From: Flavobacteriales bacterium
Lineage (GTDB): Bacteria > Bacteroidota > Bacteroidia > Flavobacteriales_D > CAJJDF01
Length of the DNA: 64,000 nt
Assembly: GCA_965660305.1 (NCBI GenBank)
Contig: CBFHZD010000001.1
Coordinates: forward strand, 115,040 to 179,039
Reading direction: 5' to 3'
Shown: in pieces, positions 1-64,000 of the stretch
Layout: every line of letters begins with the position of its first letter
How positions within the stretch are numbered: position 1 is the stretch's first letter
The notes under the pieces: generated by a model
What the model saw: only the letters and a program-made list of their open reading frames with translations
Databases searched by the model: none
Told to the model about the DNA's origin: nothing
Made by a program: the position numbers and the translations under genes

Positions 1-1751
1 TTTTATTTATGCCAGCCTGGGATTACATAAAATCTGGATATAAATCGTTGCGAACTGGACATATAAATATTGATGTTCCGGTATCTATTGGGATAATCAC
101 CCTGTATTGCAAAAGTTTATATGACATTTTAATTGAAGGTAACGCAAGTTACATGGATTCTTTTGCGGCTTTCATATTCTTCCTATTGATAGGAAAATGG
201 TTCCAGAACAAAACCTACAATGCCCTTTCTTTTGAGAGAGATTACACCTCATATTTTCCTATTGCTGTTTCTCGCCTAAACAAAGAAAGAGAGGAAATAA
301 TCAAAATTCATGAGATTGAGAAAGACGATATTCTGGTGATAAGAAATGGAGATATCATCCCTGTAGATTGTACCTTGCTTGACGGAAAAGCCAATATTGA
401 TTACAGTTTTGTGACAGGTGAATCGATGGCACAATCGATTAAAAAAGGAGAAAAACTCTATGCGGGAGGAAAGCAATTGGGAACCAACTTACAAGTATTG
501 GTATTAGAAAAAGTAAACCAAAGTTACTTGACTCACTTGTGGAATCAATCGGCTTTTGAACAAGAAGAAAGTGGATATTCCAAACTGAATACTCGGTTAA
601 GTAAATATTTTACTTGGGCGGTGATTGGTATTTCGCTCATTGCAGCGATAATTTGGCTGAACATTGAACCCACCAAAACGGTGAATGTTGTGGTTTCAAT
701 CTTGATTGTGGCTTGCCCTTGTGCTTTGGCCCTAGCTGTTCCTTTTACTTTTGGAAGTGCCTTGCGGTTTTTTGGAAAAACTGGTTTCTACCTCCGCAAT
801 ATTTTCACCATTGAGGACATGTCTCAACTGACCGATGTAGTATTTGACAAAACAGGAACTATCACCTATGCCAATACCTCCGAAATTGAATTCATTGGAG
901 AACCTTTGTCTGACAAACAAAAGAATCAATTAGCGGAGCTCACCAATAATTCTACTCATATTTTAAGTAGAAACATCCGCGATTTTCTTTCGCTTTCTAC
1001 TTCTCAAAAAACACTGACTAGCTTTGAAGAATTTGTAGGCAAAGGAATTGAAGGTGTTTTTGAAGACGAAACTGTCATTAAACTCGGTTCTTACCTCTTT
1101 GTGGAAAAAGAAGAAAACACCCAAGGAGAAACTCGGGTTTATGTTCAAATAAACCAAAAAGTTTTAGGTTATTTCTTGTTCAAAAACTTGTACCGAAATG
1201 GAGTTCCTGAAATGATGGATTCATTGAAAGAACACTATCGCATTCATATTTTATCAGGAGATAACGAACTGGAAAGAGAAAATTTAGAGAAAATGTTACC
1301 GCCTAACAGTACCATTTTATTTAATCAAAAACCTATTGACAAACTCAATTACATTCAAAACCTGCAAACTGAAGGAAAAAAAGTGATGATGATGGGCGAT
1401 GGATTGAATGATGCTGGTGCACTTAAACAGAGTAACGTAGGAGTCGTTTTATCCGAAAATATTTATAACTTTTCACCCGCTAGTGATGGAATTCTCACGG
1501 CAGAAAAACTAACCAAACTTCCAAGATTCTTGGCTTTTTCAAAAAAAACAATTCAGGTACTCAAAGTATGTTTTGGGTTTTCTATTCTCTATAATTCAAT
1601 TGGATTGGGATTTGCCATTACTGGAAATCTGACACCGCTCATTGCGGCTATTTTAATGCCAATTAGCTCCATTTCTGTGGTAGCACTTTCTGTTTTTCTC
1701 ATACAATTCCGCTACGCTGGGATGCTCACGAGGAATAATTCATTCAAATAA
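1..1751 (+). CDS. ccoI: Copper/heavy-metal translocating P-type ATPase (CcoI/FixI-like), 5' end cut by window edge
   Basis: Frame stays open to base 1. CPC metal site (IVACPCALALAVP), DKTGT phosphorylation motif and GDGLNDAGAL hinge are present. Lies directly upstream of ccoS-ccoNO. Confidence 0.85.
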   Translation, partial: LFMPAWDYIKSGYKSLRTGHINIDVPVSIGIITLYCKSLYDILIEGNASYMDSFAAFIFFLLIGKWFQNKTYNALSFERDYTSYFPIAVSRLNKEREEIIKIHEIEKDDILVIRNGDIIPVDCTLLDGKANIDYSFVTGESMAQSIKKGEKLYAGGKQLGTNLQVLVLEKVNQSYLTHLWNQSAFEQEESGYSKLNTRLSKYFTWAVIGISLIAAIIWLNIEPTKTVNVVVSILIVACPCALALAVPFTFGSALRFFGKTGFYLRNIFTIEDMSQLTDVVFDKTGTITYANTSEIEFIGEPLSDKQKNQLAELTNNSTHILSRNIRDFLSLSTSQKTLTSFEEFVGKGIEGVFEDETVIKLGSYLFVEKEENTQGETRVYVQINQKVLGYFLFKNLYRNGVPEMMDSLKEHYRIHILSGDNELERENLEKMLPPNSTILFNQKPIDKLNYIQNLQTEGKKVMMMGDGLNDAGALKQSNVGVVLSENIYNFSPASDGILTAEKLTKLPRFLAFSKKTIQVLKVCFGFSILYNSIGLGFAITGNLTPLIAAILMPISSISVVALSVFLIQFRYAGMLTRNNSFK

Positions 1752-1778
1752 CAGAAAAAACAGCGGTTCTAAAAAACA

Positions 1779-1792
1779 CTGATTTATATCAT
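1779..1792. promoter_or_regulatory. Candidate FNR/FixK-type operator cTGAT-ttat-ATCAt
   Basis: Both core half-sites of TTGAT-N4-ATCAA are present, 57 bp upstream of the ccoS ATG inside the 97-bp ccoI-ccoS gap. Confidence 0.4.
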
Positions 1793-1848
1793 ACTTTTTT
1801 GGTCCCTAACTCATTTCAGCACACTGCCCATACGCTTTACTTTGTGGT

Positions 1849-2010
1849 ATGAATATACTCTTTGTATTAATCGGTATCAGCATATCTCTGGCAATAGTCT
1901 TTTTAGCTCTATTCATTTGGTCTGTGCGATCTGGGCAATACGAAGACGATTACACACCTTCGGTTAGGATGTTGTTTGAAGATTCAAAACCAAAAGAAAC
2001 AAAAAAATAA
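1849..2010 (+). CDS. ccoS: cbb3 oxidase maturation protein CcoS/FixS (53 aa, not in ORF track)
   Basis: Hand translation gives MNILFVLIGISISLAIVFLALFIWSVRSGQYEDDYTPSVRMLFEDSKPKETKK: one TM helix followed by an SGQ-Y-ED motif typical of CcoS. Position between ccoI and ccoN fits. Confidence 0.8.
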   Translation: MNILFVLIGISISLAIVFLALFIWSVRSGQYEDDYTPSVRMLFEDSKPKETKK

Positions 2011-2013
2011 ACT

Positions 2014-4152
2014 ATGGAAAAATTTAGTTATGACAATGGAATTGTAAGAAAGTTTAGCTACGCTACTCTTCTATTTGGAGTTGTGGGGATGACTGTTGGG
2101 CTCTGGATAGCTCTTGAATTAGCCTTCCCTTCGCTAAATGTTGCAAAATGGGTGAATTTTGGTCGTATGAGACCGCTTCATACCAATGCTATTATTTTTG
2201 CATTTGTTGGTAACGCTATGTTTGCCGGAATCTATTATTCTTTACAGCGACTACTCAAGGCTAGAATGGCAAGTGACTTGCTCAGTAATATCCACTTTTG
2301 GGGTTGGCAGTTTATAATTGTGTGTGCAGCCATTACACTTCCTTTAGGTATGAACTCAAGTAAAGAATATGCCGAGTTGGAATGGTGGATTGACATACTC
2401 ATTGCTATAGTTTGGGTAATTTTTGGCTGGAACATGTTCGCGACCATCTTAGAAAGAAGAGTGCAACATTTATACGTGGCCATTTGGTTTTACATCGCAA
2501 CGTTTGTTACGGTAGCCGTTCTTCACATTTTCAATTCCATAGAAATCCCAATTAGTTTTACTAAAAGTTACTCGTGGTATGCAGGGGTTCAAGATGCCCT
2601 AGTTCAATGGTGGTATGGTCACAATGCCGTAGCCTTTTTCTTAACTACCCCATTCCTAGGTTTAATGTACTATTATGTTCCCAAAGCGGCCAACAGACCG
2701 GTATATTCTTACAGGTTATCTATCATCCACTTCTGGACCTTGATTTTCCTTTACATTTGGGCTGGTCCTCACCACTTGTTGTATTCTTCTTTGCCAGATT
2801 GGGCTCAATCTCTAGGAGTTGTATTCTCTATTATGTTAATTATGCCATCTTGGGGAGGAATGCTAAATGGACTATTAACCTTGCGAGGAGCATGGGACAA
2901 AGTAAGAGAAAACCCTGTTCTTAAATTCATGGTAGTGGCAATTACAGCATACGGAATGTCCACTTTTGAAGGACCTATGCTCTCATTGAAGAACGTAAAC
3001 ATGATTTCTCACTTTACAGATTGGACTGTTGCTCACGTTCACGTGGGTGGATTGGGCTGGAACGGAATGATGACTTTTGGTATGTTCTATTTCATTTTCC
3101 CAAGAATATTCAACACAAAGTTATTCTCTATCAAATTAGCCAACACACACTTTTGGCTGGCCACCTTGGGTATCCTATTTTGGACTATCCCCATGTACTG
3201 GGCAGGATTTGTTCAAGGATTAATGTGGCAAGATTTTAAACCAGATGGAAACTTAGAGTATGAATTCATTGATACAGTAGCTCAATTAAGACCTATGTAC
3301 ATGTTACGTTCTTTTGGAGGACTGATTTACTTGACAGGAGCAATCATTGGAATATATAACTTATACAAAACTTCTAAAATTGGTAGTCTTATCAAAAATG
3401 AAGAAACCGAAGCACCAGCATTGGCTCCCGCTCATGCAGAAAACAATGAAGGTTGGCACAGAGTAATAGAAAGAAAACCTGTGAGAATGTTAATCTTTAG
3501 TTTGATTGTCATCTTAATTGGTGGAGTTGTGGAGATTATTCCTACCATGATTATCGAATCCAATGTACCTACAATTGCTGCAGTTAAACCCTACACTCCA
3601 TTGGAGCTGGAAGGAAGAGACATTTACATAAGAGAAGGATGTAATAACTGTCACTCACAAATGGTAAGACCTTTGCGATTCGAAACCAAGCGATACGGAG
3701 AATATTCCAAAGCCGGTGAGTTTGTGTATGACCATCCACATTTATGGGGAAGTAAACGAACTGGACCAGATTTGCACAGAGAAGGAGGAAAAAGAGGTGA
3801 CTCTTGGCATTACACACACTTCTTGAACCCAACACAACTGGAAGAGAAATCGATTATGCCAGCCTACGATTTCTTGATTGAAGAAGACCTAGACATGAGT
3901 TTACTGAAAAGAAAAATTGGCGCATTGAGAAGTATTGGAGTTCCTTACGAAGATGAACTGGAAGAAAAAGCGGAAGGAATGGCAATGGAGCAAGCAAAAG
4001 GAATTGCAAACAACATCATCACGGACTTATTTAAATTGGAAGGAGAAAAGAAAGAAGCTGCAGTAAATAATTTGAGTAAAAAAGAAGTAGTTGCAATTAT
4101 TGCATACCTACAACGATTAGGAACAGACATTAAAGTAAAAGAAAGAAACTAA
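2014..4152 (+). CDS. ccoNO: cbb3-type cytochrome c oxidase, fused subunits I and II (CcoN-CcoO)
   Basis: 712 aa. The polytopic haem-copper oxidase N-terminal part has conserved His residues (HVHVGGLGW). The C-terminal part has a TM anchor, a CNNCH haem c site and CcoO-like WGSKRTGPDL. Confidence 0.92.
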   Translation: MEKFSYDNGIVRKFSYATLLFGVVGMTVGLWIALELAFPSLNVAKWVNFGRMRPLHTNAIIFAFVGNAMFAGIYYSLQRLLKARMASDLLSNIHFWGWQFIIVCAAITLPLGMNSSKEYAELEWWIDILIAIVWVIFGWNMFATILERRVQHLYVAIWFYIATFVTVAVLHIFNSIEIPISFTKSYSWYAGVQDALVQWWYGHNAVAFFLTTPFLGLMYYYVPKAANRPVYSYRLSIIHFWTLIFLYIWAGPHHLLYSSLPDWAQSLGVVFSIMLIMPSWGGMLNGLLTLRGAWDKVRENPVLKFMVVAITAYGMSTFEGPMLSLKNVNMISHFTDWTVAHVHVGGLGWNGMMTFGMFYFIFPRIFNTKLFSIKLANTHFWLATLGILFWTIPMYWAGFVQGLMWQDFKPDGNLEYEFIDTVAQLRPMYMLRSFGGLIYLTGAIIGIYNLYKTSKIGSLIKNEETEAPALAPAHAENNEGWHRVIERKPVRMLIFSLIVILIGGVVEIIPTMIIESNVPTIAAVKPYTPLELEGRDIYIREGCNNCHSQMVRPLRFETKRYGEYSKAGEFVYDHPHLWGSKRTGPDLHREGGKRGDSWHYTHFLNPTQLEEKSIMPAYDFLIEEDLDMSLLKRKIGALRSIGVPYEDELEEKAEGMAMEQAKGIANNIITDLFKLEGEKKEAAVNNLSKKEVVAIIAYLQRLGTDIKVKERN

Positions 4153-4316
4153 TGTTAAAATACATCAAAAACCACATGGCAACGATAGAAGGGATTGAAA
4201 TATATCCCATCTTCTCTCTCATTCTGTTTACTGTCTTTTTTGCAGTGGTAGTTTGGAAAGTTGTGAGCCTCAGAAAATCGGAAATTACAAAATTAGAAAA
4301 CACACCTTTTGACTAG
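4152..4316 (+). CDS. ccoQ: CcoQ/FixQ-like single-helix cbb3 subunit (54 aa, not in ORF track)
   Basis: Hand translation gives MLKYIKNHMATIEGIEIYPIFSLILFTVFFAVVVWKVVSLRKSEITKLENTPFD. The ATG overlaps the ccoNO stop (TAATG). Position between ccoO and ccoP fits. Confidence 0.65.
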   Translation: MLKYIKNHMATIEGIEIYPIFSLILFTVFFAVVVWKVVSLRKSEITKLENTPFD

Positions 4317-4340
4317 GTGAGTTTTATAAATCATTAAACC

Positions 4341-5525
4341 ATGAAAAAAATGAAAAACTATACTAAAGGACTGGGATTATTAGCACTTACAAGTTTGTTC
4401 TCTCTATCTAGTTTTGCTGCTGCAACGAGCACCAATCAGTCTGGAGGATTATCCAATGAAACGGTCTTTTATATCTTGGCTATCCTTGCTGGTCTGTTAT
4501 TAGTAGGAATATTTTTTCTTACCAATTCGGTGAAAGACTTGATGAAAAGTGAATTTTACAAGAAAAAGGTATACGAACAAGAAAACAAAAAAAGAAAAAA
4601 AGGAACGCCAAGCGGAGCTGCTGTAATTGCACTTATGCTAGGTTTACCGTTCGTTTCATTTTCTCAAAACGCCTCAGTAGTTGCTGCCGAAAATAGCGAC
4701 ATTCCTCTATCGTGGGTATGGATGATGGTGATTATCAATGTGATTCTTTTGGGCGTTGTGTTCTACATCCGAAATTTATTCTTTCAAATATTGCGTTCTG
4801 TAAAACCTAAAAAAGTTAGTGTAAAAGAAGCTTCGGCACTGGCAGAACCGAGTAAAATAACAAAGATCTTAACTGATGCAGTTCCCTTAGATAAAGAACA
4901 TGAAATACTCATGGAGCATGAGTATGATGGCATTATGGAGCTGGATAATAACTTACCTCCTTGGTGGCTCTACAGTTTTTATGTTTCTATCGTGTTTGCT
5001 TTTGTTTATATCATTAATTATCACGTTATCGAAGCAACACCGCTTCAGCAAGAGGAATATGAACTTGCCATGGCCGAAGGCGAAAAAGAAGTAGCCGAGT
5101 ACTTGGCTTCTCAAAAATTAAATGTGGACGAAACCAATGTAGTGCTGTTGACAGATGCTGGTGATATTTCTAAAGGAAAAGGGATTTTTGAAAAAAAATG
5201 TGTCGCTTGTCACGGTAAACAAGGAGAAGGAGTAATTGGACCAAACCTAACGGATAAATATTGGTTGCACGGAGGCGATATTGCTTCTGTTTTTAAAATT
5301 GTGAAGTACGGAAAAGCCGAAAAAGGAATGCAAGCCTGGAAAGACGAATTGAACCCAATAGAAATGCAACAAGTTGCTTCTTTCATCAAAAGCATAGCGG
5401 GAACTGCTGTAGGGATAGGAAAAGCTCCACAAGGAGAGATTTTTGAGGAAGGAAAAAGCGACAATGCACCTTCGGATTCCACTGCCAACTCAACTGAAGA
5501 AATGGTTGAGATAGCTCAGAATTAA
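4341..5525 (+). CDS. ccoP: cbb3 oxidase subunit III (CcoP-like), monohaem, with about 190-aa N-terminal membrane extension
   Basis: CcoP N-terminal motif EHEYDGIMELDNNLPPWW is present. There is a single CVACH haem c site. Four hydrophobic segments precede the motif. Confidence 0.85.
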   Translation: MKKMKNYTKGLGLLALTSLFSLSSFAAATSTNQSGGLSNETVFYILAILAGLLLVGIFFLTNSVKDLMKSEFYKKKVYEQENKKRKKGTPSGAAVIALMLGLPFVSFSQNASVVAAENSDIPLSWVWMMVIINVILLGVVFYIRNLFFQILRSVKPKKVSVKEASALAEPSKITKILTDAVPLDKEHEILMEHEYDGIMELDNNLPPWWLYSFYVSIVFAFVYIINYHVIEATPLQQEEYELAMAEGEKEVAEYLASQKLNVDETNVVLLTDAGDISKGKGIFEKKCVACHGKQGEGVIGPNLTDKYWLHGGDIASVFKIVKYGKAEKGMQAWKDELNPIEMQQVASFIKSIAGTAVGIGKAPQGEIFEEGKSDNAPSDSTANSTEEMVEIAQN

Positions 5526-5546
5526 AAGTAAACAAACTAAGATAAA

Positions 5547-6956
5547 ATGGGTCAGACGAAGCCAACAGAAAACTTTAGAGATAAAATCTCGACAGTGGAT
5601 GAAAAGGGGAAACGAATCTGGGTTTTTGCAAAAAAACCATTCGGAAAATGGTTCAACAAAAGGCAAGTTGTTAGTTATTCACTTTTGTTGTTTCTGTTTT
5701 CGGCCCCTTTTATTACTTTAGATGGCGAACCACTTTTGATGTTCAACCTTTTAGAAAGGAAGTTTATCATATTTGGTAAAATATTTTGGCCACAAGACTT
5801 TTACATATTCGCAATTGCGATGCTCACTGGCTTAGTCTTCGTTGTCTTGTTCACCCTCGTTTTTGGTCGGCTTTTCTGCGGTTGGGTCTGTCCTCAAACT
5901 ATCTTTATGGAATTTGTATTTCGAAGAATAGAATATTGGATTGAAGGAGATTGGACACATCAAAAAAGACTAGAAAGACAGCCTTGGAATAGAGAAAAAA
6001 TCATAAAAAAAGTATCCAAGCATGTCATTTTCTTTCTTATCGCATTCTTCGTTGCCAACATCTTTCTTTCGTATATCATTGGATACAAAGAAGTGTTTAA
6101 AATCATAACTGATAATCCTCTTAATCACCTAGGAGGACTTTTCGCAATCTTGGTGTTTAGCTTCTTGTTTTATGGTGTATTTGCCTTCATGAGAGAACAA
6201 GTATGTACCACTATTTGTCCCTATGGACGACTTCAAAGTGTTCTTCTTGATCAAAACTCGATGGTAATTACGTATGACTATGTGCGAGGAGAAAACAGGT
6301 CGAAGTTTCGAAAAAATGAAGACAGAGAGGCAGAAGGCAAAGGTGATTGTATAGATTGCAACCAATGTGTAAATGTATGCCCTACAGGAATAGACATAAG
6401 AAATGGGACTCAACTCGAGTGTGTGAATTGCACAGCTTGTATTGACGAATGTGACCACATCATGGAAAGCATAGACAAACCAAAAGGTTTAATTCGGTAT
6501 GCGTCTGACGAAAGTATAAAAACAGGAATTGCCTTCCAGTTTAGCAAAAAAGCAAAAGCCTATTCGGTTGTGTTGGTTTTGTTACTGGGGCTATTAACTA
6601 CCCTTATCGCTTCTCGTTCTGATTTTCAACTTACCGTAAAAAGAACTTCGGGAAGCCAATTGTTCCATGAAATGGAAGGAGGCAAATATGGAAATATTTA
6701 TTCCATGAATATCATTAATAAAACGAACAAGGATCTTCCTCTAGAGTTCAAACTGCTAGAAGGAAACGGTGAAATAAAAATCATCTCAGATTCACGAACA
6801 CTTCCTCGACAAGATATGTACAAATCTTCTTTTTTACTCATTATGGATGGCGACAACATAGAAGGTTTAAAAACTTACTTTAAAATCGGAGTGTATTCCG
6901 AAGGGAAATTAATTGACAAAACAAACGTAACCTTTATTGGGCCTGCGTTCAACTAA
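5547..6956 (+). CDS. ccoG: cbb3 oxidase accessory 4Fe-4S ferredoxin CcoG/FixG
   Basis: Contains CGWVCP and CPYGRLQ, plus two ferredoxin clusters CIDCNQCVNVCP and CVNCTACIDEC. Also has TM helices and a C-terminal Ig-like region. Confidence 0.88.
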   Translation: MGQTKPTENFRDKISTVDEKGKRIWVFAKKPFGKWFNKRQVVSYSLLLFLFSAPFITLDGEPLLMFNLLERKFIIFGKIFWPQDFYIFAIAMLTGLVFVVLFTLVFGRLFCGWVCPQTIFMEFVFRRIEYWIEGDWTHQKRLERQPWNREKIIKKVSKHVIFFLIAFFVANIFLSYIIGYKEVFKIITDNPLNHLGGLFAILVFSFLFYGVFAFMREQVCTTICPYGRLQSVLLDQNSMVITYDYVRGENRSKFRKNEDREAEGKGDCIDCNQCVNVCPTGIDIRNGTQLECVNCTACIDECDHIMESIDKPKGLIRYASDESIKTGIAFQFSKKAKAYSVVLVLLLGLLTTLIASRSDFQLTVKRTSGSQLFHEMEGGKYGNIYSMNIINKTNKDLPLEFKLLEGNGEIKIISDSRTLPRQDMYKSSFLLIMDGDNIEGLKTYFKIGVYSEGKLIDKTNVTFIGPAFN

Positions 6957-6968
6957 AACAACACACTT

Positions 6969-7403
6969 ATGAATTGGGGATGGAGAATTGCACTATTTTT
7001 GACATTATTTATTAGTTTCATCTTGTACATGGTGATTTACTCATTTGGACGAACAAATGATTTGGTTTCTGAAGATTATTACAACCAAGAAATCCAATAC
7101 CAAAAAAACATTGATGCACAAGAAAAGGGCTTGTATTTAGCAAAAGACATTCGCATTGATTCAAAAGAGAATGTAATCGAAATACAATTCCCAACAAGTT
7201 TCGAACGAGAAATTGAGAAAGGAGACATTTCATTTTACCGACCAGATAACGCAAAACTGGATCGCTCATTCCCAATGAAATTGGATCAAAACAACATTCA
7301 ATCCATCAACAAAAGTGAGATAGCTAGCGGATTTTATAAAATTACAATCCAGTTTATTCAGCATGGTGATTTACACCTAATCAACAAAGAAATGTGGTTA
7401 TGA
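6969..7403 (+). CDS. FixH-family protein
   Basis: 144 aa with an N-terminal TM helix followed by a soluble domain. Position after ccoG matches the FixGH arrangement. Confidence 0.6.
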   Translation: MNWGWRIALFLTLFISFILYMVIYSFGRTNDLVSEDYYNQEIQYQKNIDAQEKGLYLAKDIRIDSKENVIEIQFPTSFEREIEKGDISFYRPDNAKLDRSFPMKLDQNNIQSINKSEIASGFYKITIQFIQHGDLHLINKEMWL

Positions 7404-8140
7404 ATTTTGCCGAAGGTTTTTTAATTGGATTTCTAGGTTCTATCCATTGTATTGGGATGTGCGGACCTATTGCGCTGATGATTCCTACAAGTAAAAATCC
7501 TTTTCTCAAGTTTTTTCAAATTATCACTTATAACTTCGGGAGGGTACTCACCTATTCCCTTTTTGGATTGTTTTTTGGCCTAATTGGAGAATCTGTGAGA
7601 ATGATGGAGATTCAGCAAATTGTTTCCATCGTAGTAGGTATAATCCTAATTGTTATCGTTATTGGAACTTTATTTTCTTACCACAAAGCCGCAAACCAAG
7701 CCAACAAATTTGTAACCAAGTTATTTGACCCCATAAAAAAGCGGTTTGGTCAATTACTAGGCAAAGAAAGAAAAAACTTGCTTGCCATTGGAGTTCTAAA
7801 TGGTTTTTTACCCTGCGGACTTATCTATTTTGCATTGGCAGCTTCCATTACTTCCGAATCGATTGCCGGCAGCTCACTATTCATGGCAGCATTTGGAGTT
7901 GGAACTATTCCTGCCATGCTCCTATTTATGTATTTCAAAAGCGCAATTAATCAAAAAATAAACCTTCAAAAAGTGGTGCCTTACTTGCTTTTGGCTATGG
8001 GGATGTTGCTCGTAATGAGAGGAATGAACCTGGGGATTCCTTACATCAGTCCAAAAATCAAAAAGAATGCACAACAAGAGGCCACACTTGGCGGTTGTTG
8101 TAGTGCCGACAAACAATTTGAAACAGAATCATTGGATTAG
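7394..8140 (+). CDS. TauE/SafE- or DsbD_2-like polytopic membrane protein of the cco cluster
   Basis: 248 aa, about 6 TM segments, HCIGMCGP motif in TM1. Overlaps the FixH-like gene by 10 nt. Confidence 0.6.
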   Translation: MVMNFAEGFLIGFLGSIHCIGMCGPIALMIPTSKNPFLKFFQIITYNFGRVLTYSLFGLFFGLIGESVRMMEIQQIVSIVVGIILIVIVIGTLFSYHKAANQANKFVTKLFDPIKKRFGQLLGKERKNLLAIGVLNGFLPCGLIYFALAASITSESIAGSSLFMAAFGVGTIPAMLLFMYFKSAINQKINLQKVVPYLLLAMGMLLVMRGMNLGIPYISPKIKKNAQQEATLGGCCSADKQFETESLD

Positions 8141-9186
8141 TATTTATACTTTCTTAATTCTTGTTCTTCTTTAATGTAAATTGTTTTTCCTTCAGCTGAA
8201 ATCAATCCATCTTTTTTGAATTCGCTCAAGGTTCTAATCACTGATTCAGTAGATGTTCCAGCAATATTAGCCAAGTCTTCTCTTGGTATTTGTAGCCCCT
8301 TTGTATAATCCTGACTGTATTTATCAAAGTACTTAATCAATCCATCTGCCACTCTCTTTTTTACTGAATTATAAGCCAAATTCAATAGTTCTTCCTCTTT
8401 CTCAATTACCTCTTTGGATAATATCTTGATGAATTCATTCGCTACTTCTCTTTTGTTTTTTATAAGGCTGTAAAATTCTTCTCGAGGAATTAATTCTACT
8501 TGAGTTTCCAATACGGCAATGGCTGAATCTGAATATTCATCGTCTTTCAACAACGAATGATAACCAAAAAACTCATTCTCTTTGTACAGACCAGTTATCA
8601 ATTCTTTACCATCCTCGTTGGTCTTAAAAGTTTTCACCTGTCCTTTTTTGATGTAGTACAAATAAACCGGAGAACCATATTGCAGGTAAATAAAGTTTTT
8701 CGCCCTGAACACCTTATTTTTTTTGTTCTTGAATAGTTCGTGGTTTTCATCCACATTTTCCATGTCAAACTCTCCATCTTCCTCTGGGCTGGAAAGGTTG
8801 TTCATCGCCTTTTTTAATTTACTACTTTTACTCAGCCTTCTTTCCACAGATTTTATCAGATCCATTTCCTCAAAAGGCTTTGTGAGGTAATCATCTGCTC
8901 CTAATTCCATTCCTTTTCTAAAGTCCTGCGCATCAGATTTTGCGGTGAGAAAAATAAATGGAATTGTAGAGGTTTTTGGATCAATGCTTAAATAATACAG
9001 CACATCGTATCCATCCATTTCGGGCATCATTATATCACAGATAATTAAATCAGGAAGTATTTCCTTTGCCACCCTTACACCTTCTTTTCCATTTGCAGCT
9101 CCGTTTACTTTATATCCAGCTAGTTCCAGAAGTTCTGTTGTGTTTTCCAAAACATCCTTGTTATCTTCAATAATTAGTATGTTCAT
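8137..9186 (-). CDS. Response regulator: REC + cNMP-binding-like barrel + Crp/Fnr-type HTH
   Basis: REC domain with DIMMPEMDG and a TAK...DDYLTKPF signature. C-terminal HTH REDLANIAGTSTESVIRTLSEFKKDG resembles the FNR recognition helix. Confidence 0.85.
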   Translation of the reverse strand: MNILIIEDNKDVLENTTELLELAGYKVNGAANGKEGVRVAKEILPDLIICDIMMPEMDGYDVLYYLSIDPKTSTIPFIFLTAKSDAQDFRKGMELGADDYLTKPFEEMDLIKSVERRLSKSSKLKKAMNNLSSPEEDGEFDMENVDENHELFKNKKNKVFRAKNFIYLQYGSPVYLYYIKKGQVKTFKTNEDGKELITGLYKENEFFGYHSLLKDDEYSDSAIAVLETQVELIPREEFYSLIKNKREVANEFIKILSKEVIEKEEELLNLAYNSVKKRVADGLIKYFDKYSQDYTKGLQIPREDLANIAGTSTESVIRTLSEFKKDGLISAEGKTIYIKEEQELRKYKY

Positions 9187-9192
9187 TCTCTT

Positions 9193-10710
9193 TTATTTTA
9201 TTGGTATTTTTATGAAAATTGTTGTCCCTACGTTTTCAATGCTTTTTAAAGAAAGTTCTCCTTTCAACAAAGAAATATAACTTTTTACAATATTCAAACC
9301 TAAACCTGTACCTTGAATATTTTCTGCGTTCTCTGCTCTATAAAACCTATCAAACAGTTTAGACTGGGCCAATTCAGGAATACCAATCCCTTTGTCAGTC
9401 ACATTTATCTCTAAGTATTGTTTGGTACCTGCAACATCCATGACCACGTCTTTTTCTGAGTATTTCAAGGCATTGGACAGTATATTTGACAACACTACTC
9501 TCAGTATTTTTTGATCTAATTCCAAATTTTCCTCACCGGCAAAGTTGACAATTATTTCTCTATTTTCACCTTTCAGTCCATCTGTTTCAGCTATCACCTC
9601 AGCTAATAAGTCATGAATATTGGTCATTTCTGGGTTTACCGCTATCATGTTTTCTTCAATTCTGCTAATGGTAAGCGTATCGTTCAGCATGTTGGTCAAG
9701 TTCCTGATGTTCTTCTTTATTTTTTCAAAATGTGCTTTTTTCTTTTCCTCATTTCCAAGTTCGTCATACTTTTCTATCAACGAAATGGAAGACAAAATTG
9801 TACTCAATGGAGTTCTGAACTCATGAGATGCCATGGAAACAAACTGTGACTTCATCTCACTCAATTCCTTTTCCTTAAGAAGCGATTGCTTCATTTTTTC
9901 TTCTATATTTTTTACTTTAGTTACGTTATTCTCTACGATCAAAATATGTGAAACAGCTGTTTCTTTTTCATAGACAAGCGGAACAACATGAGCTTGGTAA
10001 ACACTTCTTCTTTTTTTGATTTCAAAACTCACAACCTCACCCTCAAAAGCTTTTTTTATTTTTTCTTTTACCTCTTCCTTATTGTCGCTATTGAAAGAAT
10101 CTAAATAGTTTTTATTCAATAAATATTTACTCTTCACCCCACTTTTGGTGAGCTCCTCACCTTCAGCAAAAGTAAATTTAAGATCCCTGTCCAACACACA
10201 AATAATACCATTGGGAAAATTTTTTGAAATGAGACTAAATAAAACTTGGTTTTCATTTAATTTCCTTGTTCTCTCCATTACTTTTACTTCCAACTCTGTA
10301 TTCAAGTCTTGAATAGCAACCTCTTGAGATTTTCTTGTGGTGATGTCAGTCAAAAGAGCCATTACAAAAAATTCATCCTCAATGGTCATGTGATTCAAGC
10401 TAATCTCAATCGGAAATTTATCCCCGTTTTTTTTCAACCCATACAAATCTCTTCCTGCTCCCATTTGTTTTCGCTCAGGTTTTTTCGCATAGCCTTCACG
10501 ATTACCAACGTGACTTTTTTTGTACTCATTTGGAAGTAAAACCTCAATTTTCTGTTCCAAAAGTTCCTCTTTTTCGTAGCCAAATATCCTTGTGATTGAT
10601 TCATTTACCATTTTTATTTCACCTTGTTTATTACAAACTAAAATCCCCTCTGTGGAGGACTCAAAAATAAGCTTGTAAACATCTATGTGGCTAAACTTTT
10701 TTTCTTCCAT
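9193..10710 (-). CDS. Soluble PAS-PAS sensor histidine kinase (HisKA + HATPase_c)
   Basis: No TM segment. N-terminal PAS has a FixL-like H...GxGR...G..FP signature. H-box is SHEFRTPLS. N, G1 and G2 boxes are present (NALKYS, DKGIGI, GTGLGL). Confidence 0.88.
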   Translation of the reverse strand: MEEKKFSHIDVYKLIFESSTEGILVCNKQGEIKMVNESITRIFGYEKEELLEQKIEVLLPNEYKKSHVGNREGYAKKPERKQMGAGRDLYGLKKNGDKFPIEISLNHMTIEDEFFVMALLTDITTRKSQEVAIQDLNTELEVKVMERTRKLNENQVLFSLISKNFPNGIICVLDRDLKFTFAEGEELTKSGVKSKYLLNKNYLDSFNSDNKEEVKEKIKKAFEGEVVSFEIKKRRSVYQAHVVPLVYEKETAVSHILIVENNVTKVKNIEEKMKQSLLKEKELSEMKSQFVSMASHEFRTPLSTILSSISLIEKYDELGNEEKKKAHFEKIKKNIRNLTNMLNDTLTISRIEENMIAVNPEMTNIHDLLAEVIAETDGLKGENREIIVNFAGEENLELDQKILRVVLSNILSNALKYSEKDVVMDVAGTKQYLEINVTDKGIGIPELAQSKLFDRFYRAENAENIQGTGLGLNIVKSYISLLKGELSLKSIENVGTTIFIKIPIK

Positions 10711-10713
10711 TTA

Positions 10714-12036
10714 TTATATCATTCCTCTTGATTTTAACTCAAGATATTTATTAATTGTATTTACGGATAATTCTTCTGGTTTGGTCAAAATAGATTGGAT
10801 TCCAAATTTTCGAAGTTCCTGAACCATTCTTTTTTTATCGTTATTAAATTTTCGGGCAAAAGTTTGTAGATAAATATCAGAAACTGTTTCACTTTTCATT
10901 TCAGAAGCCTTAGAAATCTCTGTATTTTCAAAAAAGACAACCACAATGAGGTAGCTCTTATTGAGTCTCCTTAAAATCGGCAAAGCTCTCGTTAGTGAAT
11001 AAAAGCTCTCGAAGTTTAAATACATAATGAGTAAACTTCTTCCCCTTACAGTTCTTTTTATGCTCTGATAAAGTAACTCGTAGTTAGCCTCCAAAAAAGC
11101 AGTTTTTTGGTTGTATAGCACCTCCATCATTTTTTTCAAATGCGTAGCGCTTCTCGATGCTTTTACTTGTGCACCAATTTTGTCAGAAAAAGTGATCAAC
11201 CCAGCTTTATCCCCTTTTTTCAAAGCGATATTACTCATGACCAAAGTGGAATTTATCGCATGATCCAATAGGGTCAGCCCTTCAAAAGGCATTTTCATCG
11301 ACCTACTTTTATCTATCACACAATACACTTGCTGCGATTTCTCATCTTGGTATTGATTCACCATCAACTTATTTCTACGACTAGTTGCCTTCCAATTGAT
11401 ATGTCGATAATTGTCTCCTTGCACGTAATCCTTAATTTGTTCAAATTCATTGGTATTTCCCAGCCTTCTCATTTTTTTTACTCCTTGGTTTTGAGAAGAT
11501 TTAGTAAAAACCTGAAACTCATGTTTGCGCATTTGCAACACCGAAGGATACACTCCTATTTCTAGAGGAATTTCTATTGTAAATCTTCGTTCTAACAATC
11601 CCAATACTGAAGAAACGAATACATTAACATTTCCAAAACTATACAACCCTCTTTCTGTGGGTTTGATGGTGTACAACAAAGTCCTATTTCCTTCAGGATT
11701 CAAAGAAAACTTAAAAGAACTATCTCTCCTCTGAAGTTGATAAGGCAATTCGTCTATCACCTCAATATCTAGCGGTACAGTATAACTAGAAGAGACAGTG
11801 AGCTCTATGTTGTTTTCATCTCCCAAACTCAAGGTTTCGTTCAATTTTCGCGTTACAGAGACTTCTTGTTTTCGGATAAAAAGGATAAGAATATCTACCA
11901 AAACAAGAGCAAACAAAACATAGAGCAAAACCTTGAAAATAGGAAATAGCACATTCCACCCAAAGCTCAAGGCAAAACCAACGGCTAGCAGGAGCAGGAA
12001 AAGAAAGATTCTATTTTTTAAAAACAAGGATTTCAT
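10714..12036 (-). CDS. DUF58 family protein (membrane-anchored, vWA-like with DxSxS)
   Basis: Two N-terminal TM helices. DUF58 signature YVQGDNYRHINWKATSR is followed by VIDKSRSM (DxSxS). Follows the MoxR gene. Confidence 0.8.
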   Translation of the reverse strand: MKSLFLKNRIFLFLLLLAVGFALSFGWNVLFPIFKVLLYVLFALVLVDILILFIRKQEVSVTRKLNETLSLGDENNIELTVSSSYTVPLDIEVIDELPYQLQRRDSSFKFSLNPEGNRTLLYTIKPTERGLYSFGNVNVFVSSVLGLLERRFTIEIPLEIGVYPSVLQMRKHEFQVFTKSSQNQGVKKMRRLGNTNEFEQIKDYVQGDNYRHINWKATSRRNKLMVNQYQDEKSQQVYCVIDKSRSMKMPFEGLTLLDHAINSTLVMSNIALKKGDKAGLITFSDKIGAQVKASRSATHLKKMMEVLYNQKTAFLEANYELLYQSIKRTVRGRSLLIMYLNFESFYSLTRALPILRRLNKSYLIVVVFFENTEISKASEMKSETVSDIYLQTFARKFNNDKKRMVQELRKFGIQSILTKPEELSVNTINKYLELKSRGMI

Positions 12037-12047
12037 TCACCAAATAA

Positions 12048-13145
12048 TTAACGAGGCACTTCAATTTTATGTATAATTTCATTGATGACTGAGGTAGGGT
12101 TCATTCCCTCCATTTCTGCCTCTGGGGTCAAAATAATTCTGTGATTTAGAACTTGTGGCGCAATCGTTTGAATATCGTCTGGAGTTATGAAATCTCTTCC
12201 TCGTATAGCAGCCAACGCCTTGGAGGCTTTTGCCATTGCCAATGATGCTCTAGGCGAAGCTCCTAAATAAAGTTTAGCATGATTTCGGGTATTGTGCGTA
12301 ATTTGAGCTATGTAGGACAGTAATTGTTCTTCTATTTTCACTTCATTTACCAACTCTTGAATTTTTTGCAAATCTGTTTTGGTAAACACCTTTTGGATAG
12401 TAGCTAAATCGGGCGAAAGAGAAGTATTCTTGTAACGAGCAAGAATTTGTTGTTCTTCTGCCAAAGTAGGATATTCCAGATTTATTTTAAATAAAAACCG
12501 ATCCAATTGTGCCTCGGGCAAACTGTACGTTCCTTCTTGCTCCACTGGGTTTTGTGTTGCAATTATCAAAAAAGGATACTCCATTTCATACTGCACTCCT
12601 TCAAAGGTTATTTGTCTTTCTTCCATTACCTCAAACAAAGCAGATTGTGTTTTTGCCGGAGAACGATTTACCTCATCAATCAATATTATATTTGAAAAAA
12701 TTGGCCCTTTATGAAAAGTAAACTCCGAAGATTTCATATTAAAAACAGAAGTCCCAATGATATCGGATGGCATCAAATCAGGGGTAAATTGGATTCTAGA
12801 AAAATCAGTATCCAAACACCTCGAAAGCACTTTGGCAGATAAAGTTTTAGCAATTCCAGGAACTCCTTCCAACAAAATATGACCATTCGTAAAGATTCCA
12901 ATAAGCAATAAATCAATAACATCTTGCTGACCTATAATAAAACCGCTGGCTTGAGCCCTGGCCTCCTCCACTTTTTGTTTTACAAAAGACAACTCAAGCG
13001 AAGATTCAAACTGAAGATTCTGCTCAGTCGATTCAGGAATAACCTGGGATTCATTCTCATTCTGGTTTTCCAAAGGTTTCTCTGCCTCCGGCTTTACCTC
13101 CGTTTCCGAAACTTGTTCTGGTTCTTTATTCATTTCTTCTTCCAT
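12048..13145 (-). CDS. MoxR-family AAA+ ATPase
   Basis: Walker A GVPGIAKT and Walker B ILIDEVNR are present, with MoxR-like ATQNPVEQEGTYSLPEAQLDRF. Has an acidic extension of about 55 aa at the N-terminus. Confidence 0.9.
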   Translation of the reverse strand: MEEEMNKEPEQVSETEVKPEAEKPLENQNENESQVIPESTEQNLQFESSLELSFVKQKVEEARAQASGFIIGQQDVIDLLLIGIFTNGHILLEGVPGIAKTLSAKVLSRCLDTDFSRIQFTPDLMPSDIIGTSVFNMKSSEFTFHKGPIFSNIILIDEVNRSPAKTQSALFEVMEERQITFEGVQYEMEYPFLIIATQNPVEQEGTYSLPEAQLDRFLFKINLEYPTLAEEQQILARYKNTSLSPDLATIQKVFTKTDLQKIQELVNEVKIEEQLLSYIAQITHNTRNHAKLYLGASPRASLAMAKASKALAAIRGRDFITPDDIQTIAPQVLNHRIILTPEAEMEGMNPTSVINEIIHKIEVPR

Positions 13146-13152
13146 GTGCTTG

Positions 13153-14418
13153 TTATTTACAGTGTTTATAAAAATATTCTATCTTTTTGTGCAGTTCTAT
13201 GAGTTCTTGGGATGAAAAACTATAGGACTTTTTTGCTCTTTTAAACTCCTTAAAAATCTCTTCCACTTTCTCTTTTTTGATGTCCGATTTTAGTGCAATC
13301 AGTTCAATAAATTCTGGTGTAAATGTGGCCGAGGAAAGGTAATATTTATCCTTCACAAAGTTTAAAAAACTCTGTCGATAGTGCTTTATAAATTTATAAT
13401 GTTTTTCTTGCCTCAGGTACAGTAGGCTCACATTCTCGACAAACTCTAGCGAGCTATTTGTATTGGGTTCAATAGTCGGGATAATTTCTTGCCTTCGCTT
13501 TACCTTGAATAAAACATAGACGATTAATCCCAAAACCAAAATGAGATAAGCATGGCGTAAATTTCTATCGTTTAGAATATACTGAATGGGACTTTCTTTT
13601 ATGATTTCATCGGAATTCGTAGTGTTTTCTTCAGTAAACTCATCCCATCTATTCGTGTGATTGTGCCAGTAATATTTCCCTTGAGGTAGGTGAGAAAAAA
13701 CCCGTTGCGCATATTCCAATCCGTCTTCATTAAACAATGATGCATTGTACAATAGCTCTGGCAACGAGTGCAAGTACAAAGTCCCTTGTCCATAATTTAG
13801 TTTCAAAAAAACGGGACCATCTAAATATGTTTCTGTGCCCAACACAGCTATTTCATTGATTTCACCAGTAAAATTTTCTAGATTAAAATAGTTCCAAGAT
13901 CGGTAATCCTTAAAATCATTGTCATATTGCGCATAAACATAAGGCAAATACAACGACAGTTCTGGATGAGTAAAATCAACGCTTATTTCGTCATTATAAT
14001 GCTCTGCTGTCATACTGGAGTAAGCAAAATAATTGGAAAAAACAGAATTGAAATCACGAACAGAAACCAACGCAGAATTCCCATTACTGACAAAACGCAG
14101 CAAAGTGTCAATGGACTTTGGAGATAAATTTATATCACTATCTATAAGCAAATAAGTGGCTGGCTTTTCGTTGAATGAGGTTGAAAGTGACGTATCCAAC
14201 TCATCATGTACAAATTGTAGCGTATCAATAAGCGGGTACTCTTTTAGCAATTCTTCCAAAATATGGAGTCCATCGCTATTCAAGTATTTCTGATACAAAG
14301 CTTTCTCACTTTCGCTCAGTTCAGCCGACTTAGAATCGGAAGGAAATAGAAAGTAAAAACCCACCATGAGCAACAGCACAACAGCAGCCAGTATCGATAT
14401 TTTGACTTTGTTACTCAT
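13153..14418 (-). CDS. Membrane protein, DUF4350-like (name from remembered synteny, not verified)
   Basis: N-terminal signal anchor, about 270-aa external domain, a second TM (AYLILVLGLIVYVLF) and a cytoplasmic tail. Occupies the DUF4350 slot of MoxR/DUF58 clusters. Confidence 0.5.
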   Translation of the reverse strand: MSNKVKISILAAVVLLLMVGFYFLFPSDSKSAELSESEKALYQKYLNSDGLHILEELLKEYPLIDTLQFVHDELDTSLSTSFNEKPATYLLIDSDINLSPKSIDTLLRFVSNGNSALVSVRDFNSVFSNYFAYSSMTAEHYNDEISVDFTHPELSLYLPYVYAQYDNDFKDYRSWNYFNLENFTGEINEIAVLGTETYLDGPVFLKLNYGQGTLYLHSLPELLYNASLFNEDGLEYAQRVFSHLPQGKYYWHNHTNRWDEFTEENTTNSDEIIKESPIQYILNDRNLRHAYLILVLGLIVYVLFKVKRRQEIIPTIEPNTNSSLEFVENVSLLYLRQEKHYKFIKHYRQSFLNFVKDKYYLSSATFTPEFIELIALKSDIKKEKVEEIFKEFKRAKKSYSFSSQELIELHKKIEYFYKHCK

Positions 14419-15289
14419 CCAGTTTTTTGACTAAATTTTTAAATCTGGGTTCAACTTGCTGGAACTCCATTTTATTCAATTGTCTTTCCCCGTACCATAC
14501 TATTTCATAGACAGAAACACATTTCTCGAAGGATTCAAAGTGAGGATTACCTCTCATTTCTGATAAAAATGAAAAATTTGTTTTTTCCTTCTCCCAAGAA
14601 ATATAATTCTTGTTGACTAACCCACGAATTACATATATAAAATAGACTCTAATGGCTTCGCGATAATCCTCATGTTGAAGCGCTTCTTCCAACAAAAGCT
14701 CAAGCTCAGTTTTTGGAATCTCTGTTGGTAATATTGAGTCTAAGTCTCGAATAATCTTTCTATTTCCTTTTGTTTCTTTTATTTTATTAAAAAACAAGAA
14801 AAATACTAAAGCTGTCAACGCCAAAACAACCAACACCAATATAACATTAGACCAAAATGGTGAAATGTGACCTGGATTGAAAACGTCTCCCGAATCGTTT
14901 GAGCTTCGCTGGTAGTTTTCCTTTTCTTTAGGAAGTCTTTTTATCTCTTTCGAATTCTTTTCCCTCCAATATCTTCTAAAAGCTCTTTGAGATTTACGGT
15001 ATGGGTTATCTTCTTGAGAAAGAGAGCTTCCATCCTGCCCTTCATACTCAACTCCCGAAATCTCATTGACAATATTCATCCTAATGCGCTCCCACTTTTG
15101 CTTATCAAATGGAACTATAGAAATTGAATCATTTAAATATCGTTTGTGAGCCTCGCTTTTTTCGTAATTGTTGTTGTAATTTATTTCCTCCAAATACTCA
15201 TCTATATCAAACTCAGCTTGTCCGTAAACTGGGTTCTGACCAACACAATACACTAAAAACAAAATGATATGTAATAGGTTCACTTTCAT
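14411..15289 (-). CDS. DUF4129-like membrane protein
   Basis: Signal peptide, a central TM (VILVLVVLALTALVFFLFF) and a C-terminal helical region (AIRVYFIYVIRGLVNKNYISWEKEKTN) resembling DUF4129. Confidence 0.5.
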   Translation of the reverse strand: MKVNLLHIILFLVYCVGQNPVYGQAEFDIDEYLEEINYNNNYEKSEAHKRYLNDSISIVPFDKQKWERIRMNIVNEISGVEYEGQDGSSLSQEDNPYRKSQRAFRRYWREKNSKEIKRLPKEKENYQRSSNDSGDVFNPGHISPFWSNVILVLVVLALTALVFFLFFNKIKETKGNRKIIRDLDSILPTEIPKTELELLLEEALQHEDYREAIRVYFIYVIRGLVNKNYISWEKEKTNFSFLSEMRGNPHFESFEKCVSVYEIVWYGERQLNKMEFQQVEPRFKNLVKKLDE

Positions 15290-17163
15290 TTATTTGATTC
15301 AAAATGTTTATTTCCCTTTCCAAAATCTTTTAACCTAGATTTTAACCCAAGTGCATTCTGCCTGTCGTGAATACTCATGTACTGAAAACTAATTGCTGCC
15401 ACAATAAGAGGCAATAAAACCTGAACCAAAACCAAGATAAGAAAAGCAGAAATGAAATTCTTGATAGCCAAAAAATCCTCAAATACAGTAATGGTATGCC
15501 AGTCGATAATTTTATCAATTACCAACGTTTTGATATCAACCCCCGGAAGAAATGGATTGTAATATACCCAAGAAAAAATGTAAGTCAATCCACAGATCAA
15601 AAGGAACGAACCAAGAGTTTGCCCCCAATCTTTTCTTCCGTATTTCAATCCAGTAGAAATCCCTTGTAAGAAACTCATTTCACCCGAAATACTAGGATAA
15701 AACAACAGGACTAGAAAGGGTGAACAAAAAATAATTACCCAGAAAAAACTACTAGGAACAAAGTACAAAAACCCGAGTAAGCCCGCTACCAATGGAATTG
15801 ATTTCAGTATATAAGGCCAAATTTCTTTCAGCCAAAGCGACCAATAACTCTTATTTTTTGGGTTTCCAATGTAAGTTAAACAATGAATGACAGTAGCAAT
15901 ATTTAAGGAAAGCAACAGGCCTATTACCGCAAACGAAAGCCAAGAAAAATGAATAGAAAGCCCAAATACCAACTCGAAGATTTCACTCGTTTCGAGGTAA
16001 TAATCTGAGTAAGGAGAAGAATAAAAAATCCAACCTAAATACACCAAAGAAAGTGGAGCAATAATGAGAAAAACAACTTTAGCAATGCTTGGAAAAAACA
16101 ATTTATAAAAACGGAATGTATCGTAAAACACCTGAGTCAAGTTTCGGATGGCATATTTTTTCAGTTTCCTGGATTCTATGTGTACAGGCTTTTCTTCAAT
16201 TCGGCTTTGATTGGCAAATTTACGTCCTAAATAAAAAGGATAAAACACGAAATACCCCAGAATAAAAGCGAGTGAAAATAGAATAATTAGCCATTTTGCT
16301 AAATCGGGCATTTCGGTGTGGCGTGTCACATATCCTTCCAAAAAACCTGCCACTATAAATAAAGGGATAGTTCCCAATAGAATATTAATTCCACGTTTTG
16401 CATGAATTTGAAGAGACTGAGTTCGAGTAAGGGTTTTGGGGAATAAGAGTCCATTCCCCATAACGATTCCCGCAGCACCGGCAATGACAATAGCAGAGAT
16501 TTCGAGTGTTCCATGAATCCAAATCACCAAAAACGAAGTTAGCAACAACCCTTTTATGTAAAAGAAATACTGAAAATCACCAAGCATAAATCCATTACTC
16601 ACCAATAAAAACGCAGAACCTACTGAGAAAAATATCCCCATAATAAAGACTAGGAAAGCAACGCGGATGTTGTTGATGGTAATTTGTAAAAACATATCCC
16701 CTTCATTCATCTGTTTATAAACAGCCATGGGGTCTCCCTTGTTGATGTTATCAATGGTCATGTCCACATAATAATCACCCAAAATAATGCGCGAAAACTC
16801 GGGATCAATGTAAGATGAAACAGCCCCAATCAACACTGCAATAAAAAAGAAAAGAAAAGCAGTAAGAAAAGCCTTTCTACTTCGGTATATTTCCAAAGGC
16901 AACTTATGTTTCCAAAACTGCAAGAACGTGGAAGAAAATGAATTCTTAGTCTTTGAGAAAGAAAGAAAAACTTTTTGAGCTAAATAATTAAGGTAAACTC
17001 TCACCGACCTTTTTGGATAAAAAGTTTTGGCGTAGGACAAATCCTCTGTAATTTCAACAAAGAGTTCGCTTAACTTGTCCGGATCTTTTGATTTATTTTG
17101 AGACAATTTCTCGAACTCCTGCCACTTTTCCTTATTTTTTTCTATGAAATCGGTCTCCTTCAT
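15286..17163 (-). CDS. SpoIIM-like (DUF95) polytopic membrane protein with extra C-terminal polytopic half
   Basis: 625 aa. The N-terminal half has a cytoplasmic helical domain plus TM bundle, as in stage II sporulation protein M family proteins. The C-terminal ~300 aa contain further TM helices. Confidence 0.5.
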   Translation of the reverse strand: MKETDFIEKNKEKWQEFEKLSQNKSKDPDKLSELFVEITEDLSYAKTFYPKRSVRVYLNYLAQKVFLSFSKTKNSFSSTFLQFWKHKLPLEIYRSRKAFLTAFLFFFIAVLIGAVSSYIDPEFSRIILGDYYVDMTIDNINKGDPMAVYKQMNEGDMFLQITINNIRVAFLVFIMGIFFSVGSAFLLVSNGFMLGDFQYFFYIKGLLLTSFLVIWIHGTLEISAIVIAGAAGIVMGNGLLFPKTLTRTQSLQIHAKRGINILLGTIPLFIVAGFLEGYVTRHTEMPDLAKWLIILFSLAFILGYFVFYPFYLGRKFANQSRIEEKPVHIESRKLKKYAIRNLTQVFYDTFRFYKLFFPSIAKVVFLIIAPLSLVYLGWIFYSSPYSDYYLETSEIFELVFGLSIHFSWLSFAVIGLLLSLNIATVIHCLTYIGNPKNKSYWSLWLKEIWPYILKSIPLVAGLLGFLYFVPSSFFWVIIFCSPFLVLLFYPSISGEMSFLQGISTGLKYGRKDWGQTLGSFLLICGLTYIFSWVYYNPFLPGVDIKTLVIDKIIDWHTITVFEDFLAIKNFISAFLILVLVQVLLPLIVAAISFQYMSIHDRQNALGLKSRLKDFGKGNKHFESNK

Positions 17164-17316
17164 GTTTGGCCTATAATTACTCCGCTACGGAGGATTAAAT
17201 GTAGGAAATATTACTTAGTATTATCTTACCAAAGCTAGGTTTTTGGTCAAAAAAATAAGAATTATTGTTCTTGTAGTTATAAATTAAGTATGAATTGAAA
17301 GTTTATGAACAAATAC

Positions 17317-17348
17317 TTGTGAAAACTGAGAAGTTATATTTATATTTG
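17317..17348 (+). promoter_or_regulatory. Candidate Bacteroidota sigma-A promoter for rpsO (TTG ... TATATTTG)
   Basis: TTG at 17317-17319 and TAnnTTTG match (TATATTTG) at 17341-17348 with a 21-nt spacer, 36 nt upstream of the rpsO ATG. Confidence 0.4.
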
Positions 17349-17383
17349 CACTCTTAAAATAGAAAAGGTAACAACATTACACT

Positions 17384-17662
17384 ATGAATTTAGATAAAGA
17401 AATTAAAAAAGAAGCGTTTAAAACATACGGAGGTTCTGAGAAAAACACAGGTTCTTCAGCTGCACAGGTTGCTCTTTTTACTGAAAAAATCAAAAACTTA
17501 ACAGAGTATCTTAAAACGAACCGTAAAGATTACAATACACAAAGGTCATTGGTAATCATGGTAGGAAAAAGAAAGAAGCACTTAAGATACATCAGAAACA
17601 AAGATATTGTAGCTTACAGAGAGTTGATTGCGAAAGTTGGAATTAGAGATACATTCAAATAA
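17384..17662 (+). CDS. rpsO: 30S ribosomal protein S15
   Basis: 92 aa. S15 motifs GSSAAQVALFTEKIKNLTEYLK and DYNTQRSLVIMVGKRK are present. Followed by pnp as in most bacteria. Confidence 0.93.
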   Translation: MNLDKEIKKEAFKTYGGSEKNTGSSAAQVALFTEKIKNLTEYLKTNRKDYNTQRSLVIMVGKRKKHLRYIRNKDIVAYRELIAKVGIRDTFK

Positions 17663-17704
17663 GAATGATTATCAATCCAACCACAACAACCGAATAAACT
17701 TTTT

Positions 17705-17740
17705 AAATAAGGCAACCCTTAACGGTTGCCTTATTTGTTA
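17705..17740 (+). terminator. Rho-independent terminator/attenuator after rpsO
   Basis: Stem AAGGCAACC / GGTTGCCTT (extendable to about 13 bp) with a 6-nt loop, followed by a T-rich tract. Confidence 0.7.
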
Positions 17741-17769
17741 TACACCCATTTATAGTTTAGAAAAAAGAA

Positions 17770-17822
17770 TTGACCACAGGGGTCAAAATGTAAGAAGAGA
17801 TATTTTTTTTCAACTCTTCTTA
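17770..17822 (+). other. Two hairpins in the pnp 5' leader
   Basis: TTGACC-acagg-GGTCAA (17770-17786) and TAAGAAGAG-N14-CTCTTCTTA (17791-17822), ending 36 nt before the pnp ATG. Confidence 0.45.
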
Positions 17823-17858
17823 TTTGTACGAAACGGAAAAAAATAAAAAAACGTAACA

Positions 17859-20009
17859 ATGAACATTATTACAAAAAAGATGAATCTACCTGATGGTAGA
17901 GAAATTACAATTCAAACTGGAAAACTAGCAAAGCAATCTGACGGAGCTGTTGAAGTAAGAATTGGAAACACGGTATTATTAGCAACAGCTGTCTCTGCAA
18001 AAGAAGCAAAAGATGGTGTTGATTTTATGCCATTGACAATTGATTATAGAGAAAAATATGCTGCTGCTGGAAAATTCCCAGGTGGATTTTTCAAGAGAGA
18101 AGCAAGACCTTCTGAATACGAAATATTGACAATGAGATTGGTGGATAGAGCACTTCGTCCTCTTTTCCCAGAAGATTATCACGCTGATACTCAAGTGATG
18201 ATTCAATTATTATCTGCTGACGAAAACATGGCAGATTCTGTAGCTTGCTTGGCTGCATCCGCGGCACTTGCTTGTTCAGATATTCCTTTCGAAACTCCAG
18301 TTTCTGAAGTAAGAATTTCTAGGGTAAATGGTGAGTTCGTAATCAATCCGACATACGAACAAAACGCTATTGCTGACATAGACATGGTAATTGCTGGAAC
18401 AAAAGACAGCATTATGATGGTAGAAGGTGAAATGAAAGAAATTTCTGAAGCTGAAATGATTGACGCAATTAAAACTGCTCATGATGTAATCAAAGAGCAG
18501 TGTGCAATTATGGCCGAGTTCACTAAAGAATTAGGTAAAGAAACAAAAAGAGAATACTCTCATGAGACTCATGACGCTGAGGTTGAAGCAAAAATCAAAG
18601 CATTTGTAAACGACAAATGTGAAGCTATCGCAAGAGAAGGTCATGCTGACAAAGAATTGAGAGGAAAATTATTCGGAGAAGTGAAACAAGAATACATTGA
18701 TTCATTAAGCGAAGAAGAATTAGAAGCTGAAAAGCCTTTTATTGGAATCTACTTCAAAAAAGCACAAAAAGCAGCTGTAAGAAATGTAATCTTGAATGAA
18801 AAGAAAAGATTAGACGGAAGACAGACGACTGAAATCAGACCAATTTGGAGTGAAGTAAATTACTTACCATCTTGTCACGGATCGGCTGTGTTTACAAGAG
18901 GTGAAACTCAATCGCTTACTACACTTACTTTGGGTGGTAAAAAAGATGAGCAAAAATTTGACGGAGCTGTTGAAGAAAAAACTCAAAACTTTACCCTTCA
19001 CTACAACTTCCCTCCATTCTCTACGGGAGAAGCAAGACCTCTTAGAGGAACTTCGAGAAGAGAAGTAGGACACGGAAACTTAGCTCAGAGAGCATTGAAG
19101 CAGGTAATCCCAACAGATCCAAACGTAAACCCATATACAATTAGATTGGTGTCTGAAATTTTAGAATCTAATGGTTCTTCTTCTATGGCGTCAGTGTGTG
19201 CGGGTTCACTTGCCTTGATGGATGGTGGTATTAAAATTACGAATCCAGTATCTGGAATCGCAATGGGACTTATCATGGATGAAAACGGGAAATATGCTGT
19301 ATTGTCTGACATCCTAGGAGATGAAGATCACCTTGGAGATATGGACTTTAAAGTTACTGGAACTGAAAATGGAATTACGGCTTGCCAAATGGACATTAAA
19401 GTAAAAGGACTTTCTTACGAAGTATTGACGGAAGCACTTGACCAAGCTCGAAACGGAAGAGCTCATATTTTAGGAGAAATGATGAAAACAATTTCTAAGC
19501 CTAATGAAGATTACAAAGAGCATACGCCAAGAATTAAGAGCTTGATTATTCCTGCAGACAAAATTGGAGCAGTAATAGGTTCAGGTGGAAAGGTAATTCA
19601 AGAACTACAAGCTGAAACAAACTCAGAAATCAGTATCGATGAAAATCCAGATGGAGAAACTGCTACAGTTTCTGTATTGACAAATGACGGTGCTGGAATG
19701 GCATTAGCTCTTGAAAAAATTGACCTAATTGTTAACCCTCCACAAATTGAGGTTGGTGAGACATATACAGGTGCAGTGAAATCTATCAAAGAATTTGGAT
19801 GCTTCGTAGAGGTTGTTCCTGGACAAGATGGATTAATCCATATTTCTGAATTGGATTGGAACAAAACTGAAAAAGTAGAAGATGTTGTTTCCGTTGGTGA
19901 CATGGTCACCTTTAAAGTAACAGGATTTGATCCAAAGAAAAGAAAACATAAATTATCAAGAAAAATTTTGTTACCAAGACCTGAAAAAACTGAAAAGAAA
20001 GAAGGTTAA
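17859..20009 (+). CDS. pnp: Polyribonucleotide nucleotidyltransferase (PNPase)
   Basis: 716 aa with two RNase PH-like domains, a KH domain ([11 protein letters not shown]) and an S1 domain ([18 protein letters not shown]). Confidence 0.95.
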
Positions 20010-20036
20010 GCCAACAAAAACGTAATAAATAAACTG

Positions 20037-20069
20037 AACCCCGTTGAAGCGACTCATCGGGGTTTTTTA
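20037..20069 (+). terminator. Rho-independent terminator after pnp
   Basis: Stem AACCCCG / CGGGGTT followed by a T-run. Confidence 0.7.
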
Positions 20070-20317
20070 TGTGCTTTTTATTTTTTGTTTAAATATTTTA
20101 ATCTTTTATTAAACATTTTGTTTGGTGTTTATTTTTCTTTTGTCTAACTTTATATCGCAAAAGATAAACAAAACCTTTAAATCGATTTAGGAACCGATAA
20201 CTAACTGGAAGTGTTAAAACATGTTAATCATGAATAAAACGCGTAACAAAAAAGAAACTCACTCGTTCAATATTTAAAGGCAGCGAATCCGATACCGAAC
20301 AATTAAAACCTACGACC

Positions 20318-21184
20318 ATGAGACAGCTAAAAATTACCAAACAAATTACCAACAGAGAAACACAATCTCTGGATAAGTATTTATTAGAGATTAGCAAGTA
20401 TGATTTGATTACAGCTGAGGAAGAAGTGGAGCTAGCTGCAAGAATAAGAGAAGGCGATCAAAATGCTTTACAGAGATTGACTAAAGCAAATCTAAGGTTT
20501 GTAATTTCTGTATCCAAGCAATATCAAAATCAAGGACTTTCTTTATCTGATTTGATAAATGAAGGAAACCTAGGACTCATAAAGGCAGCTCAGCGTTTTG
20601 ATGAGAAAAGAGGATTTAAGTTCATCTCATACGCAGTGTGGTGGATTCGCCAATCCATTCTTCAGGCTATTGCGGAACATGCAAGAATTGTAAGGTTACC
20701 ATTGAATAAAATTGGTACCATTAATAAAATAAACAAAACCTTTTCTTCTCTTGAACAAGAATTTGAAAGAACACCTTCAGTAAGTGAAGTAGCCGAAAAT
20801 TTAGAGGTAAGTGAAAAAGAAGTAAAGAAAGCCCAACATATTTCGGGAAGACATGTTTCTATGGATGCACCACTTGGAGCAGACAGCGAAAATGATATGT
20901 ACGAGGTATTCGCCTCAAAAGACAGTGAAATTGCTCATGAAGATGATTTACTTGAAGGTTCTTTGAATGATGAAATAGGTAGAATTTTAGAAACACTTGC
21001 ACCGCGAGAAGCAGACATCATCAAATTGTATTTTGGTATTGGACAATCTTATCCCCTAACACTTGAGGAAATCGGAGATAAATTTGACCTAACAAGAGAA
21101 AGGGTGAGACAACTGAAAGAAAAAGGACTAAGAAAACTAAAACAAAAATCACGAAGTAAACTATTGCAAAGCTACTTAGGATAA
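20318..21184 (+). CDS. rpoD: RNA polymerase primary sigma factor (short Bacteroidota sigma-A type)
   Basis: 288 aa. Region 2 ([22 protein letters not shown]) and region 4.2 ([24 protein letters not shown]) are present. Confidence 0.9.
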
Positions 21185-21269
21185 TTTTTATTGTTTTGAG
21201 AATTGAGTAAAAAAGAAATATAATGTACTTCCTTTTAAAGGAACTACAAATTCTAAGCTAAGCTTTCAA

Positions 21270-21299
21270 CCACCGACCAAAAAGTCGGTGGTTTTTTTA
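21270..21299 (+). terminator. Rho-independent terminator after rpoD
   Basis: CCACCGAC-caaaaa-GTCGGTGG followed by T7. Confidence 0.8.
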
Positions 21300-21379
21300 T
21301 GCAAAACAATTTCAGAGAAGACAGAGAGGATGAAATAACATTTTTTATTAACTTCAACCTCACTAAAAAACTATCTAAC

Positions 21380-21841
21380 ATGAACGAAACAATTCTTGAC
21401 GACACACACAACGACAGTAACCATTCACTCACACAGGCTTCTATTTCCTATTTGAAGGAAACAGCCAAATGGTGTCAATTTCTCTCCATAATTGGTTTTA
21501 TTTTTCTTGGTTTTATTTTATTGGGAGCCCTAGGAATGATAATTTTCGGAAGTGCCGTAAATTCATCCCTTGCCGCTTCACAAGCCTACGGTGGAGGATT
21601 TCCTTTCCCTACAACTTTAGTTGCAGTGTTATACCTCGTAGTTGGAGTTCTGTATTTTTTTCCAATTTATTACTTGTTTAACTTTGCTACTAAAATGAGA
21701 AGAGCAACATTTTCGGGAGGAAGTCAAGAGATAGAGGAAGCTTTTAAGAACTTAAAAAGTCATTATAAATTTGTAGGAATTTTTACAATCATTATGCTAT
21801 CTATTTATGTTTTAATCTTCTTATTCGGTTTAATGCTGTAA
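21380..21841 (+). CDS. Small polytopic membrane protein (possibly DUF5362-like), start moved to internal ATG
   Basis: The track ORF starts at 21299 inside the rpoD terminator. The ATG at 21380 (MNETILDD) gives about 153 aa with three hydrophobic segments. Confidence 0.55.
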   Translation: MNETILDDTHNDSNHSLTQASISYLKETAKWCQFLSIIGFIFLGFILLGALGMIIFGSAVNSSLAASQAYGGGFPFPTTLVAVLYLVVGVLYFFPIYYLFNFATKMRRATFSGGSQEIEEAFKNLKSHYKFVGIFTIIMLSIYVLIFLFGLML

Positions 21842-21871
21842 AATGAACTCTTAAAAAAAACTAATTTTTAT

Positions 21872-21901
21872 AAGCGATTCACATGAATCGCTTTTTTTTT
21901 G
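21872..21901 (+). terminator. Rho-independent terminator
   Basis: AAGCGATTC-acat-GAATCGCTT followed by T9. Confidence 0.8.
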
Positions 21902-21909
21902 AATCAAAC

Positions 21910-21923
21910 GTGATAATTATCAC
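21910..21923. promoter_or_regulatory. Perfect 14-bp palindrome GTGATAATTATCAC (TGAT-N4-ATCA) upstream of icd
   Basis: Self-complementary 14-mer ending 97 bp upstream of the icd ATG. Its core is identical in form to the box at 1779-1792. Confidence 0.4.
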
Positions 21924-22019
21924 ATAAAGAATTTTTAATCAAGTCATAAAAAACTTAAATAATTCTTAAATTTACATTTATATCACAACAGAATAATAAA
22001 CAAAGATCTCGATTCACAA

Positions 22020-24245
22020 ATGGCAAAAAAAGCAACCATCATTTACACCAAAACAGATGAAGCGCCTGCATTGGCAACTCATTCATTCTTACCAATTGCT
22101 CAGGCATTCGTAAAAAACTCTAACATACAAATGGAAACTAAGGACATTTCCTTGGCAGCAAGAATTCTAGCTCTATTTCCAGACAGATTGAATGACAACC
22201 AAAAAGTAGAAGATGCTTTAGCAACTCTGGGAAAATTAGTAAAACAACCTGAAGCAAACATCATTAAACTGCCCAATATCAGTGCTTCGGTACCTCAACT
22301 GAAAGCTGCTATCAAAGAATTGCAACATGCGGGGTTCGATATACCTGATTTCCCTGAAGAAATCAAAAATGAAGAAGACAAAAAGACTTTAGCCCTTTAT
22401 AACAAAGTAAAAGGAAGTGCGGTAAACCCAGTTTTAAGAGAAGGAAACTCGGACCGAAGAGCTCCAAAAGCCGTCAAAGAATACGCGAGAAATAATCCCC
22501 ACTCAATGGGAGCTTGGAGCAAAGAATCAAAAACTCATGTAGCCAGTATGACTGAGGGAGATTTTTACGGAAGTGAAAAATCCATGACATTTTCTCAAGA
22601 AGATGCTTTAACCATTAATTTCACCTCTACCTCGGGAGAAAAAACAGTTTTAAAAACCGCCTTCCCAATTCAAAAGGATGAAGTTGTAGATGCCGCATTG
22701 TTGAGTAAAAAGTCTCTGGTCTCATTCATAGAAAAAGAAATAAAAGACGCTAAAGATTCAGGGGTGTTATTTTCAGTTCACCTGAAAGCCACTATGATGA
22801 AAGTTTCGGACCCCATTATTTTTGGTCATGTAGTTCGGACATTTTTAAAACCAGTTTTCGATAAACATCAAACCACTTTTGATGAGATTGGAGTAAATGT
22901 AAATAACGGGTACGGAAATTTATTGAGTAACCTCGATGAAGTTTCGGCAGAAAAAAGAGCAGAAATCGAAGTCGATTTGAAATCGGCTTTCGAAAACGGT
23001 CCTTCGTTAGCCATGGTGAATTCTGACAAAGGAATTACCAACTTACACGTACCAAGTGATGTAATTATTGATGCTTCGATGCCTGCCATGATAAGGACTT
23101 CGGGACAAATGTGGAATGCTGAAGGAAACTCGCAGGATACCAAAGCTTTAATTCCGGACAGATCGTATGCTGGCGTGTATCAGACAACAATTAATTTCTG
23201 TAGAGAAAATGGTGCCTTAGACCCTGTGACTATGGGTTCTGTATCTAATGTAGGATTAATGGCACAAAAAGCACAGGAATACGGCTCACACGACAAAACA
23301 TTCGAAATGTCAGCAAATGGAATTGTTACTGTGGTAAATCAAGCTGGAGAAACCGTGTTTGAATTTACGGTTGAAGAAGGAGATATTTTCAGAATGTGCC
23401 AAGTGAAAGATGCACCAATACAAGACTGGGTGAAACTAGCTGTGAAAAGAGCTACTGCAACTGGCGTTCCTGCCATTTTTTGGTTGGATAGCAACAGAGC
23501 ACACGACACTCAATTAATCAAAAAGGTAAATCTGTATTTAAAAGATCACAATACGAACGGATTAGATATTCAAATCATGTCTCCGGTTGAGGCCACAAAC
23601 TTTTCATTAAAAAGAATTGTAAAAGGAGAAGATACGATCTCTGTCACTGGAAACGTATTGAGAGATTACCTCACTGATTTATTTCCAATCTTAGAAGTAG
23701 GTACTTCTGCGAAAATGTTATCTATTGTTCCTTTGATGAACGGTGGAGGTCTTTTTGAAACTGGTGCCGGAGGTTCTGCTCCAAAGCATGTGCAACAATT
23801 CAATGAAGAAAACCACCTGAGATGGGACTCTTTGGGAGAGTTCTTGGCGTTTGCAGTTTCTTTAAATCACCTGGGTGAGTATGCCGATAATGCCAAAGCA
23901 ATTATTCTGGGTGACACTTTAGACAATGCCACTTCAAAATTATTGGCAAATAGGAAATCGCCTTCTAGAAAAGTAAACGAATTGGATAATCGAGGCTCTC
24001 ACTTTTACCTAGCCATGTATTGGGCTCAAGAATTGGCAAATCAAAACGACAATGCCGAATTAAAAGCAGAATTTACAACCATAGCAGAGAAATTAACAGC
24101 AAATGAAACTGCAATTGTAAACGAATTGAACAACGTGCAAGGAGCAGCTGTGGACACAAAGGGTTACTATTATCCAAACGATGAAATCACAGGAAAAGCA
24201 ATGAGGCCAAGTGCTACCTTGAACGGAATTTTAGCTGAGATTTAA
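22020..24245 (+). CDS. icd: Monomeric NADP-dependent isocitrate dehydrogenase
   Basis: 741 aa. The N-terminus [23 protein letters not shown] and the overall length are typical of the monomeric IDH family. Confidence 0.9.
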
Positions 24246-24284
24246 GCTACTCATAAACTCTAAAAATAGAGAATCAGCTTTCAT

Positions 24285-24324
24285 AAAAAAACCTCTGGAA
24301 ATTAATTTCCAGAGGTTTTTTTTT
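24285..24324. terminator. Bidirectional terminator between icd and the convergent gene
   Basis: A7-CCTCTGGAAATT/AATTTCCAGAGG-T9: a perfect 24-bp palindrome flanked by an A-run and a T-run. Confidence 0.85.
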
Positions 24325-24373
24325 ATTGATTTTTCTTTTTGTGATAAAACTAAAGAAACCTTATAACTTCAAA

Positions 24374-25552
24374 TTACTTTCTTCTGAATTTTTGACTGAG
24401 GTCATAAACCGTCTCAAGGATTTCTAAATCATCCTCCGTCAAAGAAATGTTCCTTCTTTCCATCACTCTTTTTGCCGTATCCATCGCTTTTTCAAATTTG
24501 TACTCCAATGGTTTTCTTCCACCCCAAGAATAGGACGGAATGAATTTAGATGGAAAATCAGCACCATAAATATTGGCACTTACACCCACCACCGTTCCTG
24601 TATTGAACATTGTATTTATCGCAGATTTAGAATGATCTCCCATAATTAATCCGCAAAATTGAAGTTCTGTATCTACGTATTTTCCTTCAGGATAATTGTA
24701 GATATCCACGGATTGATAATTGTTTTTGAGGTTAGAATTGTTTGTGTCTGCTCCCAAATTACACCATTCACCAAGTACGGCATTCCCCAAAAAACCGTCA
24801 TGACCTTTGTTGGAATACCCCTGAATCATGCAGTTATTTACCTCTCCGCCTACCTTAGAAAATGGACCAATTGTGGTGGCACCGTAAATTTTAGCACCCA
24901 TTTTCACCACTCCATTTTCACAAACAGCAATAGGACCTCTCAGTATGCTACCTTCCATTACCTCTGCTCCTTTTGCGATGTATATGGGGCCAGTAGTTGT
25001 ATTAAGAATTGCACATTCAACTTTCGCACCTTCTTCTATGTAAATTTCATCACCCAAAACTTGGTTGGTCTCCGATGGCTCAATGAATGTTTTTTCTGAT
25101 TTAATCAGTTCGAGATCTGCTCTAATGGCCGCATCATTTAGTTTGAATAAATCCCATACATTTTCTATTTGCAAAAACTCAGCTTTGGTTTCCACAACTT
25201 TATATTCAGACAATTCTTCATCCAAATTTTCTGAATTTAGAGGGAGTGGATTTATCGCAATCACTTTTCCCTTTGAGGTAAGGATTTGTTTGTTTTTCAG
25301 TTCTAGTAGGCTACTCATCAAATCATCTGAAGGCAGAATTGACCCATTGATTCCTATAGAATTTTCTTGAGTAGGTGAACCAAATTTCTTTGCCAAATAG
25401 TCCTGAGTCTTTATTTGAATCGGATTTTCAATGTACTCTTGCCATTTTTCTTTTATGGTCAAAATCCCAATTCTCAACTCACAAACTGGACGCGTATAGG
25501 TAAGGGGAAGTAAGTTTTTGTGGTACATCCCATCAAATAAAATGATATTCAT
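24374..25552 (-). CDS. GlmU-like putative sugar-nucleotidyltransferase / left-handed beta-helix protein
   Basis: 392 aa. The C-terminal half has hexapeptide-repeat character (IGPFSKVGGEVNN, LGEWCNLGADTNNSN). Confidence 0.6.
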   Translation of the reverse strand: MNIILFDGMYHKNLLPLTYTRPVCELRIGILTIKEKWQEYIENPIQIKTQDYLAKKFGSPTQENSIGINGSILPSDDLMSSLLELKNKQILTSKGKVIAINPLPLNSENLDEELSEYKVVETKAEFLQIENVWDLFKLNDAAIRADLELIKSEKTFIEPSETNQVLGDEIYIEEGAKVECAILNTTTGPIYIAKGAEVMEGSILRGPIAVCENGVVKMGAKIYGATTIGPFSKVGGEVNNCMIQGYSNKGHDGFLGNAVLGEWCNLGADTNNSNLKNNYQSVDIYNYPEGKYVDTELQFCGLIMGDHSKSAINTMFNTGTVVGVSANIYGADFPSKFIPSYSWGGRKPLEYKFEKAMDTAKRVMERRNISLTEDDLEILETVYDLSQKFRRK

Positions 25553-25566
25553 AGCTCTATCTATTT

Positions 25567-26373
25567 TTATGCCATCAAACTGGCCATTTCTTGTTGAATT
25601 TCTTTAGCTTTCTCTCCTGCTTTTTCTGCAAAATCTACTTCATTTCCTGCGTATATTATTCCTCTCGAAGAGTTTACAAGCAATCCACAATCTTTTGTCA
25701 TTCCGTATTTTACTACTTGAGACAAACTGCCTCCTTGAGCTCCCACTCCTGGAACTAATAAAAAATGATTAGGAATAATTTTTCTTATATCTGCCAACAT
25801 TTCTGGGCGAGTGGCTCCTACTACATACATCATGTTTTCCTCGGTTCCCCATTCTTTGGAGGTAGAAAGTACGTTTTCAAACACGTATTCTCCACTTTCT
25901 AGCTTTTGCAATTCAAAATCGTCTGCTCCTTTGTTAGAAGTTAAAGCCAATACAATTGCCCATTTATTCTTTTGTTGCAAATAAGGCTGAACCGAATCAC
26001 TTCCCATGTAGGGTGCCACCGTTACCGAATCAAACTTATACGTATCAAAAAATGTATTAGCATAATACAAACTGGTATTTCCAATGTCTCCTCTTTTTGC
26101 ATCTGCAATGGTAAAATGAGTATTTGGTATGTAATCAATCGTTTTTTGGAGACTTGCCCAACCTTTTTCTCCTAACATTTCGTAAAAAGCAATATTAGGC
26201 TTGTAGGCCACACAAAATTCTTTGGTAGCGTCAATGATTTGCTTGTTGAATTCAAAAATTGGATCTTCCGTTTCTAATAAATGAGTAGGAATTTTTGCCA
26301 AATCTGTATCTAATCCAACACACAAGAAGGATTTTTTTTGCTTGATTTGCGTTACTAATTCTTGGTAGTTCAT
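25567..26373 (-). CDS. pyrF: Orotidine-5'-phosphate decarboxylase (long type 2)
   Basis: 268 aa with [20 protein letters not shown] and PGVGAQGG motifs. Confidence 0.9.
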
Positions 26374-26435
26374 AGTTTGGTAGTTGCTAGTCTTTGGTAA
26401 AAGTCCTTAAATATTTGACAAGGTCTGAAGACTAA

Positions 26436-27518
26436 TTAAGCCTCAGCCCCTTCTTTCATTCTTTCCGCATTGTCAGCCATTTTCAATGCTTCTGAAATTT
26501 CGGCAATATCTCCATCAATAATATTTGATAGATTGTAGAGAGTCAAGTTTATTCGGTGGTCCGTAACTCTTCCTTGTGGGTAATTATAGGTTCTTATTTT
26601 CGCAGAACGGTCGCTAGATGAAACTAAGGATTTTCTGTTCGCGGCATCATTTTCTAATTTCTTTTGTAGCTCTACCTCATAAATTCTTGACCTCAACACA
26701 GACAAGGCTTTGTCGTAGTTCTTTAGTTTTGATTTTTGATCCTGACACTGAGCCACAATTCCTGTTGGGATGTGAGTCAATCTAATTGCAGAGTAGGTAG
26801 TATTTACCGATTGTCCTCCAGGTCCTGACGAGCAATATGAATCTACTCTCAAATCTGCTTTTTTTACTTCTACATCAAATTCTTCGGCCTCGGGCAATAC
26901 AATTACCGCAGCGGCAGAGGTATGAACCCTTCCCTGAGTTTCAGTTTGCGGCACTCGCTGTACTCGATGAACCCCAGATTCGTATTTCATTTCTCCATAC
27001 ACATCGGCTCCATTTATTTCAAAAATTACTTCTTTAAAACCACCATTGGTTCCATCAGCAGTATCAACAATCTCAGTTTGCCAACCTTTACTTGAGGCAT
27101 ATTTTGTGTACATTCTGTACAAATCTCCAGCAAAAATACTGGCTTCGTCCCCACCAGCTCCAGCGCGTATTTCTACCACTACGTTTTTACCATCTTCAGG
27201 ATCTTTTGGTATGAGCAAAAGTTTTATTTCCTCATTCAATAACTCCAGTTCTTTTTCATTTTCTGAGAGTTCTTCTTTTGCCATTTCCACAAAATCAGGA
27301 TCAGTCTCAGTTTTTATAATCTCCTTGTTTGTTTCGATGTTTGAATTCAAGCTTTTCAACTTGTCCAATGCTTTAACCACATCTTCCAAATCTTTATATT
27401 CTTTTGTCAGTTTCACATATTGTTTCATGTCAGAGATTATCTCTGGATCCACAATTTTCTTTCCTACCTCTTCCCATCGCTCCTTAATGAGCTCCAACTT
27501 TGCTATTATGTTAGCCAT
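26436..27518 (-). CDS. prfA: Peptide chain release factor 1
   Basis: GGQ motif ([11 protein letters not shown]) and an RF1-type P-x-T tripeptide (PQT) are present. Uninterrupted frame. Confidence 0.93.
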
Positions 27519-27545
27519 TTTTTTATTTTTTTATTCTCGTTTTAT

Positions 27546-27574
27546 CCCTTCCTAGCTTTCCCAAAAAGGGAAGG
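27546..27574. repeat. GGGAAGG-type hairpin repeat (type B)
   Basis: CCCTTCC ... CTTTCCC-aaaaa-GGGAAGG. Related hairpins occur at 27702, 53734 and 53791. Confidence 0.6.
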
Positions 27575-27657
27575 AATATTCTCGTATTAGTCTTCTACTT
27601 TAGTTTATTTTAAGTCAAAAATCTCAGACTAACTTTAATTATCTTCTTTTTTCATCT

Positions 27658-27681
27658 GTCACCCTGAGCGGGGTCGAAGTG
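27658..27681. repeat. CTGAGC-NN-GGTCGAAGT repeat (type C)
   Basis: GTCACCCTGAGCGGGGTCGAAGTG. The same 17-mer frame recurs at 52797-52813 (CTGAGCATGGTCGAAGT). Confidence 0.6.
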
Positions 27682-27701
27682 TTTCCTGAAAATCCTTTGT
27701 T

Positions 27702-27730
27702 CCCTTCGCTTTGGGAAGGGTTAGGGATGG
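27702..27730. repeat. Type B hairpin repeat CCCTTC-N-GGGAAGGG-TT-AGGGATGG
   Basis: Near-duplicate of 53791-53820 (CCCTTCCC-tta-GGGAAGGG-GT-GGGGATGGG). Abuts the purM stop codon. Confidence 0.65.
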
Positions 27731-27733
27731 AAA

Positions 27734-28912
27734 TTAACTATAAACAAACTCCCCAAACTCTGACTTAATAGTCAATTGTTTTGAGTTTTCTTTTGAATTT
27801 AATTCTTCCACTCTTCCCACAATTTGCGCCTCAACACCAAAAGATGTCGAAATATCAATAATTGATTGAGCAACTTCTTGAGGAACATAAAGTTCCATTC
27901 TGTGCCCCATATTGAAAACCTTGTACATTTCTTCCCAGCTTGTACCAGACTCTTGTTGTATTAATTTAAAAAGAGGAGGTAATTCAAATAAGTTGTCCTT
28001 CACTACATGCACGTTATCACAAAAATGCAATACTTTTGTTTGGGCACCACCACTACAATGAATCATTCCATTGATTTGATTTCTATGATTGTCAAGAATT
28101 TTTTTAATAATCGGTGCGTAAGTTCGAGTTGGCGAAAGCACCAATTTACCTGCATCTATTGAACTCCCATCTACTGTATCTGTTAGTTGTTTACTTCCAA
28201 CATAAACTAAGTCTTTAGGCACATCAGGATCAAAACTTTCAGGGTATTTGTCAGCGAGGTATTTGTCAAATACATCATGACGAGCAGAAGTCAATCCATT
28301 ACTTCCCATTCCACCGTTATACTCGGTCTCGTATGTTGCTTGCCCAAATGAAGAAAGCCCAACAATTACATTACCCGGCTGTATGTTATTTTCGATAACA
28401 TCAGATCTTTTCATTCGGCAAGTCACCGTAGAATCAACAATAATCGTTCGAACCAAATCACCAACGTCAGCTGTTTCTCCACCAGTAGAATAAATGTTTA
28501 CTCCCCATTTTCTTAGGTCGGTTAGTAACTCTTCTGTTCCATTTATTATAGCCGAAAGGACTTCTCCAGTAATTAAGTTTTTATTTCTACCGATTGTTGA
28601 AGACAACAAAATGTTATCAGTGGCACCAATACATAGCAAATCATCAAGGTTCATTATAAGAGCATCTTGAGCAATTCCTTTCCAAACCGAAACATCTCCA
28701 GTTTCTTTCCAATACATGTAAGCCAATGATGATTTGGTTCCAGCTCCATCAGCATGCATCACAATGCAATACTCGTCATCATTGCCCAAGTGATCTGGTA
28801 CAACTTTGCAGAAAGCATTTGGAAACACTCCTTTATCTATATTTTTTATTGCAGCATGCACATCTTCTTTTGATGCTGACACTCCTCTTTGGTTGTATTT
28901 TACGTCTGCCAT
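27734..28912 (-). CDS. purM: Phosphoribosylformylglycinamidine cyclo-ligase (AIR synthase), long Bacteroidota form
   Basis: 392 aa with AIR-synthase-like N and C domains (HADGAGTK, STGGETADVGD, IHCSGGAQTK). Confidence 0.8.
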   Translation of the reverse strand: MADVKYNQRGVSASKEDVHAAIKNIDKGVFPNAFCKVVPDHLGNDDEYCIVMHADGAGTKSSLAYMYWKETGDVSVWKGIAQDALIMNLDDLLCIGATDNILLSSTIGRNKNLITGEVLSAIINGTEELLTDLRKWGVNIYSTGGETADVGDLVRTIIVDSTVTCRMKRSDVIENNIQPGNVIVGLSSFGQATYETEYNGGMGSNGLTSARHDVFDKYLADKYPESFDPDVPKDLVYVGSKQLTDTVDGSSIDAGKLVLSPTRTYAPIIKKILDNHRNQINGMIHCSGGAQTKVLHFCDNVHVVKDNLFELPPLFKLIQQESGTSWEEMYKVFNMGHRMELYVPQEVAQSIIDISTSFGVEAQIVGRVEELNSKENSKQLTIKSEFGEFVYS

Positions 28913-28986
28913 GAACGGTCCTATTATGTTTTATTTGCTTCAGCAAAAGTAAGGATAATTCGTTGAATCCTTTTCTTACGCTTGGT

Positions 28987-29019
28987 TAAAAAAAAAGCAC
29001 CCCAATTTCTTAGGGTGCT
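28987..29019 (-). terminator. Rho-independent terminator after the OmpA-family gene
   Basis: On the minus strand: AGCACCC-loop-GGGTGCT followed by T9. Confidence 0.7.
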
Positions 29020-29039
29020 TTGCATTTCAATTTATGTCT

Positions 29040-31097
29040 TTATTTTTCCTCTGTTTCCTCTTCAATCACAGAGAATGAAGTTCTTCTGTTGAGCTGATGA
29101 TACTTATTAAACAGGGCCGTGTTTGATGATTTCAAAGCCATGATCATATCACATTCAAGCGTTTTATCAGCACCAGCTTCTGTTATTACTCTCGGCTGAG
29201 ATTCTCCAAAACCTTTTGCCACTAATCTACTTCTGTCAATTCCCTTCGATATGAGGAAGTCAACACAAGTTTGCGCTCTTCTTTGTGATAACTCCAAGTT
29301 TCTTTTGTCAGAATCTCTACAGTCTGTATGCGACTCCAGCTGAACTTTTATAGTTGGGTTATCGAGCATTATGTTGTACAAAAACAACAATGAATCTTCA
29401 GAGTTCACGGTTTCGTTAACCAGTAAGGTTGCCTTTCCTAGAGGATACTGTACTTCTGGCATTATGATTGGCTTACATCCAATAGCACATACGAGTTCAA
29501 CATCCTCGTAAAACGTTTCGTTACAATAATCTCCTACGGTTGTTCTTTTCGACTTTCTTGTTAACCAAAATTTCTTTTCGTTTTTGTGAGAATATTCGAG
29601 CGTGTAATTCACATCTTTATTCACGTATCTCCCTGTTCCTCTTTTTCCAAACTCAAAGTTTCCTTCAGAATCGGTTTTGATTGTAGCAGTGGAACCATCA
29701 GAGCCAGTAAGCATAACTGAAGCTCCAGCCAGTGGTTCTTTTGTTTCCTGATCTCTTACTCTTCCCTTTATAGTTAAGGCACATTCTGGTAAATCAAATT
29801 TGAAAATATCTGATTTTTGATCCATTTCATTTTTACCTAATCTACTTGAAGAAAAGTAACCTGAATTTTGATTGTTTCTCTTAAAAACGATTCCGTGATC
29901 ATCCTTTGATGAGTTGATAGGAACTCCCATATTTTCTGGTTGTGTCCATTTGTTAGAGGTACCTATTTTTTTCGCCTTGAAAATATCTAAGCCTCCAATA
30001 CCTGGCAACCCATTTGATGAGAAATACAGAGTGCCATCTGGACCCATAGTTGGAAATTTTTCATCTCCAGCAGTGTTAATGGCAGTCCCCAAATTTTTTG
30101 GAGTTCCCCATTGTTTTTCTCTCTTGTTGTATTCTGAAATCCATAAGTCTTTTCCTCCTCTTCCTCCAGGCATATCAGAAGAAAAAACAACAAAAGTTCC
30201 TTTTCTGTCGGTAGCGGGGTGACCGTTTGAAAACCCAAGAGAATCTGTCAATGGAATACGAACAGGATCACTCCAGTTTTTACCTCTTTTGTCTGCGGTG
30301 TATATTTGACAACCACTTACCTTATTCTTTTCTTTTTTACATCGTGTAAACATGATGCTGTTACTTCCGTTATACATAACAGCAGAAGCTTCATGATCTT
30401 CAGTATTAATATTATTACCAACCGATTTTGGCTCGCCAAAATTACCATTCCTATCTGCTCTTGTCACCCATAAGTCCGAGTATTCTTCATTGGCAACAAT
30501 ATCATTGATACTACCTACCGAAGCCTTTCTTGTCGAAGAAAAAATATACTCTTCTCCTCTCTTATCAAATTGAGCAATAGACCAATCGTAATTTTCGGAG
30601 TTCAATTCCTTTACCGCTTTTACCTTGTGCTTTGTAGGGTTGGCTAAAATGTCGTTTACATTTTCAATTGCTTTGACACCTTTTTTAGCCATTTCATCAT
30701 TTGGATCCTTTTTCAAGGCCATTTCAAAATTTCTTTTTGCTTGTTTGTAATCAGCGTCCTGCATTTGCATTTGAGCTAGCCTCACATACAAGTCTGGCTC
30801 GTATCTTTCGTATTTAAAACGTAGTGCTCTTTCGTAATTTTCTTTCGCTTTTTTATTATCCCCAATGTATTGACTGGCCACAGCAATGTGATAAGTAATA
30901 AATCCCTTTTCTTTTGTTCCTTTCGCTTTTGGATAGGCCTTATCAAACAACATGATGGCATCAAAGTACTTGGATTCATTGAACGATTTCTCTGCCGATT
31001 TTGTATTTTTACTAAAGTACTCGCCCTCTTTTTTTTGAGCGTTTGTAGTAAATGAAAGCATCAAAAGCAGTACAAGCAGAATATTAATTTTCTTCAT
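29040..31097 (-). CDS. OmpA-family outer-membrane-associated protein with TPR and TolB-like repeats
   Basis: Signal peptide, TPR-like N-terminal region, PD40/WD40-like repeats and a C-terminal OmpA-like domain (TDCRDSDKRNLELSQRRAQTCVDFL). Confidence 0.8.
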   Translation of the reverse strand: MKKINILLVLLLMLSFTTNAQKKEGEYFSKNTKSAEKSFNESKYFDAIMLFDKAYPKAKGTKEKGFITYHIAVASQYIGDNKKAKENYERALRFKYERYEPDLYVRLAQMQMQDADYKQAKRNFEMALKKDPNDEMAKKGVKAIENVNDILANPTKHKVKAVKELNSENYDWSIAQFDKRGEEYIFSSTRKASVGSINDIVANEEYSDLWVTRADRNGNFGEPKSVGNNINTEDHEASAVMYNGSNSIMFTRCKKEKNKVSGCQIYTADKRGKNWSDPVRIPLTDSLGFSNGHPATDRKGTFVVFSSDMPGGRGGKDLWISEYNKREKQWGTPKNLGTAINTAGDEKFPTMGPDGTLYFSSNGLPGIGGLDIFKAKKIGTSNKWTQPENMGVPINSSKDDHGIVFKRNNQNSGYFSSSRLGKNEMDQKSDIFKFDLPECALTIKGRVRDQETKEPLAGASVMLTGSDGSTATIKTDSEGNFEFGKRGTGRYVNKDVNYTLEYSHKNEKKFWLTRKSKRTTVGDYCNETFYEDVELVCAIGCKPIIMPEVQYPLGKATLLVNETVNSEDSLLFLYNIMLDNPTIKVQLESHTDCRDSDKRNLELSQRRAQTCVDFLISKGIDRSRLVAKGFGESQPRVITEAGADKTLECDMIMALKSSNTALFNKYHQLNRRTSFSVIEEETEEK

Positions 31098-31214
31098 AAA
31101 ATGAATTTTTCTTTTTTTTGAGTAATACTGACGAAAATAACAATAATTTTCTTTTTTAAAAATTAATAAGTAGTTTATTCAGCCTTTACAACCAATTACA
31201 AATTTCACTGCTTG

Positions 31215-33884
31215 TTAAAACTTAGCTATTAATTTTAAATTTATGATTCTTGAGGTAAGACGATTGGGTATAGCGTATTGTCTCCCGTTGGTGGCCTGAA
31301 CAAAATTGTAAGAAACAGTGTTGTCCACACCAAGAAGATTAAATATTTCTAAACTCACGGAAACTTGTTCGAAGTTAGACAAAGCACTTCCCTCTCTTGC
31401 TGGATGCTCTTTTGAAACGAAATCCTTTACAAATCCAATATCCACTCTTAAATACCTTGGCGTTCTGGGAATATTTGAGGCATCTTCATAAAACGGATCA
31501 ACTAGTTGAGTTTTTTTTAAATAAGGAAAACCTGTGTTGTAAACGAAGTTTAGATTCATTTTGAATTTATCCCATTTTATTTTTTGCGTATTCCAGCTAG
31601 AAGGCATTTTATCCTGAAACGACAATCCAAAGGACATGCGTTGATCTGTTGGCCGAGGTATGAAGCCGGGATAAAACGCCACTGAATCTACTTTCGTATC
31701 ATCATTCGTGAATCCCGGAATAATTGTATCCCCTGAAGCATTGAGGTAGGTGTAATGTATATCGTCTGCAATATCAATTTTAGTTGACATAATTGATAGA
31801 GTTGCCCAAGACTCCAGGTCTTGAATAAATTTCCCATTTAGCTTTAAATCTATTCCCGTAGAATAAGCCCTAGCATTATTTTCAGCATAATACCGAATTC
31901 TTACGTTGTCAACATCATAGGGTATCACTCTATCCATTAATTTGTAATACACTTCAGAGGTAAGTTTAAAATCCTTTTCCCAGGCATTGAAAATATAATC
32001 GCCTCCCAACACAAAATGGAGAGATCTTTGGGCTTGGATATTGTCATTTAATGTTCCATCCATCCTCCTGTATTCTCTGTAAAAGGGCGGCTGTTGATAC
32101 ACTCCAATTGCAGCTCTTAATGACACATCTCTTCTTTTTATACTTCCTGAGTCGTCCTGAAAATATAAAAGAGGACGAAACTTAAAAGAGGTTCTGGGAC
32201 TCACTACAAACTCCTGATTGAAAGTCCAATAGTTGGCCCTTATTCCTGCCGTAAATATGAGCTGTTTGTAACCGGTAAGAATTGAATCTTGGCTAACTGA
32301 CGAATCTGAGAGGTTTTTGTAATACTTAAATCTTTTTTGAGATTTTTTAGTTCTTGTCCAAGTATTTTGAACATAGCCAGAAAACCGACCGGTTTCTACT
32401 CTGTTTTTTGATCGTACAGAATTTTCAAAGTCTAGATATTGGTAGGGTTGGGCGCTAGAATCCGTATATCCTATCGAATCTGAAGGTCGAGGTGTAATAA
32501 ATCCGGCAGAGTCTGTAAAGTTCCATTCTTTTAACTGATCATTTATAACGTCATACTGAGCTTTAACTCCCCATTGCAAATGGTTTTTTCTGTACCTTCG
32601 ACTTCCTTTATGTGACAAAGTAGTGACAGTTGCATCCAAAGTATTTCTGGCATGACGCAAGAAGCCTCCAACCCCTAAATTAAAGGCCACTTCCCCAAAG
32701 TTATCTTGCCCGGGATCTCTTTCTAATTCATCAAGAAAATATTGTCCTTCAACATCGTATAATTCCTCCTGGTAGGTATTGAAAGCTGAGGCAATAAATT
32801 TCAATTCTGTTGAGTCATTTGGCTTGTATTTACTCGCAAAAGCGCCAGTAAACGTTTGAAACTGGGTTATCTCACTTCCATCAAAGAACACAGTAAAACG
32901 CAAAGCTTGATTGATAGAACCAAAACTTGTCTCTCTATTTTCTGGCACAACTTTGTATCGATTTAGGGCATAGTTTCCTAAAAATGAATGTTCCCAATTT
33001 TCGGAAGGAGTATAAGTTATGTAGGTTTGTAAATCTCCAAACAGTGGTTGATATTCTCCTTGGGTATCTAATGCTCCCAATAGATATCTGTTACTTCTAA
33101 AGCGGCCTCCTGTATTATGAGTCCAAAGTTGGTTTTTTGAAATACCCTCTAAATGAACATTCGCTCCCAACAAACTCAAATAGGCTGACCCTCCAAATTC
33201 CGAGGGCTTTTTGTAAGTTACATCCAACACAGAAGAAAGCTTGTCACCATATCGGGATTGAAAACCACCAGCCGAAAACTGAATGTCATCCACCATACTG
33301 GAATTAATAAAACTCAACCCTTCTTGTTGACCACTACTGGCCAGGAATGGACGATATATCTCAATGTCATTCACGTAAATAAGGTTCTCTTCAAAGTTTC
33401 CACCACGAACGTTATAACCAGAGCTCAATTCATTATTCATGGCAACACCGATCTCGCTCGAAAGTCGCGCTTCAAAATTTCCACTGGCAGTAGGAAATAA
33501 TTGGTCATCTACCTTAATTAAGGTAAGCATAGTTTCATCTGTGCTTTTTGTAACAACCGTGTATTCAGGTAATACTCTAAACTTGAATATAGGATAAATG
33601 ATTTTTGTTTCTCCAGGTCTTAGGAAGTACTTGACGTTTTTTTGTTGGTAAGAGGAATGAGAAATTCTAATTTTTATAGATCCAGAAGGCACCAAGAGTT
33701 TAAAATTTCCCAGCGAGTCTGTTGTAGTTCCTCCAGCCGAACCAACAAAAGAAATATTGGCATCTGACACAGCATAGCCAATTTCGTTGATTAGCGTTCC
33801 TTTTATTGTGGCAGCATTTTGAGCAAGGCTCAACAGAGGCAACACAAATCCAAGTATGAACAAGATTTTCTTCATCGAAATCAA
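31215..33884 (-). CDS. TonB-dependent receptor-like outer membrane protein with CarboxypepD_reg-like N-domain
   Basis: Signal peptide, then a TIKGTL...SDANISF carboxypeptidase-regulatory-like domain. A plug-like region and a long beta-barrel ending in an aromatic residue (KF) follow. Confidence 0.75.
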   Translation of the reverse strand: MISMKKILFILGFVLPLLSLAQNAATIKGTLINEIGYAVSDANISFVGSAGGTTTDSLGNFKLLVPSGSIKIRISHSSYQQKNVKYFLRPGETKIIYPIFKFRVLPEYTVVTKSTDETMLTLIKVDDQLFPTASGNFEARLSSEIGVAMNNELSSGYNVRGGNFEENLIYVNDIEIYRPFLASSGQQEGLSFINSSMVDDIQFSAGGFQSRYGDKLSSVLDVTYKKPSEFGGSAYLSLLGANVHLEGISKNQLWTHNTGGRFRSNRYLLGALDTQGEYQPLFGDLQTYITYTPSENWEHSFLGNYALNRYKVVPENRETSFGSINQALRFTVFFDGSEITQFQTFTGAFASKYKPNDSTELKFIASAFNTYQEELYDVEGQYFLDELERDPGQDNFGEVAFNLGVGGFLRHARNTLDATVTTLSHKGSRRYRKNHLQWGVKAQYDVINDQLKEWNFTDSAGFITPRPSDSIGYTDSSAQPYQYLDFENSVRSKNRVETGRFSGYVQNTWTRTKKSQKRFKYYKNLSDSSVSQDSILTGYKQLIFTAGIRANYWTFNQEFVVSPRTSFKFRPLLYFQDDSGSIKRRDVSLRAAIGVYQQPPFYREYRRMDGTLNDNIQAQRSLHFVLGGDYIFNAWEKDFKLTSEVYYKLMDRVIPYDVDNVRIRYYAENNARAYSTGIDLKLNGKFIQDLESWATLSIMSTKIDIADDIHYTYLNASGDTIIPGFTNDDTKVDSVAFYPGFIPRPTDQRMSFGLSFQDKMPSSWNTQKIKWDKFKMNLNFVYNTGFPYLKKTQLVDPFYEDASNIPRTPRYLRVDIGFVKDFVSKEHPAREGSALSNFEQVSVSLEIFNLLGVDNTVSYNFVQATNGRQYAIPNRLTSRIINLKLIAKF

Positions 33885-33950
33885 AAGTACTAAATAGTCT
33901 GAAGTATCAATTAGGTTCTTTCAATTTCTTTGAAAGACAGGATAAAACGT

Positions 33951-34499
33951 TCACCTTTCAGCTTTATTATCCAGAACCTCTTTTAGTCTGTTGACTTGGG
34001 GAATGTGATGTTTTAGATGGTTAATCAAAAATGACAATGTTTGATTCATACTCAAAAGTCCTGCCTTGGGATGTAAAAACACTCCTTTATTCAATTGCTC
34101 TTTTGGAAACGTTTCTACCGTTTTTATCAGAAACATCCGTGAACTATCCCATTTCTCTTTCAGCTCAGTATAATTGGATCCTCTTTCAGGTTGGGACAAA
34201 ACTGAAGGCACCTTGAATTTTTGATTTGATTGCAATTTCTTATCTAGGAATTTGCTTTTCAAAAAATTTTTCAAACCTACTTTTGGCTGTTCGGCTATGT
34301 TTTTTAGTCGATAATTAATGTACTTGTTAATCCCGGTTTCAGAATCAATCAAATGTTCCAACACTTGTGCAATGCACCATTCATTTTTATCGGGTCTGTA
34401 ATTCAATTCTTCTTCCGAATAGGAAGCTATCGAAAGCAACAACTTCTCTTTCAAGTCTGAGAGCTCAATGTATTTCAGTATGAGTTTATTGGTACGCAA
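33951..34499 (-). CDS. DinB-family protein
   Basis: 182 aa four-helix DinB-like pattern with conserved His residues (QVLEHLIDSE ... INHLKHHIPQ). Confidence 0.7.
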   Translation of the reverse strand: MRTNKLILKYIELSDLKEKLLLSIASYSEEELNYRPDKNEWCIAQVLEHLIDSETGINKYINYRLKNIAEQPKVGLKNFLKSKFLDKKLQSNQKFKVPSVLSQPERGSNYTELKEKWDSSRMFLIKTVETFPKEQLNKGVFLHPKAGLLSMNQTLSFLINHLKHHIPQVNRLKEVLDNKAER

Positions 34500-34511
34500 A
34501 AATCAAGTAAG

Positions 34512-36068
34512 TTAGTTTAGTTCAATCAAGGTAAGGTTATCTTCTAAGCTTATCAAATTGTGAACAATTTTTTTGATTAAATCTTCTTCATAGTAAGAAA
34601 TGATATTGGTCTTTCTTTCTTGAAAAGTTCCATCAGGAAAAAAAGTTTCTTTAATTTTTTGAATGCGACCCAAAGCTACAGCATGGTTCTTTTTCTCCGC
34701 TTTTAATGTCTTTTTTTCAATTTTCCGTATCGAGTTTTGGGCTCTTTTGAGTTCGGCAATTACGCTTTTTTCAAGAGTAAAATCAATTTGAGAAGCTTTG
34801 TCTTTAGCCAATGAAAATAACTTTTCAATTTCAGTAATCTCTTGTTCGAAATTAATATCGGTATTTCTCTCTAAGTATAGAGAGTTTAACTCATCTTGTT
34901 TCAGGAAGTACTGAGAAAGTGAAAAAGGGGTTTCTGATATTTTTTTTGAAATATGAGCAGGAATCAACACCGCTGAGTTTCTTAAAACCAATAATGGAAA
35001 GTTTACTTGATAGAGCTCAAAAGCATTTTTTAATTGCAACCAATAAGCCAGTTCGCCTGGCCCTCCAACATAACCCAAATTCGGTAAAATTTTCTCTTGA
35101 TATATTGGCCTCATCACCACATTAGGACTAAATTTCTCGGGGGATTCCTTGAGAATTTCAAGTATTTCATTTTCGGTAAATGAAAGCTCTGTGTTTAACA
35201 CTTTGTATGTTCCTTCCTCAAAAACAATTCTTTCTCTCAGACCATTCTCTTGGTAAAATAAATTGATTTCACGGGGTGTGACTTGTTTTTTATAACCTTG
35301 ACTTATTAACTTTTCACTGGTCTCATTTACTTTTACCTCTGATTGTCTTTTGGTCAATTCTTGAGCAAATATTGGGATCATTTCTTTTTTCAATCCAATT
35401 GAATCTGCATCAATAATAACTAGTCCATAATCTCCAAACAAGGAATCTACAACAGCACGGTGGGCCTCTGCTAAATTAGCTGCACTTTCATAAATTTTAC
35501 AGAGATTCTTGGTTAAATCACTCTGATTTAGCAACCTCAACTCATCCAGAAACGACCCCATATCGGCAGTTGAAAATCTACCAACCGGTCCTTTTTGAGA
35601 CGAGTTCCAAGTCACCTTTTTCTCGTGTAAATAGAGGTGATTTATTTCTTCAAAGTCATGATCTTCGGTTGCCATCCAAAAAACAGGAACAATGTTATAG
35701 TTAGGATGTTTTTTTGCTAATTCTTGTGCAAGGTTTATTGTGGAAATGATTTTATACAAGGAATAAAGTGGCCCAGTGAACAAACAAATTTGGTGGCCTG
35801 TTGTAATTGTATAAGTATTCTTTTCTCTCAACAACTGAATATTTGCTTGGCTCTTTTTACTCGAGTTTGCATTTTGTTTTTCTAGTTCATTTACAAGAAC
35901 CTCTCGATTTACTTCTTTCCTTTTTTTTAGTGATTTCTCGAAATTTTCAACAGAAGGTTCAAGATCTATGAACTCCGTGAACTTATTTGTGCTGTACAAA
36001 TAATCCATAGCGGTTCCCGAGAGGAGTTTAATTTCTTTGAAAGGTATTTTATGAACTGATTTTTTCAA
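34512..36068 (-). CDS. bshC: Bacillithiol biosynthesis cysteine-adding enzyme BshC
   Basis: 518 aa. Contains the TTGHQICLFTGPLYSLYKI motif and a C-terminal coiled-coil region typical of BshC. Confidence 0.8.
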   Translation of the reverse strand: MKKSVHKIPFKEIKLLSGTAMDYLYSTNKFTEFIDLEPSVENFEKSLKKRKEVNREVLVNELEKQNANSSKKSQANIQLLREKNTYTITTGHQICLFTGPLYSLYKIISTINLAQELAKKHPNYNIVPVFWMATEDHDFEEINHLYLHEKKVTWNSSQKGPVGRFSTADMGSFLDELRLLNQSDLTKNLCKIYESAANLAEAHRAVVDSLFGDYGLVIIDADSIGLKKEMIPIFAQELTKRQSEVKVNETSEKLISQGYKKQVTPREINLFYQENGLRERIVFEEGTYKVLNTELSFTENEILEILKESPEKFSPNVVMRPIYQEKILPNLGYVGGPGELAYWLQLKNAFELYQVNFPLLVLRNSAVLIPAHISKKISETPFSLSQYFLKQDELNSLYLERNTDINFEQEITEIEKLFSLAKDKASQIDFTLEKSVIAELKRAQNSIRKIEKKTLKAEKKNHAVALGRIQKIKETFFPDGTFQERKTNIISYYEEDLIKKIVHNLISLEDNLTLIELN

Positions 36069-36096
36069 TACTGAGATGGATTAATTGAGTAATAAA

Positions 36097-36447
36097 CTAG
36101 TCAAATTTAATTAAAGATTCCTTTATAATGCTACCTAACAAAGCGATATTAATGTCCTTATTTGGGTCAATGGTAATTGCTTTCATCTGCCTTCTGCTCT
36201 CCAACTCTAATTCTGGTCGATTGATATGGAGACTTCTTACAAAACAAACATAGGGTAAGTTCTTTTTTTTGTTCACCCAAAGATAGCAAAATGGTTTTTT
36301 GTTGTAGTAAAAAAAAGGGAGTTTCCATTTCCATTTCTCTTCCAATAAATGGTTCTGTTCAAGAATAAATTGTTTCAAAAACAAAAAGCAACTTCTATTG
36401 GGTTCGGATTGGGATTCATAAAATTGTTCTAATTCAGTCATGTGCAA
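36097..36447 (-). CDS. Small DUF1801/YdhG-like protein
   Basis: 116 aa. Family assignment is a weak impression from sequence only. Confidence 0.4.
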   Translation of the reverse strand: MHMTELEQFYESQSEPNRSCFLFLKQFILEQNHLLEEKWKWKLPFFYYNKKPFCYLWVNKKKNLPYVCFVRSLHINRPELELESRRQMKAITIDPNKDINIALLGSIIKESLIKFD

Positions 36448-36557
36448 TAAGCCTTTTGAATAAAAGTAAATGTATAGGAAAAGCGAAACAATATTTTCTG
36501 TGAATTAATCGCCTTTTTTCACAAAGCCTTTTAACTTTGATAATTATTAAACACTTT

Positions 36558-38531
36558 ATGGAATTTAAGAATAATTTATCAAAAGAGACTCAATTGGAGC
36601 TCTATAAATCGCTCATTACCCCTCGCATGATTGAGGAGAAAATGTTGATTTACCTGCGTCAGGGCAAAATCTCCAAATGGTTTTCGGGAATTGGGCAGGA
36701 AGCCATTTCTGTGGGGTGTACAAAAGCGATGGAATCGGACGAATTTATTTTACCCATGCACAGAAATTTGGGTGTATTTACGTCTAGAGAGATTGAATTT
36801 GAACAATTATTTTTACAATTTCAAGGAAAAAACGGTGGATTTACAAAAGGAAGGGATCGGTCTTTTCATTTTGGATCAAGTGCTCACAACTTGGTGGGAA
36901 TGATTTCACACTTGGGACCTCAATTGGGAATTGCAGACGGAATAGCCTTAGGCAATCTGATAAAGAAAAACAACAAAGTAACATTGGTATTTTCAGGTGA
37001 TGGAGGAGCCAGCGAAGGAGATTTTCATGAAGCCCTCAATGTAGCAGCTGTATGGAAATTACCAGTCATTTTCGTCATCGAAAACAACCAATGGGGACTT
37101 TCCACTCCCTCCAATCAGCAGTTTGCTTGCAAGCAGTTTATAGACAAAGGGATTGGATACGGAATGGAAGCCGTTCAGCTAGACGGAAACAATATCATTG
37201 AAGTTTATGAAGGAATATCTAAGCTAAAAAAAGACATCAGCAATAATCCAAGACCTGTTCTGGTTGAGTGCATGACATTCAGAAGAAGAGGACACGAGGA
37301 AGCTTCTGGTACAAAGTATTACCCAGAGGGATTGATAGAAAAATGGGAAGAAAAGGATCCCGTAGCTAACTACGAATCCTATTTGTTAGCTAACAACCTC
37401 ATTGATGCAGAAACAATAGAAAAATGGAAAAAAGAAATCACAAATGAAGTAGCTGAAGGTTTTAAAAAAGCTACCGAAACTGAAAAAATCATTCCTGATA
37501 CTTCATTGGAGCTTGCTGATATGTTTGCGCCTCATAGTTTTTCCGAAACCTTACCAGCTGGACCTAAAAAAGAAATGAGGTTGATAGATGCTGTTTCAGA
37601 TGGGCTGAGACTGGCCATGAGAAAACATAAAAATCTTGTTTTGATGGGACAAGATATCGCAGATTATGGCGGAGTATTTAAGGTAACCGAAGGATTTCTT
37701 GAAGAGTTTGGAGAAGACAGAGTTCGGAATACTCCCTTGTGTGAATCGGCAATTGTTGGAGCCGCTTTGGGACTTTCCATCAATGGATTCAAAGCCATGA
37801 TGGAAATGCAATTCTCCGATTTTGTAACCGTTGGGTTCAATCAAATTGTAAATAATTTGGCTAAAATTCACTACCGCTGGGGTCAAAATGCGGATGTTGT
37901 CGTGAGAATGCCAACCGGTGCAGGAGTGGCTGCAGGCCCATTTCATTCTCAAAGTACCGAAGGATGGTTTTTTCATACACCAGGACTTAAGATTGTTTAC
38001 CCATCTTCGCCAAGAGAAGCCAAAGGATTGTTAATCGCATCCTTTGAAGATCCAAATCCAGTATTGTTTTTTGAACATAAAGGATTGTACCGTTCCATTT
38101 CAGAAGAAGTGGAAGAAGACTACTTTACACTAGAAATTGGAAAAGCAAATGTAGTAAAACAAGGAAATGATATTGCTGTCGTAACTTACGGCTTAGGAGT
38201 TCACTGGGCAAAAGATTTACAAAAAAACAATCCAGATGTGTCCATAGAAATCATTGACTTAAGGACATTGAGCCCTCTTGACACCGAAACAATTTACAAA
38301 TCGGTGAAGAAAACAAATCGAGTTATTGTGTTGCATGAGGCGAATACCACCGGAGGTGTTGGAGCTGAGATTGCAACTTTAATCAATGAAAATTGTTTTG
38401 AAAGTTTAGATGCACCAGTCAAAAGATTGGGAAGTTTAGATACTCCAGTGCCATTTGCTGCCGAATTGGAACAGAATTTTTTCCCTTTAGAAGAATTACA
38501 AGACACACTGACTGAATTAATGGCCTACTAA
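36558..38531 (+). CDS. Fused alpha/beta E1 component of a 2-oxoacid (branched-chain-type) dehydrogenase
   Basis: TPP-binding GDGGASEGDFHEALN in the N-terminal half, transketolase-like pyrimidine-binding and C-terminal domains in the second half. Start moved from TTG 36537 to ATG 36558. Confidence 0.85.
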   Translation: MEFKNNLSKETQLELYKSLITPRMIEEKMLIYLRQGKISKWFSGIGQEAISVGCTKAMESDEFILPMHRNLGVFTSREIEFEQLFLQFQGKNGGFTKGRDRSFHFGSSAHNLVGMISHLGPQLGIADGIALGNLIKKNNKVTLVFSGDGGASEGDFHEALNVAAVWKLPVIFVIENNQWGLSTPSNQQFACKQFIDKGIGYGMEAVQLDGNNIIEVYEGISKLKKDISNNPRPVLVECMTFRRRGHEEASGTKYYPEGLIEKWEEKDPVANYESYLLANNLIDAETIEKWKKEITNEVAEGFKKATETEKIIPDTSLELADMFAPHSFSETLPAGPKKEMRLIDAVSDGLRLAMRKHKNLVLMGQDIADYGGVFKVTEGFLEEFGEDRVRNTPLCESAIVGAALGLSINGFKAMMEMQFSDFVTVGFNQIVNNLAKIHYRWGQNADVVVRMPTGAGVAAGPFHSQSTEGWFFHTPGLKIVYPSSPREAKGLLIASFEDPNPVLFFEHKGLYRSISEEVEEDYFTLEIGKANVVKQGNDIAVVTYGLGVHWAKDLQKNNPDVSIEIIDLRTLSPLDTETIYKSVKKTNRVIVLHEANTTGGVGAEIATLINENCFESLDAPVKRLGSLDTPVPFAAELEQNFFPLEELQDTLTELMAY

Positions 38532-39307
38532 TGAAAAGAACGACTTACTTTTTTGGTTTTGCCTTTATTTTTCTGTTCGGATGCCAGACCTACGTGGTAA
38601 CCAGCACAGAAAGTACTAACCAACCTATTGTAGAAACTCAGTCCGAAAATACCGAGCTGACAACAATAATAACTCCCTATAAGGATAGCTTATCAAAAAC
38701 AATGAATGGAATAATAGGATATTCCGAAGAAGAACTAACCACAGGTAGTCCAGAAGGGAAATTAGGGAATTTTATTGCAGACTTAAGCTTGAGCATTGGG
38801 AACCAAAGATACGACAGCCTCATGTCCGACACTGCTGATTTTGTGATTTTGAACAATGGAGGATTTAGAACATTTATGCCGGCCGGAGCAATTACAACAG
38901 GCAAAATATTTGAGATAATGCCCTTTGAAAATGAATTGGTAGTCGTTACTCTTTCGATAAAAAAAACGGTAGAATTGTTCGAGTACATTGGAGCAAAAAC
39001 AGTGAAAGACGGAAACCGGAAGCAAGGGGTTCCAATTTCGGGAAATGTGAGAGTAGAATTAATGGGCAATACACCAATCGAAGTATTGGTTGACTCAATT
39101 AGGTTGAGAGGAAGACCTTACAAGGTAATTACTACAGATTATTTGGCCAACGGTGGCGACAACATGAGTTTCTTTTTGGAGCCTTTAAACTATGAAAAAT
39201 TAGACCTAAAATTGAGAGATGCGATTCTCCAACAAATAGATAACCTAGAACAGAACGGACTAAAAGTATCAGCGGATCTCGACAAAAGAATACAATATGT
39301 TGACTAG
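38531..39307 (+). CDS. 5'-nucleotidase C-terminal-domain lipoprotein
   Basis: Lipobox FLFGC. UshA C-terminal-domain-like sequence (GNFIADL, NNGGFR, TTDYLANGGDN). TAATG overlap with the upstream gene. Confidence 0.75.
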   Translation: MKRTTYFFGFAFIFLFGCQTYVVTSTESTNQPIVETQSENTELTTIITPYKDSLSKTMNGIIGYSEEELTTGSPEGKLGNFIADLSLSIGNQRYDSLMSDTADFVILNNGGFRTFMPAGAITTGKIFEIMPFENELVVVTLSIKKTVELFEYIGAKTVKDGNRKQGVPISGNVRVELMGNTPIEVLVDSIRLRGRPYKVITTDYLANGGDNMSFFLEPLNYEKLDLKLRDAILQQIDNLEQNGLKVSADLDKRIQYVD

Positions 39308-40229
39308 ACGAAAATTTTTACAAAAATCTTTATTCGCAGCAGGTATTGCTCCACTTACCAATTCTTTGGTGAATGAAATGGTAAAATCAGGTGAGGTCAT
39401 TAAAATAAGCATACTACATACAAATGATGTTCATAGCCACATAGATCCCTTCCCCAATAATCACAAAAGGTATCCTGGAAAAGGTGGAGTCCAAAATAGA
39501 TTTAATCTCATTCAACAACATAGAAAAGAAAACCCCAATACCTTACTATTCGATTGTGGAGATATTTTTCAAGGAACACCCTATTTCAATTTGTATGGAG
39601 GAGAATTGGAATTAAAACTAATGAGTAAAATGGGGTATGATGCCGCCACAATGGGAAATCATGATTTTGATAACGGCATGGATGGATTTTTAGCCGTTAA
39701 AAAGCACGCGCGCTTTCCTTTCATTTGCAGCAACTATGATTTTTCCGATACAATTTTGAAAAACCATACACTACCGTTTAAAGTTTTTAATCAATCAGGA
39801 ATAAAAATTGGGGTATTTGGAATTGGGATAGAATTGGATGGATTAGTTGACAAAAAACTATTTGGAAAAACTATTTATAATGACCCAATAATTACCGCCA
39901 ATAAAATTACTACAAAATTACGTCATGAGTTACACTGTGACCTAGTCATTTGCCTATCCCATTTAGGACATAAATACGACAATAATAAGATAAGTGACAT
40001 TGAATTGGCTAAGTCAACATCAGGCATTGATTTGATCCTTGGAGGTCACACCCACACCTTCCTTGAAAAAGCCCTGAAAATCAAGAATAAAGAACAAAAA
40101 GAGGTGCTAATTAATCAAGTTGGTTGGGCAGGAATAAATTTAGGAAAAGTTGATTTTTTTATTAGCAAGTTGACAAAAAAAAGACTAAATTCGAAACATC
40201 TTGAGAAAGGGTTTATTGAAATAAAATAA
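39297..40229 (+). CDS. Metallophosphoesterase (UshA N-terminal-domain-like) with Tat-type signal
   Basis: N-terminal RRKFLQKS. Calcineurin-like motifs HTNDVHS, GDIFQG, GNHDFD and GGHTH are present. Overlaps the upstream gene by 11 nt. Confidence 0.8.
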   Translation: MLTRRKFLQKSLFAAGIAPLTNSLVNEMVKSGEVIKISILHTNDVHSHIDPFPNNHKRYPGKGGVQNRFNLIQQHRKENPNTLLFDCGDIFQGTPYFNLYGGELELKLMSKMGYDAATMGNHDFDNGMDGFLAVKKHARFPFICSNYDFSDTILKNHTLPFKVFNQSGIKIGVFGIGIELDGLVDKKLFGKTIYNDPIITANKITTKLRHELHCDLVICLSHLGHKYDNNKISDIELAKSTSGIDLILGGHTHTFLEKALKIKNKEQKEVLINQVGWAGINLGKVDFFISKLTKKRLNSKHLEKGFIEIK

Positions 40230-40389
40230 TTGATACACCCTAAAAAAAAAGTTCCTATGCAATAGCTAAACCATTTTGTTTTAAACTTTTTTTTGTCAAT
40301 ATTTGTTCAGTCTTAGAAGGGTCCTTTTTGTACCTGCAGAAAAAATTAAATTTGAATCTATTTCGAACTATTATTTTTTCCAAGTCGAG

Positions 40390-40423
40390 ATAATTTTTAG
40401 AGAAATAACAATAATTTTTAGAG
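40390..40423 (+). repeat. 13-bp perfect direct repeat ATAATTTTTAGAG x2 (21-bp period) just upstream of dnaA
   Basis: Copies at 40390-40402 and 40411-40423. The second ends 12 nt before the dnaA ATG. Confidence 0.7.
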
Positions 40424-40434
40424 GAATACTTACT

Positions 40435-41865
40435 ATGAAAAAAAACCATGTAACTGTTTGGGAAAGTTGTCTGAGTGTTATTAAAGACAACATTAGTCTA
40501 CAAGGATATAAAACCTGGTTTGAACCGATAGTTCCAGTAAAATTAAAGAGTGATGTTTTAACAATACAAGTTCCTACTCACTTTTTCTACGAATGGTTGG
40601 AAGAGCATTACATTTCTTTATTAAAAAAAACAATCAAAAGAGTTATTGGTCCTGAAGGTAGATTAGAGTACAGCATTGTGATGGATAAAAATCAGAAAAA
40701 TTCGAAACCATACACGGTGAATTTTCCTGCCAAAACAAATAGCTCATTAAAAAACAAATCGATTAATGTTCCTCTTAACGTAAATAAGAGCACAATAAGA
40801 AATCCTTTTGTTATTCCTGGACTCAAAAAAATAAATGTAGATGCCAATCTTAATTCGTCATACACCTTCGAAAACTTCATCGAAGGAGAATGTAATCGTT
40901 TAGCTCGGTCTGCAGGATATGCAGTAGCGAGCAAACCGGGAGGAACCTCATTTAATCCCTTGTTACTTTATGGAGGAGTTGGTCTTGGAAAAACACACTT
41001 AGCACATTCTATTGGAATTGAAATAAAAAACAACAATCCAGAAAAAATAGTGCTCTACGTTTCATCCGAAAGGTTTACTCATCAATTTATTGATGCAGTA
41101 AAAAATAATGAAACGAATGACTTTATTCATTTTTATCAAATGATAGATGTACTAATCATTGATGACATCCAATTCTTGGCAGGAAAAGAAAAAACACAAG
41201 ATGTTTTCTTCCATATTTTTAATCACCTTCACCAAACAGGAAAGCAAATAATTCTGACCTCGGATAAAGCTCCTGTAGATATGCAAGGTGTAGAACAAAG
41301 ACTTCTATCCAGATTCAAATGGGGGTTATCAGCCGATTTGCAATCTCCAGATTTAGAGACAAGAATTGCCATTTTAAAGAAAAAAATGTACCAAGATGGA
41401 ATTGAACTTCCAGACGATGTGATAGAATATCTAGCATACAGCATCACAACGAATGTAAGAGAATTAGAAGGTGCATTAATTTCTTTAATTGCCCAATCTT
41501 CGCTGAACAAAAAGGCGGTAACGCTCGATCTTGCTAAGCAAATGATTGATAAATTTGTGAAAAACACAGCAAGAGAAGTTTCTATAGACTACATCCAGAA
41601 AGTAGTTTCTGATTACTTTAACATGCCTGTAGAATTGATGAAGTCAAAGACAAGGAAAAGAGAAATTGTTCAAGCGCGACAAATCTCTATGTATTTTTCT
41701 AAAAAATTAACCAAATCATCATTAGCCAGTATAGGAATGCAGTGCGGAGGTAAAGATCATGCCACGGTTCTTCATGCGTGTAAAACAGTGAATAATCTAC
41801 AAGATACTGACAAGCATTTCAGGAAATACATTACTGATTTAGATAAGAAATTGAATTTGGCTTAA
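40435..41865 (+). CDS. dnaA: Chromosomal replication initiator DnaA
   Basis: Walker A GGVGLGKTHL, box VII and the C-terminal DNA-binding domain (VQARQISMYFSKKLT ... GGKDHATVLHA) are present. Start set at MKKNHVTVWESCL rather than track start 40303. Confidence 0.93.
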   Translation: MKKNHVTVWESCLSVIKDNISLQGYKTWFEPIVPVKLKSDVLTIQVPTHFFYEWLEEHYISLLKKTIKRVIGPEGRLEYSIVMDKNQKNSKPYTVNFPAKTNSSLKNKSINVPLNVNKSTIRNPFVIPGLKKINVDANLNSSYTFENFIEGECNRLARSAGYAVASKPGGTSFNPLLLYGGVGLGKTHLAHSIGIEIKNNNPEKIVLYVSSERFTHQFIDAVKNNETNDFIHFYQMIDVLIIDDIQFLAGKEKTQDVFFHIFNHLHQTGKQIILTSDKAPVDMQGVEQRLLSRFKWGLSADLQSPDLETRIAILKKKMYQDGIELPDDVIEYLAYSITTNVRELEGALISLIAQSSLNKKAVTLDLAKQMIDKFVKNTAREVSIDYIQKVVSDYFNMPVELMKSKTRKREIVQARQISMYFSKKLTKSSLASIGMQCGGKDHATVLHACKTVNNLQDTDKHFRKYITDLDKKLNLA

Positions 41866-41890
41866 GTTCATATTTTTCGAATCACTTAAC

Positions 41891-41930
41891 AAAAAAACCC
41901 TCCTAAATGAATAATTTAGGAGGGTTTTTT
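41891..41930. terminator. Bidirectional terminator between dnaA and kbl
   Basis: A7-CCCTCCTAAAT-loop-ATTTAGGAGGG-T6. Confidence 0.85.
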
Positions 41931-41951
41931 ATTTGTATTCTAGGATAACTT

Positions 41952-43139
41952 TTAGATTACACCCAACTTCTTTCCCACTTTAATGAAAGCTGCTATCGCT
42001 CTATCTAAATGAGCCTTTTCATGCCCAGCTGATAATTGAACTCTAATCCTTGCTTCTCCTTTTGGAACTACTGGATAATAAAACCCAATCACATAAATTC
42101 CTTCTTTAAGCAATTCATTACTAAAATCTTGTGAAAGCTTTGCATCATAAAGCATGATGGGAACGATAGGTGAATCACCTTCTTTTATATCAAATCCTGC
42201 CGCCTGTATTTTAGATTTGAAATAATCTTTATTTTCCTCCAGCTTATCCCTAAACTCGGTAGTATTAGATAAAATATCAAATACTTTGTTTGAAGCTCCA
42301 ACAATACTTGGCGCCAAAGAATTTGAAAATAAATAAGGACGAGATCGCTGCCTCAGCATATCAATAATTTCTTTTTTTCCTGTGGTGTAACCACCCATTG
42401 CTCCGCCTAAGGCTTTTCCCAAAGTTCCTGTTACAATATCCACTTTGTCCATCACACCAAAATGTTCTGGCACTCCCCTACCCGTTTTTCCAATAAATCC
42501 TGCCGAATGACATTCATCAGTCATTACCAAGGCATCATATTTTTCCGCCAAAGCACAAATTTCATCCATCTTTGCCAAATCTCCATCCATAGAAAAAACG
42601 CCATCTGTCACAATAATTCTGTGTCTTTGTTCTTGAGCTTTGATTAATTGCTCTTCCAAATCTGCCATGTCACTATGCGCATATCTGTATCTGGCAGCTT
42701 TGCACAATCTTACTCCATCAATGATTGAAGCGTGATTCAATGCATCGGATATGATCGCATCTTCTTTTCCAAAAAGAGGTTCAAACACTCCTCCGTTTGC
42801 ATCAAAAGCAGCCGCATACAAAATGGTATCTTCCGTTCCATAAAAATCCGCAATTCTCTTTTCTAATTCTTTGTGAATGTCTTGAGTTCCACAGATAAAC
42901 CGAACAGAAGACATACCAAAACCATGAGAATCTAACGTATCTTTCGCTGCCTTAATCACCTCAGGATGAGAAGACAAACCCAAATAATTATTTGCACAAA
43001 AGTTAAGCACATTATCTCCCGTACTCACTTCAACTTCGGCAGATTGAGGAGTTTCTATCACTCTTTCTGATTTGTAAAGTCCAGCCTTTTTAATTTCTTC
43101 TAATTCTTGTCGAAGGTGGTTTTTTAAATTTCCGTACAT
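41952..43139 (-). CDS. kbl: Glycine C-acetyltransferase (2-amino-3-ketobutyrate CoA ligase)
   Basis: 395 aa alpha-oxoamine synthase. Contains [21 protein letters not shown] and the PLP-Lys region [10 protein letters not shown]. Confidence 0.9.
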
Positions 43140-43290
43140 AGTTTGTTGATGTTTTATTTTCTTTTTAAGACTAACTCAAAGATATAGAATTTTAAGCTAA
43201 ATAAAACTGAGGTTTAACCTTAAATCTTCCATTATAAAACTCTATTTTTTCATTTTTTCCATTGATGAAAAAACGAAACAAAAAAATCTA

Positions 43291-43419
43291 GGCTTAATTC
43301 TAATCCGCAATTTTGACTTGTATTTTTCGATTCAGTCAGTGATTTCCTCCGCAAGCTCCGGAACTTCTTCCTTCATTCACGAAAAATACTACGACAAAAT
43401 TACTCCTTAGAACGAGGCC
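43291..43419. repeat. Long imperfect inverted repeat (about 40-nt arms)
   Basis: GGCTTAATTCTAATCCGCAATTTTGACTTGTATTTTTCG versus the reverse complement of CGAAAAATACTACGACAAAATTACTCCTTAGAACGAGGCC. About 29 of 40 positions are complementary, by hand count. Confidence 0.55.
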
Positions 43420-43572
43420 AAAAAAAATAACAAACTTGATGATTTTTATTAATGTGAATTTCAAACGGTCATACTTCACAAAAGATTAGTATCTAATTAG
43501 AAAACAGAATTTCAAAACAGACGACTAGTACTTCCTTAATTAATTTTCTTTAATGTTTTATTCAAAGAAAAC

Positions 43573-43672
43573 CACTCGAACTGACAACAACTCTCTGAAT
43601 TTCTAAATTCAAACTCTGTCAGTTCAAGTGAATTTTATGGAACGTTAGCGAAACAAAAATTGTATCGAGAAC
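43573..43672. repeat. Family A composite palindromic element, copy 1 (lacks outer left box)
   Basis: CACTCGAACTGACA (43573-43586), TGTCAGTTCAAGTG (43617-43630) and GTATCGAGAAC (43662-43672). Confidence 0.8.
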
Positions 43673-43701
43673 TAGTATTTGAATAAAAAATTCCTTTACA
43701 T

Positions 43702-43790
43702 TTGTCCCAACTAAGGGGTGCCCAAAACAATTCGGGCTGAGATTATACCCATCGAACCTGCTGTGGTAATTCATAGAAGGGATTTTTAAA
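43702..43790 (+). ncRNA. TPP (THI-box) riboswitch
   Basis: The ordered conserved blocks GGGGTGC, GGCTGAGA, ACCC, GAACCTG and (GG)TAAT..AGAAGGGA are present. Lies 66 nt upstream of a TonB-dependent receptor ATG. Confidence 0.85.
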
Positions 43791-43855
43791 GGCAACGTCT
43801 GCCCGAAAGATTAGGTGCACCTCTTGGAATTTATTTTAATTAATTAATAAAGCCA

Positions 43856-46264
43856 ATGAGAACTTTTACACTTATTTTCACTTCACTTTTATTTTCGGTA
43901 ATTACTTTTTCTCAATTCAAAATCTCGGGAACGGTAACTAATAGAGCAAACGAACCTTTGCCTTGGGCAAACATCCAAATTGAAAACTCCAAGTATGTGG
44001 CAACCACCAATGGAGAAGGATATTTTGAATTTACCAACCTAAAACCAGGTACCTATTTCCTTAACTATACCTACATGGGATTTAAAAACTATCGTTACGG
44101 TGTGGTAATTTCTGATAAGGACATGCCAGCCTCTGTTGCGCTGGAAAGAAATGACTTAATGATTAACGAAGTTACTGTGAGCGGAACAAAATTAGAAGAA
44201 AATACCCCTACAACTTACACCACAATCAAGAAGGAAGAAATAAGAAAAAACAACCTAGGACAAGATATTCCCTATTTATTACAACAATCGCCTTCTATGG
44301 TTGTAACTTCTGATGCTGGAGCTGGCGTGGGATATACTTACATGAGAATAAGAGGAACGGACCAATCGAGAATTAACGTAACAATTAATGGAATCCCAGT
44401 GAATGATGCAGAATCTCATGGGGTATTTTTCGTGAACATGCCCGATTTTGCTTCATCGCTAGAAAGTGTTGATATACAGAGAGGTGCAGGAACTTCAACT
44501 AACGGAGTAGCGGCTTTTGGTGCTTCTGTTAACCTATACACAGATTTCCGTAGCGAAACTCCTTATGGAGAAGTAAACAATTCAATTGGTTCTTTCGGAA
44601 CAATAAGAAATACCGTGAAATTTGGAACAGGAGTTATTAACGAAAAGTTCTCATTTGAAGGAAGATTATCCAACATTCAATCTGATGGATTTGTGGATAG
44701 AGCATCCGCAGATTTACAATCTTATTATTTTTCAGGGCAATATGCTTCTGGAAAAAACAGCTTAAAGTTTATTACGTTTTCAGGAAAAGAAATTACCTAC
44801 CAAGCTTGGGCAGGAATTCCCAGAGACTCCTTAAAAACGAACAGAACATTTAATCCCTACACGTACGAAAACGAAGTAGACAACTACCAACAGACTCATT
44901 ATCAATTATTTTTTGACAGAAAAATATCAGATAAACTATTCTTGAATACTGCACTTCACTACACCAGAGGAGAAGGCTTTTTTGAACAATTTAGAGAGGA
45001 AGATGACATGGAAACGTATGGAATTAACACAGTATTCACGGCTACTGATACTCTCACAACTACTGATCTAATTAGAAGAAGATGGCTGGACAATGATTTT
45101 TACGGAGGTGTTTTTACCCTGAAATACAGCCCAAACAACAAGCTCCAAACAATATTAGGCGGTGGATACAACATTTATGACGGAGACCATTTTGGTGAAG
45201 TAATTTGGGCAAGAACCTCCAATAACCTTGACATTAGAGATAGATACTATGACAATAACGCCACCAAAACGGATGGGAATTTATATTCAAAAACTAACTT
45301 CCAAGTTTCTAAAAAACTGAATACTTTTTTGGACTTACAGGTAAGAAGAATTGATTATAACTTTTTAGGATTTGACAACCAATTAAGAAACGTACAGCAG
45401 GATGCAAGTTTTGTGTTTTTCAATCCAAAGGTAGGAGCTTCTTATGCGATGAATTCAAGTACCAAAATCTATGGATTATTTGCCGTTGCCAACAAAGAAC
45501 CAAACCGAGACGATTTTACAGAATCTTCTCCTACTTCTCGTCCCACTCACGAAACTTTATATGATGTAGAGTTAGGTTTTAAAACCTCAAAAAGCAAATA
45601 TGCCTTGAGTGTAAACGGATATTACATGCTCTATAGCAATCAATTAGTTGCCACGGGAGAGATTAACGATGTGGGCGCTTCAGTAAGAACAAATATTGAC
45701 GAATCTTACAGAATGGGAATTGAAATTGAAGGAGGTGTTCAACTCACAAAAGGCCTGAAATGGAGCGGAAACGTTACTTTGAGTCAAAATAAAATAAACA
45801 GCTGGACAGAGTTTGTAGATAACTGGGACGCTGGGGGAAAGGTTGAAGTTGAGCACAGAAATACCGATTTGGCATTTTCACCTAACCTCATCGCCAGTAG
45901 TATTTTCGAATTTTCTCCTTTCAAGCAATTCAGTGGAACTAAAACAGCGAATAGAATCGACAATTTAAGTATTGCCTTAATTAGTAAATACGTGGGGAGG
46001 CAATTTGTAGACAATACCGGAAGCGAAGATCGAATGTTGGACGCTTATTTTGTGCATGATTTAAGAGTAAACTATGACATCAAGTTCACAACAGGAATTG
46101 ATAAATTGACTGTATTTGGATCGATTTACAACCTTACCAATGTACTGTATTCTGCAAATGCTTGGAGCTACCGATATTTTTCTGGAGGCGAATTTCAGCA
46201 AGATATGGGATTCTATCCTCAAGCACCTACCAACTTTTTGATGGGGCTTAATTTGAAATTTTAA
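43856..46264 (+). CDS. TonB-dependent receptor (thiamine-regulated candidate)
   Basis: Signal peptide, CarboxypepD_reg-like domain (ISGTVTN...ANIQIEN) and a plug (IRGTDQSRINVTINGIPVND). The barrel ends in aromatic LKF. Confidence 0.88.
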   Translation: MRTFTLIFTSLLFSVITFSQFKISGTVTNRANEPLPWANIQIENSKYVATTNGEGYFEFTNLKPGTYFLNYTYMGFKNYRYGVVISDKDMPASVALERNDLMINEVTVSGTKLEENTPTTYTTIKKEEIRKNNLGQDIPYLLQQSPSMVVTSDAGAGVGYTYMRIRGTDQSRINVTINGIPVNDAESHGVFFVNMPDFASSLESVDIQRGAGTSTNGVAAFGASVNLYTDFRSETPYGEVNNSIGSFGTIRNTVKFGTGVINEKFSFEGRLSNIQSDGFVDRASADLQSYYFSGQYASGKNSLKFITFSGKEITYQAWAGIPRDSLKTNRTFNPYTYENEVDNYQQTHYQLFFDRKISDKLFLNTALHYTRGEGFFEQFREEDDMETYGINTVFTATDTLTTTDLIRRRWLDNDFYGGVFTLKYSPNNKLQTILGGGYNIYDGDHFGEVIWARTSNNLDIRDRYYDNNATKTDGNLYSKTNFQVSKKLNTFLDLQVRRIDYNFLGFDNQLRNVQQDASFVFFNPKVGASYAMNSSTKIYGLFAVANKEPNRDDFTESSPTSRPTHETLYDVELGFKTSKSKYALSVNGYYMLYSNQLVATGEINDVGASVRTNIDESYRMGIEIEGGVQLTKGLKWSGNVTLSQNKINSWTEFVDNWDAGGKVEVEHRNTDLAFSPNLIASSIFEFSPFKQFSGTKTANRIDNLSIALISKYVGRQFVDNTGSEDRMLDAYFVHDLRVNYDIKFTTGIDKLTVFGSIYNLTNVLYSANAWSYRYFSGGEFQQDMGFYPQAPTNFLMGLNLKF

Positions 46265-46291
46265 GAAACTCAACTGAGTTAAAGTTCAGAG

Positions 46292-46326
46292 ATGGATTGC
46301 TCTTGATTGAGCAATCCATTTTTTTG
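46292..46326 (+). terminator. Rho-independent terminator after the TonB-dependent receptor
   Basis: ATGGATTGCTC-loop-GAGCAATCCAT followed by T-rich run. Confidence 0.8.
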
Positions 46327-46419
46327 TTTGAACCAAATAAAGTTCTAATTAAATTCATTGAGTTTTTCTCACTTTTCAACTTCTTTTTGTTTAATTTTAC
46401 TATATAAAAGTTAAACAAA

Positions 46420-47115
46420 ATGAAAAATTATTTAGTAATAGGAGGTTCTTCGGGGATTGGAAAAGCATTAACCGAGCAACTTGCCCTAGACGGAAACGTT
46501 CACGCCACTTACCATACCAACGAAACGGAAAGCAGTATTCCCACGGTAACTTACACACACTTAGATGTAACACAAGACGAGCTGGATTTGGATGATTTAC
46601 CCGAAGAAATTCACGGAATTGCCTACTGCCCAGGAAGCATTAACCTAATGCCTTTCAAGCGAATAAAGCCTGCACAATTTGCCGAAGATTTTGAACTTCA
46701 AGTAAATGGAGCTATCAAAGTGATTCAGCAAATATTGCCAAAATTGAAAAAAGCGGAACAATCATCTATCTTATTTTTCTCAACTGTAGCGGTACAAAAT
46801 GGATTCAATTTCCATGCACAAGTTGCAGCTTCTAAAGGAGCAATTGAAGGATTAACCCGTTCATTAGCTGCAGAATTTGCACCCAAAATTAGAGTCAATG
46901 CAATTGCTCCATCTTTAACAGATACCCCATTGGCTAGCAAACTATTGAGCAGTGACGAAAAGAAAGAAGCAAACGCGCAAAGACATCCGCTAAAAACCAT
47001 TGGGAATCCGGAAAATATTGCCCAATTAGGTGCGTTCTTATTGTCAGATAAATCCGCTTGGATTACGGGACAAGTCATTCATGCTGATGGCGGAATGTCC
47101 TCCGTGAAAGGATGA
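46420..47115 (+). CDS. Short-chain dehydrogenase/reductase
   Basis: GGSSGIG cofactor motif and SDR core. 231 aa. Confidence 0.85.
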   Translation: MKNYLVIGGSSGIGKALTEQLALDGNVHATYHTNETESSIPTVTYTHLDVTQDELDLDDLPEEIHGIAYCPGSINLMPFKRIKPAQFAEDFELQVNGAIKVIQQILPKLKKAEQSSILFFSTVAVQNGFNFHAQVAASKGAIEGLTRSLAAEFAPKIRVNAIAPSLTDTPLASKLLSSDEKKEANAQRHPLKTIGNPENIAQLGAFLLSDKSAWITGQVIHADGGMSSVKG

Positions 47116-47137
47116 AAATTTTTAATCAATTAAAATT

Positions 47138-47782
47138 ATGGAAGAAACAGCTATAAACCACAGAGAAGCAATTATCACAAGCTTTATGCATTATGTGCTA
47201 GAGCACGGAAAAAAACCGCACAACGTCTTTTCTTTTGCCAAAGAGAATGAAATGAGCGAAGGAGAATTTTATGCACATTTCCCAAATTTTGAAGAACTAG
47301 AAAAAGAAATCTTTTGTGAATTTTTCACCCAAACATTAACACTTCTTGACAAAAACGAAGAGTACAAAACTTTTGATGCTCAAAACAAATTACTGAGTTT
47401 CTATTTTACGTTTTTCGAGATATTGACAAGAAACAGAAGTTACGTGCTTCAAGCCATCAAAACAGATAAACTGAAAGGATTGGGAATCACCAAAAGACTG
47501 GGTAAACATTTCAAAGAATACATCCACTCAATTGACATTGAAACGGTAACAATTCCAGAAGATAGATTGAATTCATTCAAAGACAAAAGCATTGCTGAAG
47601 CCTACTGGGGACAATTTGCTTTTATCATTGCATATTGGGAAAGAGATACGTCTCCTGCTTTTGAAAAAACAGATGTGCTGATTGAAAAATTGGTCAATAC
47701 TGGATTCCAATTGCAAGACATCAAACCACTAGAAAGTGTACTTGATTTAGGTAAATTTTTGTTGAAAGAACTCAGAAAATAA
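47138..47782 (+). CDS. TetR-family transcriptional regulator
   Basis: 214 aa. N-terminal HTH-like region (HNVFSFAKENEMSEGEFYAHFPNFEELE) and a helical C-terminal domain. Confidence 0.65.
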   Translation: MEETAINHREAIITSFMHYVLEHGKKPHNVFSFAKENEMSEGEFYAHFPNFEELEKEIFCEFFTQTLTLLDKNEEYKTFDAQNKLLSFYFTFFEILTRNRSYVLQAIKTDKLKGLGITKRLGKHFKEYIHSIDIETVTIPEDRLNSFKDKSIAEAYWGQFAFIIAYWERDTSPAFEKTDVLIEKLVNTGFQLQDIKPLESVLDLGKFLLKELRK

Positions 47783-47789
47783 ACCAATT

Positions 47790-49091
47790 ATGGAAACGAT
47801 TGACAACATTCCTATTTCGAAAGTTAAGCGAGCAGGAAAACTAGTAGGTACAGGAGCAAAAGTTGGGGTAAACTACCTGAAATATTACGGAAGTAAACTC
47901 GTAAAGACCGAAGATGATGCCAGAGAGCAATTGAATAAAGATAATGCTGAAGACATATACAACAGTCTAAAACAACTGAAAGGAAGTGCCTTGAAAGTTG
48001 CTCAAATGTTAAGTATGGAGAAATCCATTATGCCAGCGGCCTATGTCGAGAAATTTTCGCTTTCACAGTTTTCCGTTCCACCTTTGTCTCCACCTTTGGT
48101 AAACAAAACATTCAGGAATTATTTTGGAAAAACTCCTAATGAAGTTTTTGATGAATTCAACACACAATCTACCAATGCAGCAAGCATTGGTCAGGTGCAC
48201 AGAGCCAAAAAAGACAGGCAAGAGTTGGCAGTAAAAATTCAATATCCTGGAGTTTCAGAAAGTATCAGTTCCGATCTTAAATTGGTAAAACCCGTGGCTT
48301 TGCGATTATTAAATATATCAGCCAAAGACTCAGACAAATACTTTAAAGAAGTAGAAGATAAATTGATGGAGGAAACCAATTATTTATTGGAACTTTCACA
48401 GAGCAAAGAGATTTCGGAGGCGTGCAAAAACATTCCAAACCTTTTGTTTCCCAAGTATTATGACGAATTTTCTTCGGAAAGAATCATTACCATGGATTGG
48501 ATGACTGGCGTGCATTTGTCAGAATATACCGCAACTCCAGAAAGTGGAAAAAAAATAGGACAAGCGCTTTGGGACTTTTATATGTATCAAATGCACATCC
48601 TTAAGAAAGTACACGCAGATCCACATCCAGGAAACTTTTTAGTTTCGGATAATGATGAATTAATTGCGCTAGACTTTGGTTGTATGAAAATAATTCCAGA
48701 AGATTTCTACATCCCATATTTTGAAATGACTCAAAAAGAAACTCTAGCAGACGAAACCAAGTTTGTTGCCAAAATGTATGAATTAGAAATCTTGAAAAAG
48801 ACAGACAACAAGGAGGAAGTAGAATTCTTCACAGAAATGTTTCACGAATTGCTCACGGCTTTTGCTTTGCCCTTTCAATCAGAAACATTTGACTTTAGTG
48901 ACGAAGCGTTTTTTACTCGAATAGCAGAACTCGGAGAACAATACACTAAAAATACGGAACTACGAAAAATGGATGCAAATCGAGGGTCCAAGCATTTTAT
49001 TTATGTAAACAGAACTTTTTTTGGGCTTTATAGCCTAATGAATATGCTTCAGGCTTCTGACATTCAAATTAATAATTATAAAAAATTATAA
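47790..49091 (+). CDS. ABC1/AarF/UbiB-family atypical kinase
   Basis: Contains AASIGQVHRA, DPHPGNFLV and LDFG motifs. Confidence 0.85.
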   Translation: METIDNIPISKVKRAGKLVGTGAKVGVNYLKYYGSKLVKTEDDAREQLNKDNAEDIYNSLKQLKGSALKVAQMLSMEKSIMPAAYVEKFSLSQFSVPPLSPPLVNKTFRNYFGKTPNEVFDEFNTQSTNAASIGQVHRAKKDRQELAVKIQYPGVSESISSDLKLVKPVALRLLNISAKDSDKYFKEVEDKLMEETNYLLELSQSKEISEACKNIPNLLFPKYYDEFSSERIITMDWMTGVHLSEYTATPESGKKIGQALWDFYMYQMHILKKVHADPHPGNFLVSDNDELIALDFGCMKIIPEDFYIPYFEMTQKETLADETKFVAKMYELEILKKTDNKEEVEFFTEMFHELLTAFALPFQSETFDFSDEAFFTRIAELGEQYTKNTELRKMDANRGSKHFIYVNRTFFGLYSLMNMLQASDIQINNYKKL

Positions 49092-49094
49092 ACC

Positions 49095-49262
49095 ATGTTC
49101 GGACTATTTAAAAAGAAAAGTGAAGCGGAAAAACTTCAGGATGAATACGCAAAACTGATGAAAGAAGCTTTTGTCTTGTCAAAATCTGACAGAAAAAAAA
49201 GTGATGCAAAAACAGCCGAAGCCGAAGAGATTTTGAAGAAAATTGAAGCGTTAAAAAACTAA
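49095..49262 (+). CDS. Small Lys/Glu-rich helical protein (55 aa, Lacal_2735-like; not in ORF track)
   Basis: Hand translation gives MFGLFKKKSEAEKLQDEYAKLMKEAFVLSKSDRKKSDAKTAEAEEILKKIEALKN. Packed 3 nt after and 3 nt before its neighbours. Confidence 0.55.
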   Translation: MFGLFKKKSEAEKLQDEYAKLMKEAFVLSKSDRKKSDAKTAEAEEILKKIEALKN

Positions 49263-49265
49263 GAA

Positions 49266-49736
49266 ATGGCATTTTACCAATTCATACAAGAGCAAAAAGT
49301 TCCTGCAACAATGGAAGAGGTTTGGGATTTTATTTCTTCACCTAAAAACTTAAAGGAAATAACTCCCGAATACATGGGATTTGATATCACTTCCACAGAC
49401 AGCGACCAAAAAATGTATCCAGGAATGATCATCACCTATGTGGTAAAGCCCCTTTTGGGCATCAAAACTCCTTGGATGACGGAAATTACACAAGTAAAAG
49501 ACATGGAGTTTTTTATTGATGAACAGCGAGTTGGCCCATACAAAATGTGGCACCATCAGCACTTTATTGAACCAACCGAAGGTGGCGTTTTAATGAAGGA
49601 CATTGTGACTTACATTCCACCATTAGGATTTTTGGGGGCCATTGCAAACAGCCTCTTTATTAAGAAAAAATTGAACGAAATATTTGAGTATAGAACTGTT
49701 GCTTTGGAAAAGAAGTATGGGAAGTTTGATTCTTAG
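49266..49736 (+). CDS. SRPBCC-superfamily protein
   Basis: 156 aa. START/Bet v1-like pattern judged by sequence impression. Confidence 0.55.
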   Translation: MAFYQFIQEQKVPATMEEVWDFISSPKNLKEITPEYMGFDITSTDSDQKMYPGMIITYVVKPLLGIKTPWMTEITQVKDMEFFIDEQRVGPYKMWHHQHFIEPTEGGVLMKDIVTYIPPLGFLGAIANSLFIKKKLNEIFEYRTVALEKKYGKFDS

Positions 49737-49748
49737 AGAATAGAAAAA

Positions 49749-49868
49749 GTTCTCGATACTAAATAACCTCCTATCCAGTCGATTATTTCACTGGAACTGA
49801 CTTCAACTATCGAGGGTCAGTTCGAGTGATTATGAGGTGTGAAAACGACTTAAAATTGTACCGAGAAC
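49749..49868. repeat. Family A composite palindromic element, copy 2
   Basis: GTTCTCGATAC (49749-59), CACTGGAACTGAC (49789-801), GGTCAGTTCGAGTG (49815-28) and GTACCGAGAAC (49858-68). Confidence 0.85.
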
Positions 49869-49898
49869 AGAACGAACAACTGACAAGCTAACAAAACT

Positions 49899-50180
49899 AT
49901 GAAACCAGAACTATCAGAAAGAGACATAAATCGGATTATTGAAATGGCTTGGGAGGATAGAACTCCTTTTGAAGCGATTGAATTTCAGTTTGGAACACCG
50001 GAAAGCGAGGTGATTAAAATCATGAGAAATTCATTGAAACGCAAAAGTTTTAATCTCTGGAGAAAACGAGTAAATAGCGGAGTAAGCCAAAAACATTTAA
50101 AGAAGCGGAATCCCGAAATTGACCGATTTAAATGTACTCGCCAACGAACCATTACTCATAATAAAATTTCAAAAAGATGA
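49899..50180 (+). CDS. TIGR03643-family small protein
   Basis: SERDINRIIEMAWEDRTPFEAIEFQFG ... SFNLWRKRV matches the remembered TIGR03643 signature. Ends 3 nt before the next gene. Confidence 0.75.
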   Translation: MKPELSERDINRIIEMAWEDRTPFEAIEFQFGTPESEVIKIMRNSLKRKSFNLWRKRVNSGVSQKHLKKRNPEIDRFKCTRQRTITHNKISKR

Positions 50181-50183
50181 CCT

Positions 50184-51275
50184 ATGTTTCCAACTGATTA
50201 CGCCTCTATTTTAAAAAGAATTGAAGCTGTAGAACCTGTTACTTATTGCAAATCTCGTAATTTCTTGGATGGAGCAGTCACAAGGCTTTCGCCCTATATT
50301 TCAAGGGGAGTTATTTCTACCAAACAAGTATTTGACCACGTAATGAGTTTGGGCTACAAACCCTATCAAATCGAAAAAATGCTTCAAGAATTAGCTTGGA
50401 GAGATTTCTGGCAACAAAGTTGGATTCACAAAGAAGGCGGAATAGATAATGACATTCGAAACGATCAAAAAGGAATGTTGACTCGAGAAATTTCCTCGAT
50501 TTTGGTAAATGCTGAAACAGGAATCTCTGCCATTGACGAAGGAATTGAAGAATTATACGAAACAGGTTACATGCATAATCATTTGAGAATGTACACTGCT
50601 GCAATTTCCTGTAATTTTGGAAAAAATCATTGGAAATTACCAGCTCAATGGATGTATTATCATTTGCTAGATGCAGATTGGGCGAGTAATGGATTGAGTT
50701 GGCAATGGGTAGCCGGCACCAATAGCAACAAACAATACATTGCCAATCAAGAGAACATAAATAAGTATTGTAAGACTTCGGACAGAGGCACTTTTTTAGA
50801 TTTGCCTTACGAGACTTTGGGAGAAATGGCACGCCCACAAGTATTAGCACAGACAGAAAATTTGGAGCTCACCACTCCTCTGCCAGACTCAAAACATCTG
50901 GAGCTTGACAAAGCTTTACCTACGGCTATCTATACTTTCTACAACTTGGATCCAATTTGGAGAAAAACGGAGAATATGAACCGAGTTTTAATTCTTGAAC
51001 CTTCGTTTTTTGAGAATTATCCTTCGTCACAAAAAGCAATAGATTTTGTATTGGATTTAACCAAAAACATCGAAAACTGCCAAGTATTTGTAGGTGAATT
51101 TAATGAGTTTATCTCTGAGAGTTCGACACCACAAATTTATTTCAAAGAACATCCAACGAACACTCACTTCAAAGGAATAGAAGATTCTAGAGATTGGATA
51201 GCTCCTGAAGTTCAAGGAGATTTTAGATCATTCTTTGGGTATTGGAAAAAAGTAAAAAAGAGTCTTAAACTTTGA
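50184..51275 (+). CDS. Photolyase-family FAD-binding-domain protein lacking the N-terminal alpha/beta domain
   Basis: Contains RLSPYISRGVIS, LAWRDFWQQSW, ETGYMHNHLRMYTAA and WASNGLSWQWVAGT. Starts at the FAD domain and carries a ~170-aa C-terminal extension. Confidence 0.8.
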   Translation: MFPTDYASILKRIEAVEPVTYCKSRNFLDGAVTRLSPYISRGVISTKQVFDHVMSLGYKPYQIEKMLQELAWRDFWQQSWIHKEGGIDNDIRNDQKGMLTREISSILVNAETGISAIDEGIEELYETGYMHNHLRMYTAAISCNFGKNHWKLPAQWMYYHLLDADWASNGLSWQWVAGTNSNKQYIANQENINKYCKTSDRGTFLDLPYETLGEMARPQVLAQTENLELTTPLPDSKHLELDKALPTAIYTFYNLDPIWRKTENMNRVLILEPSFFENYPSSQKAIDFVLDLTKNIENCQVFVGEFNEFISESSTPQIYFKEHPTNTHFKGIEDSRDWIAPEVQGDFRSFFGYWKKVKKSLKL

Positions 51276-52750
51276 GCAAAAAAGAGGTAAATATTGTTTG
51301 GTTGAAAAGGGATTTACGCACCCAAGACCATGTTCCATTTCAGCAAGCTGAGAAGAGCGGTTTACCTTACCTTATTCTTTTTTTATACGAACCTAGTCTT
51401 ATTGATTATCCCGACACTTCGGATAGGCATTTGCAGTTTTGCCATAACTCGATAAAAGTGATGAATGAAACGCTTGTAAACACTAACCAGAAAGTAATCG
51501 AATGCTATGGAAAAGCTGAAGAAATTTTTGACTATTTTACCGAAAACTACTCGGTTCAGAATGTGTTTAGCTACCGTGAAAGCGGAATAAAAGCAACTTG
51601 GAAACGCGATAAAGCCGTAAAAAAAATATTAGAATCCAATGGAGTCAACTGGACCGAATTCCAAAGGGACAATGTACTGAGAGGAATAAAAGACAGAGAC
51701 AATTGGGATAAGATTTGGTATCAAACCATGAATATCGAAGCCTTAAAAAACAGCTATTCTAACAAAGAAAAAATGGAGGTCGAGAATCCGTTTGTACTCC
51801 CTGAAAGGTTTAAAAAAAAACTAACCGATTACCCCAAATCATTTCAACCTGCAGGAGAAAAAAACGGCTGGAAATACCTTCAATCCTTTACTAAGGAAAG
51901 AGGAAAAAACTACAACCGACATATTTCAAAACCGACAGAAAGTCGTCTTTCATGTGGACGAATTTCTCCTTATATATCTTGGGGAAATCTCTCTGTAAAG
52001 CAAGCTTCTCAGTTTGTGGTAACTCATGAAAATTATCCGAAAAATAAGCGCGCTTTTCAAGGGATGTTAACCCGATTAAAATGGCATTGCCATTTTATAC
52101 AGAAATTTGAGGTGGAATGTGAATACGAAACCCACTGTTTGAATCCTGGTTACGAATCGCTTAAACACGAAAATAATTCAGACTTTTTGGAAGCTTGGAA
52201 AAAAGGTAAAACAGGTTACCCTCTGGTTGATGCTTGCATGCGAGCAGTAACCGAAACGGGTTGGATAAACTTTAGAATGAGAGCAATGCTCGTTTCATTC
52301 CTTTGCTTTAATTTAGATAATGATTGGCGAAATGGTGTGTATCATTTGGCCAAACAGTTCTTGGACTACGAACCTGGAATCCACTACCCCCAATTTCAGA
52401 TGCAAGCTGGAACAACCGGAATTAATACGGTGAGAATGTACAACCCTATAAAACAATCGCAAGACAATGATCCTGAAGGAGTTTTTATCAAAAAATGGGT
52501 GCCTGAGCTACGTGAATTCCCAACCAAATTTATCCACGAACCTTGGAAAGCAACAATGATTGATTTGATTGATTGTGGGGTAACATTAGGTGAAGATTAC
52601 CCTTTTCCTATTGTGGACTTGAAATCTACTGCCAAAGTTGCCAGAGAAAAAATTTGGGGACACCGAAAAAAACCAGAAGTAAGAAAGAACAGAAGAAGAA
52701 TTATTAAATTACATACGAGAGATAAAGCGACTGGCAAAGTGAGGAAGTGA
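51272..52750 (+). CDS. Cryptochrome/photolyase-family protein (full length)
   Basis: The N-terminus VNIVWLKRDLRTQDH is the classic photolyase alpha/beta start. FAD domain has TGYPLVDACMRAVTETGWINFRMRAML. TTG start overlaps the upstream TGA (TTGA). Confidence 0.85.
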   Translation: MSKKEVNIVWLKRDLRTQDHVPFQQAEKSGLPYLILFLYEPSLIDYPDTSDRHLQFCHNSIKVMNETLVNTNQKVIECYGKAEEIFDYFTENYSVQNVFSYRESGIKATWKRDKAVKKILESNGVNWTEFQRDNVLRGIKDRDNWDKIWYQTMNIEALKNSYSNKEKMEVENPFVLPERFKKKLTDYPKSFQPAGEKNGWKYLQSFTKERGKNYNRHISKPTESRLSCGRISPYISWGNLSVKQASQFVVTHENYPKNKRAFQGMLTRLKWHCHFIQKFEVECEYETHCLNPGYESLKHENNSDFLEAWKKGKTGYPLVDACMRAVTETGWINFRMRAMLVSFLCFNLDNDWRNGVYHLAKQFLDYEPGIHYPQFQMQAGTTGINTVRMYNPIKQSQDNDPEGVFIKKWVPELREFPTKFIHEPWKATMIDLIDCGVTLGEDYPFPIVDLKSTAKVAREKIWGHRKKPEVRKNRRRIIKLHTRDKATGKVRK

Positions 52751-52793
52751 ATGGAAGTTGGAAATCTAACTCAGAGTACCCTGTTGAGACGCT

Positions 52794-52818
52794 GTGCTGA
52801 GCATGGTCGAAGTAGGGG
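52794..52818. repeat. Type C repeat (CTGAGC-AT-GGTCGAAGT)
   Basis: GTGCTGAGCATGGTCGAAGTAGGGG shares the 17-nt frame with 27664-27680. Confidence 0.6.
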
Positions 52819-52942
52819 AACACAAGGGGTGCGTTGTTTGACAGGGAAATAAAAAAGAGCAATGAAAAGACTATATGAAGCCTTAGTTCTACCGGAGGGA
52901 GAGTAACGAAGGCTCAGGATAGAGAGGACATAAACAAACTAG

Positions 52943-53067
52943 TGTCAGTTCGAGTGATTTTATGAAATGATAACGGAATAAGATTGCATCGAGAACAAAA
53001 CGATGATTAAAAAGTTCTCGACACTAAATAATCTCCTTTTCAGTCGATTATTTCTCTCGAACTGACA
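52943..53067. repeat. Family A composite palindromic element, copy 3
   Basis: TGTCAGTTCGAGTG (52943-56), GCATCGAGAAC (52986-96), GTTCTCGACAC (53014-24) and CTCTCGAACTGACA (53054-67). Confidence 0.85.
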
Positions 53068-53095
53068 AAAGAATAAAATTTAAAAAAACAACAAA

Positions 53096-53743
53096 ATGCA
53101 TTTAACAAAAGAAGAGATTCAGCAACTCGACAAACGAAAAAGACTTAACATCATCAATTCAATTACAGGAATTAAACCTGCTAATTTGATAGGGACAGTC
53201 TCGGAAAACAATGTGGCCAATGTCGCGATTTTCAGTTCTATTGTTCACCTTGGGAGTAATCCTGCCCTTCTAGGATTTATTGTTCGTCCAACTGGAGAAG
53301 TTCCAAGAAACACGTATGAAAATATTCTTTCCAATGGAAGATACACTATCAATGCAGTGAACGAGAGTTTCATTAAAAATGCCCACTACACCTCAGCAAA
53401 GTTTGACAAAAATACTTCAGAATTTGACAAATGCGGATTGACAGATGAATACCTCCATGATTTCAAAGCTCCTTTTGTGAAAGAAAGCAACCTAAAAATT
53501 GGAATGAAATACTGCGAAAGTATCCCTATAGAAAGAAACGGAACTATTCTGGTAATTGGCGAGGTTGAACATTTAATCCTTCCAGAAAATTCCATTAATG
53601 AAAAAGGCTACATAGATTTGGACCAAGCAGAAATCGCAGGAATATCAGGGCTTAATTCGTATTATAGTTTAAAGAAAATTGCTTCGTTCCCTTATGTGAG
53701 GTTGGAGGAAGTTCCTGAATTCCCATCTCTAACTCTTCCCTAG
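53096..53743 (+). CDS. Flavin reductase-like (FMN-binding split-barrel) protein
   Basis: 215 aa. Family call by sequence impression (IKPANLIGTVSENNVANVAIFSS). Confidence 0.6.
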   Translation: MHLTKEEIQQLDKRKRLNIINSITGIKPANLIGTVSENNVANVAIFSSIVHLGSNPALLGFIVRPTGEVPRNTYENILSNGRYTINAVNESFIKNAHYTSAKFDKNTSEFDKCGLTDEYLHDFKAPFVKESNLKIGMKYCESIPIERNGTILVIGEVEHLILPENSINEKGYIDLDQAEIAGISGLNSYYSLKKIASFPYVRLEEVPEFPSLTLP

Positions 53744-53750
53744 GGGAAGA
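53734..53750. repeat. Type B hairpin TCTTCCC-tag-GGGAAGA spanning the stop codon
   Basis: Perfect 7-bp stem whose 3-nt loop is the TAG stop of the flavin reductase gene. Confidence 0.6.
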
Positions 53751-53790
53751 AAACTCCAAATTCTATGAATAATCCCAAACTAACTTAACT

Positions 53791-53820
53791 CCCTTCCCTT
53801 AGGGAAGGGGTGGGGATGGG
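53791..53820. repeat. Type B hairpin repeat CCCTTCCC-tta-GGGAAGGG-GT-GGGGATGGG
   Basis: Perfect 8-bp stem. Near-duplicate of 27702-27730. Confidence 0.65.
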
Positions 53821-53874
53821 ATAACACGAGCATAAACCTGCAACTTGAAAACTGCAACTAGCAACCAGATACCA

Positions 53875-54009
53875 ATGAAAAAACAGCACCTTCCAACAAA
53901 AATCTGCCTAGTGTGTGAGCGTCCTTTTACCTGGCGAAAGAAATGGGAGAAAGTATGGGATGAGGTAAAATATTGCAGTGAAAAATGCAGGAGGAATAAA
54001 AATAAATAA
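53875..54009 (+). CDS. DUF2256-like zinc-ribbon protein (44 aa, not in ORF track)
   Basis: Hand translation gives [44 protein letters not shown], with C-x2-C ... C-x3-C. Lies between flavin reductase and the CryPro-like gene. Confidence 0.75.
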
Positions 54010-54014
54010 ATGTC

Positions 54015-54131
54015 GTTCTCAATACATTTTTGTTTCGTTATCACTTCACAAAAACACTCGAACTGACAAATTTACTTTCAGTTCAAGTGTTTGTTATCGG
54101 ACGGGAGTGAGATAAAAAAAGTATCGAGAAC
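54015..54131. repeat. Family A composite palindromic element, copy 4
   Basis: GTTCTCAATAC (54015-25), CACTCGAACTGACA (54055-68), TTTCAGTTCAAGTG (54076-89) and GTATCGAGAAC (54121-31). Confidence 0.85.
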
Positions 54132-54153
54132 AAATAAGAAAATACAATTAACT

Positions 54154-55635
54154 ATGAACCAAGCAACCCTTATCTTCCCCCACCAACTTCATCCAGATAT
54201 CTCGGAACTAGATAGGAGCATTCCTCTATTTTTAGTGGAAGAACATCTATTTTTTAGTCAGTATAAATTTCACAAACAAAAAATTGCTTTTCACAGAGCT
54301 ACTATGAAGTTTTATGAAAACTACTTGAACGAAAATGGATTTGCGGTAACTTATGTGGAAGCAAATCAAGAAATATCTGACGTAAGAAAATTGATTCCTG
54401 AAATGAGTAAAAAAGGAATTGAGAAGGTCATTTATAGAGACCCAACGGATTATTATTTAGAAAAAAGATTGAATGAGGGGTTGCAGGAGGCAAAAATGGA
54501 GAAAGGAGAACTAAAAAGTTTGTTGTTTATCAATTCTAAAGACGACTTAGGCAGTTTTTTCAAACCCACAAAAAAGAAGTTTTTTCAAACTAGTTTTTAT
54601 AAGAGTGAGCGAGCGAGATTGAACATTTTGATGGATGACGAAGGCAAACCGGAAGGAGGAAAACTGACTTATGACGATCAAAACAGGAAAAAATACCCAG
54701 CAAAAAAAACTGCACCGGCAATTCATTTCCCTGAAGCCAATGAGTTTCATCAAAAGGCCAAAGCATATGTCGAAGCTAATTTCAATGATAATTTTGGAGA
54801 ATTAACCTCCGAAACTTATTACCCAGTAACATTTGAGCAAACAGAAACTTGGCTCAACCAATTTTTAGAAACTCGATTTCACGAATTTGGAGACTACGAA
54901 GACGCCATTGTAAAAGAAGAAATATTCTTGAATCACAGCATGCTCACTCCTATGCTAAACGTTGGGCTTATACCACCTCAACAAATCATAGACAGAGCCA
55001 TAGAGTTTGCCAGAAAAAACAATGTGCCTCTCAACTCACTAGAAGGTTTTGTGAGGCAAATTATGGGTTGGCGAGAGTTTATTAGAGGAATGTACCAAGC
55101 TAAAGGCCGCGAATCTCGAATCAAAAATTACTGGGGATTTACTCGAAAAATTCCTGCTTCTTTTTATGACGGAACCACAGGAATTGTTCCTGTAGATGAT
55201 ACGATTAAAAAAATCCTGAAAACAGGATATTGTCACCACATTGAGCGATTGATGGTGATAGGAAACTTTATGCTCCTTTGCGAATTCGACCCAGACGAAG
55301 TGTACCAATGGTTTATGGAGTTATTTATTGATTCGTACGATTGGGTAATGGTGCCCAATGTTTATGGAATGAGCCAATTTGCCGATGGTGGTTTCTTTGC
55401 AACTAAACCCTACATCAGCGGAAGTAACTACCTCATAAAAATGAGTAACTACAAAAAAGGAGGAGACTGGCAAACTACTTGGGATGGACTGTTCTGGAGG
55501 TTCATGCACATTCACAGAGACTTTTTTGTAAAAAACCCAAGGTTAGGGATGTTGGTCAGGAATTTTGATAACCAATCGCCTGAAAAACGAAATGGACATT
55601 TGGAGGCTGCGGATGCGTATTTGAGCACCCTATAA
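54154..55635 (+). CDS. Cryptochrome/photolyase-related protein of the CryPro / FeS-BCP (COG3046) type, without Fe-S cysteines
   Basis: Contains VRQIMGWREFIRGMY, GYCHHIERLMVIGNF and PNVYGMSQFADGGFFATKPYISGSNY. Start moved from TTG 54091 (inside repeat) to ATG 54154. Confidence 0.8.
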   Translation: MNQATLIFPHQLHPDISELDRSIPLFLVEEHLFFSQYKFHKQKIAFHRATMKFYENYLNENGFAVTYVEANQEISDVRKLIPEMSKKGIEKVIYRDPTDYYLEKRLNEGLQEAKMEKGELKSLLFINSKDDLGSFFKPTKKKFFQTSFYKSERARLNILMDDEGKPEGGKLTYDDQNRKKYPAKKTAPAIHFPEANEFHQKAKAYVEANFNDNFGELTSETYYPVTFEQTETWLNQFLETRFHEFGDYEDAIVKEEIFLNHSMLTPMLNVGLIPPQQIIDRAIEFARKNNVPLNSLEGFVRQIMGWREFIRGMYQAKGRESRIKNYWGFTRKIPASFYDGTTGIVPVDDTIKKILKTGYCHHIERLMVIGNFMLLCEFDPDEVYQWFMELFIDSYDWVMVPNVYGMSQFADGGFFATKPYISGSNYLIKMSNYKKGGDWQTTWDGLFWRFMHIHRDFFVKNPRLGMLVRNFDNQSPEKRNGHLEAADAYLSTL

Positions 55636-56505
55636 AGTATTCAAAATCTGCTCTTTAATTTTCTCCAACTGATCTTTCATTTCCACCACAATTTTTTGAA
55701 TCTCTTGGTGGTTGGCTTTTGAACCCAACGTATTTACTTCTCTTCCTATTTCTTGAGCCACAAATCCTAGTTTTTTTCCTTGTGATTCTGGATTGTTCAT
55801 AATGTCGATAAAATACTCCAAATGCCCAGATAGTCTTACTTTTTCTTCGGTCACATCATATTTTTCGATAAAATAAATCAACTCTTGCTCAAACCTGTTT
55901 TGGTCAAATTGGGGACTATCCAGTTTTTCCTCCAAATTAGATTTCAATCGGGCTTTTACTGTTTCTATGCGCTCACCTTCATATTTTTCCACTTCCTTCA
56001 GTAACTCGCCTATCCGGTTAATGTTTTTGGTAAATTCTTTGTGTAAGGCCTCTCCTTCTCTACTCCTAAACTCCTTAAAGTTTGACACAGCTTCTTCAAT
56101 CAATTTTTCTACTGCTTTCCATTCTTCTGGGTCTAGCTCTTCTTTTTCTTGGCTATACACCTCTGGCATTTTCATTGCCAATTCCATCAATTTAGCATCA
56201 TTATCTACTCCCAGCGAACCCGAAAGTGCTTTTAAATCATTGAAATAGGTTGTTACCACTTCGTGATTAATTTTTGCAGAATTACTTTTTGGAGGTAACT
56301 CTACATAAATTCCAAAATCCACTTTTCCTCGGCTAATTAACTTGGATAATTTTTTGTTTAAGGTCAATTCATTCTCTCTGTAAAAACCAGGCATCCTCAT
56401 GTTTAAATCAAAAAACTTACTGTTCAAGGATTTAATTTCTACATTAATTTTTTTGTCGTTGTAAGTTCCGGTAGCTTTTCCGTAACCTGTCATTGATTGA
56501 ATCAT
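55630..56505 (-). CDS. yicC: YicC/YloC-family protein
   Basis: MIQSMTGYG start and C-terminal DUF1732-like QEIGREVNTLGSKAN motif. Confidence 0.85.
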   Translation of the reverse strand: MIQSMTGYGKATGTYNDKKINVEIKSLNSKFFDLNMRMPGFYRENELTLNKKLSKLISRGKVDFGIYVELPPKSNSAKINHEVVTTYFNDLKALSGSLGVDNDAKLMELAMKMPEVYSQEKEELDPEEWKAVEKLIEEAVSNFKEFRSREGEALHKEFTKNINRIGELLKEVEKYEGERIETVKARLKSNLEEKLDSPQFDQNRFEQELIYFIEKYDVTEEKVRLSGHLEYFIDIMNNPESQGKKLGFVAQEIGREVNTLGSKANHQEIQKIVVEMKDQLEKIKEQILNTL

Positions 56506-56557
56506 GGTGGTTTATTTTATTAAGACAAAGGTACTTTTTATTTAGGAAATTCTATTC

Positions 56558-56681
56558 CTGTCAGTTCGAGTGTTTTTTATTGGAGCTTTTGCGGAAATAA
56601 AAATGGTATCGAGAACTCGCGCTAAATTCTCGATACATTTTATTCCCTTGAAAAAAGGGAGCAAAACACTCGAACTGACAG
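56558..56681. repeat. Family A composite palindromic element, copy 5
   Basis: CTGTCAGTTCGAGTG (56558-72), GTATCGAGAAC (56606-16), ATTCTCGATAC (56626-36) and CACTCGAACTGACAG (56667-81). Confidence 0.85.
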
Positions 56682-56687
56682 TTGAAA

Positions 56688-57590
56688 TTAAGCTAACTTC
56701 TTCCCCTTACTTGTCAAATATACTCCTACAAAAATAAGTAAAGTGCAAACTAATTTCTCCCAAGTAATTGCAGCTGCGTAATTACTTTCAGAGTTATATA
56801 AACTGATTCCAAACCCAATCAACATGGCGAATACTGGTTGTAAATAAATGTAGCTACTTGCAATGGTTGGAGACAATTGCTTTACAGCAAAAATGTTGAA
56901 TAAGTAAGTACAAAATGTAGTAAATAAAATGATGAAAGCAATAGAACCCAACACAATTGGTGGTAAGCTAAAACTAAAATCCTGCACATCGGATATTCCA
57001 AAAGGAAGTACTACAAAAAACGCAAAAGTAAACATGTAAGTGATAACAGTGAGCGGTTTATATTTTGCCAAAAGCGGCTTTACCAAAACCAAATAAAGCG
57101 AGTAACTGGTGGCATTTGCCATGATAAATAAATTTCCTTTGAAGGATGAGCCAGAATTGGCATTTCCGCCTAAATAAATTAAAACTACAGCCCCAATGAG
57201 TCCCAAAGATATGCCCAGAACCTTATTCGTTGTGAGTGTTGTTTTTAGTATAAAAAGAGACAACAAGGTTACAATAACGGGGGAAGTCACCATAATAATA
57301 GCCGAGTCAATAGGTGAGGTAATGCTTAACCCTTGAAAAAACAACAGTTGATTCAAAGCCACTCCAAAAAATCCAACTAAGGCAATTCTGCTAAAGTCCT
57401 TTTTATCCACCCTTTCGCGAATAAAAAACCTCAAGATCCAAAAGATAATAGCAGCCCCAAAAATTCGGAGTAGAATGAATGTGTTGGGTTTTAAATAAGC
57501 TGGCATCACTTCTTTGGCGATGAAATGGCTACTTCCGTAAATGACATTAACAGCTAATAAGGCTAGGTGAGCAAGTAAATTCTTAGGCAT
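56688..57590 (-). CDS. EamA/DMT-family transporter
   Basis: 300 aa, about 10 TM helices in two EamA-like halves. Confidence 0.8.
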   Translation of the reverse strand: MPKNLLAHLALLAVNVIYGSSHFIAKEVMPAYLKPNTFILLRIFGAAIIFWILRFFIRERVDKKDFSRIALVGFFGVALNQLLFFQGLSITSPIDSAIIMVTSPVIVTLLSLFILKTTLTTNKVLGISLGLIGAVVLIYLGGNANSGSSFKGNLFIMANATSYSLYLVLVKPLLAKYKPLTVITYMFTFAFFVVLPFGISDVQDFSFSLPPIVLGSIAFIILFTTFCTYLFNIFAVKQLSPTIASSYIYLQPVFAMLIGFGISLYNSESNYAAAITWEKLVCTLLIFVGVYLTSKGKKLA

Positions 57591-57930
57591 TAAGTTTCGT
57601 TTTCAAAGACTCAATTACTTTCTTGCTATTTCCCACAAACAGCTCATTTTCAAAAATAAACACAGGTCTTTTCAAGAAAGTATATTCCTCCAAAATCATA
57701 GATTTAAGCTTTTCTTCGCTCAATTCTTGCCCTTTATATTCTGATAGCTTTCTTGCACGCTTATTTAATAAACTCTCGTAACTATCTGTCATACTTCGCA
57801 TTTTTTCCAGCTGTTCCAGAGTTACTCCATCCTTTTTTATGTCTTGTAAATTCCAATCTGCAGAAAGGTTTAATTCCTTGAGAATTCGTTTACAAGTATC
57901 GCAAGTAGAGAGGTAGTAGGCTTTTTTCAT
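57583..57930 (-). CDS. ArsC/Spx-family thioredoxin-fold protein
   Basis: 115 aa. N-terminal YYLSTCDTCKR redox-type motif. Overlaps the EamA gene by 8 nt. Confidence 0.7.
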   Translation of the reverse strand: MKKAYYLSTCDTCKRILKELNLSADWNLQDIKKDGVTLEQLEKMRSMTDSYESLLNKRARKLSEYKGQELSEEKLKSMILEEYTFLKRPVFIFENELFVGNSKKVIESLKTKLNA

Positions 57931-58029
57931 TGGTTTATTTTTAGAATATTTGAATTATAGAATCTAGAATTTTAGTTGTATAATTTTTTATTCGCTTTAC
58001 TAAAAGTCTAAATTCTTTTATTTAATGTC

Positions 58030-59031
58030 TTAATTCTCTTCTACACTAATATATTTCCACAATAAATCCTTAAGCTCTGCAATACCTTGTTGAGCCACAG
58101 ATGAAATGAATACGGTTTCTATTCCCTGGGGTAATTCTTTTGAGATTTCTTCTTTTAATTCATCATCCAACATATCACTTTTGGTTATGGCAAGAACTCT
58201 ATCTTTATCCAATAATTCTGGGTTGTAAGTCCCAACTTCATTGATCAAAATATTAAATTCCTTTTGGATATCATCGCTATCGGCCGGAACCATAAAAAGA
58301 AGTAATGCATTACGCTCAATGTGACGAAGAAATCTATGACCCAAACCCTTTCCTTCATTTGCACCTTCAATAATTCCTGGAATATCAGCCATTACAAACG
58401 ACTTGTAACCTCGGTATTTCACAATTCCTAAGTTAGGAACTAAAGTGGTAAACGGATAATCAGCAATTTCGGGTTTAGCTGCAGAAACAACGGAAAGCAA
58501 TGTTGATTTTCCTGCATTTGGAAAACCTACAAGCCCTACATCTGCCAATACTTTTAGCTCAAGTATTTTCCATTCCTCTTTACCAGGTTCACCAGGTTGA
58601 GAGTATCTTGGAGCTTGATTCGTAGAAGATTTAAAATGGTCGTTTCCTCTTCCTCCCTTTCCACCTTTCGTAAGAATCACCTCTTGACCATCCTCCGTTA
58701 TTTCGAACAATACTTTTTCCGTTTCACCATCTTTTACTAAAGTTCCTAAAGGTACCTCCACAATTTTATCCTCACCTTCTGCTCCAGTTTGGTGTTGTCC
58801 TCTACCCACATCTCCATGACCAGCAATAATATGCCGCTGAAACTTGAGATGTAGCAAAGTCCACAACTGACTATTCCCTCTCAAAATTACATGTCCACCT
58901 CGTCCACCGTCACCTCCATCTGGCCCACCTTTTGCAGTTATCTTATCGCGATAAAAATGTGAACTTCCTGCTCCACCCTTTCCCGAACGGCAACAAATTT
59001 TTACGTAATCTATAAAATTGGATTTTGACAA
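58030..59031 (-). CDS. obgE: GTPase Obg/CgtA
   Basis: Gly-rich Obg fold ([24 protein letters not shown]) plus G-domain motifs [13 protein letters not shown] and TKSD. Confidence 0.93.
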
Positions 59032-59155
59032 AGCTTAATTAATTTTTACAAAACTAATACAATTAAGAATCTTTTAATTAGGAATTGTGAATTGTCTTTG
59101 GAATACACCCAATTATTTAGTTGTTTTCCAGGTAAGAATTCGACTTTTGTAACAA

Positions 59156-59287
59156 CTAATCAGAACTCACAACTCCCCAAGTAGGGCAAGTGTCGCATTT
59201 CTTCTTTTTCTTTTTGGTAGCGCAAGATGATAGCACCATAAAGGCTAACATAAAAAAAGAAAGGAGTAAAAGGTGTTTTCGTTTCAT
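59156..59287 (-). CDS. Tiny predicted lipoprotein (43 aa, not in ORF track)
   Basis: Hand translation gives MKRKHLLLLSFFMLAFMVLSSCATKKKKKKCDTCPTWGVVSSD: signal peptide with lipobox LSSC, then K6 and CDTC. Confidence 0.4.
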   Translation of the reverse strand: MKRKHLLLLSFFMLAFMVLSSCATKKKKKKCDTCPTWGVVSSD

Positions 59288-59408
59288 TGGTATCAAGTTT
59301 TATTCTACTTATAAACTATTTGTAATTATAAGTTAGCGTTAAAAAGCAGGAGGCTATTTTGATAGAAACTAAAATAACCCTTATTTTAGTAGCTTAAAAG
59401 TACGGAAT

Positions 59409-60155
59409 TTGAATTTATTTGAGCACATAGGGAGATTTATTTTGATGATTGCGGCTGCTTTCAAAAAACCCGAGAAGTGGAAAGTGCTAGGAAAAAACTT
59501 TATCCATGAAGTTCACTCCATTGGCATTAGTTCTTTGAGCATTGTTGCCCTACTATCTTTATTCATGGGTGCTGTAATGGTTATCCAAACTGCTTCTAAC
59601 ATTGATTCTGTATTAATCCCTGCTTACACTGTAGGTTTTGCGACCCGACAATCTATGATTCTTGAGTTTTCATCCACTATGATTTGTCTCATCCTGGCAG
59701 GAAAAGTTGGCTCAAATATCGCCTCTGAAATTGGAACGATGAGACTCACAGAGCAAATTGATGCACTTGAGGTCATGGGAGTAAATTCCATTAATCATCT
59801 GGTATTACCAAAAATCCTAGCCTCGCTTTTTATATTTCCATTCATTGTTTTGATTAGTATGGGATTGGGATTAATTGGCGGAGGATTAATTGGAACCCAA
59901 GCAGGAATTATCACCTTAGAAAAATACATCATGGGACTTCAATACTATTTTGATCCCTTTAGTATTACTTACTCCCTTATTAAAACTTTATTTTTCGCCT
60001 TTTTTATTGCTACTATTCCTTCCTATTTTGGGTATTATGTAAATCCAAGTGGCGGAGCTCTAGAAGTAGGGAAATCGGGGACTAAATCGGTTGTTGCCAG
60101 CAGCATGGTGATTCTACTAATTAATCTAATAATCACTTATTTCTTATTACTGTAA
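59409..60155 (+). CDS. mlaE: MlaE-like ABC transporter permease
   Basis: 248 aa polytopic protein with an MlaE-like core (AGKVGSNIASEIGTMRLTEQIDALEVMG). TTG start as given by the track. Confidence 0.8.
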   Translation: MNLFEHIGRFILMIAAAFKKPEKWKVLGKNFIHEVHSIGISSLSIVALLSLFMGAVMVIQTASNIDSVLIPAYTVGFATRQSMILEFSSTMICLILAGKVGSNIASEIGTMRLTEQIDALEVMGVNSINHLVLPKILASLFIFPFIVLISMGLGLIGGGLIGTQAGIITLEKYIMGLQYYFDPFSITYSLIKTLFFAFFIATIPSYFGYYVNPSGGALEVGKSGTKSVVASSMVILLINLIITYFLLL

Positions 60156-60159
60156 CCCT

Positions 60160-60918
60160 ATGAGTATAATTGTAAAAGACATACAAAAAGGATTCAATGG
60201 AACAGATATATTAAAAGGAATTTCTTTTGAATTTGAACCTGGTAAAACGAACTTAATTATTGGACAAAGTGGTTCTGGAAAATCTGTACTTACAAAGTGT
60301 ATTGTTGGACTTTATGAGGTGGACAAAGGAGAAGTAATTTATGGTGGTGAAAATTTCTCGGCTATGAATGTGGCCGAAAGAAAACAAATAAGATCTCAAA
60401 TTGGCATGTTGTTTCAAGGTAGCGCCTTGTTTGATTCTTATAGCGTAGAGCAAAATGTGATGTTTCCTTTAATTATGTTTTCTGACATGACAAAAGAAGA
60501 AATGATCGAACGCGTAAATTTTTGTTTAAAAAGAGTTCAACTAGAAAACAAAAATCATTTATTCCCTTCTGAAATTAGTGGTGGAATGCAAAAAAGAGTT
60601 GCAATAGCCAGAGCAATCGCACTGAACCCGAAATACCTGTTTTGTGATGAACCCAACTCGGGACTAGACCCTAAAACCTCTATAGTGATTGATAACTTAA
60701 TTCATGACCTGACCAAAGAATACAACATGACTACCGTGGTGATTACCCATGACATGAATTCTGTGATGGAGATTGGAGAGAATATCATGTATATCCACAA
60801 AGGAGAAAATTGGTGGACTGGCGACAAGCACTCCATAATAACCACAGACAATAAAGAAATAGGAGATTTCGTATATGCATCCGAATTCATGAGGCAATTG
60901 AGAGGCAAGCTAAGCTAA
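60160..60918 (+). CDS. mlaF: ABC transporter ATP-binding protein (MlaF-like)
   Basis: Walker A GQSGSGKS, signature ISGGMQKR and Walker B LFCDEP. Confidence 0.88.
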   Translation: MSIIVKDIQKGFNGTDILKGISFEFEPGKTNLIIGQSGSGKSVLTKCIVGLYEVDKGEVIYGGENFSAMNVAERKQIRSQIGMLFQGSALFDSYSVEQNVMFPLIMFSDMTKEEMIERVNFCLKRVQLENKNHLFPSEISGGMQKRVAIARAIALNPKYLFCDEPNSGLDPKTSIVIDNLIHDLTKEYNMTTVVITHDMNSVMEIGENIMYIHKGENWWTGDKHSIITTDNKEIGDFVYASEFMRQLRGKLS

Positions 60919-60990
60919 TTTTTTAGCAGTTTCTCTCAAAGTGATATGAAGCTCATAATCATCTAAAGAACCAAACAAATTACAACCAAT

Positions 60991-61623
60991 ATGAACACCT
61001 TGTTTTTAAGCTCACCCGAAGTATTTGGGATTGAAATCTTTGATAACGATTTTTATAAATTACTGGTTCTCTTCGGACTTAATTTTTTGAGCACAATCAT
61101 CTTAGCTCGGTTTATCTATTATCCTTTTAACAATAAAAAAAGAGAATTTATTTTTGCCTACATGGTTGTAAGTAGCGTTATTTTCTTTTTGTGTTTTGCC
61201 CTAAAGGCTTTTAAGTTTAATACAGGGGTTGCCATTGGCTTATTTGCACTTTTAGGAGTTATACGATTCAGAACAGATACTATCTCCCTGAAAGAAATGG
61301 CATATTTGTTTGTTTTTATTGGGGTTTCGATGATTAATGCATTTTCCAAAAAAATGAGTTTGTATGAAATTGGTTTTATCAATCTTGCTTTTATTTCCAT
61401 TACGGCTATCGGTGAGAGGCTCCTTCAACAAAAATCGGCAAGTAAAAAAACTGCCAATTTTGAATTGACTTATACCAATCTTACTAATTTGAATCCGGAT
61501 AATTATCCCGCATTAAAAGAGGATATCTCTTCCAAAACAGGCTTGAATGTTGAGTCTATAAAAATAACCAGCATAGATTTCAAAACCAATGAAGCCAAAC
61601 TAAAGGTGTACTTCGAAAAATGA
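60991..61623 (+). CDS. DUF4956-like membrane protein
   Basis: 210 aa, 4-5 TM segments, GLFALLGVIRFRT motif remembered from DUF4956. Confidence 0.5.
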   Translation: MNTLFLSSPEVFGIEIFDNDFYKLLVLFGLNFLSTIILARFIYYPFNNKKREFIFAYMVVSSVIFFLCFALKAFKFNTGVAIGLFALLGVIRFRTDTISLKEMAYLFVFIGVSMINAFSKKMSLYEIGFINLAFISITAIGERLLQQKSASKKTANFELTYTNLTNLNPDNYPALKEDISSKTGLNVESIKITSIDFKTNEAKLKVYFEK

Positions 61624-61644
61624 GTGACAGCCAAATAATGACAC

Positions 61645-61687
61645 AAAAAATGCCCTTTCGAACAACAAACGAAAGGGCATTTTATTT
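61645..61687. terminator. Bidirectional terminator
   Basis: A6-TGCCCTTTCG-loop-CGAAAGGGCA-TTTTATTT. Confidence 0.8.
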
Positions 61688-61707
61688 ATTACAACAACTG
61701 TTTTCCT

Positions 61708-62157
61708 TTAATTACTCAGGTATTCTTTCACCAATTTAGATATAAGTTTACCATCTGCTTTACCAGCAAGCTGTCCCATAGCGGCTCCCATTACCTTACC
61801 CATATCTGCGGCAGAAGAGGCTCCAGTTTTAGCAATGATTTCTTTCACTACCTCACCAATTTCATCTTCGCTCATTTGAGCGGGTAAATAAGCCTCAATG
61901 ATATTTGCTTGAAACACTTCGTCAGCTAATAAATCAGGTCTATCTTGCTCTTCATAAAGCGCTGCTGCATCTTTTCTTTGTTTGTGGAGTTTCTGAAGAA
62001 TTTTCATTTCAGTTTCTTCGCTAATCTCTCCGCTACTGTCTTTGGTAGCCTCCAGCATCAAAGCAGATTTTACAGCACGCAAGGCGGCTAACTTTTCTTT
62101 ATCTCGGGCTTTCATAGCCTCTTTGATATCGGTATTTATTTGTTCTGTTAAACTCAT
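61708..62157 (-). CDS. yqeY: GatB/YqeY-domain protein
   Basis: 149 aa. The N-terminus LTEQINTDIKEAMKARDKEKLAALRAVKSA is typical. Confidence 0.85.
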   Translation of the reverse strand: MSLTEQINTDIKEAMKARDKEKLAALRAVKSALMLEATKDSSGEISEETEMKILQKLHKQRKDAAALYEEQDRPDLLADEVFQANIIEAYLPAQMSEDEIGEVVKEIIAKTGASSAADMGKVMGAAMGQLAGKADGKLISKLVKEYLSN

Positions 62158-62174
62158 ATTTTAATATTTATAAA

Positions 62175-63857
62175 TTAGTCGACATTATCATGTAAAAAAG
62201 AGTTGTTTCCCTTAATTGAATTCCCCTTACCTTCATCTTCGGACAAAGTAAATCGTGACACATTACTCTCTGAAGAATGAGGAGTATCTTGTAATTTAAT
62301 TTTTCTTCGAATGTAAGCAGGCTCACTTTCAAGCTCCGACAATCCAAAAGGTGTTCTTAATTTAAGACTCAATTCCTTAATTCTTTCTTCTCTCTCAGCC
62401 GATAATTCTTGAAGTTGTTCTCTGCTAATTTCTTCTCGAACCTCCTCTTTTACCTCCTTAGCTTCATTCGATACGGCTGAAGGGGTAGAGTCGATTTCAT
62501 CTTCCAAATCATCTTCCAAGTAGTGAATGATTCTTTCTTCTTTTTTTGGCTCAGATTGAGTGTTTTGAGGAGCAGAAATCTCTTCACGTTTCTCCTCGGC
62601 CTTAGGCGTGTTCAATTCAAAGTTTAAAGAAGCTTGCTCCTCCAACATGATTCTTTCCATGTTAACTTCCTCTTTTTCTACTTCTTCATTAAGTTCTACT
62701 TTTGGCTCTTCCTTTATTTCGTTTTTCAAATAAGGCATATCTTGAGCAGATTCTTCTTCCTCTTTTTCAATTTCCTGAGCCGAAAAAGACTGCGTTGGAG
62801 AAGTAATTGGTTTCGCTATCATAGTTGATTCATCAGCACCTAAGTCCAAATATGTTTTCTTTGGCTCTTCAGGTGTAACTCCTGTATCTACATTAGCATT
62901 TGTATGAAAACCCGTAGCTATAACAGTTACACAAACTCCTGTACCAAGCGTTTCATCATATCCTTGACCCATAATCATTTCAGCAGAGCCACCTGCAGCA
63001 TCAACAATAAAGTCAGTGATTTCACTCATTTCATCCATTGTTAATTCTTCTTCGCCAAACGTAATGTTCAATAATACTTGTTTAGCCCCTGTAATGTCGT
63101 TATCATTCAATAATGGAGAAGACAAGGCTTTTTCAGCGGCAATAATCGCTCTATTTTCACCTTCGGCAGTCGCTGTTCCCATAATTGCAACGCCACTATC
63201 CTTCATTACAGTGTTTACATCATTCAAATCTACATTGATGAATCCCGTTTTAGAAATCACCTCAGCAATACCTTTGGCCGCAGAAGCCAATACTTGGTCG
63301 GCCTGAGCATAGGCATTACGGATAGTTAAATTCCCGAACATATCTCTCAATTTCTCATTATTGATAATCAAAAGCGTATCCACAGCATCTCTCATTTCTT
63401 TGATTCCTGCCTCGGCCTGTTCTTTTCTCTTCTTTCCTTCAAAACTAAATGGTACCGTTACAATTCCAACTGTCAAAATACCCATATCCTTGGCTACTTT
63501 GGCAACTACTGGTCCTGCACCTGTTCCTGTTCCTCCACCCATTCCGGCAGTTATGAACACCATGTTAGTGTTGTCAGATAAATAGTTTTTTATTTCATCT
63601 ACGCTTTCAATCGCAGCATTTTTTCCAACCTCTGGCAAGGACCCTGCACCTCTACCTCCAGTTAAAGTTTCCCCTAATTGAATTTTTGTCGGTACAGCAC
63701 TAATGTCAAGAGCTTGAATATCGGTATTACACACGATAAAATCTACGTCCTTTATTCCAAGTTCGTACATGTGGTTTACGGCATTACTACCTCCACCTCC
63801 AACACCTATCACTTTGATGATATTGGCTTTGTTGTTGTTTGGGATGTTAAATTCCAT
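62175..63857 (-). CDS. ftsZ: Cell division protein FtsZ with long acidic linker
   Basis: Tubulin signature GMGGGTGTGAGP. The ~230-aa E/K-rich C-terminal linker ends in a conserved tail. Confidence 0.95.
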   Translation of the reverse strand: MEFNIPNNNKANIIKVIGVGGGGSNAVNHMYELGIKDVDFIVCNTDIQALDISAVPTKIQLGETLTGGRGAGSLPEVGKNAAIESVDEIKNYLSDNTNMVFITAGMGGGTGTGAGPVVAKVAKDMGILTVGIVTVPFSFEGKKRKEQAEAGIKEMRDAVDTLLIINNEKLRDMFGNLTIRNAYAQADQVLASAAKGIAEVISKTGFINVDLNDVNTVMKDSGVAIMGTATAEGENRAIIAAEKALSSPLLNDNDITGAKQVLLNITFGEEELTMDEMSEITDFIVDAAGGSAEMIMGQGYDETLGTGVCVTVIATGFHTNANVDTGVTPEEPKKTYLDLGADESTMIAKPITSPTQSFSAQEIEKEEEESAQDMPYLKNEIKEEPKVELNEEVEKEEVNMERIMLEEQASLNFELNTPKAEEKREEISAPQNTQSEPKKEERIIHYLEDDLEDEIDSTPSAVSNEAKEVKEEVREEISREQLQELSAEREERIKELSLKLRTPFGLSELESEPAYIRRKIKLQDTPHSSESNVSRFTLSEDEGKGNSIKGNNSFLHDNVD

Positions 63858-63892
63858 ATTGTTTGGTTTTTGTTGTTGTTATAATCTTGTTG

Positions 63893-64000
63893 TTACTTAA
63901 TATCTTCGTCAAAAAAGTTTTTTATCTTTTCAAAAAAGTTGGCTTTTTTCATGAAAGAAGTATCTCTTTGAACAGTCTCAGGTCTTTGAATTGCTCTTTG
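63893..64000 (-). CDS. ftsA: Cell division protein FtsA, 3' end only (cut by window edge)
   Basis: The minus-strand frame reads ...KKANFFEKIKNFFDEDIK-stop, an amphipathic FtsA-like tail. Lies immediately upstream of ftsZ. Confidence 0.6.
   Translation of the reverse strand, partial: QRAIQRPETVQRDTSFMKKANFFEKIKNFFDEDIK

What the first reader, a model, noticed from the sequence alone, without database searches (positions are those of the whole stretch)
8137..10710. FixL-like PAS kinase plus a REC-Crp hybrid regulator: a FixLJ-FixK cascade compressed into two proteins
The kinase has no TM segment. Its first PAS domain aligns without gaps to my recollection of the Bradyrhizobium FixL haem pocket:
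- FixL: NVNILMPEPDRSRHDSYISRYRTTSDPHIIGIGRIVTGKRRDGTTFPMHLSIGEM
- here: KIEVLLPNEYKKSHVGNREGYAKKPERKQMGAGRDLYGLKKNGDKFPIEISLNHM
The columns for proximal His200, Y207, G217, G219, R220, G224, G229, F232-P233 and S237 are identical. R206 is not conserved.

The partner protein fuses three parts. The first is REC (Asp in ICDIMMPEMDG). The second is a cNMP-type barrel lacking the cassette Arg (YSDSAIA). The third is an HTH whose helix TSTESVIRTL has the FNR-type E...R and no CRP-type Arg before the Glu. It has no FNR Cys cluster, so control would come through phosphorylation. The pair is convergent to the cbb3 cluster.
Basis: partly seen in the sequence, partly recalled or inferred. Interest (0 to 1): 0.6.

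Follow-up and report, generated by a model that had tools for sequence, protein, structure and literature searches.

The report
FixL-like kinase with REC-Crp regulator
Next to the high-affinity (cbb3) oxidase genes sits a two-gene switch, a probable haem-based oxygen-sensing kinase and a regulator that fuses a phosphorylation receiver to a Crp/Fnr-type DNA-binding protein; the pair is conserved in hundreds of Bacteroidota species, appears to control their low-oxygen genes, and no published study of it was found.

Summary
ORF 9193-10710(-) is a soluble PAS / weak PAS / HisKA / HATPase kinase. Its first PAS domain matches haem-PAS proteins best, by sequence (RmFixL E 3.5e-12, gapless) and by predicted fold (BjFixL TM 0.84). 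The candidate proximal His67 is invariant in 67 of 67 orthologues. ORF 8137-9186(-) is REC + cNMP-like barrel + Crp HTH. It has all REC catalytic residues, Tyr in place of CRP's cAMP contacts, and no Cys cluster.

The pair is not peculiar to this window. At least 596 species genomes, almost all labelled Bacteroidota, encode the fused regulator. A kinase lies directly upstream in 77 of 82 loci, and cco genes lie within 10 kb in about half.

De novo motif discovery in other genomes gives (A/C)TGA-N6-TCA(T/G) boxes, often as tandem pairs exactly 22 bp apart, with the proximal box 29 bp from the -7 promoter element. They lie upstream of ccoS, usp, hsp20, a HemN-like gene, the nos cluster and the kinase gene.

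Haem binding, phosphotransfer and DNA binding remain untested. No paper describing the system was found. Verdict: a new variant of a known kind, of moderately high interest.

The parts
9193..10710 (-). Soluble sensor histidine kinase, 505 aa (PAS1 / weak PAS-like / HisKA / HATPase_c)
   Evidence: ORF; Pfam; no TM segment; orthologues at 39-100% identity
10339..10677 (-). PAS1 domain (aa 12-124), FixL/EcDOS-like candidate haem-binding PAS
   Evidence: phmmer against PDB: the top 14 hits are all haem-PAS proteins, gapless for the alignments shown. AF2 pLDDT 87.5. Foldseek: the top 24 hits are haem-PAS, BjFixL TMq 0.84.
10510..10512 (-). His67 codon, candidate proximal haem ligand (= BjFixL H200, RmFixL H194, EcDOS H77)
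   Evidence: Aligned; invariant in 67 of 67 Bacteroidota orthologues and in alignment A2; lies on the modelled F-alpha helix 61-76
10450..10452 (-). Arg87 codon, candidate distal ligand-sensing Arg (= BjFixL R220, EcDOS R97)
   Evidence: Aligned. Across the family: R 31, M 23, L 5, K 3.
9901..10263 (-). Middle domain (aa 150-270), weak PAS-like
   Evidence: PAS_4 E 4e-4, 21 bits, below the 23.1-bit cut-off; no significant PDB sequence match
9652..9855 (-). HisKA (DHp) domain with phospho-acceptor His296 (codon 9823-9825) in SHEFRTP
   Evidence: Pfam; H-box position; nearly invariant in A2
9199..9516 (-). HATPase_c catalytic domain with N box NILSNALKY, G1 DKGIG and G2 GTGLGL
8137..9186 (-). 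Hybrid response regulator, 349 aa: REC + cNMP-like barrel + Crp-type wHTH
   Evidence: A family of at least 150 full-length 50%-identity clusters, with 2095 clusters at E<=1e-30.
8845..9180 (-). REC domain (aa 3-114); phospho-acceptor Asp51 at 9034-9036
   Evidence: Pfam E 5e-29. D8, D51 and K103 invariant and T81 nearly invariant in A1.
8740..8811 (-). Variable, predicted-disordered linker (aa 126-149) between the REC and Crp modules
   Evidence: AF2 pLDDT below 50 for 126-149; variable columns in A1
8455..8712 (-). cNMP-binding-like beta-barrel (aa 159-244) lacking the cAMP contacts: Y209 for CRP E72, Y218 for CRP R82
   Evidence: Pfam; BLASTP against E. coli CRP; both Tyr invariant in A1
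8146..8355 (-). Crp-type wHTH (aa 278-347); recognition helix TSTESVIRTL at 8227-8256 with E314 and R318
   Evidence: Pfam; alignments to CRP and FNR; E314 and R318 invariant
1776..1795 (.). Predicted regulator box ACACTGATTTATATCATACT (core TGA-N6-TCA at 1780-1791), 63 nt upstream of the ccoS ATG
   Evidence: Best hit in the whole window (15.1 bits) to a PWM built only from other genomes. Conserved in L084 and L085. Lies 52 bp from the -7-like element, the distal-type position.
1838..1844 (+). TACTTTG, a probable Bacteroidota -7 promoter element for ccoS-ccoNO
   Evidence: TTACTTTG is conserved in L084 and L085
1849..8140 (+). Predicted target operon: ccoS, fused ccoNO, small ORF, ccoP, ccoG, ccoH (FixH), DsbD_2
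   Evidence: Pfam. Boxes occur upstream of ccoS in 23 of 27 related loci, but upstream of ccoI in only 2 of 29 and ccoG in 3 of 22.

Best explanation
This is a two-component low-oxygen switch. The cytoplasmic kinase carries a FixL/EcDOS-type PAS domain that most likely holds haem b on His67. Arg87 would be the distal ligand-sensing residue.

By analogy with FixL, loss of O2 from the haem activates autophosphorylation on His296. The phosphoryl group then passes to Asp51 of the adjacent regulator.

The regulator is a complete Crp/Fnr-type module (barrel, dimerisation helix, wHTH) with a receiver domain where FNR has its Fe-S cluster and where CRP relies on cAMP. Phosphorylation, rather than a cofactor or a nucleotide, therefore switches on DNA binding.

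The active regulator binds (A/C)TGA-N6-TCA(T/G) palindromes placed about -41.5 and/or -63.5 from the start site and activates transcription. In this genome the target is ccoS-ccoNO(Q)P-GH. In other Bacteroidota the targets also include usp, hsp20, a HemN-like gene, nos genes and the kinase operon itself.

Shown here: the domain architectures, the catalytic residues, the specific haem-PAS similarity, the conserved gene pairing and cco linkage, and the motif with its stereotyped geometry.

Inferred: haem binding, O2 as the signal and its polarity, phosphotransfer, and that this regulator is the protein that binds the box.
For: Sensor domain:
- PAS1 hits only haem-PAS proteins at the top of the PDB, by sequence and by fold.
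- His67 is invariant in 67 of 67 orthologues. Position 81 (= BjFixL H214, RmFixL Arg) is Arg or Lys in 66 of 67. The pocket hydrophobic residues are retained.
- H-box His296 and the N, G1 and G2 boxes are intact.

Regulator:
- D8, D51 and K103 are invariant and T81 nearly so.
- There are no cAMP contacts and no Cys cluster.

Conservation:
- A kinase lies directly upstream of the regulator in 77 of 82 loci, and FixL-like PAS1 is present in 67.
- cco genes lie within 10 kb in 23 of 47 loci with full flanks, in Cytophagales, Chitinophagales, Flavobacteriales and Saprospirales.
- L003 reads HK-RR-usp-cytochrome c-nosZLDFY-ccoI-ccoS.

Motif:
- TGA-N6-TCA occurs upstream of ccoS in 23 of 27 loci, of usp in 26 of 45 and of the kinase in 42 of 73, against ccoI 2 of 29 and ccoG 3 of 22.
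- Across whole loci there are 78 box pairs at exactly 22 bp, against 0 to 10 at any other spacing.
- The proximal box lies 29 bp from TAnnTTTG in 16 of 23 tandem pairs.
- The window's top PWM hit is the ccoS box. It is conserved in relatives at 91% and 62% regulator identity.
- Genes behind tandem boxes are typical of hypoxia regulons.
Against: - Nothing has been tested biochemically.
- BjFixL R206 is absent (G73). The distal Arg is replaced by Met or Leu in about 40% of family members, so ligand chemistry may differ within the family.
- In the window's lineage the pair has no promoter of its own. It sits behind MoxR-DUF58 genes, and no box lies upstream of that gene string.
- The window has only one full box. 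The proximal position keeps only a TCA half-site.
- Box density upstream of the targets is only 1.3 to 2 times that of all intergenic DNA in these loci, although that background includes the targets themselves.
- Another Crp/Fnr protein encoded elsewhere in these genomes could be the real binder. Covariation between helix and box is weak.
- The invariant Tyr209 and Tyr218 in the barrel could mark a second, unknown ligand input.
Confidence: 0.62

Rival explanations
1. This is a genuine two-component pair controlling the same regulon, but PAS1 does not bind haem. It senses another cue, such as a small metabolite or redox state through a different cofactor, or it serves only as a dimerisation module. 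The similarity to FixL would then reflect common PAS ancestry.
For: R206 is missing and the distal position 87 varies (R, M, L, K). LOV-type PAS domains also score as good structural matches, with E about 1e-9 to 1e-8. Many PAS domains are mis-assigned by sequence. PF24820 (a diguanylate-cyclase sensor PAS) also gives a sub-threshold hit.
Against: All of the top 14 sequence hits and top 24 fold hits are haem-PAS. The His that ligates iron in FixL and EcDOS is invariant across about 70 orthologues whose PAS domains are only 26-53% identical. A basic residue is kept at the propionate-contact position 81.
Confidence: 0.2
2. The TGA-N6-TCA boxes are bound by a different, classical Crp/Fnr-family regulator encoded elsewhere. 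The REC-Crp protein binds another motif, or acts in the window on the MoxR-DUF58 gene string that it is co-transcribed with.
For: The box core is shared by the sites of many Crp/Fnr proteins. In the window the pair is embedded in a seven-gene string with MoxR and DUF58 that is conserved in L084 and L085. Helix-box covariation is only weak.
Against: Boxes sit upstream of the HK-RR operon itself in 42 of 73 loci, which fits autoregulation. They also sit next to the pair on usp and cco genes. The preferred base before TGA is A or C, neither T as for FNR nor G as for CRP. That fits a helix with T313 and I317 in place of V208/S212 or R180/G184. The MoxR linkage is lineage-specific, since most of the 82 loci lack it. 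No Crp paralogue is present in the window.
Confidence: 0.12
3. The regulator integrates two inputs: phosphorylation of the REC domain, and an unknown small ligand bound in the cNMP-like barrel. That would be neither cAMP nor an Fe-S cluster. It could be a haem or another effector, as some Crp/Fnr-family gas sensors such as CooA use (from my own knowledge). The kinase would then be only one of the controls.
For: The barrel is fully retained and carries family-invariant residues at the former nucleotide site: G208, Y209, Y218 and A222.
Against: No ligand-binding motif is recognisable. FixK-type proteins also keep an empty barrel. There is no conserved His or Cys in the barrel.
Confidence: 0.15

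Closest known systems
FixL-FixJ-FixK (FixK2) cascade of Alphaproteobacteria (Sinorhizobium, Bradyrhizobium, Caulobacter)
   Same: It has a haem-PAS histidine kinase as the O2 sensor. The final effector is a Crp/Fnr-type protein with no Cys cluster that binds a TGA-N6-TCA-core palindrome upstream of the cbb3 oxidase (fixNOQP/ccoNOQP) and fixGHIS genes. The regulon is a low-oxygen one.
   Different: There are two proteins here instead of three. The receiver is fused directly to the Crp/Fnr module, so there is no FixJ (REC with a LuxR-type HTH) and no transcriptional relay through fixK. The box flanks are (A/C)TGA rather than TTGA. The boxes are often tandem, 22 bp apart. The phylum is Bacteroidota. 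BjFixL R206 is absent.
FNR (E. coli) and FnrL/FnrP
   Same: It has the same barrel, dimerisation helix and wHTH. The recognition helix has Glu and Arg at matching positions. The inferred activation positions, near -41.5 and -63.5, are class II and class I positions, and the function is control of high-affinity oxidase and anaerobic genes.
   Different: There is no N-terminal Cys4 [4Fe-4S] sensor. A REC domain occupies the N-terminus, so O2 is sensed by a separate kinase. S212 is replaced by I317 and V208 by T313.
DosS/DosT-DosR (DevSR) of Mycobacterium
   Same: A haem-based kinase with a cognate response regulator controls a hypoxia regulon rich in usp and hsp20 (alpha-crystallin) genes.
   Different: In Dos the haem sits in a GAF domain, not a PAS domain, and DosR has a NarL/LuxR-type output. 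There is no relationship beyond REC and the kinase core.
EcDOS/DosP and the FG214 haem-PAS one-component regulator (PDB 1v9y, 10jx)
   Same: They share the same haem-PAS subfamily. His on the F-alpha helix and Arg on the G-beta strand align.
   Different: The outputs differ: a c-di-GMP phosphodiesterase in DosP, and a directly fused HTH in FG214. EcDOS uses Met95 as its distal ligand. About a third of the Bacteroidota kinases have Met at the position of R87, but the window protein has Arg.

Membership tests
FixL-type haem-PAS sensor kinases | PAS fold with the proximal His on the F-alpha helix | tested here: met
   H67 aligns with BjFixL H200, RmFixL H194 and EcDOS H77 without gaps. It is invariant in 67 of 67 orthologues and lies on modelled helix 61-76. 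Fold TMq to 8js5 is 0.84.
FixL-type haem-PAS sensor kinases | Distal Arg on the G-beta strand (BjFixL R220) that couples O2 binding to the FG loop | tested here: met
   R87 aligns with R220. Across the family the position is R 31, M 23, L 5, so the feature is met in the window but is not universal.
FixL-type haem-PAS sensor kinases | Basic residues contacting the haem propionates (BjFixL R206 and H214) | tested here: inconclusive
   R206 corresponds to G73, so it is lost. H214 corresponds to K81, which is R or K in 66 of 67 family members.
FixL-type haem-PAS sensor kinases | Binds haem b, and kinase activity is inhibited by O2 | not testable with these tools
   Needs spectroscopy and autophosphorylation assays.
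FixL-type haem-PAS sensor kinases | HisKA and HATPase_c transmitter with H, N, G1 and G2 boxes | tested here: met
   H296, NILSNALKY, DKGIG, GTGLGL.
FixLJ two-component system | The cognate regulator is FixJ (REC with a LuxR/NarL-type HTH), which activates fixK | tested here: not met
   The adjacent regulator is REC + cNMP_binding + HTH_Crp_2, so this is not a FixLJ system in the strict sense.
Response regulators (REC superfamily) | Acidic pocket, phospho-acceptor Asp, and conserved Thr/Ser and Lys | tested here: met
   E7/D8, D51, T81 and K103; D8, D51 and K103 are invariant and T81 nearly invariant in A1. Pfam Response_reg E 5e-29.
Crp/Fnr superfamily | cNMP-type beta-barrel, long dimerisation helix and C-terminal wHTH | tested here: met
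   Pfam PF00027, PF13545 and PF00325. BLASTP gives CRP 4e-18 and FNR 4e-16. The AF2 model has a barrel at 156-234, a helix at 246-290 and an HTH at 302-325.
CRP (cAMP receptor) subfamily | cAMP-contacting Glu72 and Arg82-Ser83, and Arg180 in the recognition helix | tested here: not met
   E72 is Y209, R82 is Y218 and R180 is T313.
FNR subfamily | N-terminal Cys cluster ligating a [4Fe-4S] centre | tested here: not met
   There is a single Cys (C50, inside REC).
FixK subfamily | A cofactor-less Crp/Fnr protein that binds TTGAT-N4-ATCAA upstream of fixNOQP | tested here: inconclusive
   The predicted box shares the TGA-N6-TCA core and the location upstream of ccoS-ccoNO. However, the flanks are (A/C)TGA, binding is untested, and the protein carries an extra REC domain.

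The most novel reading that the evidence does not exclude
The REC-Crp hybrid would be the master low-oxygen regulator of aerobic and microaerobic Bacteroidota, filling the roles of FNR, FixK and DosR. It would work by a mechanism not described for the Crp/Fnr fold. Phosphorylation-driven REC-REC contacts would join two Crp-type dimers into a dimer of dimers on tandem boxes exactly two helical turns (22 bp) apart, at -63.5 and -41.5. The split at the distal position of the haem pocket (Arg or Met) would tune different lineages to O2 or to redox/NO.
Probability: 0.3. Interest if true: 0.75.

Novelty: new variant of a known kind. Interest (0 to 1): 0.6.

Why it matters
From general knowledge, how Bacteroidota outside the gut anaerobes sense oxygen and switch on cbb3 oxidase, N2O reductase and stress genes is largely unknown. 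These are abundant soil, marine and wastewater bacteria, and many carry clade II nosZ.

This pair gives a concrete candidate that is conserved across the phylum, with at least 596 species in one scan. It comes with a predicted sensor residue, phospho-sites, DNA motif, promoter geometry and regulon, and each of these can be tested directly.

It also shows a third way of controlling the Crp/Fnr fold. Where CRP uses a nucleotide and FNR uses a metal cluster, this regulator would use a receiver domain. It is also a natural shortening of the FixL-FixJ-FixK relay, which is useful for thinking about how regulatory cascades evolve and for building compact O2-responsive circuits.

Tried and rejected
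- A canonical FNR/FixK box search (TTGAT-N4-ATCAA, up to 1 mismatch) gave 8 hits, the number expected by chance (8.3), and none near 1779 or 21910. I replaced it with de novo motif discovery.
- The icd box (21907-21926) is rejected as a conserved site. It scores 11.6 bits, within shuffle noise. Only 2 of 76 IDH upstream regions have a box at 9 bits or more, against 3 of 76 coding controls, and the closest relative has lost one half-site.
- The other window PWM hits (42504, 41114, 50007 and others) all lie inside ORFs and were dismissed.
- Autoregulation in the window lineage was not found. There is no box upstream of the seven-gene string or inside DUF58.
- A homology search with the PAS1 domain alone returned only 3 proteins, probably a word-index limitation. 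I used the full-length kinase instead.
- The RgzAB preprint on F. johnsoniae describes a GAF hybrid kinase and is unrelated. The CRP/FNR meta-regulon paper, the nosZ clade II paper and the F. columnare genomics paper do not mention this architecture. Eight literature searches found no description of the system.
- Helix-to-box covariation (T313 against K313, and C against A at position -1) shows only a weak trend and is not corrected for phylogeny.
- The middle kinase domain has no significant PDB match and only a sub-threshold PAS_4 hit.
- The full-length regulator AF2 model has pTM 0.41, so it says nothing about the arrangement of REC relative to the Crp module.

Full report
**What is in the window**

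Two adjacent minus-strand ORFs occupy exactly the stated coordinates: 9193-10710 (505 aa) and 8137-9186 (349 aa), separated by 6 nt.

Pfam assigns PAS (12-124), HisKA (286-353) and HATPase_c (399-504) to the first ORF. It assigns Response_reg (3-114), cNMP_binding (159-244) and HTH_Crp_2 (278-347) to the second. No NCBIfam equivalog reaches its cut-off for either protein, so current annotation rules would give only generic names.

The kinase has no hydrophobic stretch; its maximum hydropathy over 19 residues is 1.23. Its middle region (about 150-270) is only a sub-threshold PAS_4 match and has no PDB sequence relative. The catalytic motifs are intact: H296 in SHEFRTP, plus the N, G1 and G2 boxes.

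On the plus strand, converging on the regulator's stop codon, lies a cbb3 oxidase cluster:
- ccoI, a P-type ATPase cut by the window edge
- ccoS
- a fused ccoNO
- a 54-aa ORF
- ccoP
- ccoG
- ccoH (FixH)
- a DsbD_2 membrane protein

**The haem-pocket claim**

I repeated it with HMMER against the real PDB sequences.

The 14 best hits for PAS1 are all haem-PAS proteins, and the alignments shown contain no gaps. They are RmFixL 1d06 (E 3.5e-12), BjFixL (1.2e-9 to 2e-8), EcDOS/DosP (3.7e-9 to 1.2e-7) and the haem-binding PAS of FG214 (PDB 10jx, 1e-7). The first non-haem PAS (YtvA LOV) follows at 2e-6.

R206 corresponds to G73.

An AlphaFold model built on 41 orthologues is confident (pLDDT 87.5). 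It shows a PAS fold with a long F-alpha helix (61-76) that carries H67, followed by a lower-confidence FG loop. In a Foldseek search of the PDB, the top 24 matches are FixL, EcDOS/DosP and FG214 haem domains (BjFixL TMq 0.84, E 1.5e-11). They rank ahead of the LOV domains.

In 67 orthologous kinases taken from other species, with PAS domains 26-53% identical to this one:
- The His is invariant (67 of 67).
- The position matching BjFixL H214 and an RmFixL Arg is Arg or Lys in 66.
- G84, P100 and S104 are nearly invariant.
- The distal Arg position splits into R 31, M 23, L 5 and K 3.

The sequence evidence for a haem-PAS is therefore specific and goes beyond a generic 'H...GxGR...FP' pattern. 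Haem binding itself has not been shown.

**The regulator**

In an alignment of 14 family members at 50-100% identity, the REC pocket residues (E7/D8, D51, K103) are invariant and T81 is nearly invariant.

Compared with E. coli CRP, the cAMP contacts E72 and R82 are both Tyr here (Y209 and Y218, invariant in the family). R180 is T313, while E181 and R185 are kept as E314 and R318. Compared with FNR, V208/E209/S212/R213 correspond to T313/E314/I317/R318, and there is no N-terminal Cys cluster. The CRP and FNR reference sequences were typed in from my memory.

An AlphaFold model gives confident REC and Crp modules joined by a disordered linker of about 25 residues. It gives no reliable arrangement between the domains (pTM 0.41).

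**This is a large family, not a local oddity**

- All 8000 scored candidates for the regulator passed E<=1e-10. The 120 best listed are nearly all full-length REC-cNMP-HTH proteins at 50% identity or more, and sources name them only 'response regulator' or 'CRP-like cAMP-binding protein/CheY-like'.
- An exhaustive HMMER search of 1.84 billion cluster representatives lists 150 hits, almost all full-length, at E below 1e-64, and finds 2095 clusters at E<=1e-30.
The 80 best come from Cytophagales, Chitinophagales, Sphingobacteriales, Flavobacteriales and Saprospirales.
- The kinase family is equally abundant, and no source name calls it FixL.

**Conserved pairing and neighbourhood**

Across 82 loci:

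| Feature | Loci |
|---|---|
| Kinase directly upstream of the regulator | 77 of 82 |
| FixL-like PAS1 present | 67 of 82 (many exceptions are contig ends) |
| Any cco gene within 10 kb | 39 of 82 |
| cco genes within 10 kb, full-flank loci only | 23 of 47 |
| Usp genes present | 33 of 82 |
| nosZ present | 3 of 82 |

For a cco cluster of about 8 kb in genomes of several megabases, that linkage is far more than chance would give.

One 5.2-Mb genome reads HK-RR-usp-cytochrome c-nosZ-nosL-nosD-nosF-nosY-ccoI-ccoS.

In the window's own lineage, the pair forms the last two genes of a tight seven-gene string: a SpoIIM/DUF8413-like gene, a 292-aa ORF, DUF4350, MoxR, DUF58, HK and RR. Relatives at 91% and 62% regulator identity keep this string and its convergence on the cco cluster. 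The more distant relative adds a usp gene after the regulator.

**The DNA motif**

I then looked for palindromes enriched upstream of cco, usp and kinase genes in the other genomes. ATGA-N6-TCAT, TGAT-N4-ATCA, CTGA-N6-TCAG and TGAC-N4-GTCA came out on top. They are all registers of one core, TGA-N6-TCA.

| Upstream of | Loci with the core |
|---|---|
| ccoS | 23 of 27 |
| usp | 26 of 45 |
| kinase gene | 42 of 73 |
| ccoI | 2 of 29 |
| ccoG | 3 of 22 |

Raw density is only 1.3 to 2 times that of all intergenic DNA in these loci, and that background includes the targets. The decisive statistics are geometric:
- Across whole loci, 78 box pairs are exactly 22 bp apart, against 0 to 10 at any other spacing up to 60 bp. 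About 0.6 would be expected from the overall box density (my estimate). In the target regions, 45 of 66 pairs are at 22 bp.
- In 16 of 23 tandem pairs, the proximal box centre is exactly 29 bp upstream of the first T of the Bacteroidota -7 element TAnnTTTG. Single boxes sit at 28-29 or 51-52 bp.

Assuming the usual position of that element (from general knowledge), the boxes would lie near -41.5 and -63.5. These are the class II and class I positions used by CRP/FNR-type activators.

The symmetrised consensus is (A/C)TGA(T/C)-N4-(A/G)TCA(T/G). The base before TGA is A or C, neither T as in FNR sites nor G as in CRP sites. That fits the unusual T313 and I317 helix.

**Back in the window**

I built a PWM from those other genomes only. 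Its best match in all 64 kb is ACACTGATTTATATCATACT at 1776-1795 (15.1 bits). This lies in the 97-nt gap upstream of ccoS, 63 nt from the ATG. The chance that the top hit lands in that gap is about 0.15% (my estimate, 97 of 64,000 positions).

The box is conserved in L084 (ACACTGATTAATATCATACT). In L085 the corresponding box is AACATGATATCTATCATGTT (15.7 bits), and L085 also has a 15.6-bit box upstream of its usp gene.

The window box is 52 bp from a conserved TACTTTG, so it occupies the distal-type position. The proximal position keeps only a TCA half-site.

The second one (21907-21926, gTGAT-N4-ATCAc, upstream of the monomeric isocitrate dehydrogenase gene) scores 11.6 bits, which is within shuffle noise. 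It is not conserved: 2 of 76 IDH upstream regions from related metagenomic contigs carry a box at 9 bits or more, against 3 of 76 coding controls. The closest relative (87% IDH identity) has lost one half-site. That part of the proposal is not supported.

**The regulon**

Tandem boxes occur upstream of 70 of 1158 ORFs in the loci. Besides the kinase (15 cases) and usp (8 cases), Pfam identifies the downstream genes as:
- DoxX
- Hsp20
- a ChaN-type haem-binding protein
- a CBS pair
- a radical-SAM HemN-like enzyme
- a D-2-hydroxyacid dehydrogenase
- RIC (ScdA_N + hemerythrin)

The cytochrome c gene heading a nos cluster also lies behind tandem boxes, as do three small families with no Pfam match.

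From general knowledge of the FixK, FNR and DosR regulons, this is what a hypoxia or nitrosative-stress regulon looks like. None of these genes occurs in the window's 64 kb.

**Mechanism and rivals**

The best-supported model runs as follows:
1. Deoxy-haem on PAS1 activates the kinase.
2. His296~P is transferred to D51.
3. The phosphorylated Crp-type regulator binds the boxes.
4. It activates ccoS-ccoNO(Q)P-GH.

The exact 22-bp tandem spacing, together with a receiver domain on a protein that already dimerises through its long helix, suggests a further idea. REC-REC contacts may link two dimers on adjacent boxes. This is inference only.

Three rivals remain:
- PAS1 might not bind haem. R206 is absent and the distal residue varies.
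- A different Crp/Fnr protein might be the box binder. Helix-box covariation is only weak.
- A second ligand might act through the conserved Tyr-lined barrel.

**Comparison with what is known, and novelty**

The pair works like FixLJ-FixK and, in regulon content, like DosST-DosR. It is not a FixLJ system in the strict sense, because the partner is not a FixJ-type regulator. It is not CRP (no cAMP contacts) and not FNR (no Cys cluster).

Eight full-text literature searches and five papers inspected found no description of this architecture or pair. Databases carry it only under generic names.

I rate it a new variant of a known kind. All the domains and the overall logic are familiar. What appears undescribed is the receiver-Crp fusion as output, its stereotyped tandem-box promoter architecture, and its role as a phylum-wide candidate oxygen switch.

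Noticed in passing
window 8137-17163 (-); L084 and L085: In this lineage the kinase and regulator are the last two genes of a tight seven-gene string, with 3- and 6-nt gaps at the last two junctions: a SpoIIM/DUF8413-like membrane protein, a 292-aa ORF, DUF4350, a MoxR AAA+ ATPase, DUF58, HK and RR. The string is conserved in relatives at 91% and 62% regulator identity. Most other Bacteroidota have the pair standing alone. No regulator box precedes the string.
   Followed up: partly
PAS1 position 87 (window codon 10450-10452) across 67 loci: The distal position of the haem pocket, equivalent to BjFixL R220, splits within the family: Arg 31, Met 23, Leu 5, Lys 3. This suggests subfamilies with different ligand chemistry, possibly a Met-ligated six-coordinate haem as in EcDOS.
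   Followed up: no
L003-L085, upstream of ccoS, usp and HK genes: TGA-N6-TCA boxes occur as tandem pairs exactly 22 bp apart: 78 pairs, against 0 to 10 at any other spacing. The proximal box lies exactly 29 bp from the TAnnTTTG -7 element in 16 of 23 cases. I know of no description of such a fixed two-site architecture for a Crp/Fnr regulator in Bacteroidota.
   Followed up: partly
e.g. L008 12437-12814, L019 11341-11778 and L008 13668-14000: Three small conserved protein families (about 125, 145 and 110 aa) sit behind tandem boxes in several genomes; the two tested (125 and 145 aa) have no Pfam match and the 110-aa family was not scanned. They are candidate new members of the low-oxygen regulon.
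   Followed up: no
window 21874-21926: The palindrome GTGATAATTATCAC upstream of the monomeric isocitrate dehydrogenase gene lies immediately after a terminator-like hairpin (AGCGATTC-acat-GAATCGCT followed by a run of T). It is not conserved upstream of IDH in relatives.
   Followed up: yes
window 2014-4152 (+) and 4341-5525 (+): ccoN and ccoO are fused into one 712-aa ORF (COX1 + FixO). ccoP (394 aa) carries its FixP_N motif only at residues 188-231, which implies a long N-terminal extension. A 54-aa ORF with no Pfam hit lies between them, in the position where ccoQ would be expected.
   Followed up: no
window 7394-8140 (+) and 8137-9186 (-): The DsbD_2 gene that ends the cco cluster and the regulator gene converge, and their 3' ends overlap by 4 nt. 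No terminator-like hairpin was found between them.
   Followed up: partly
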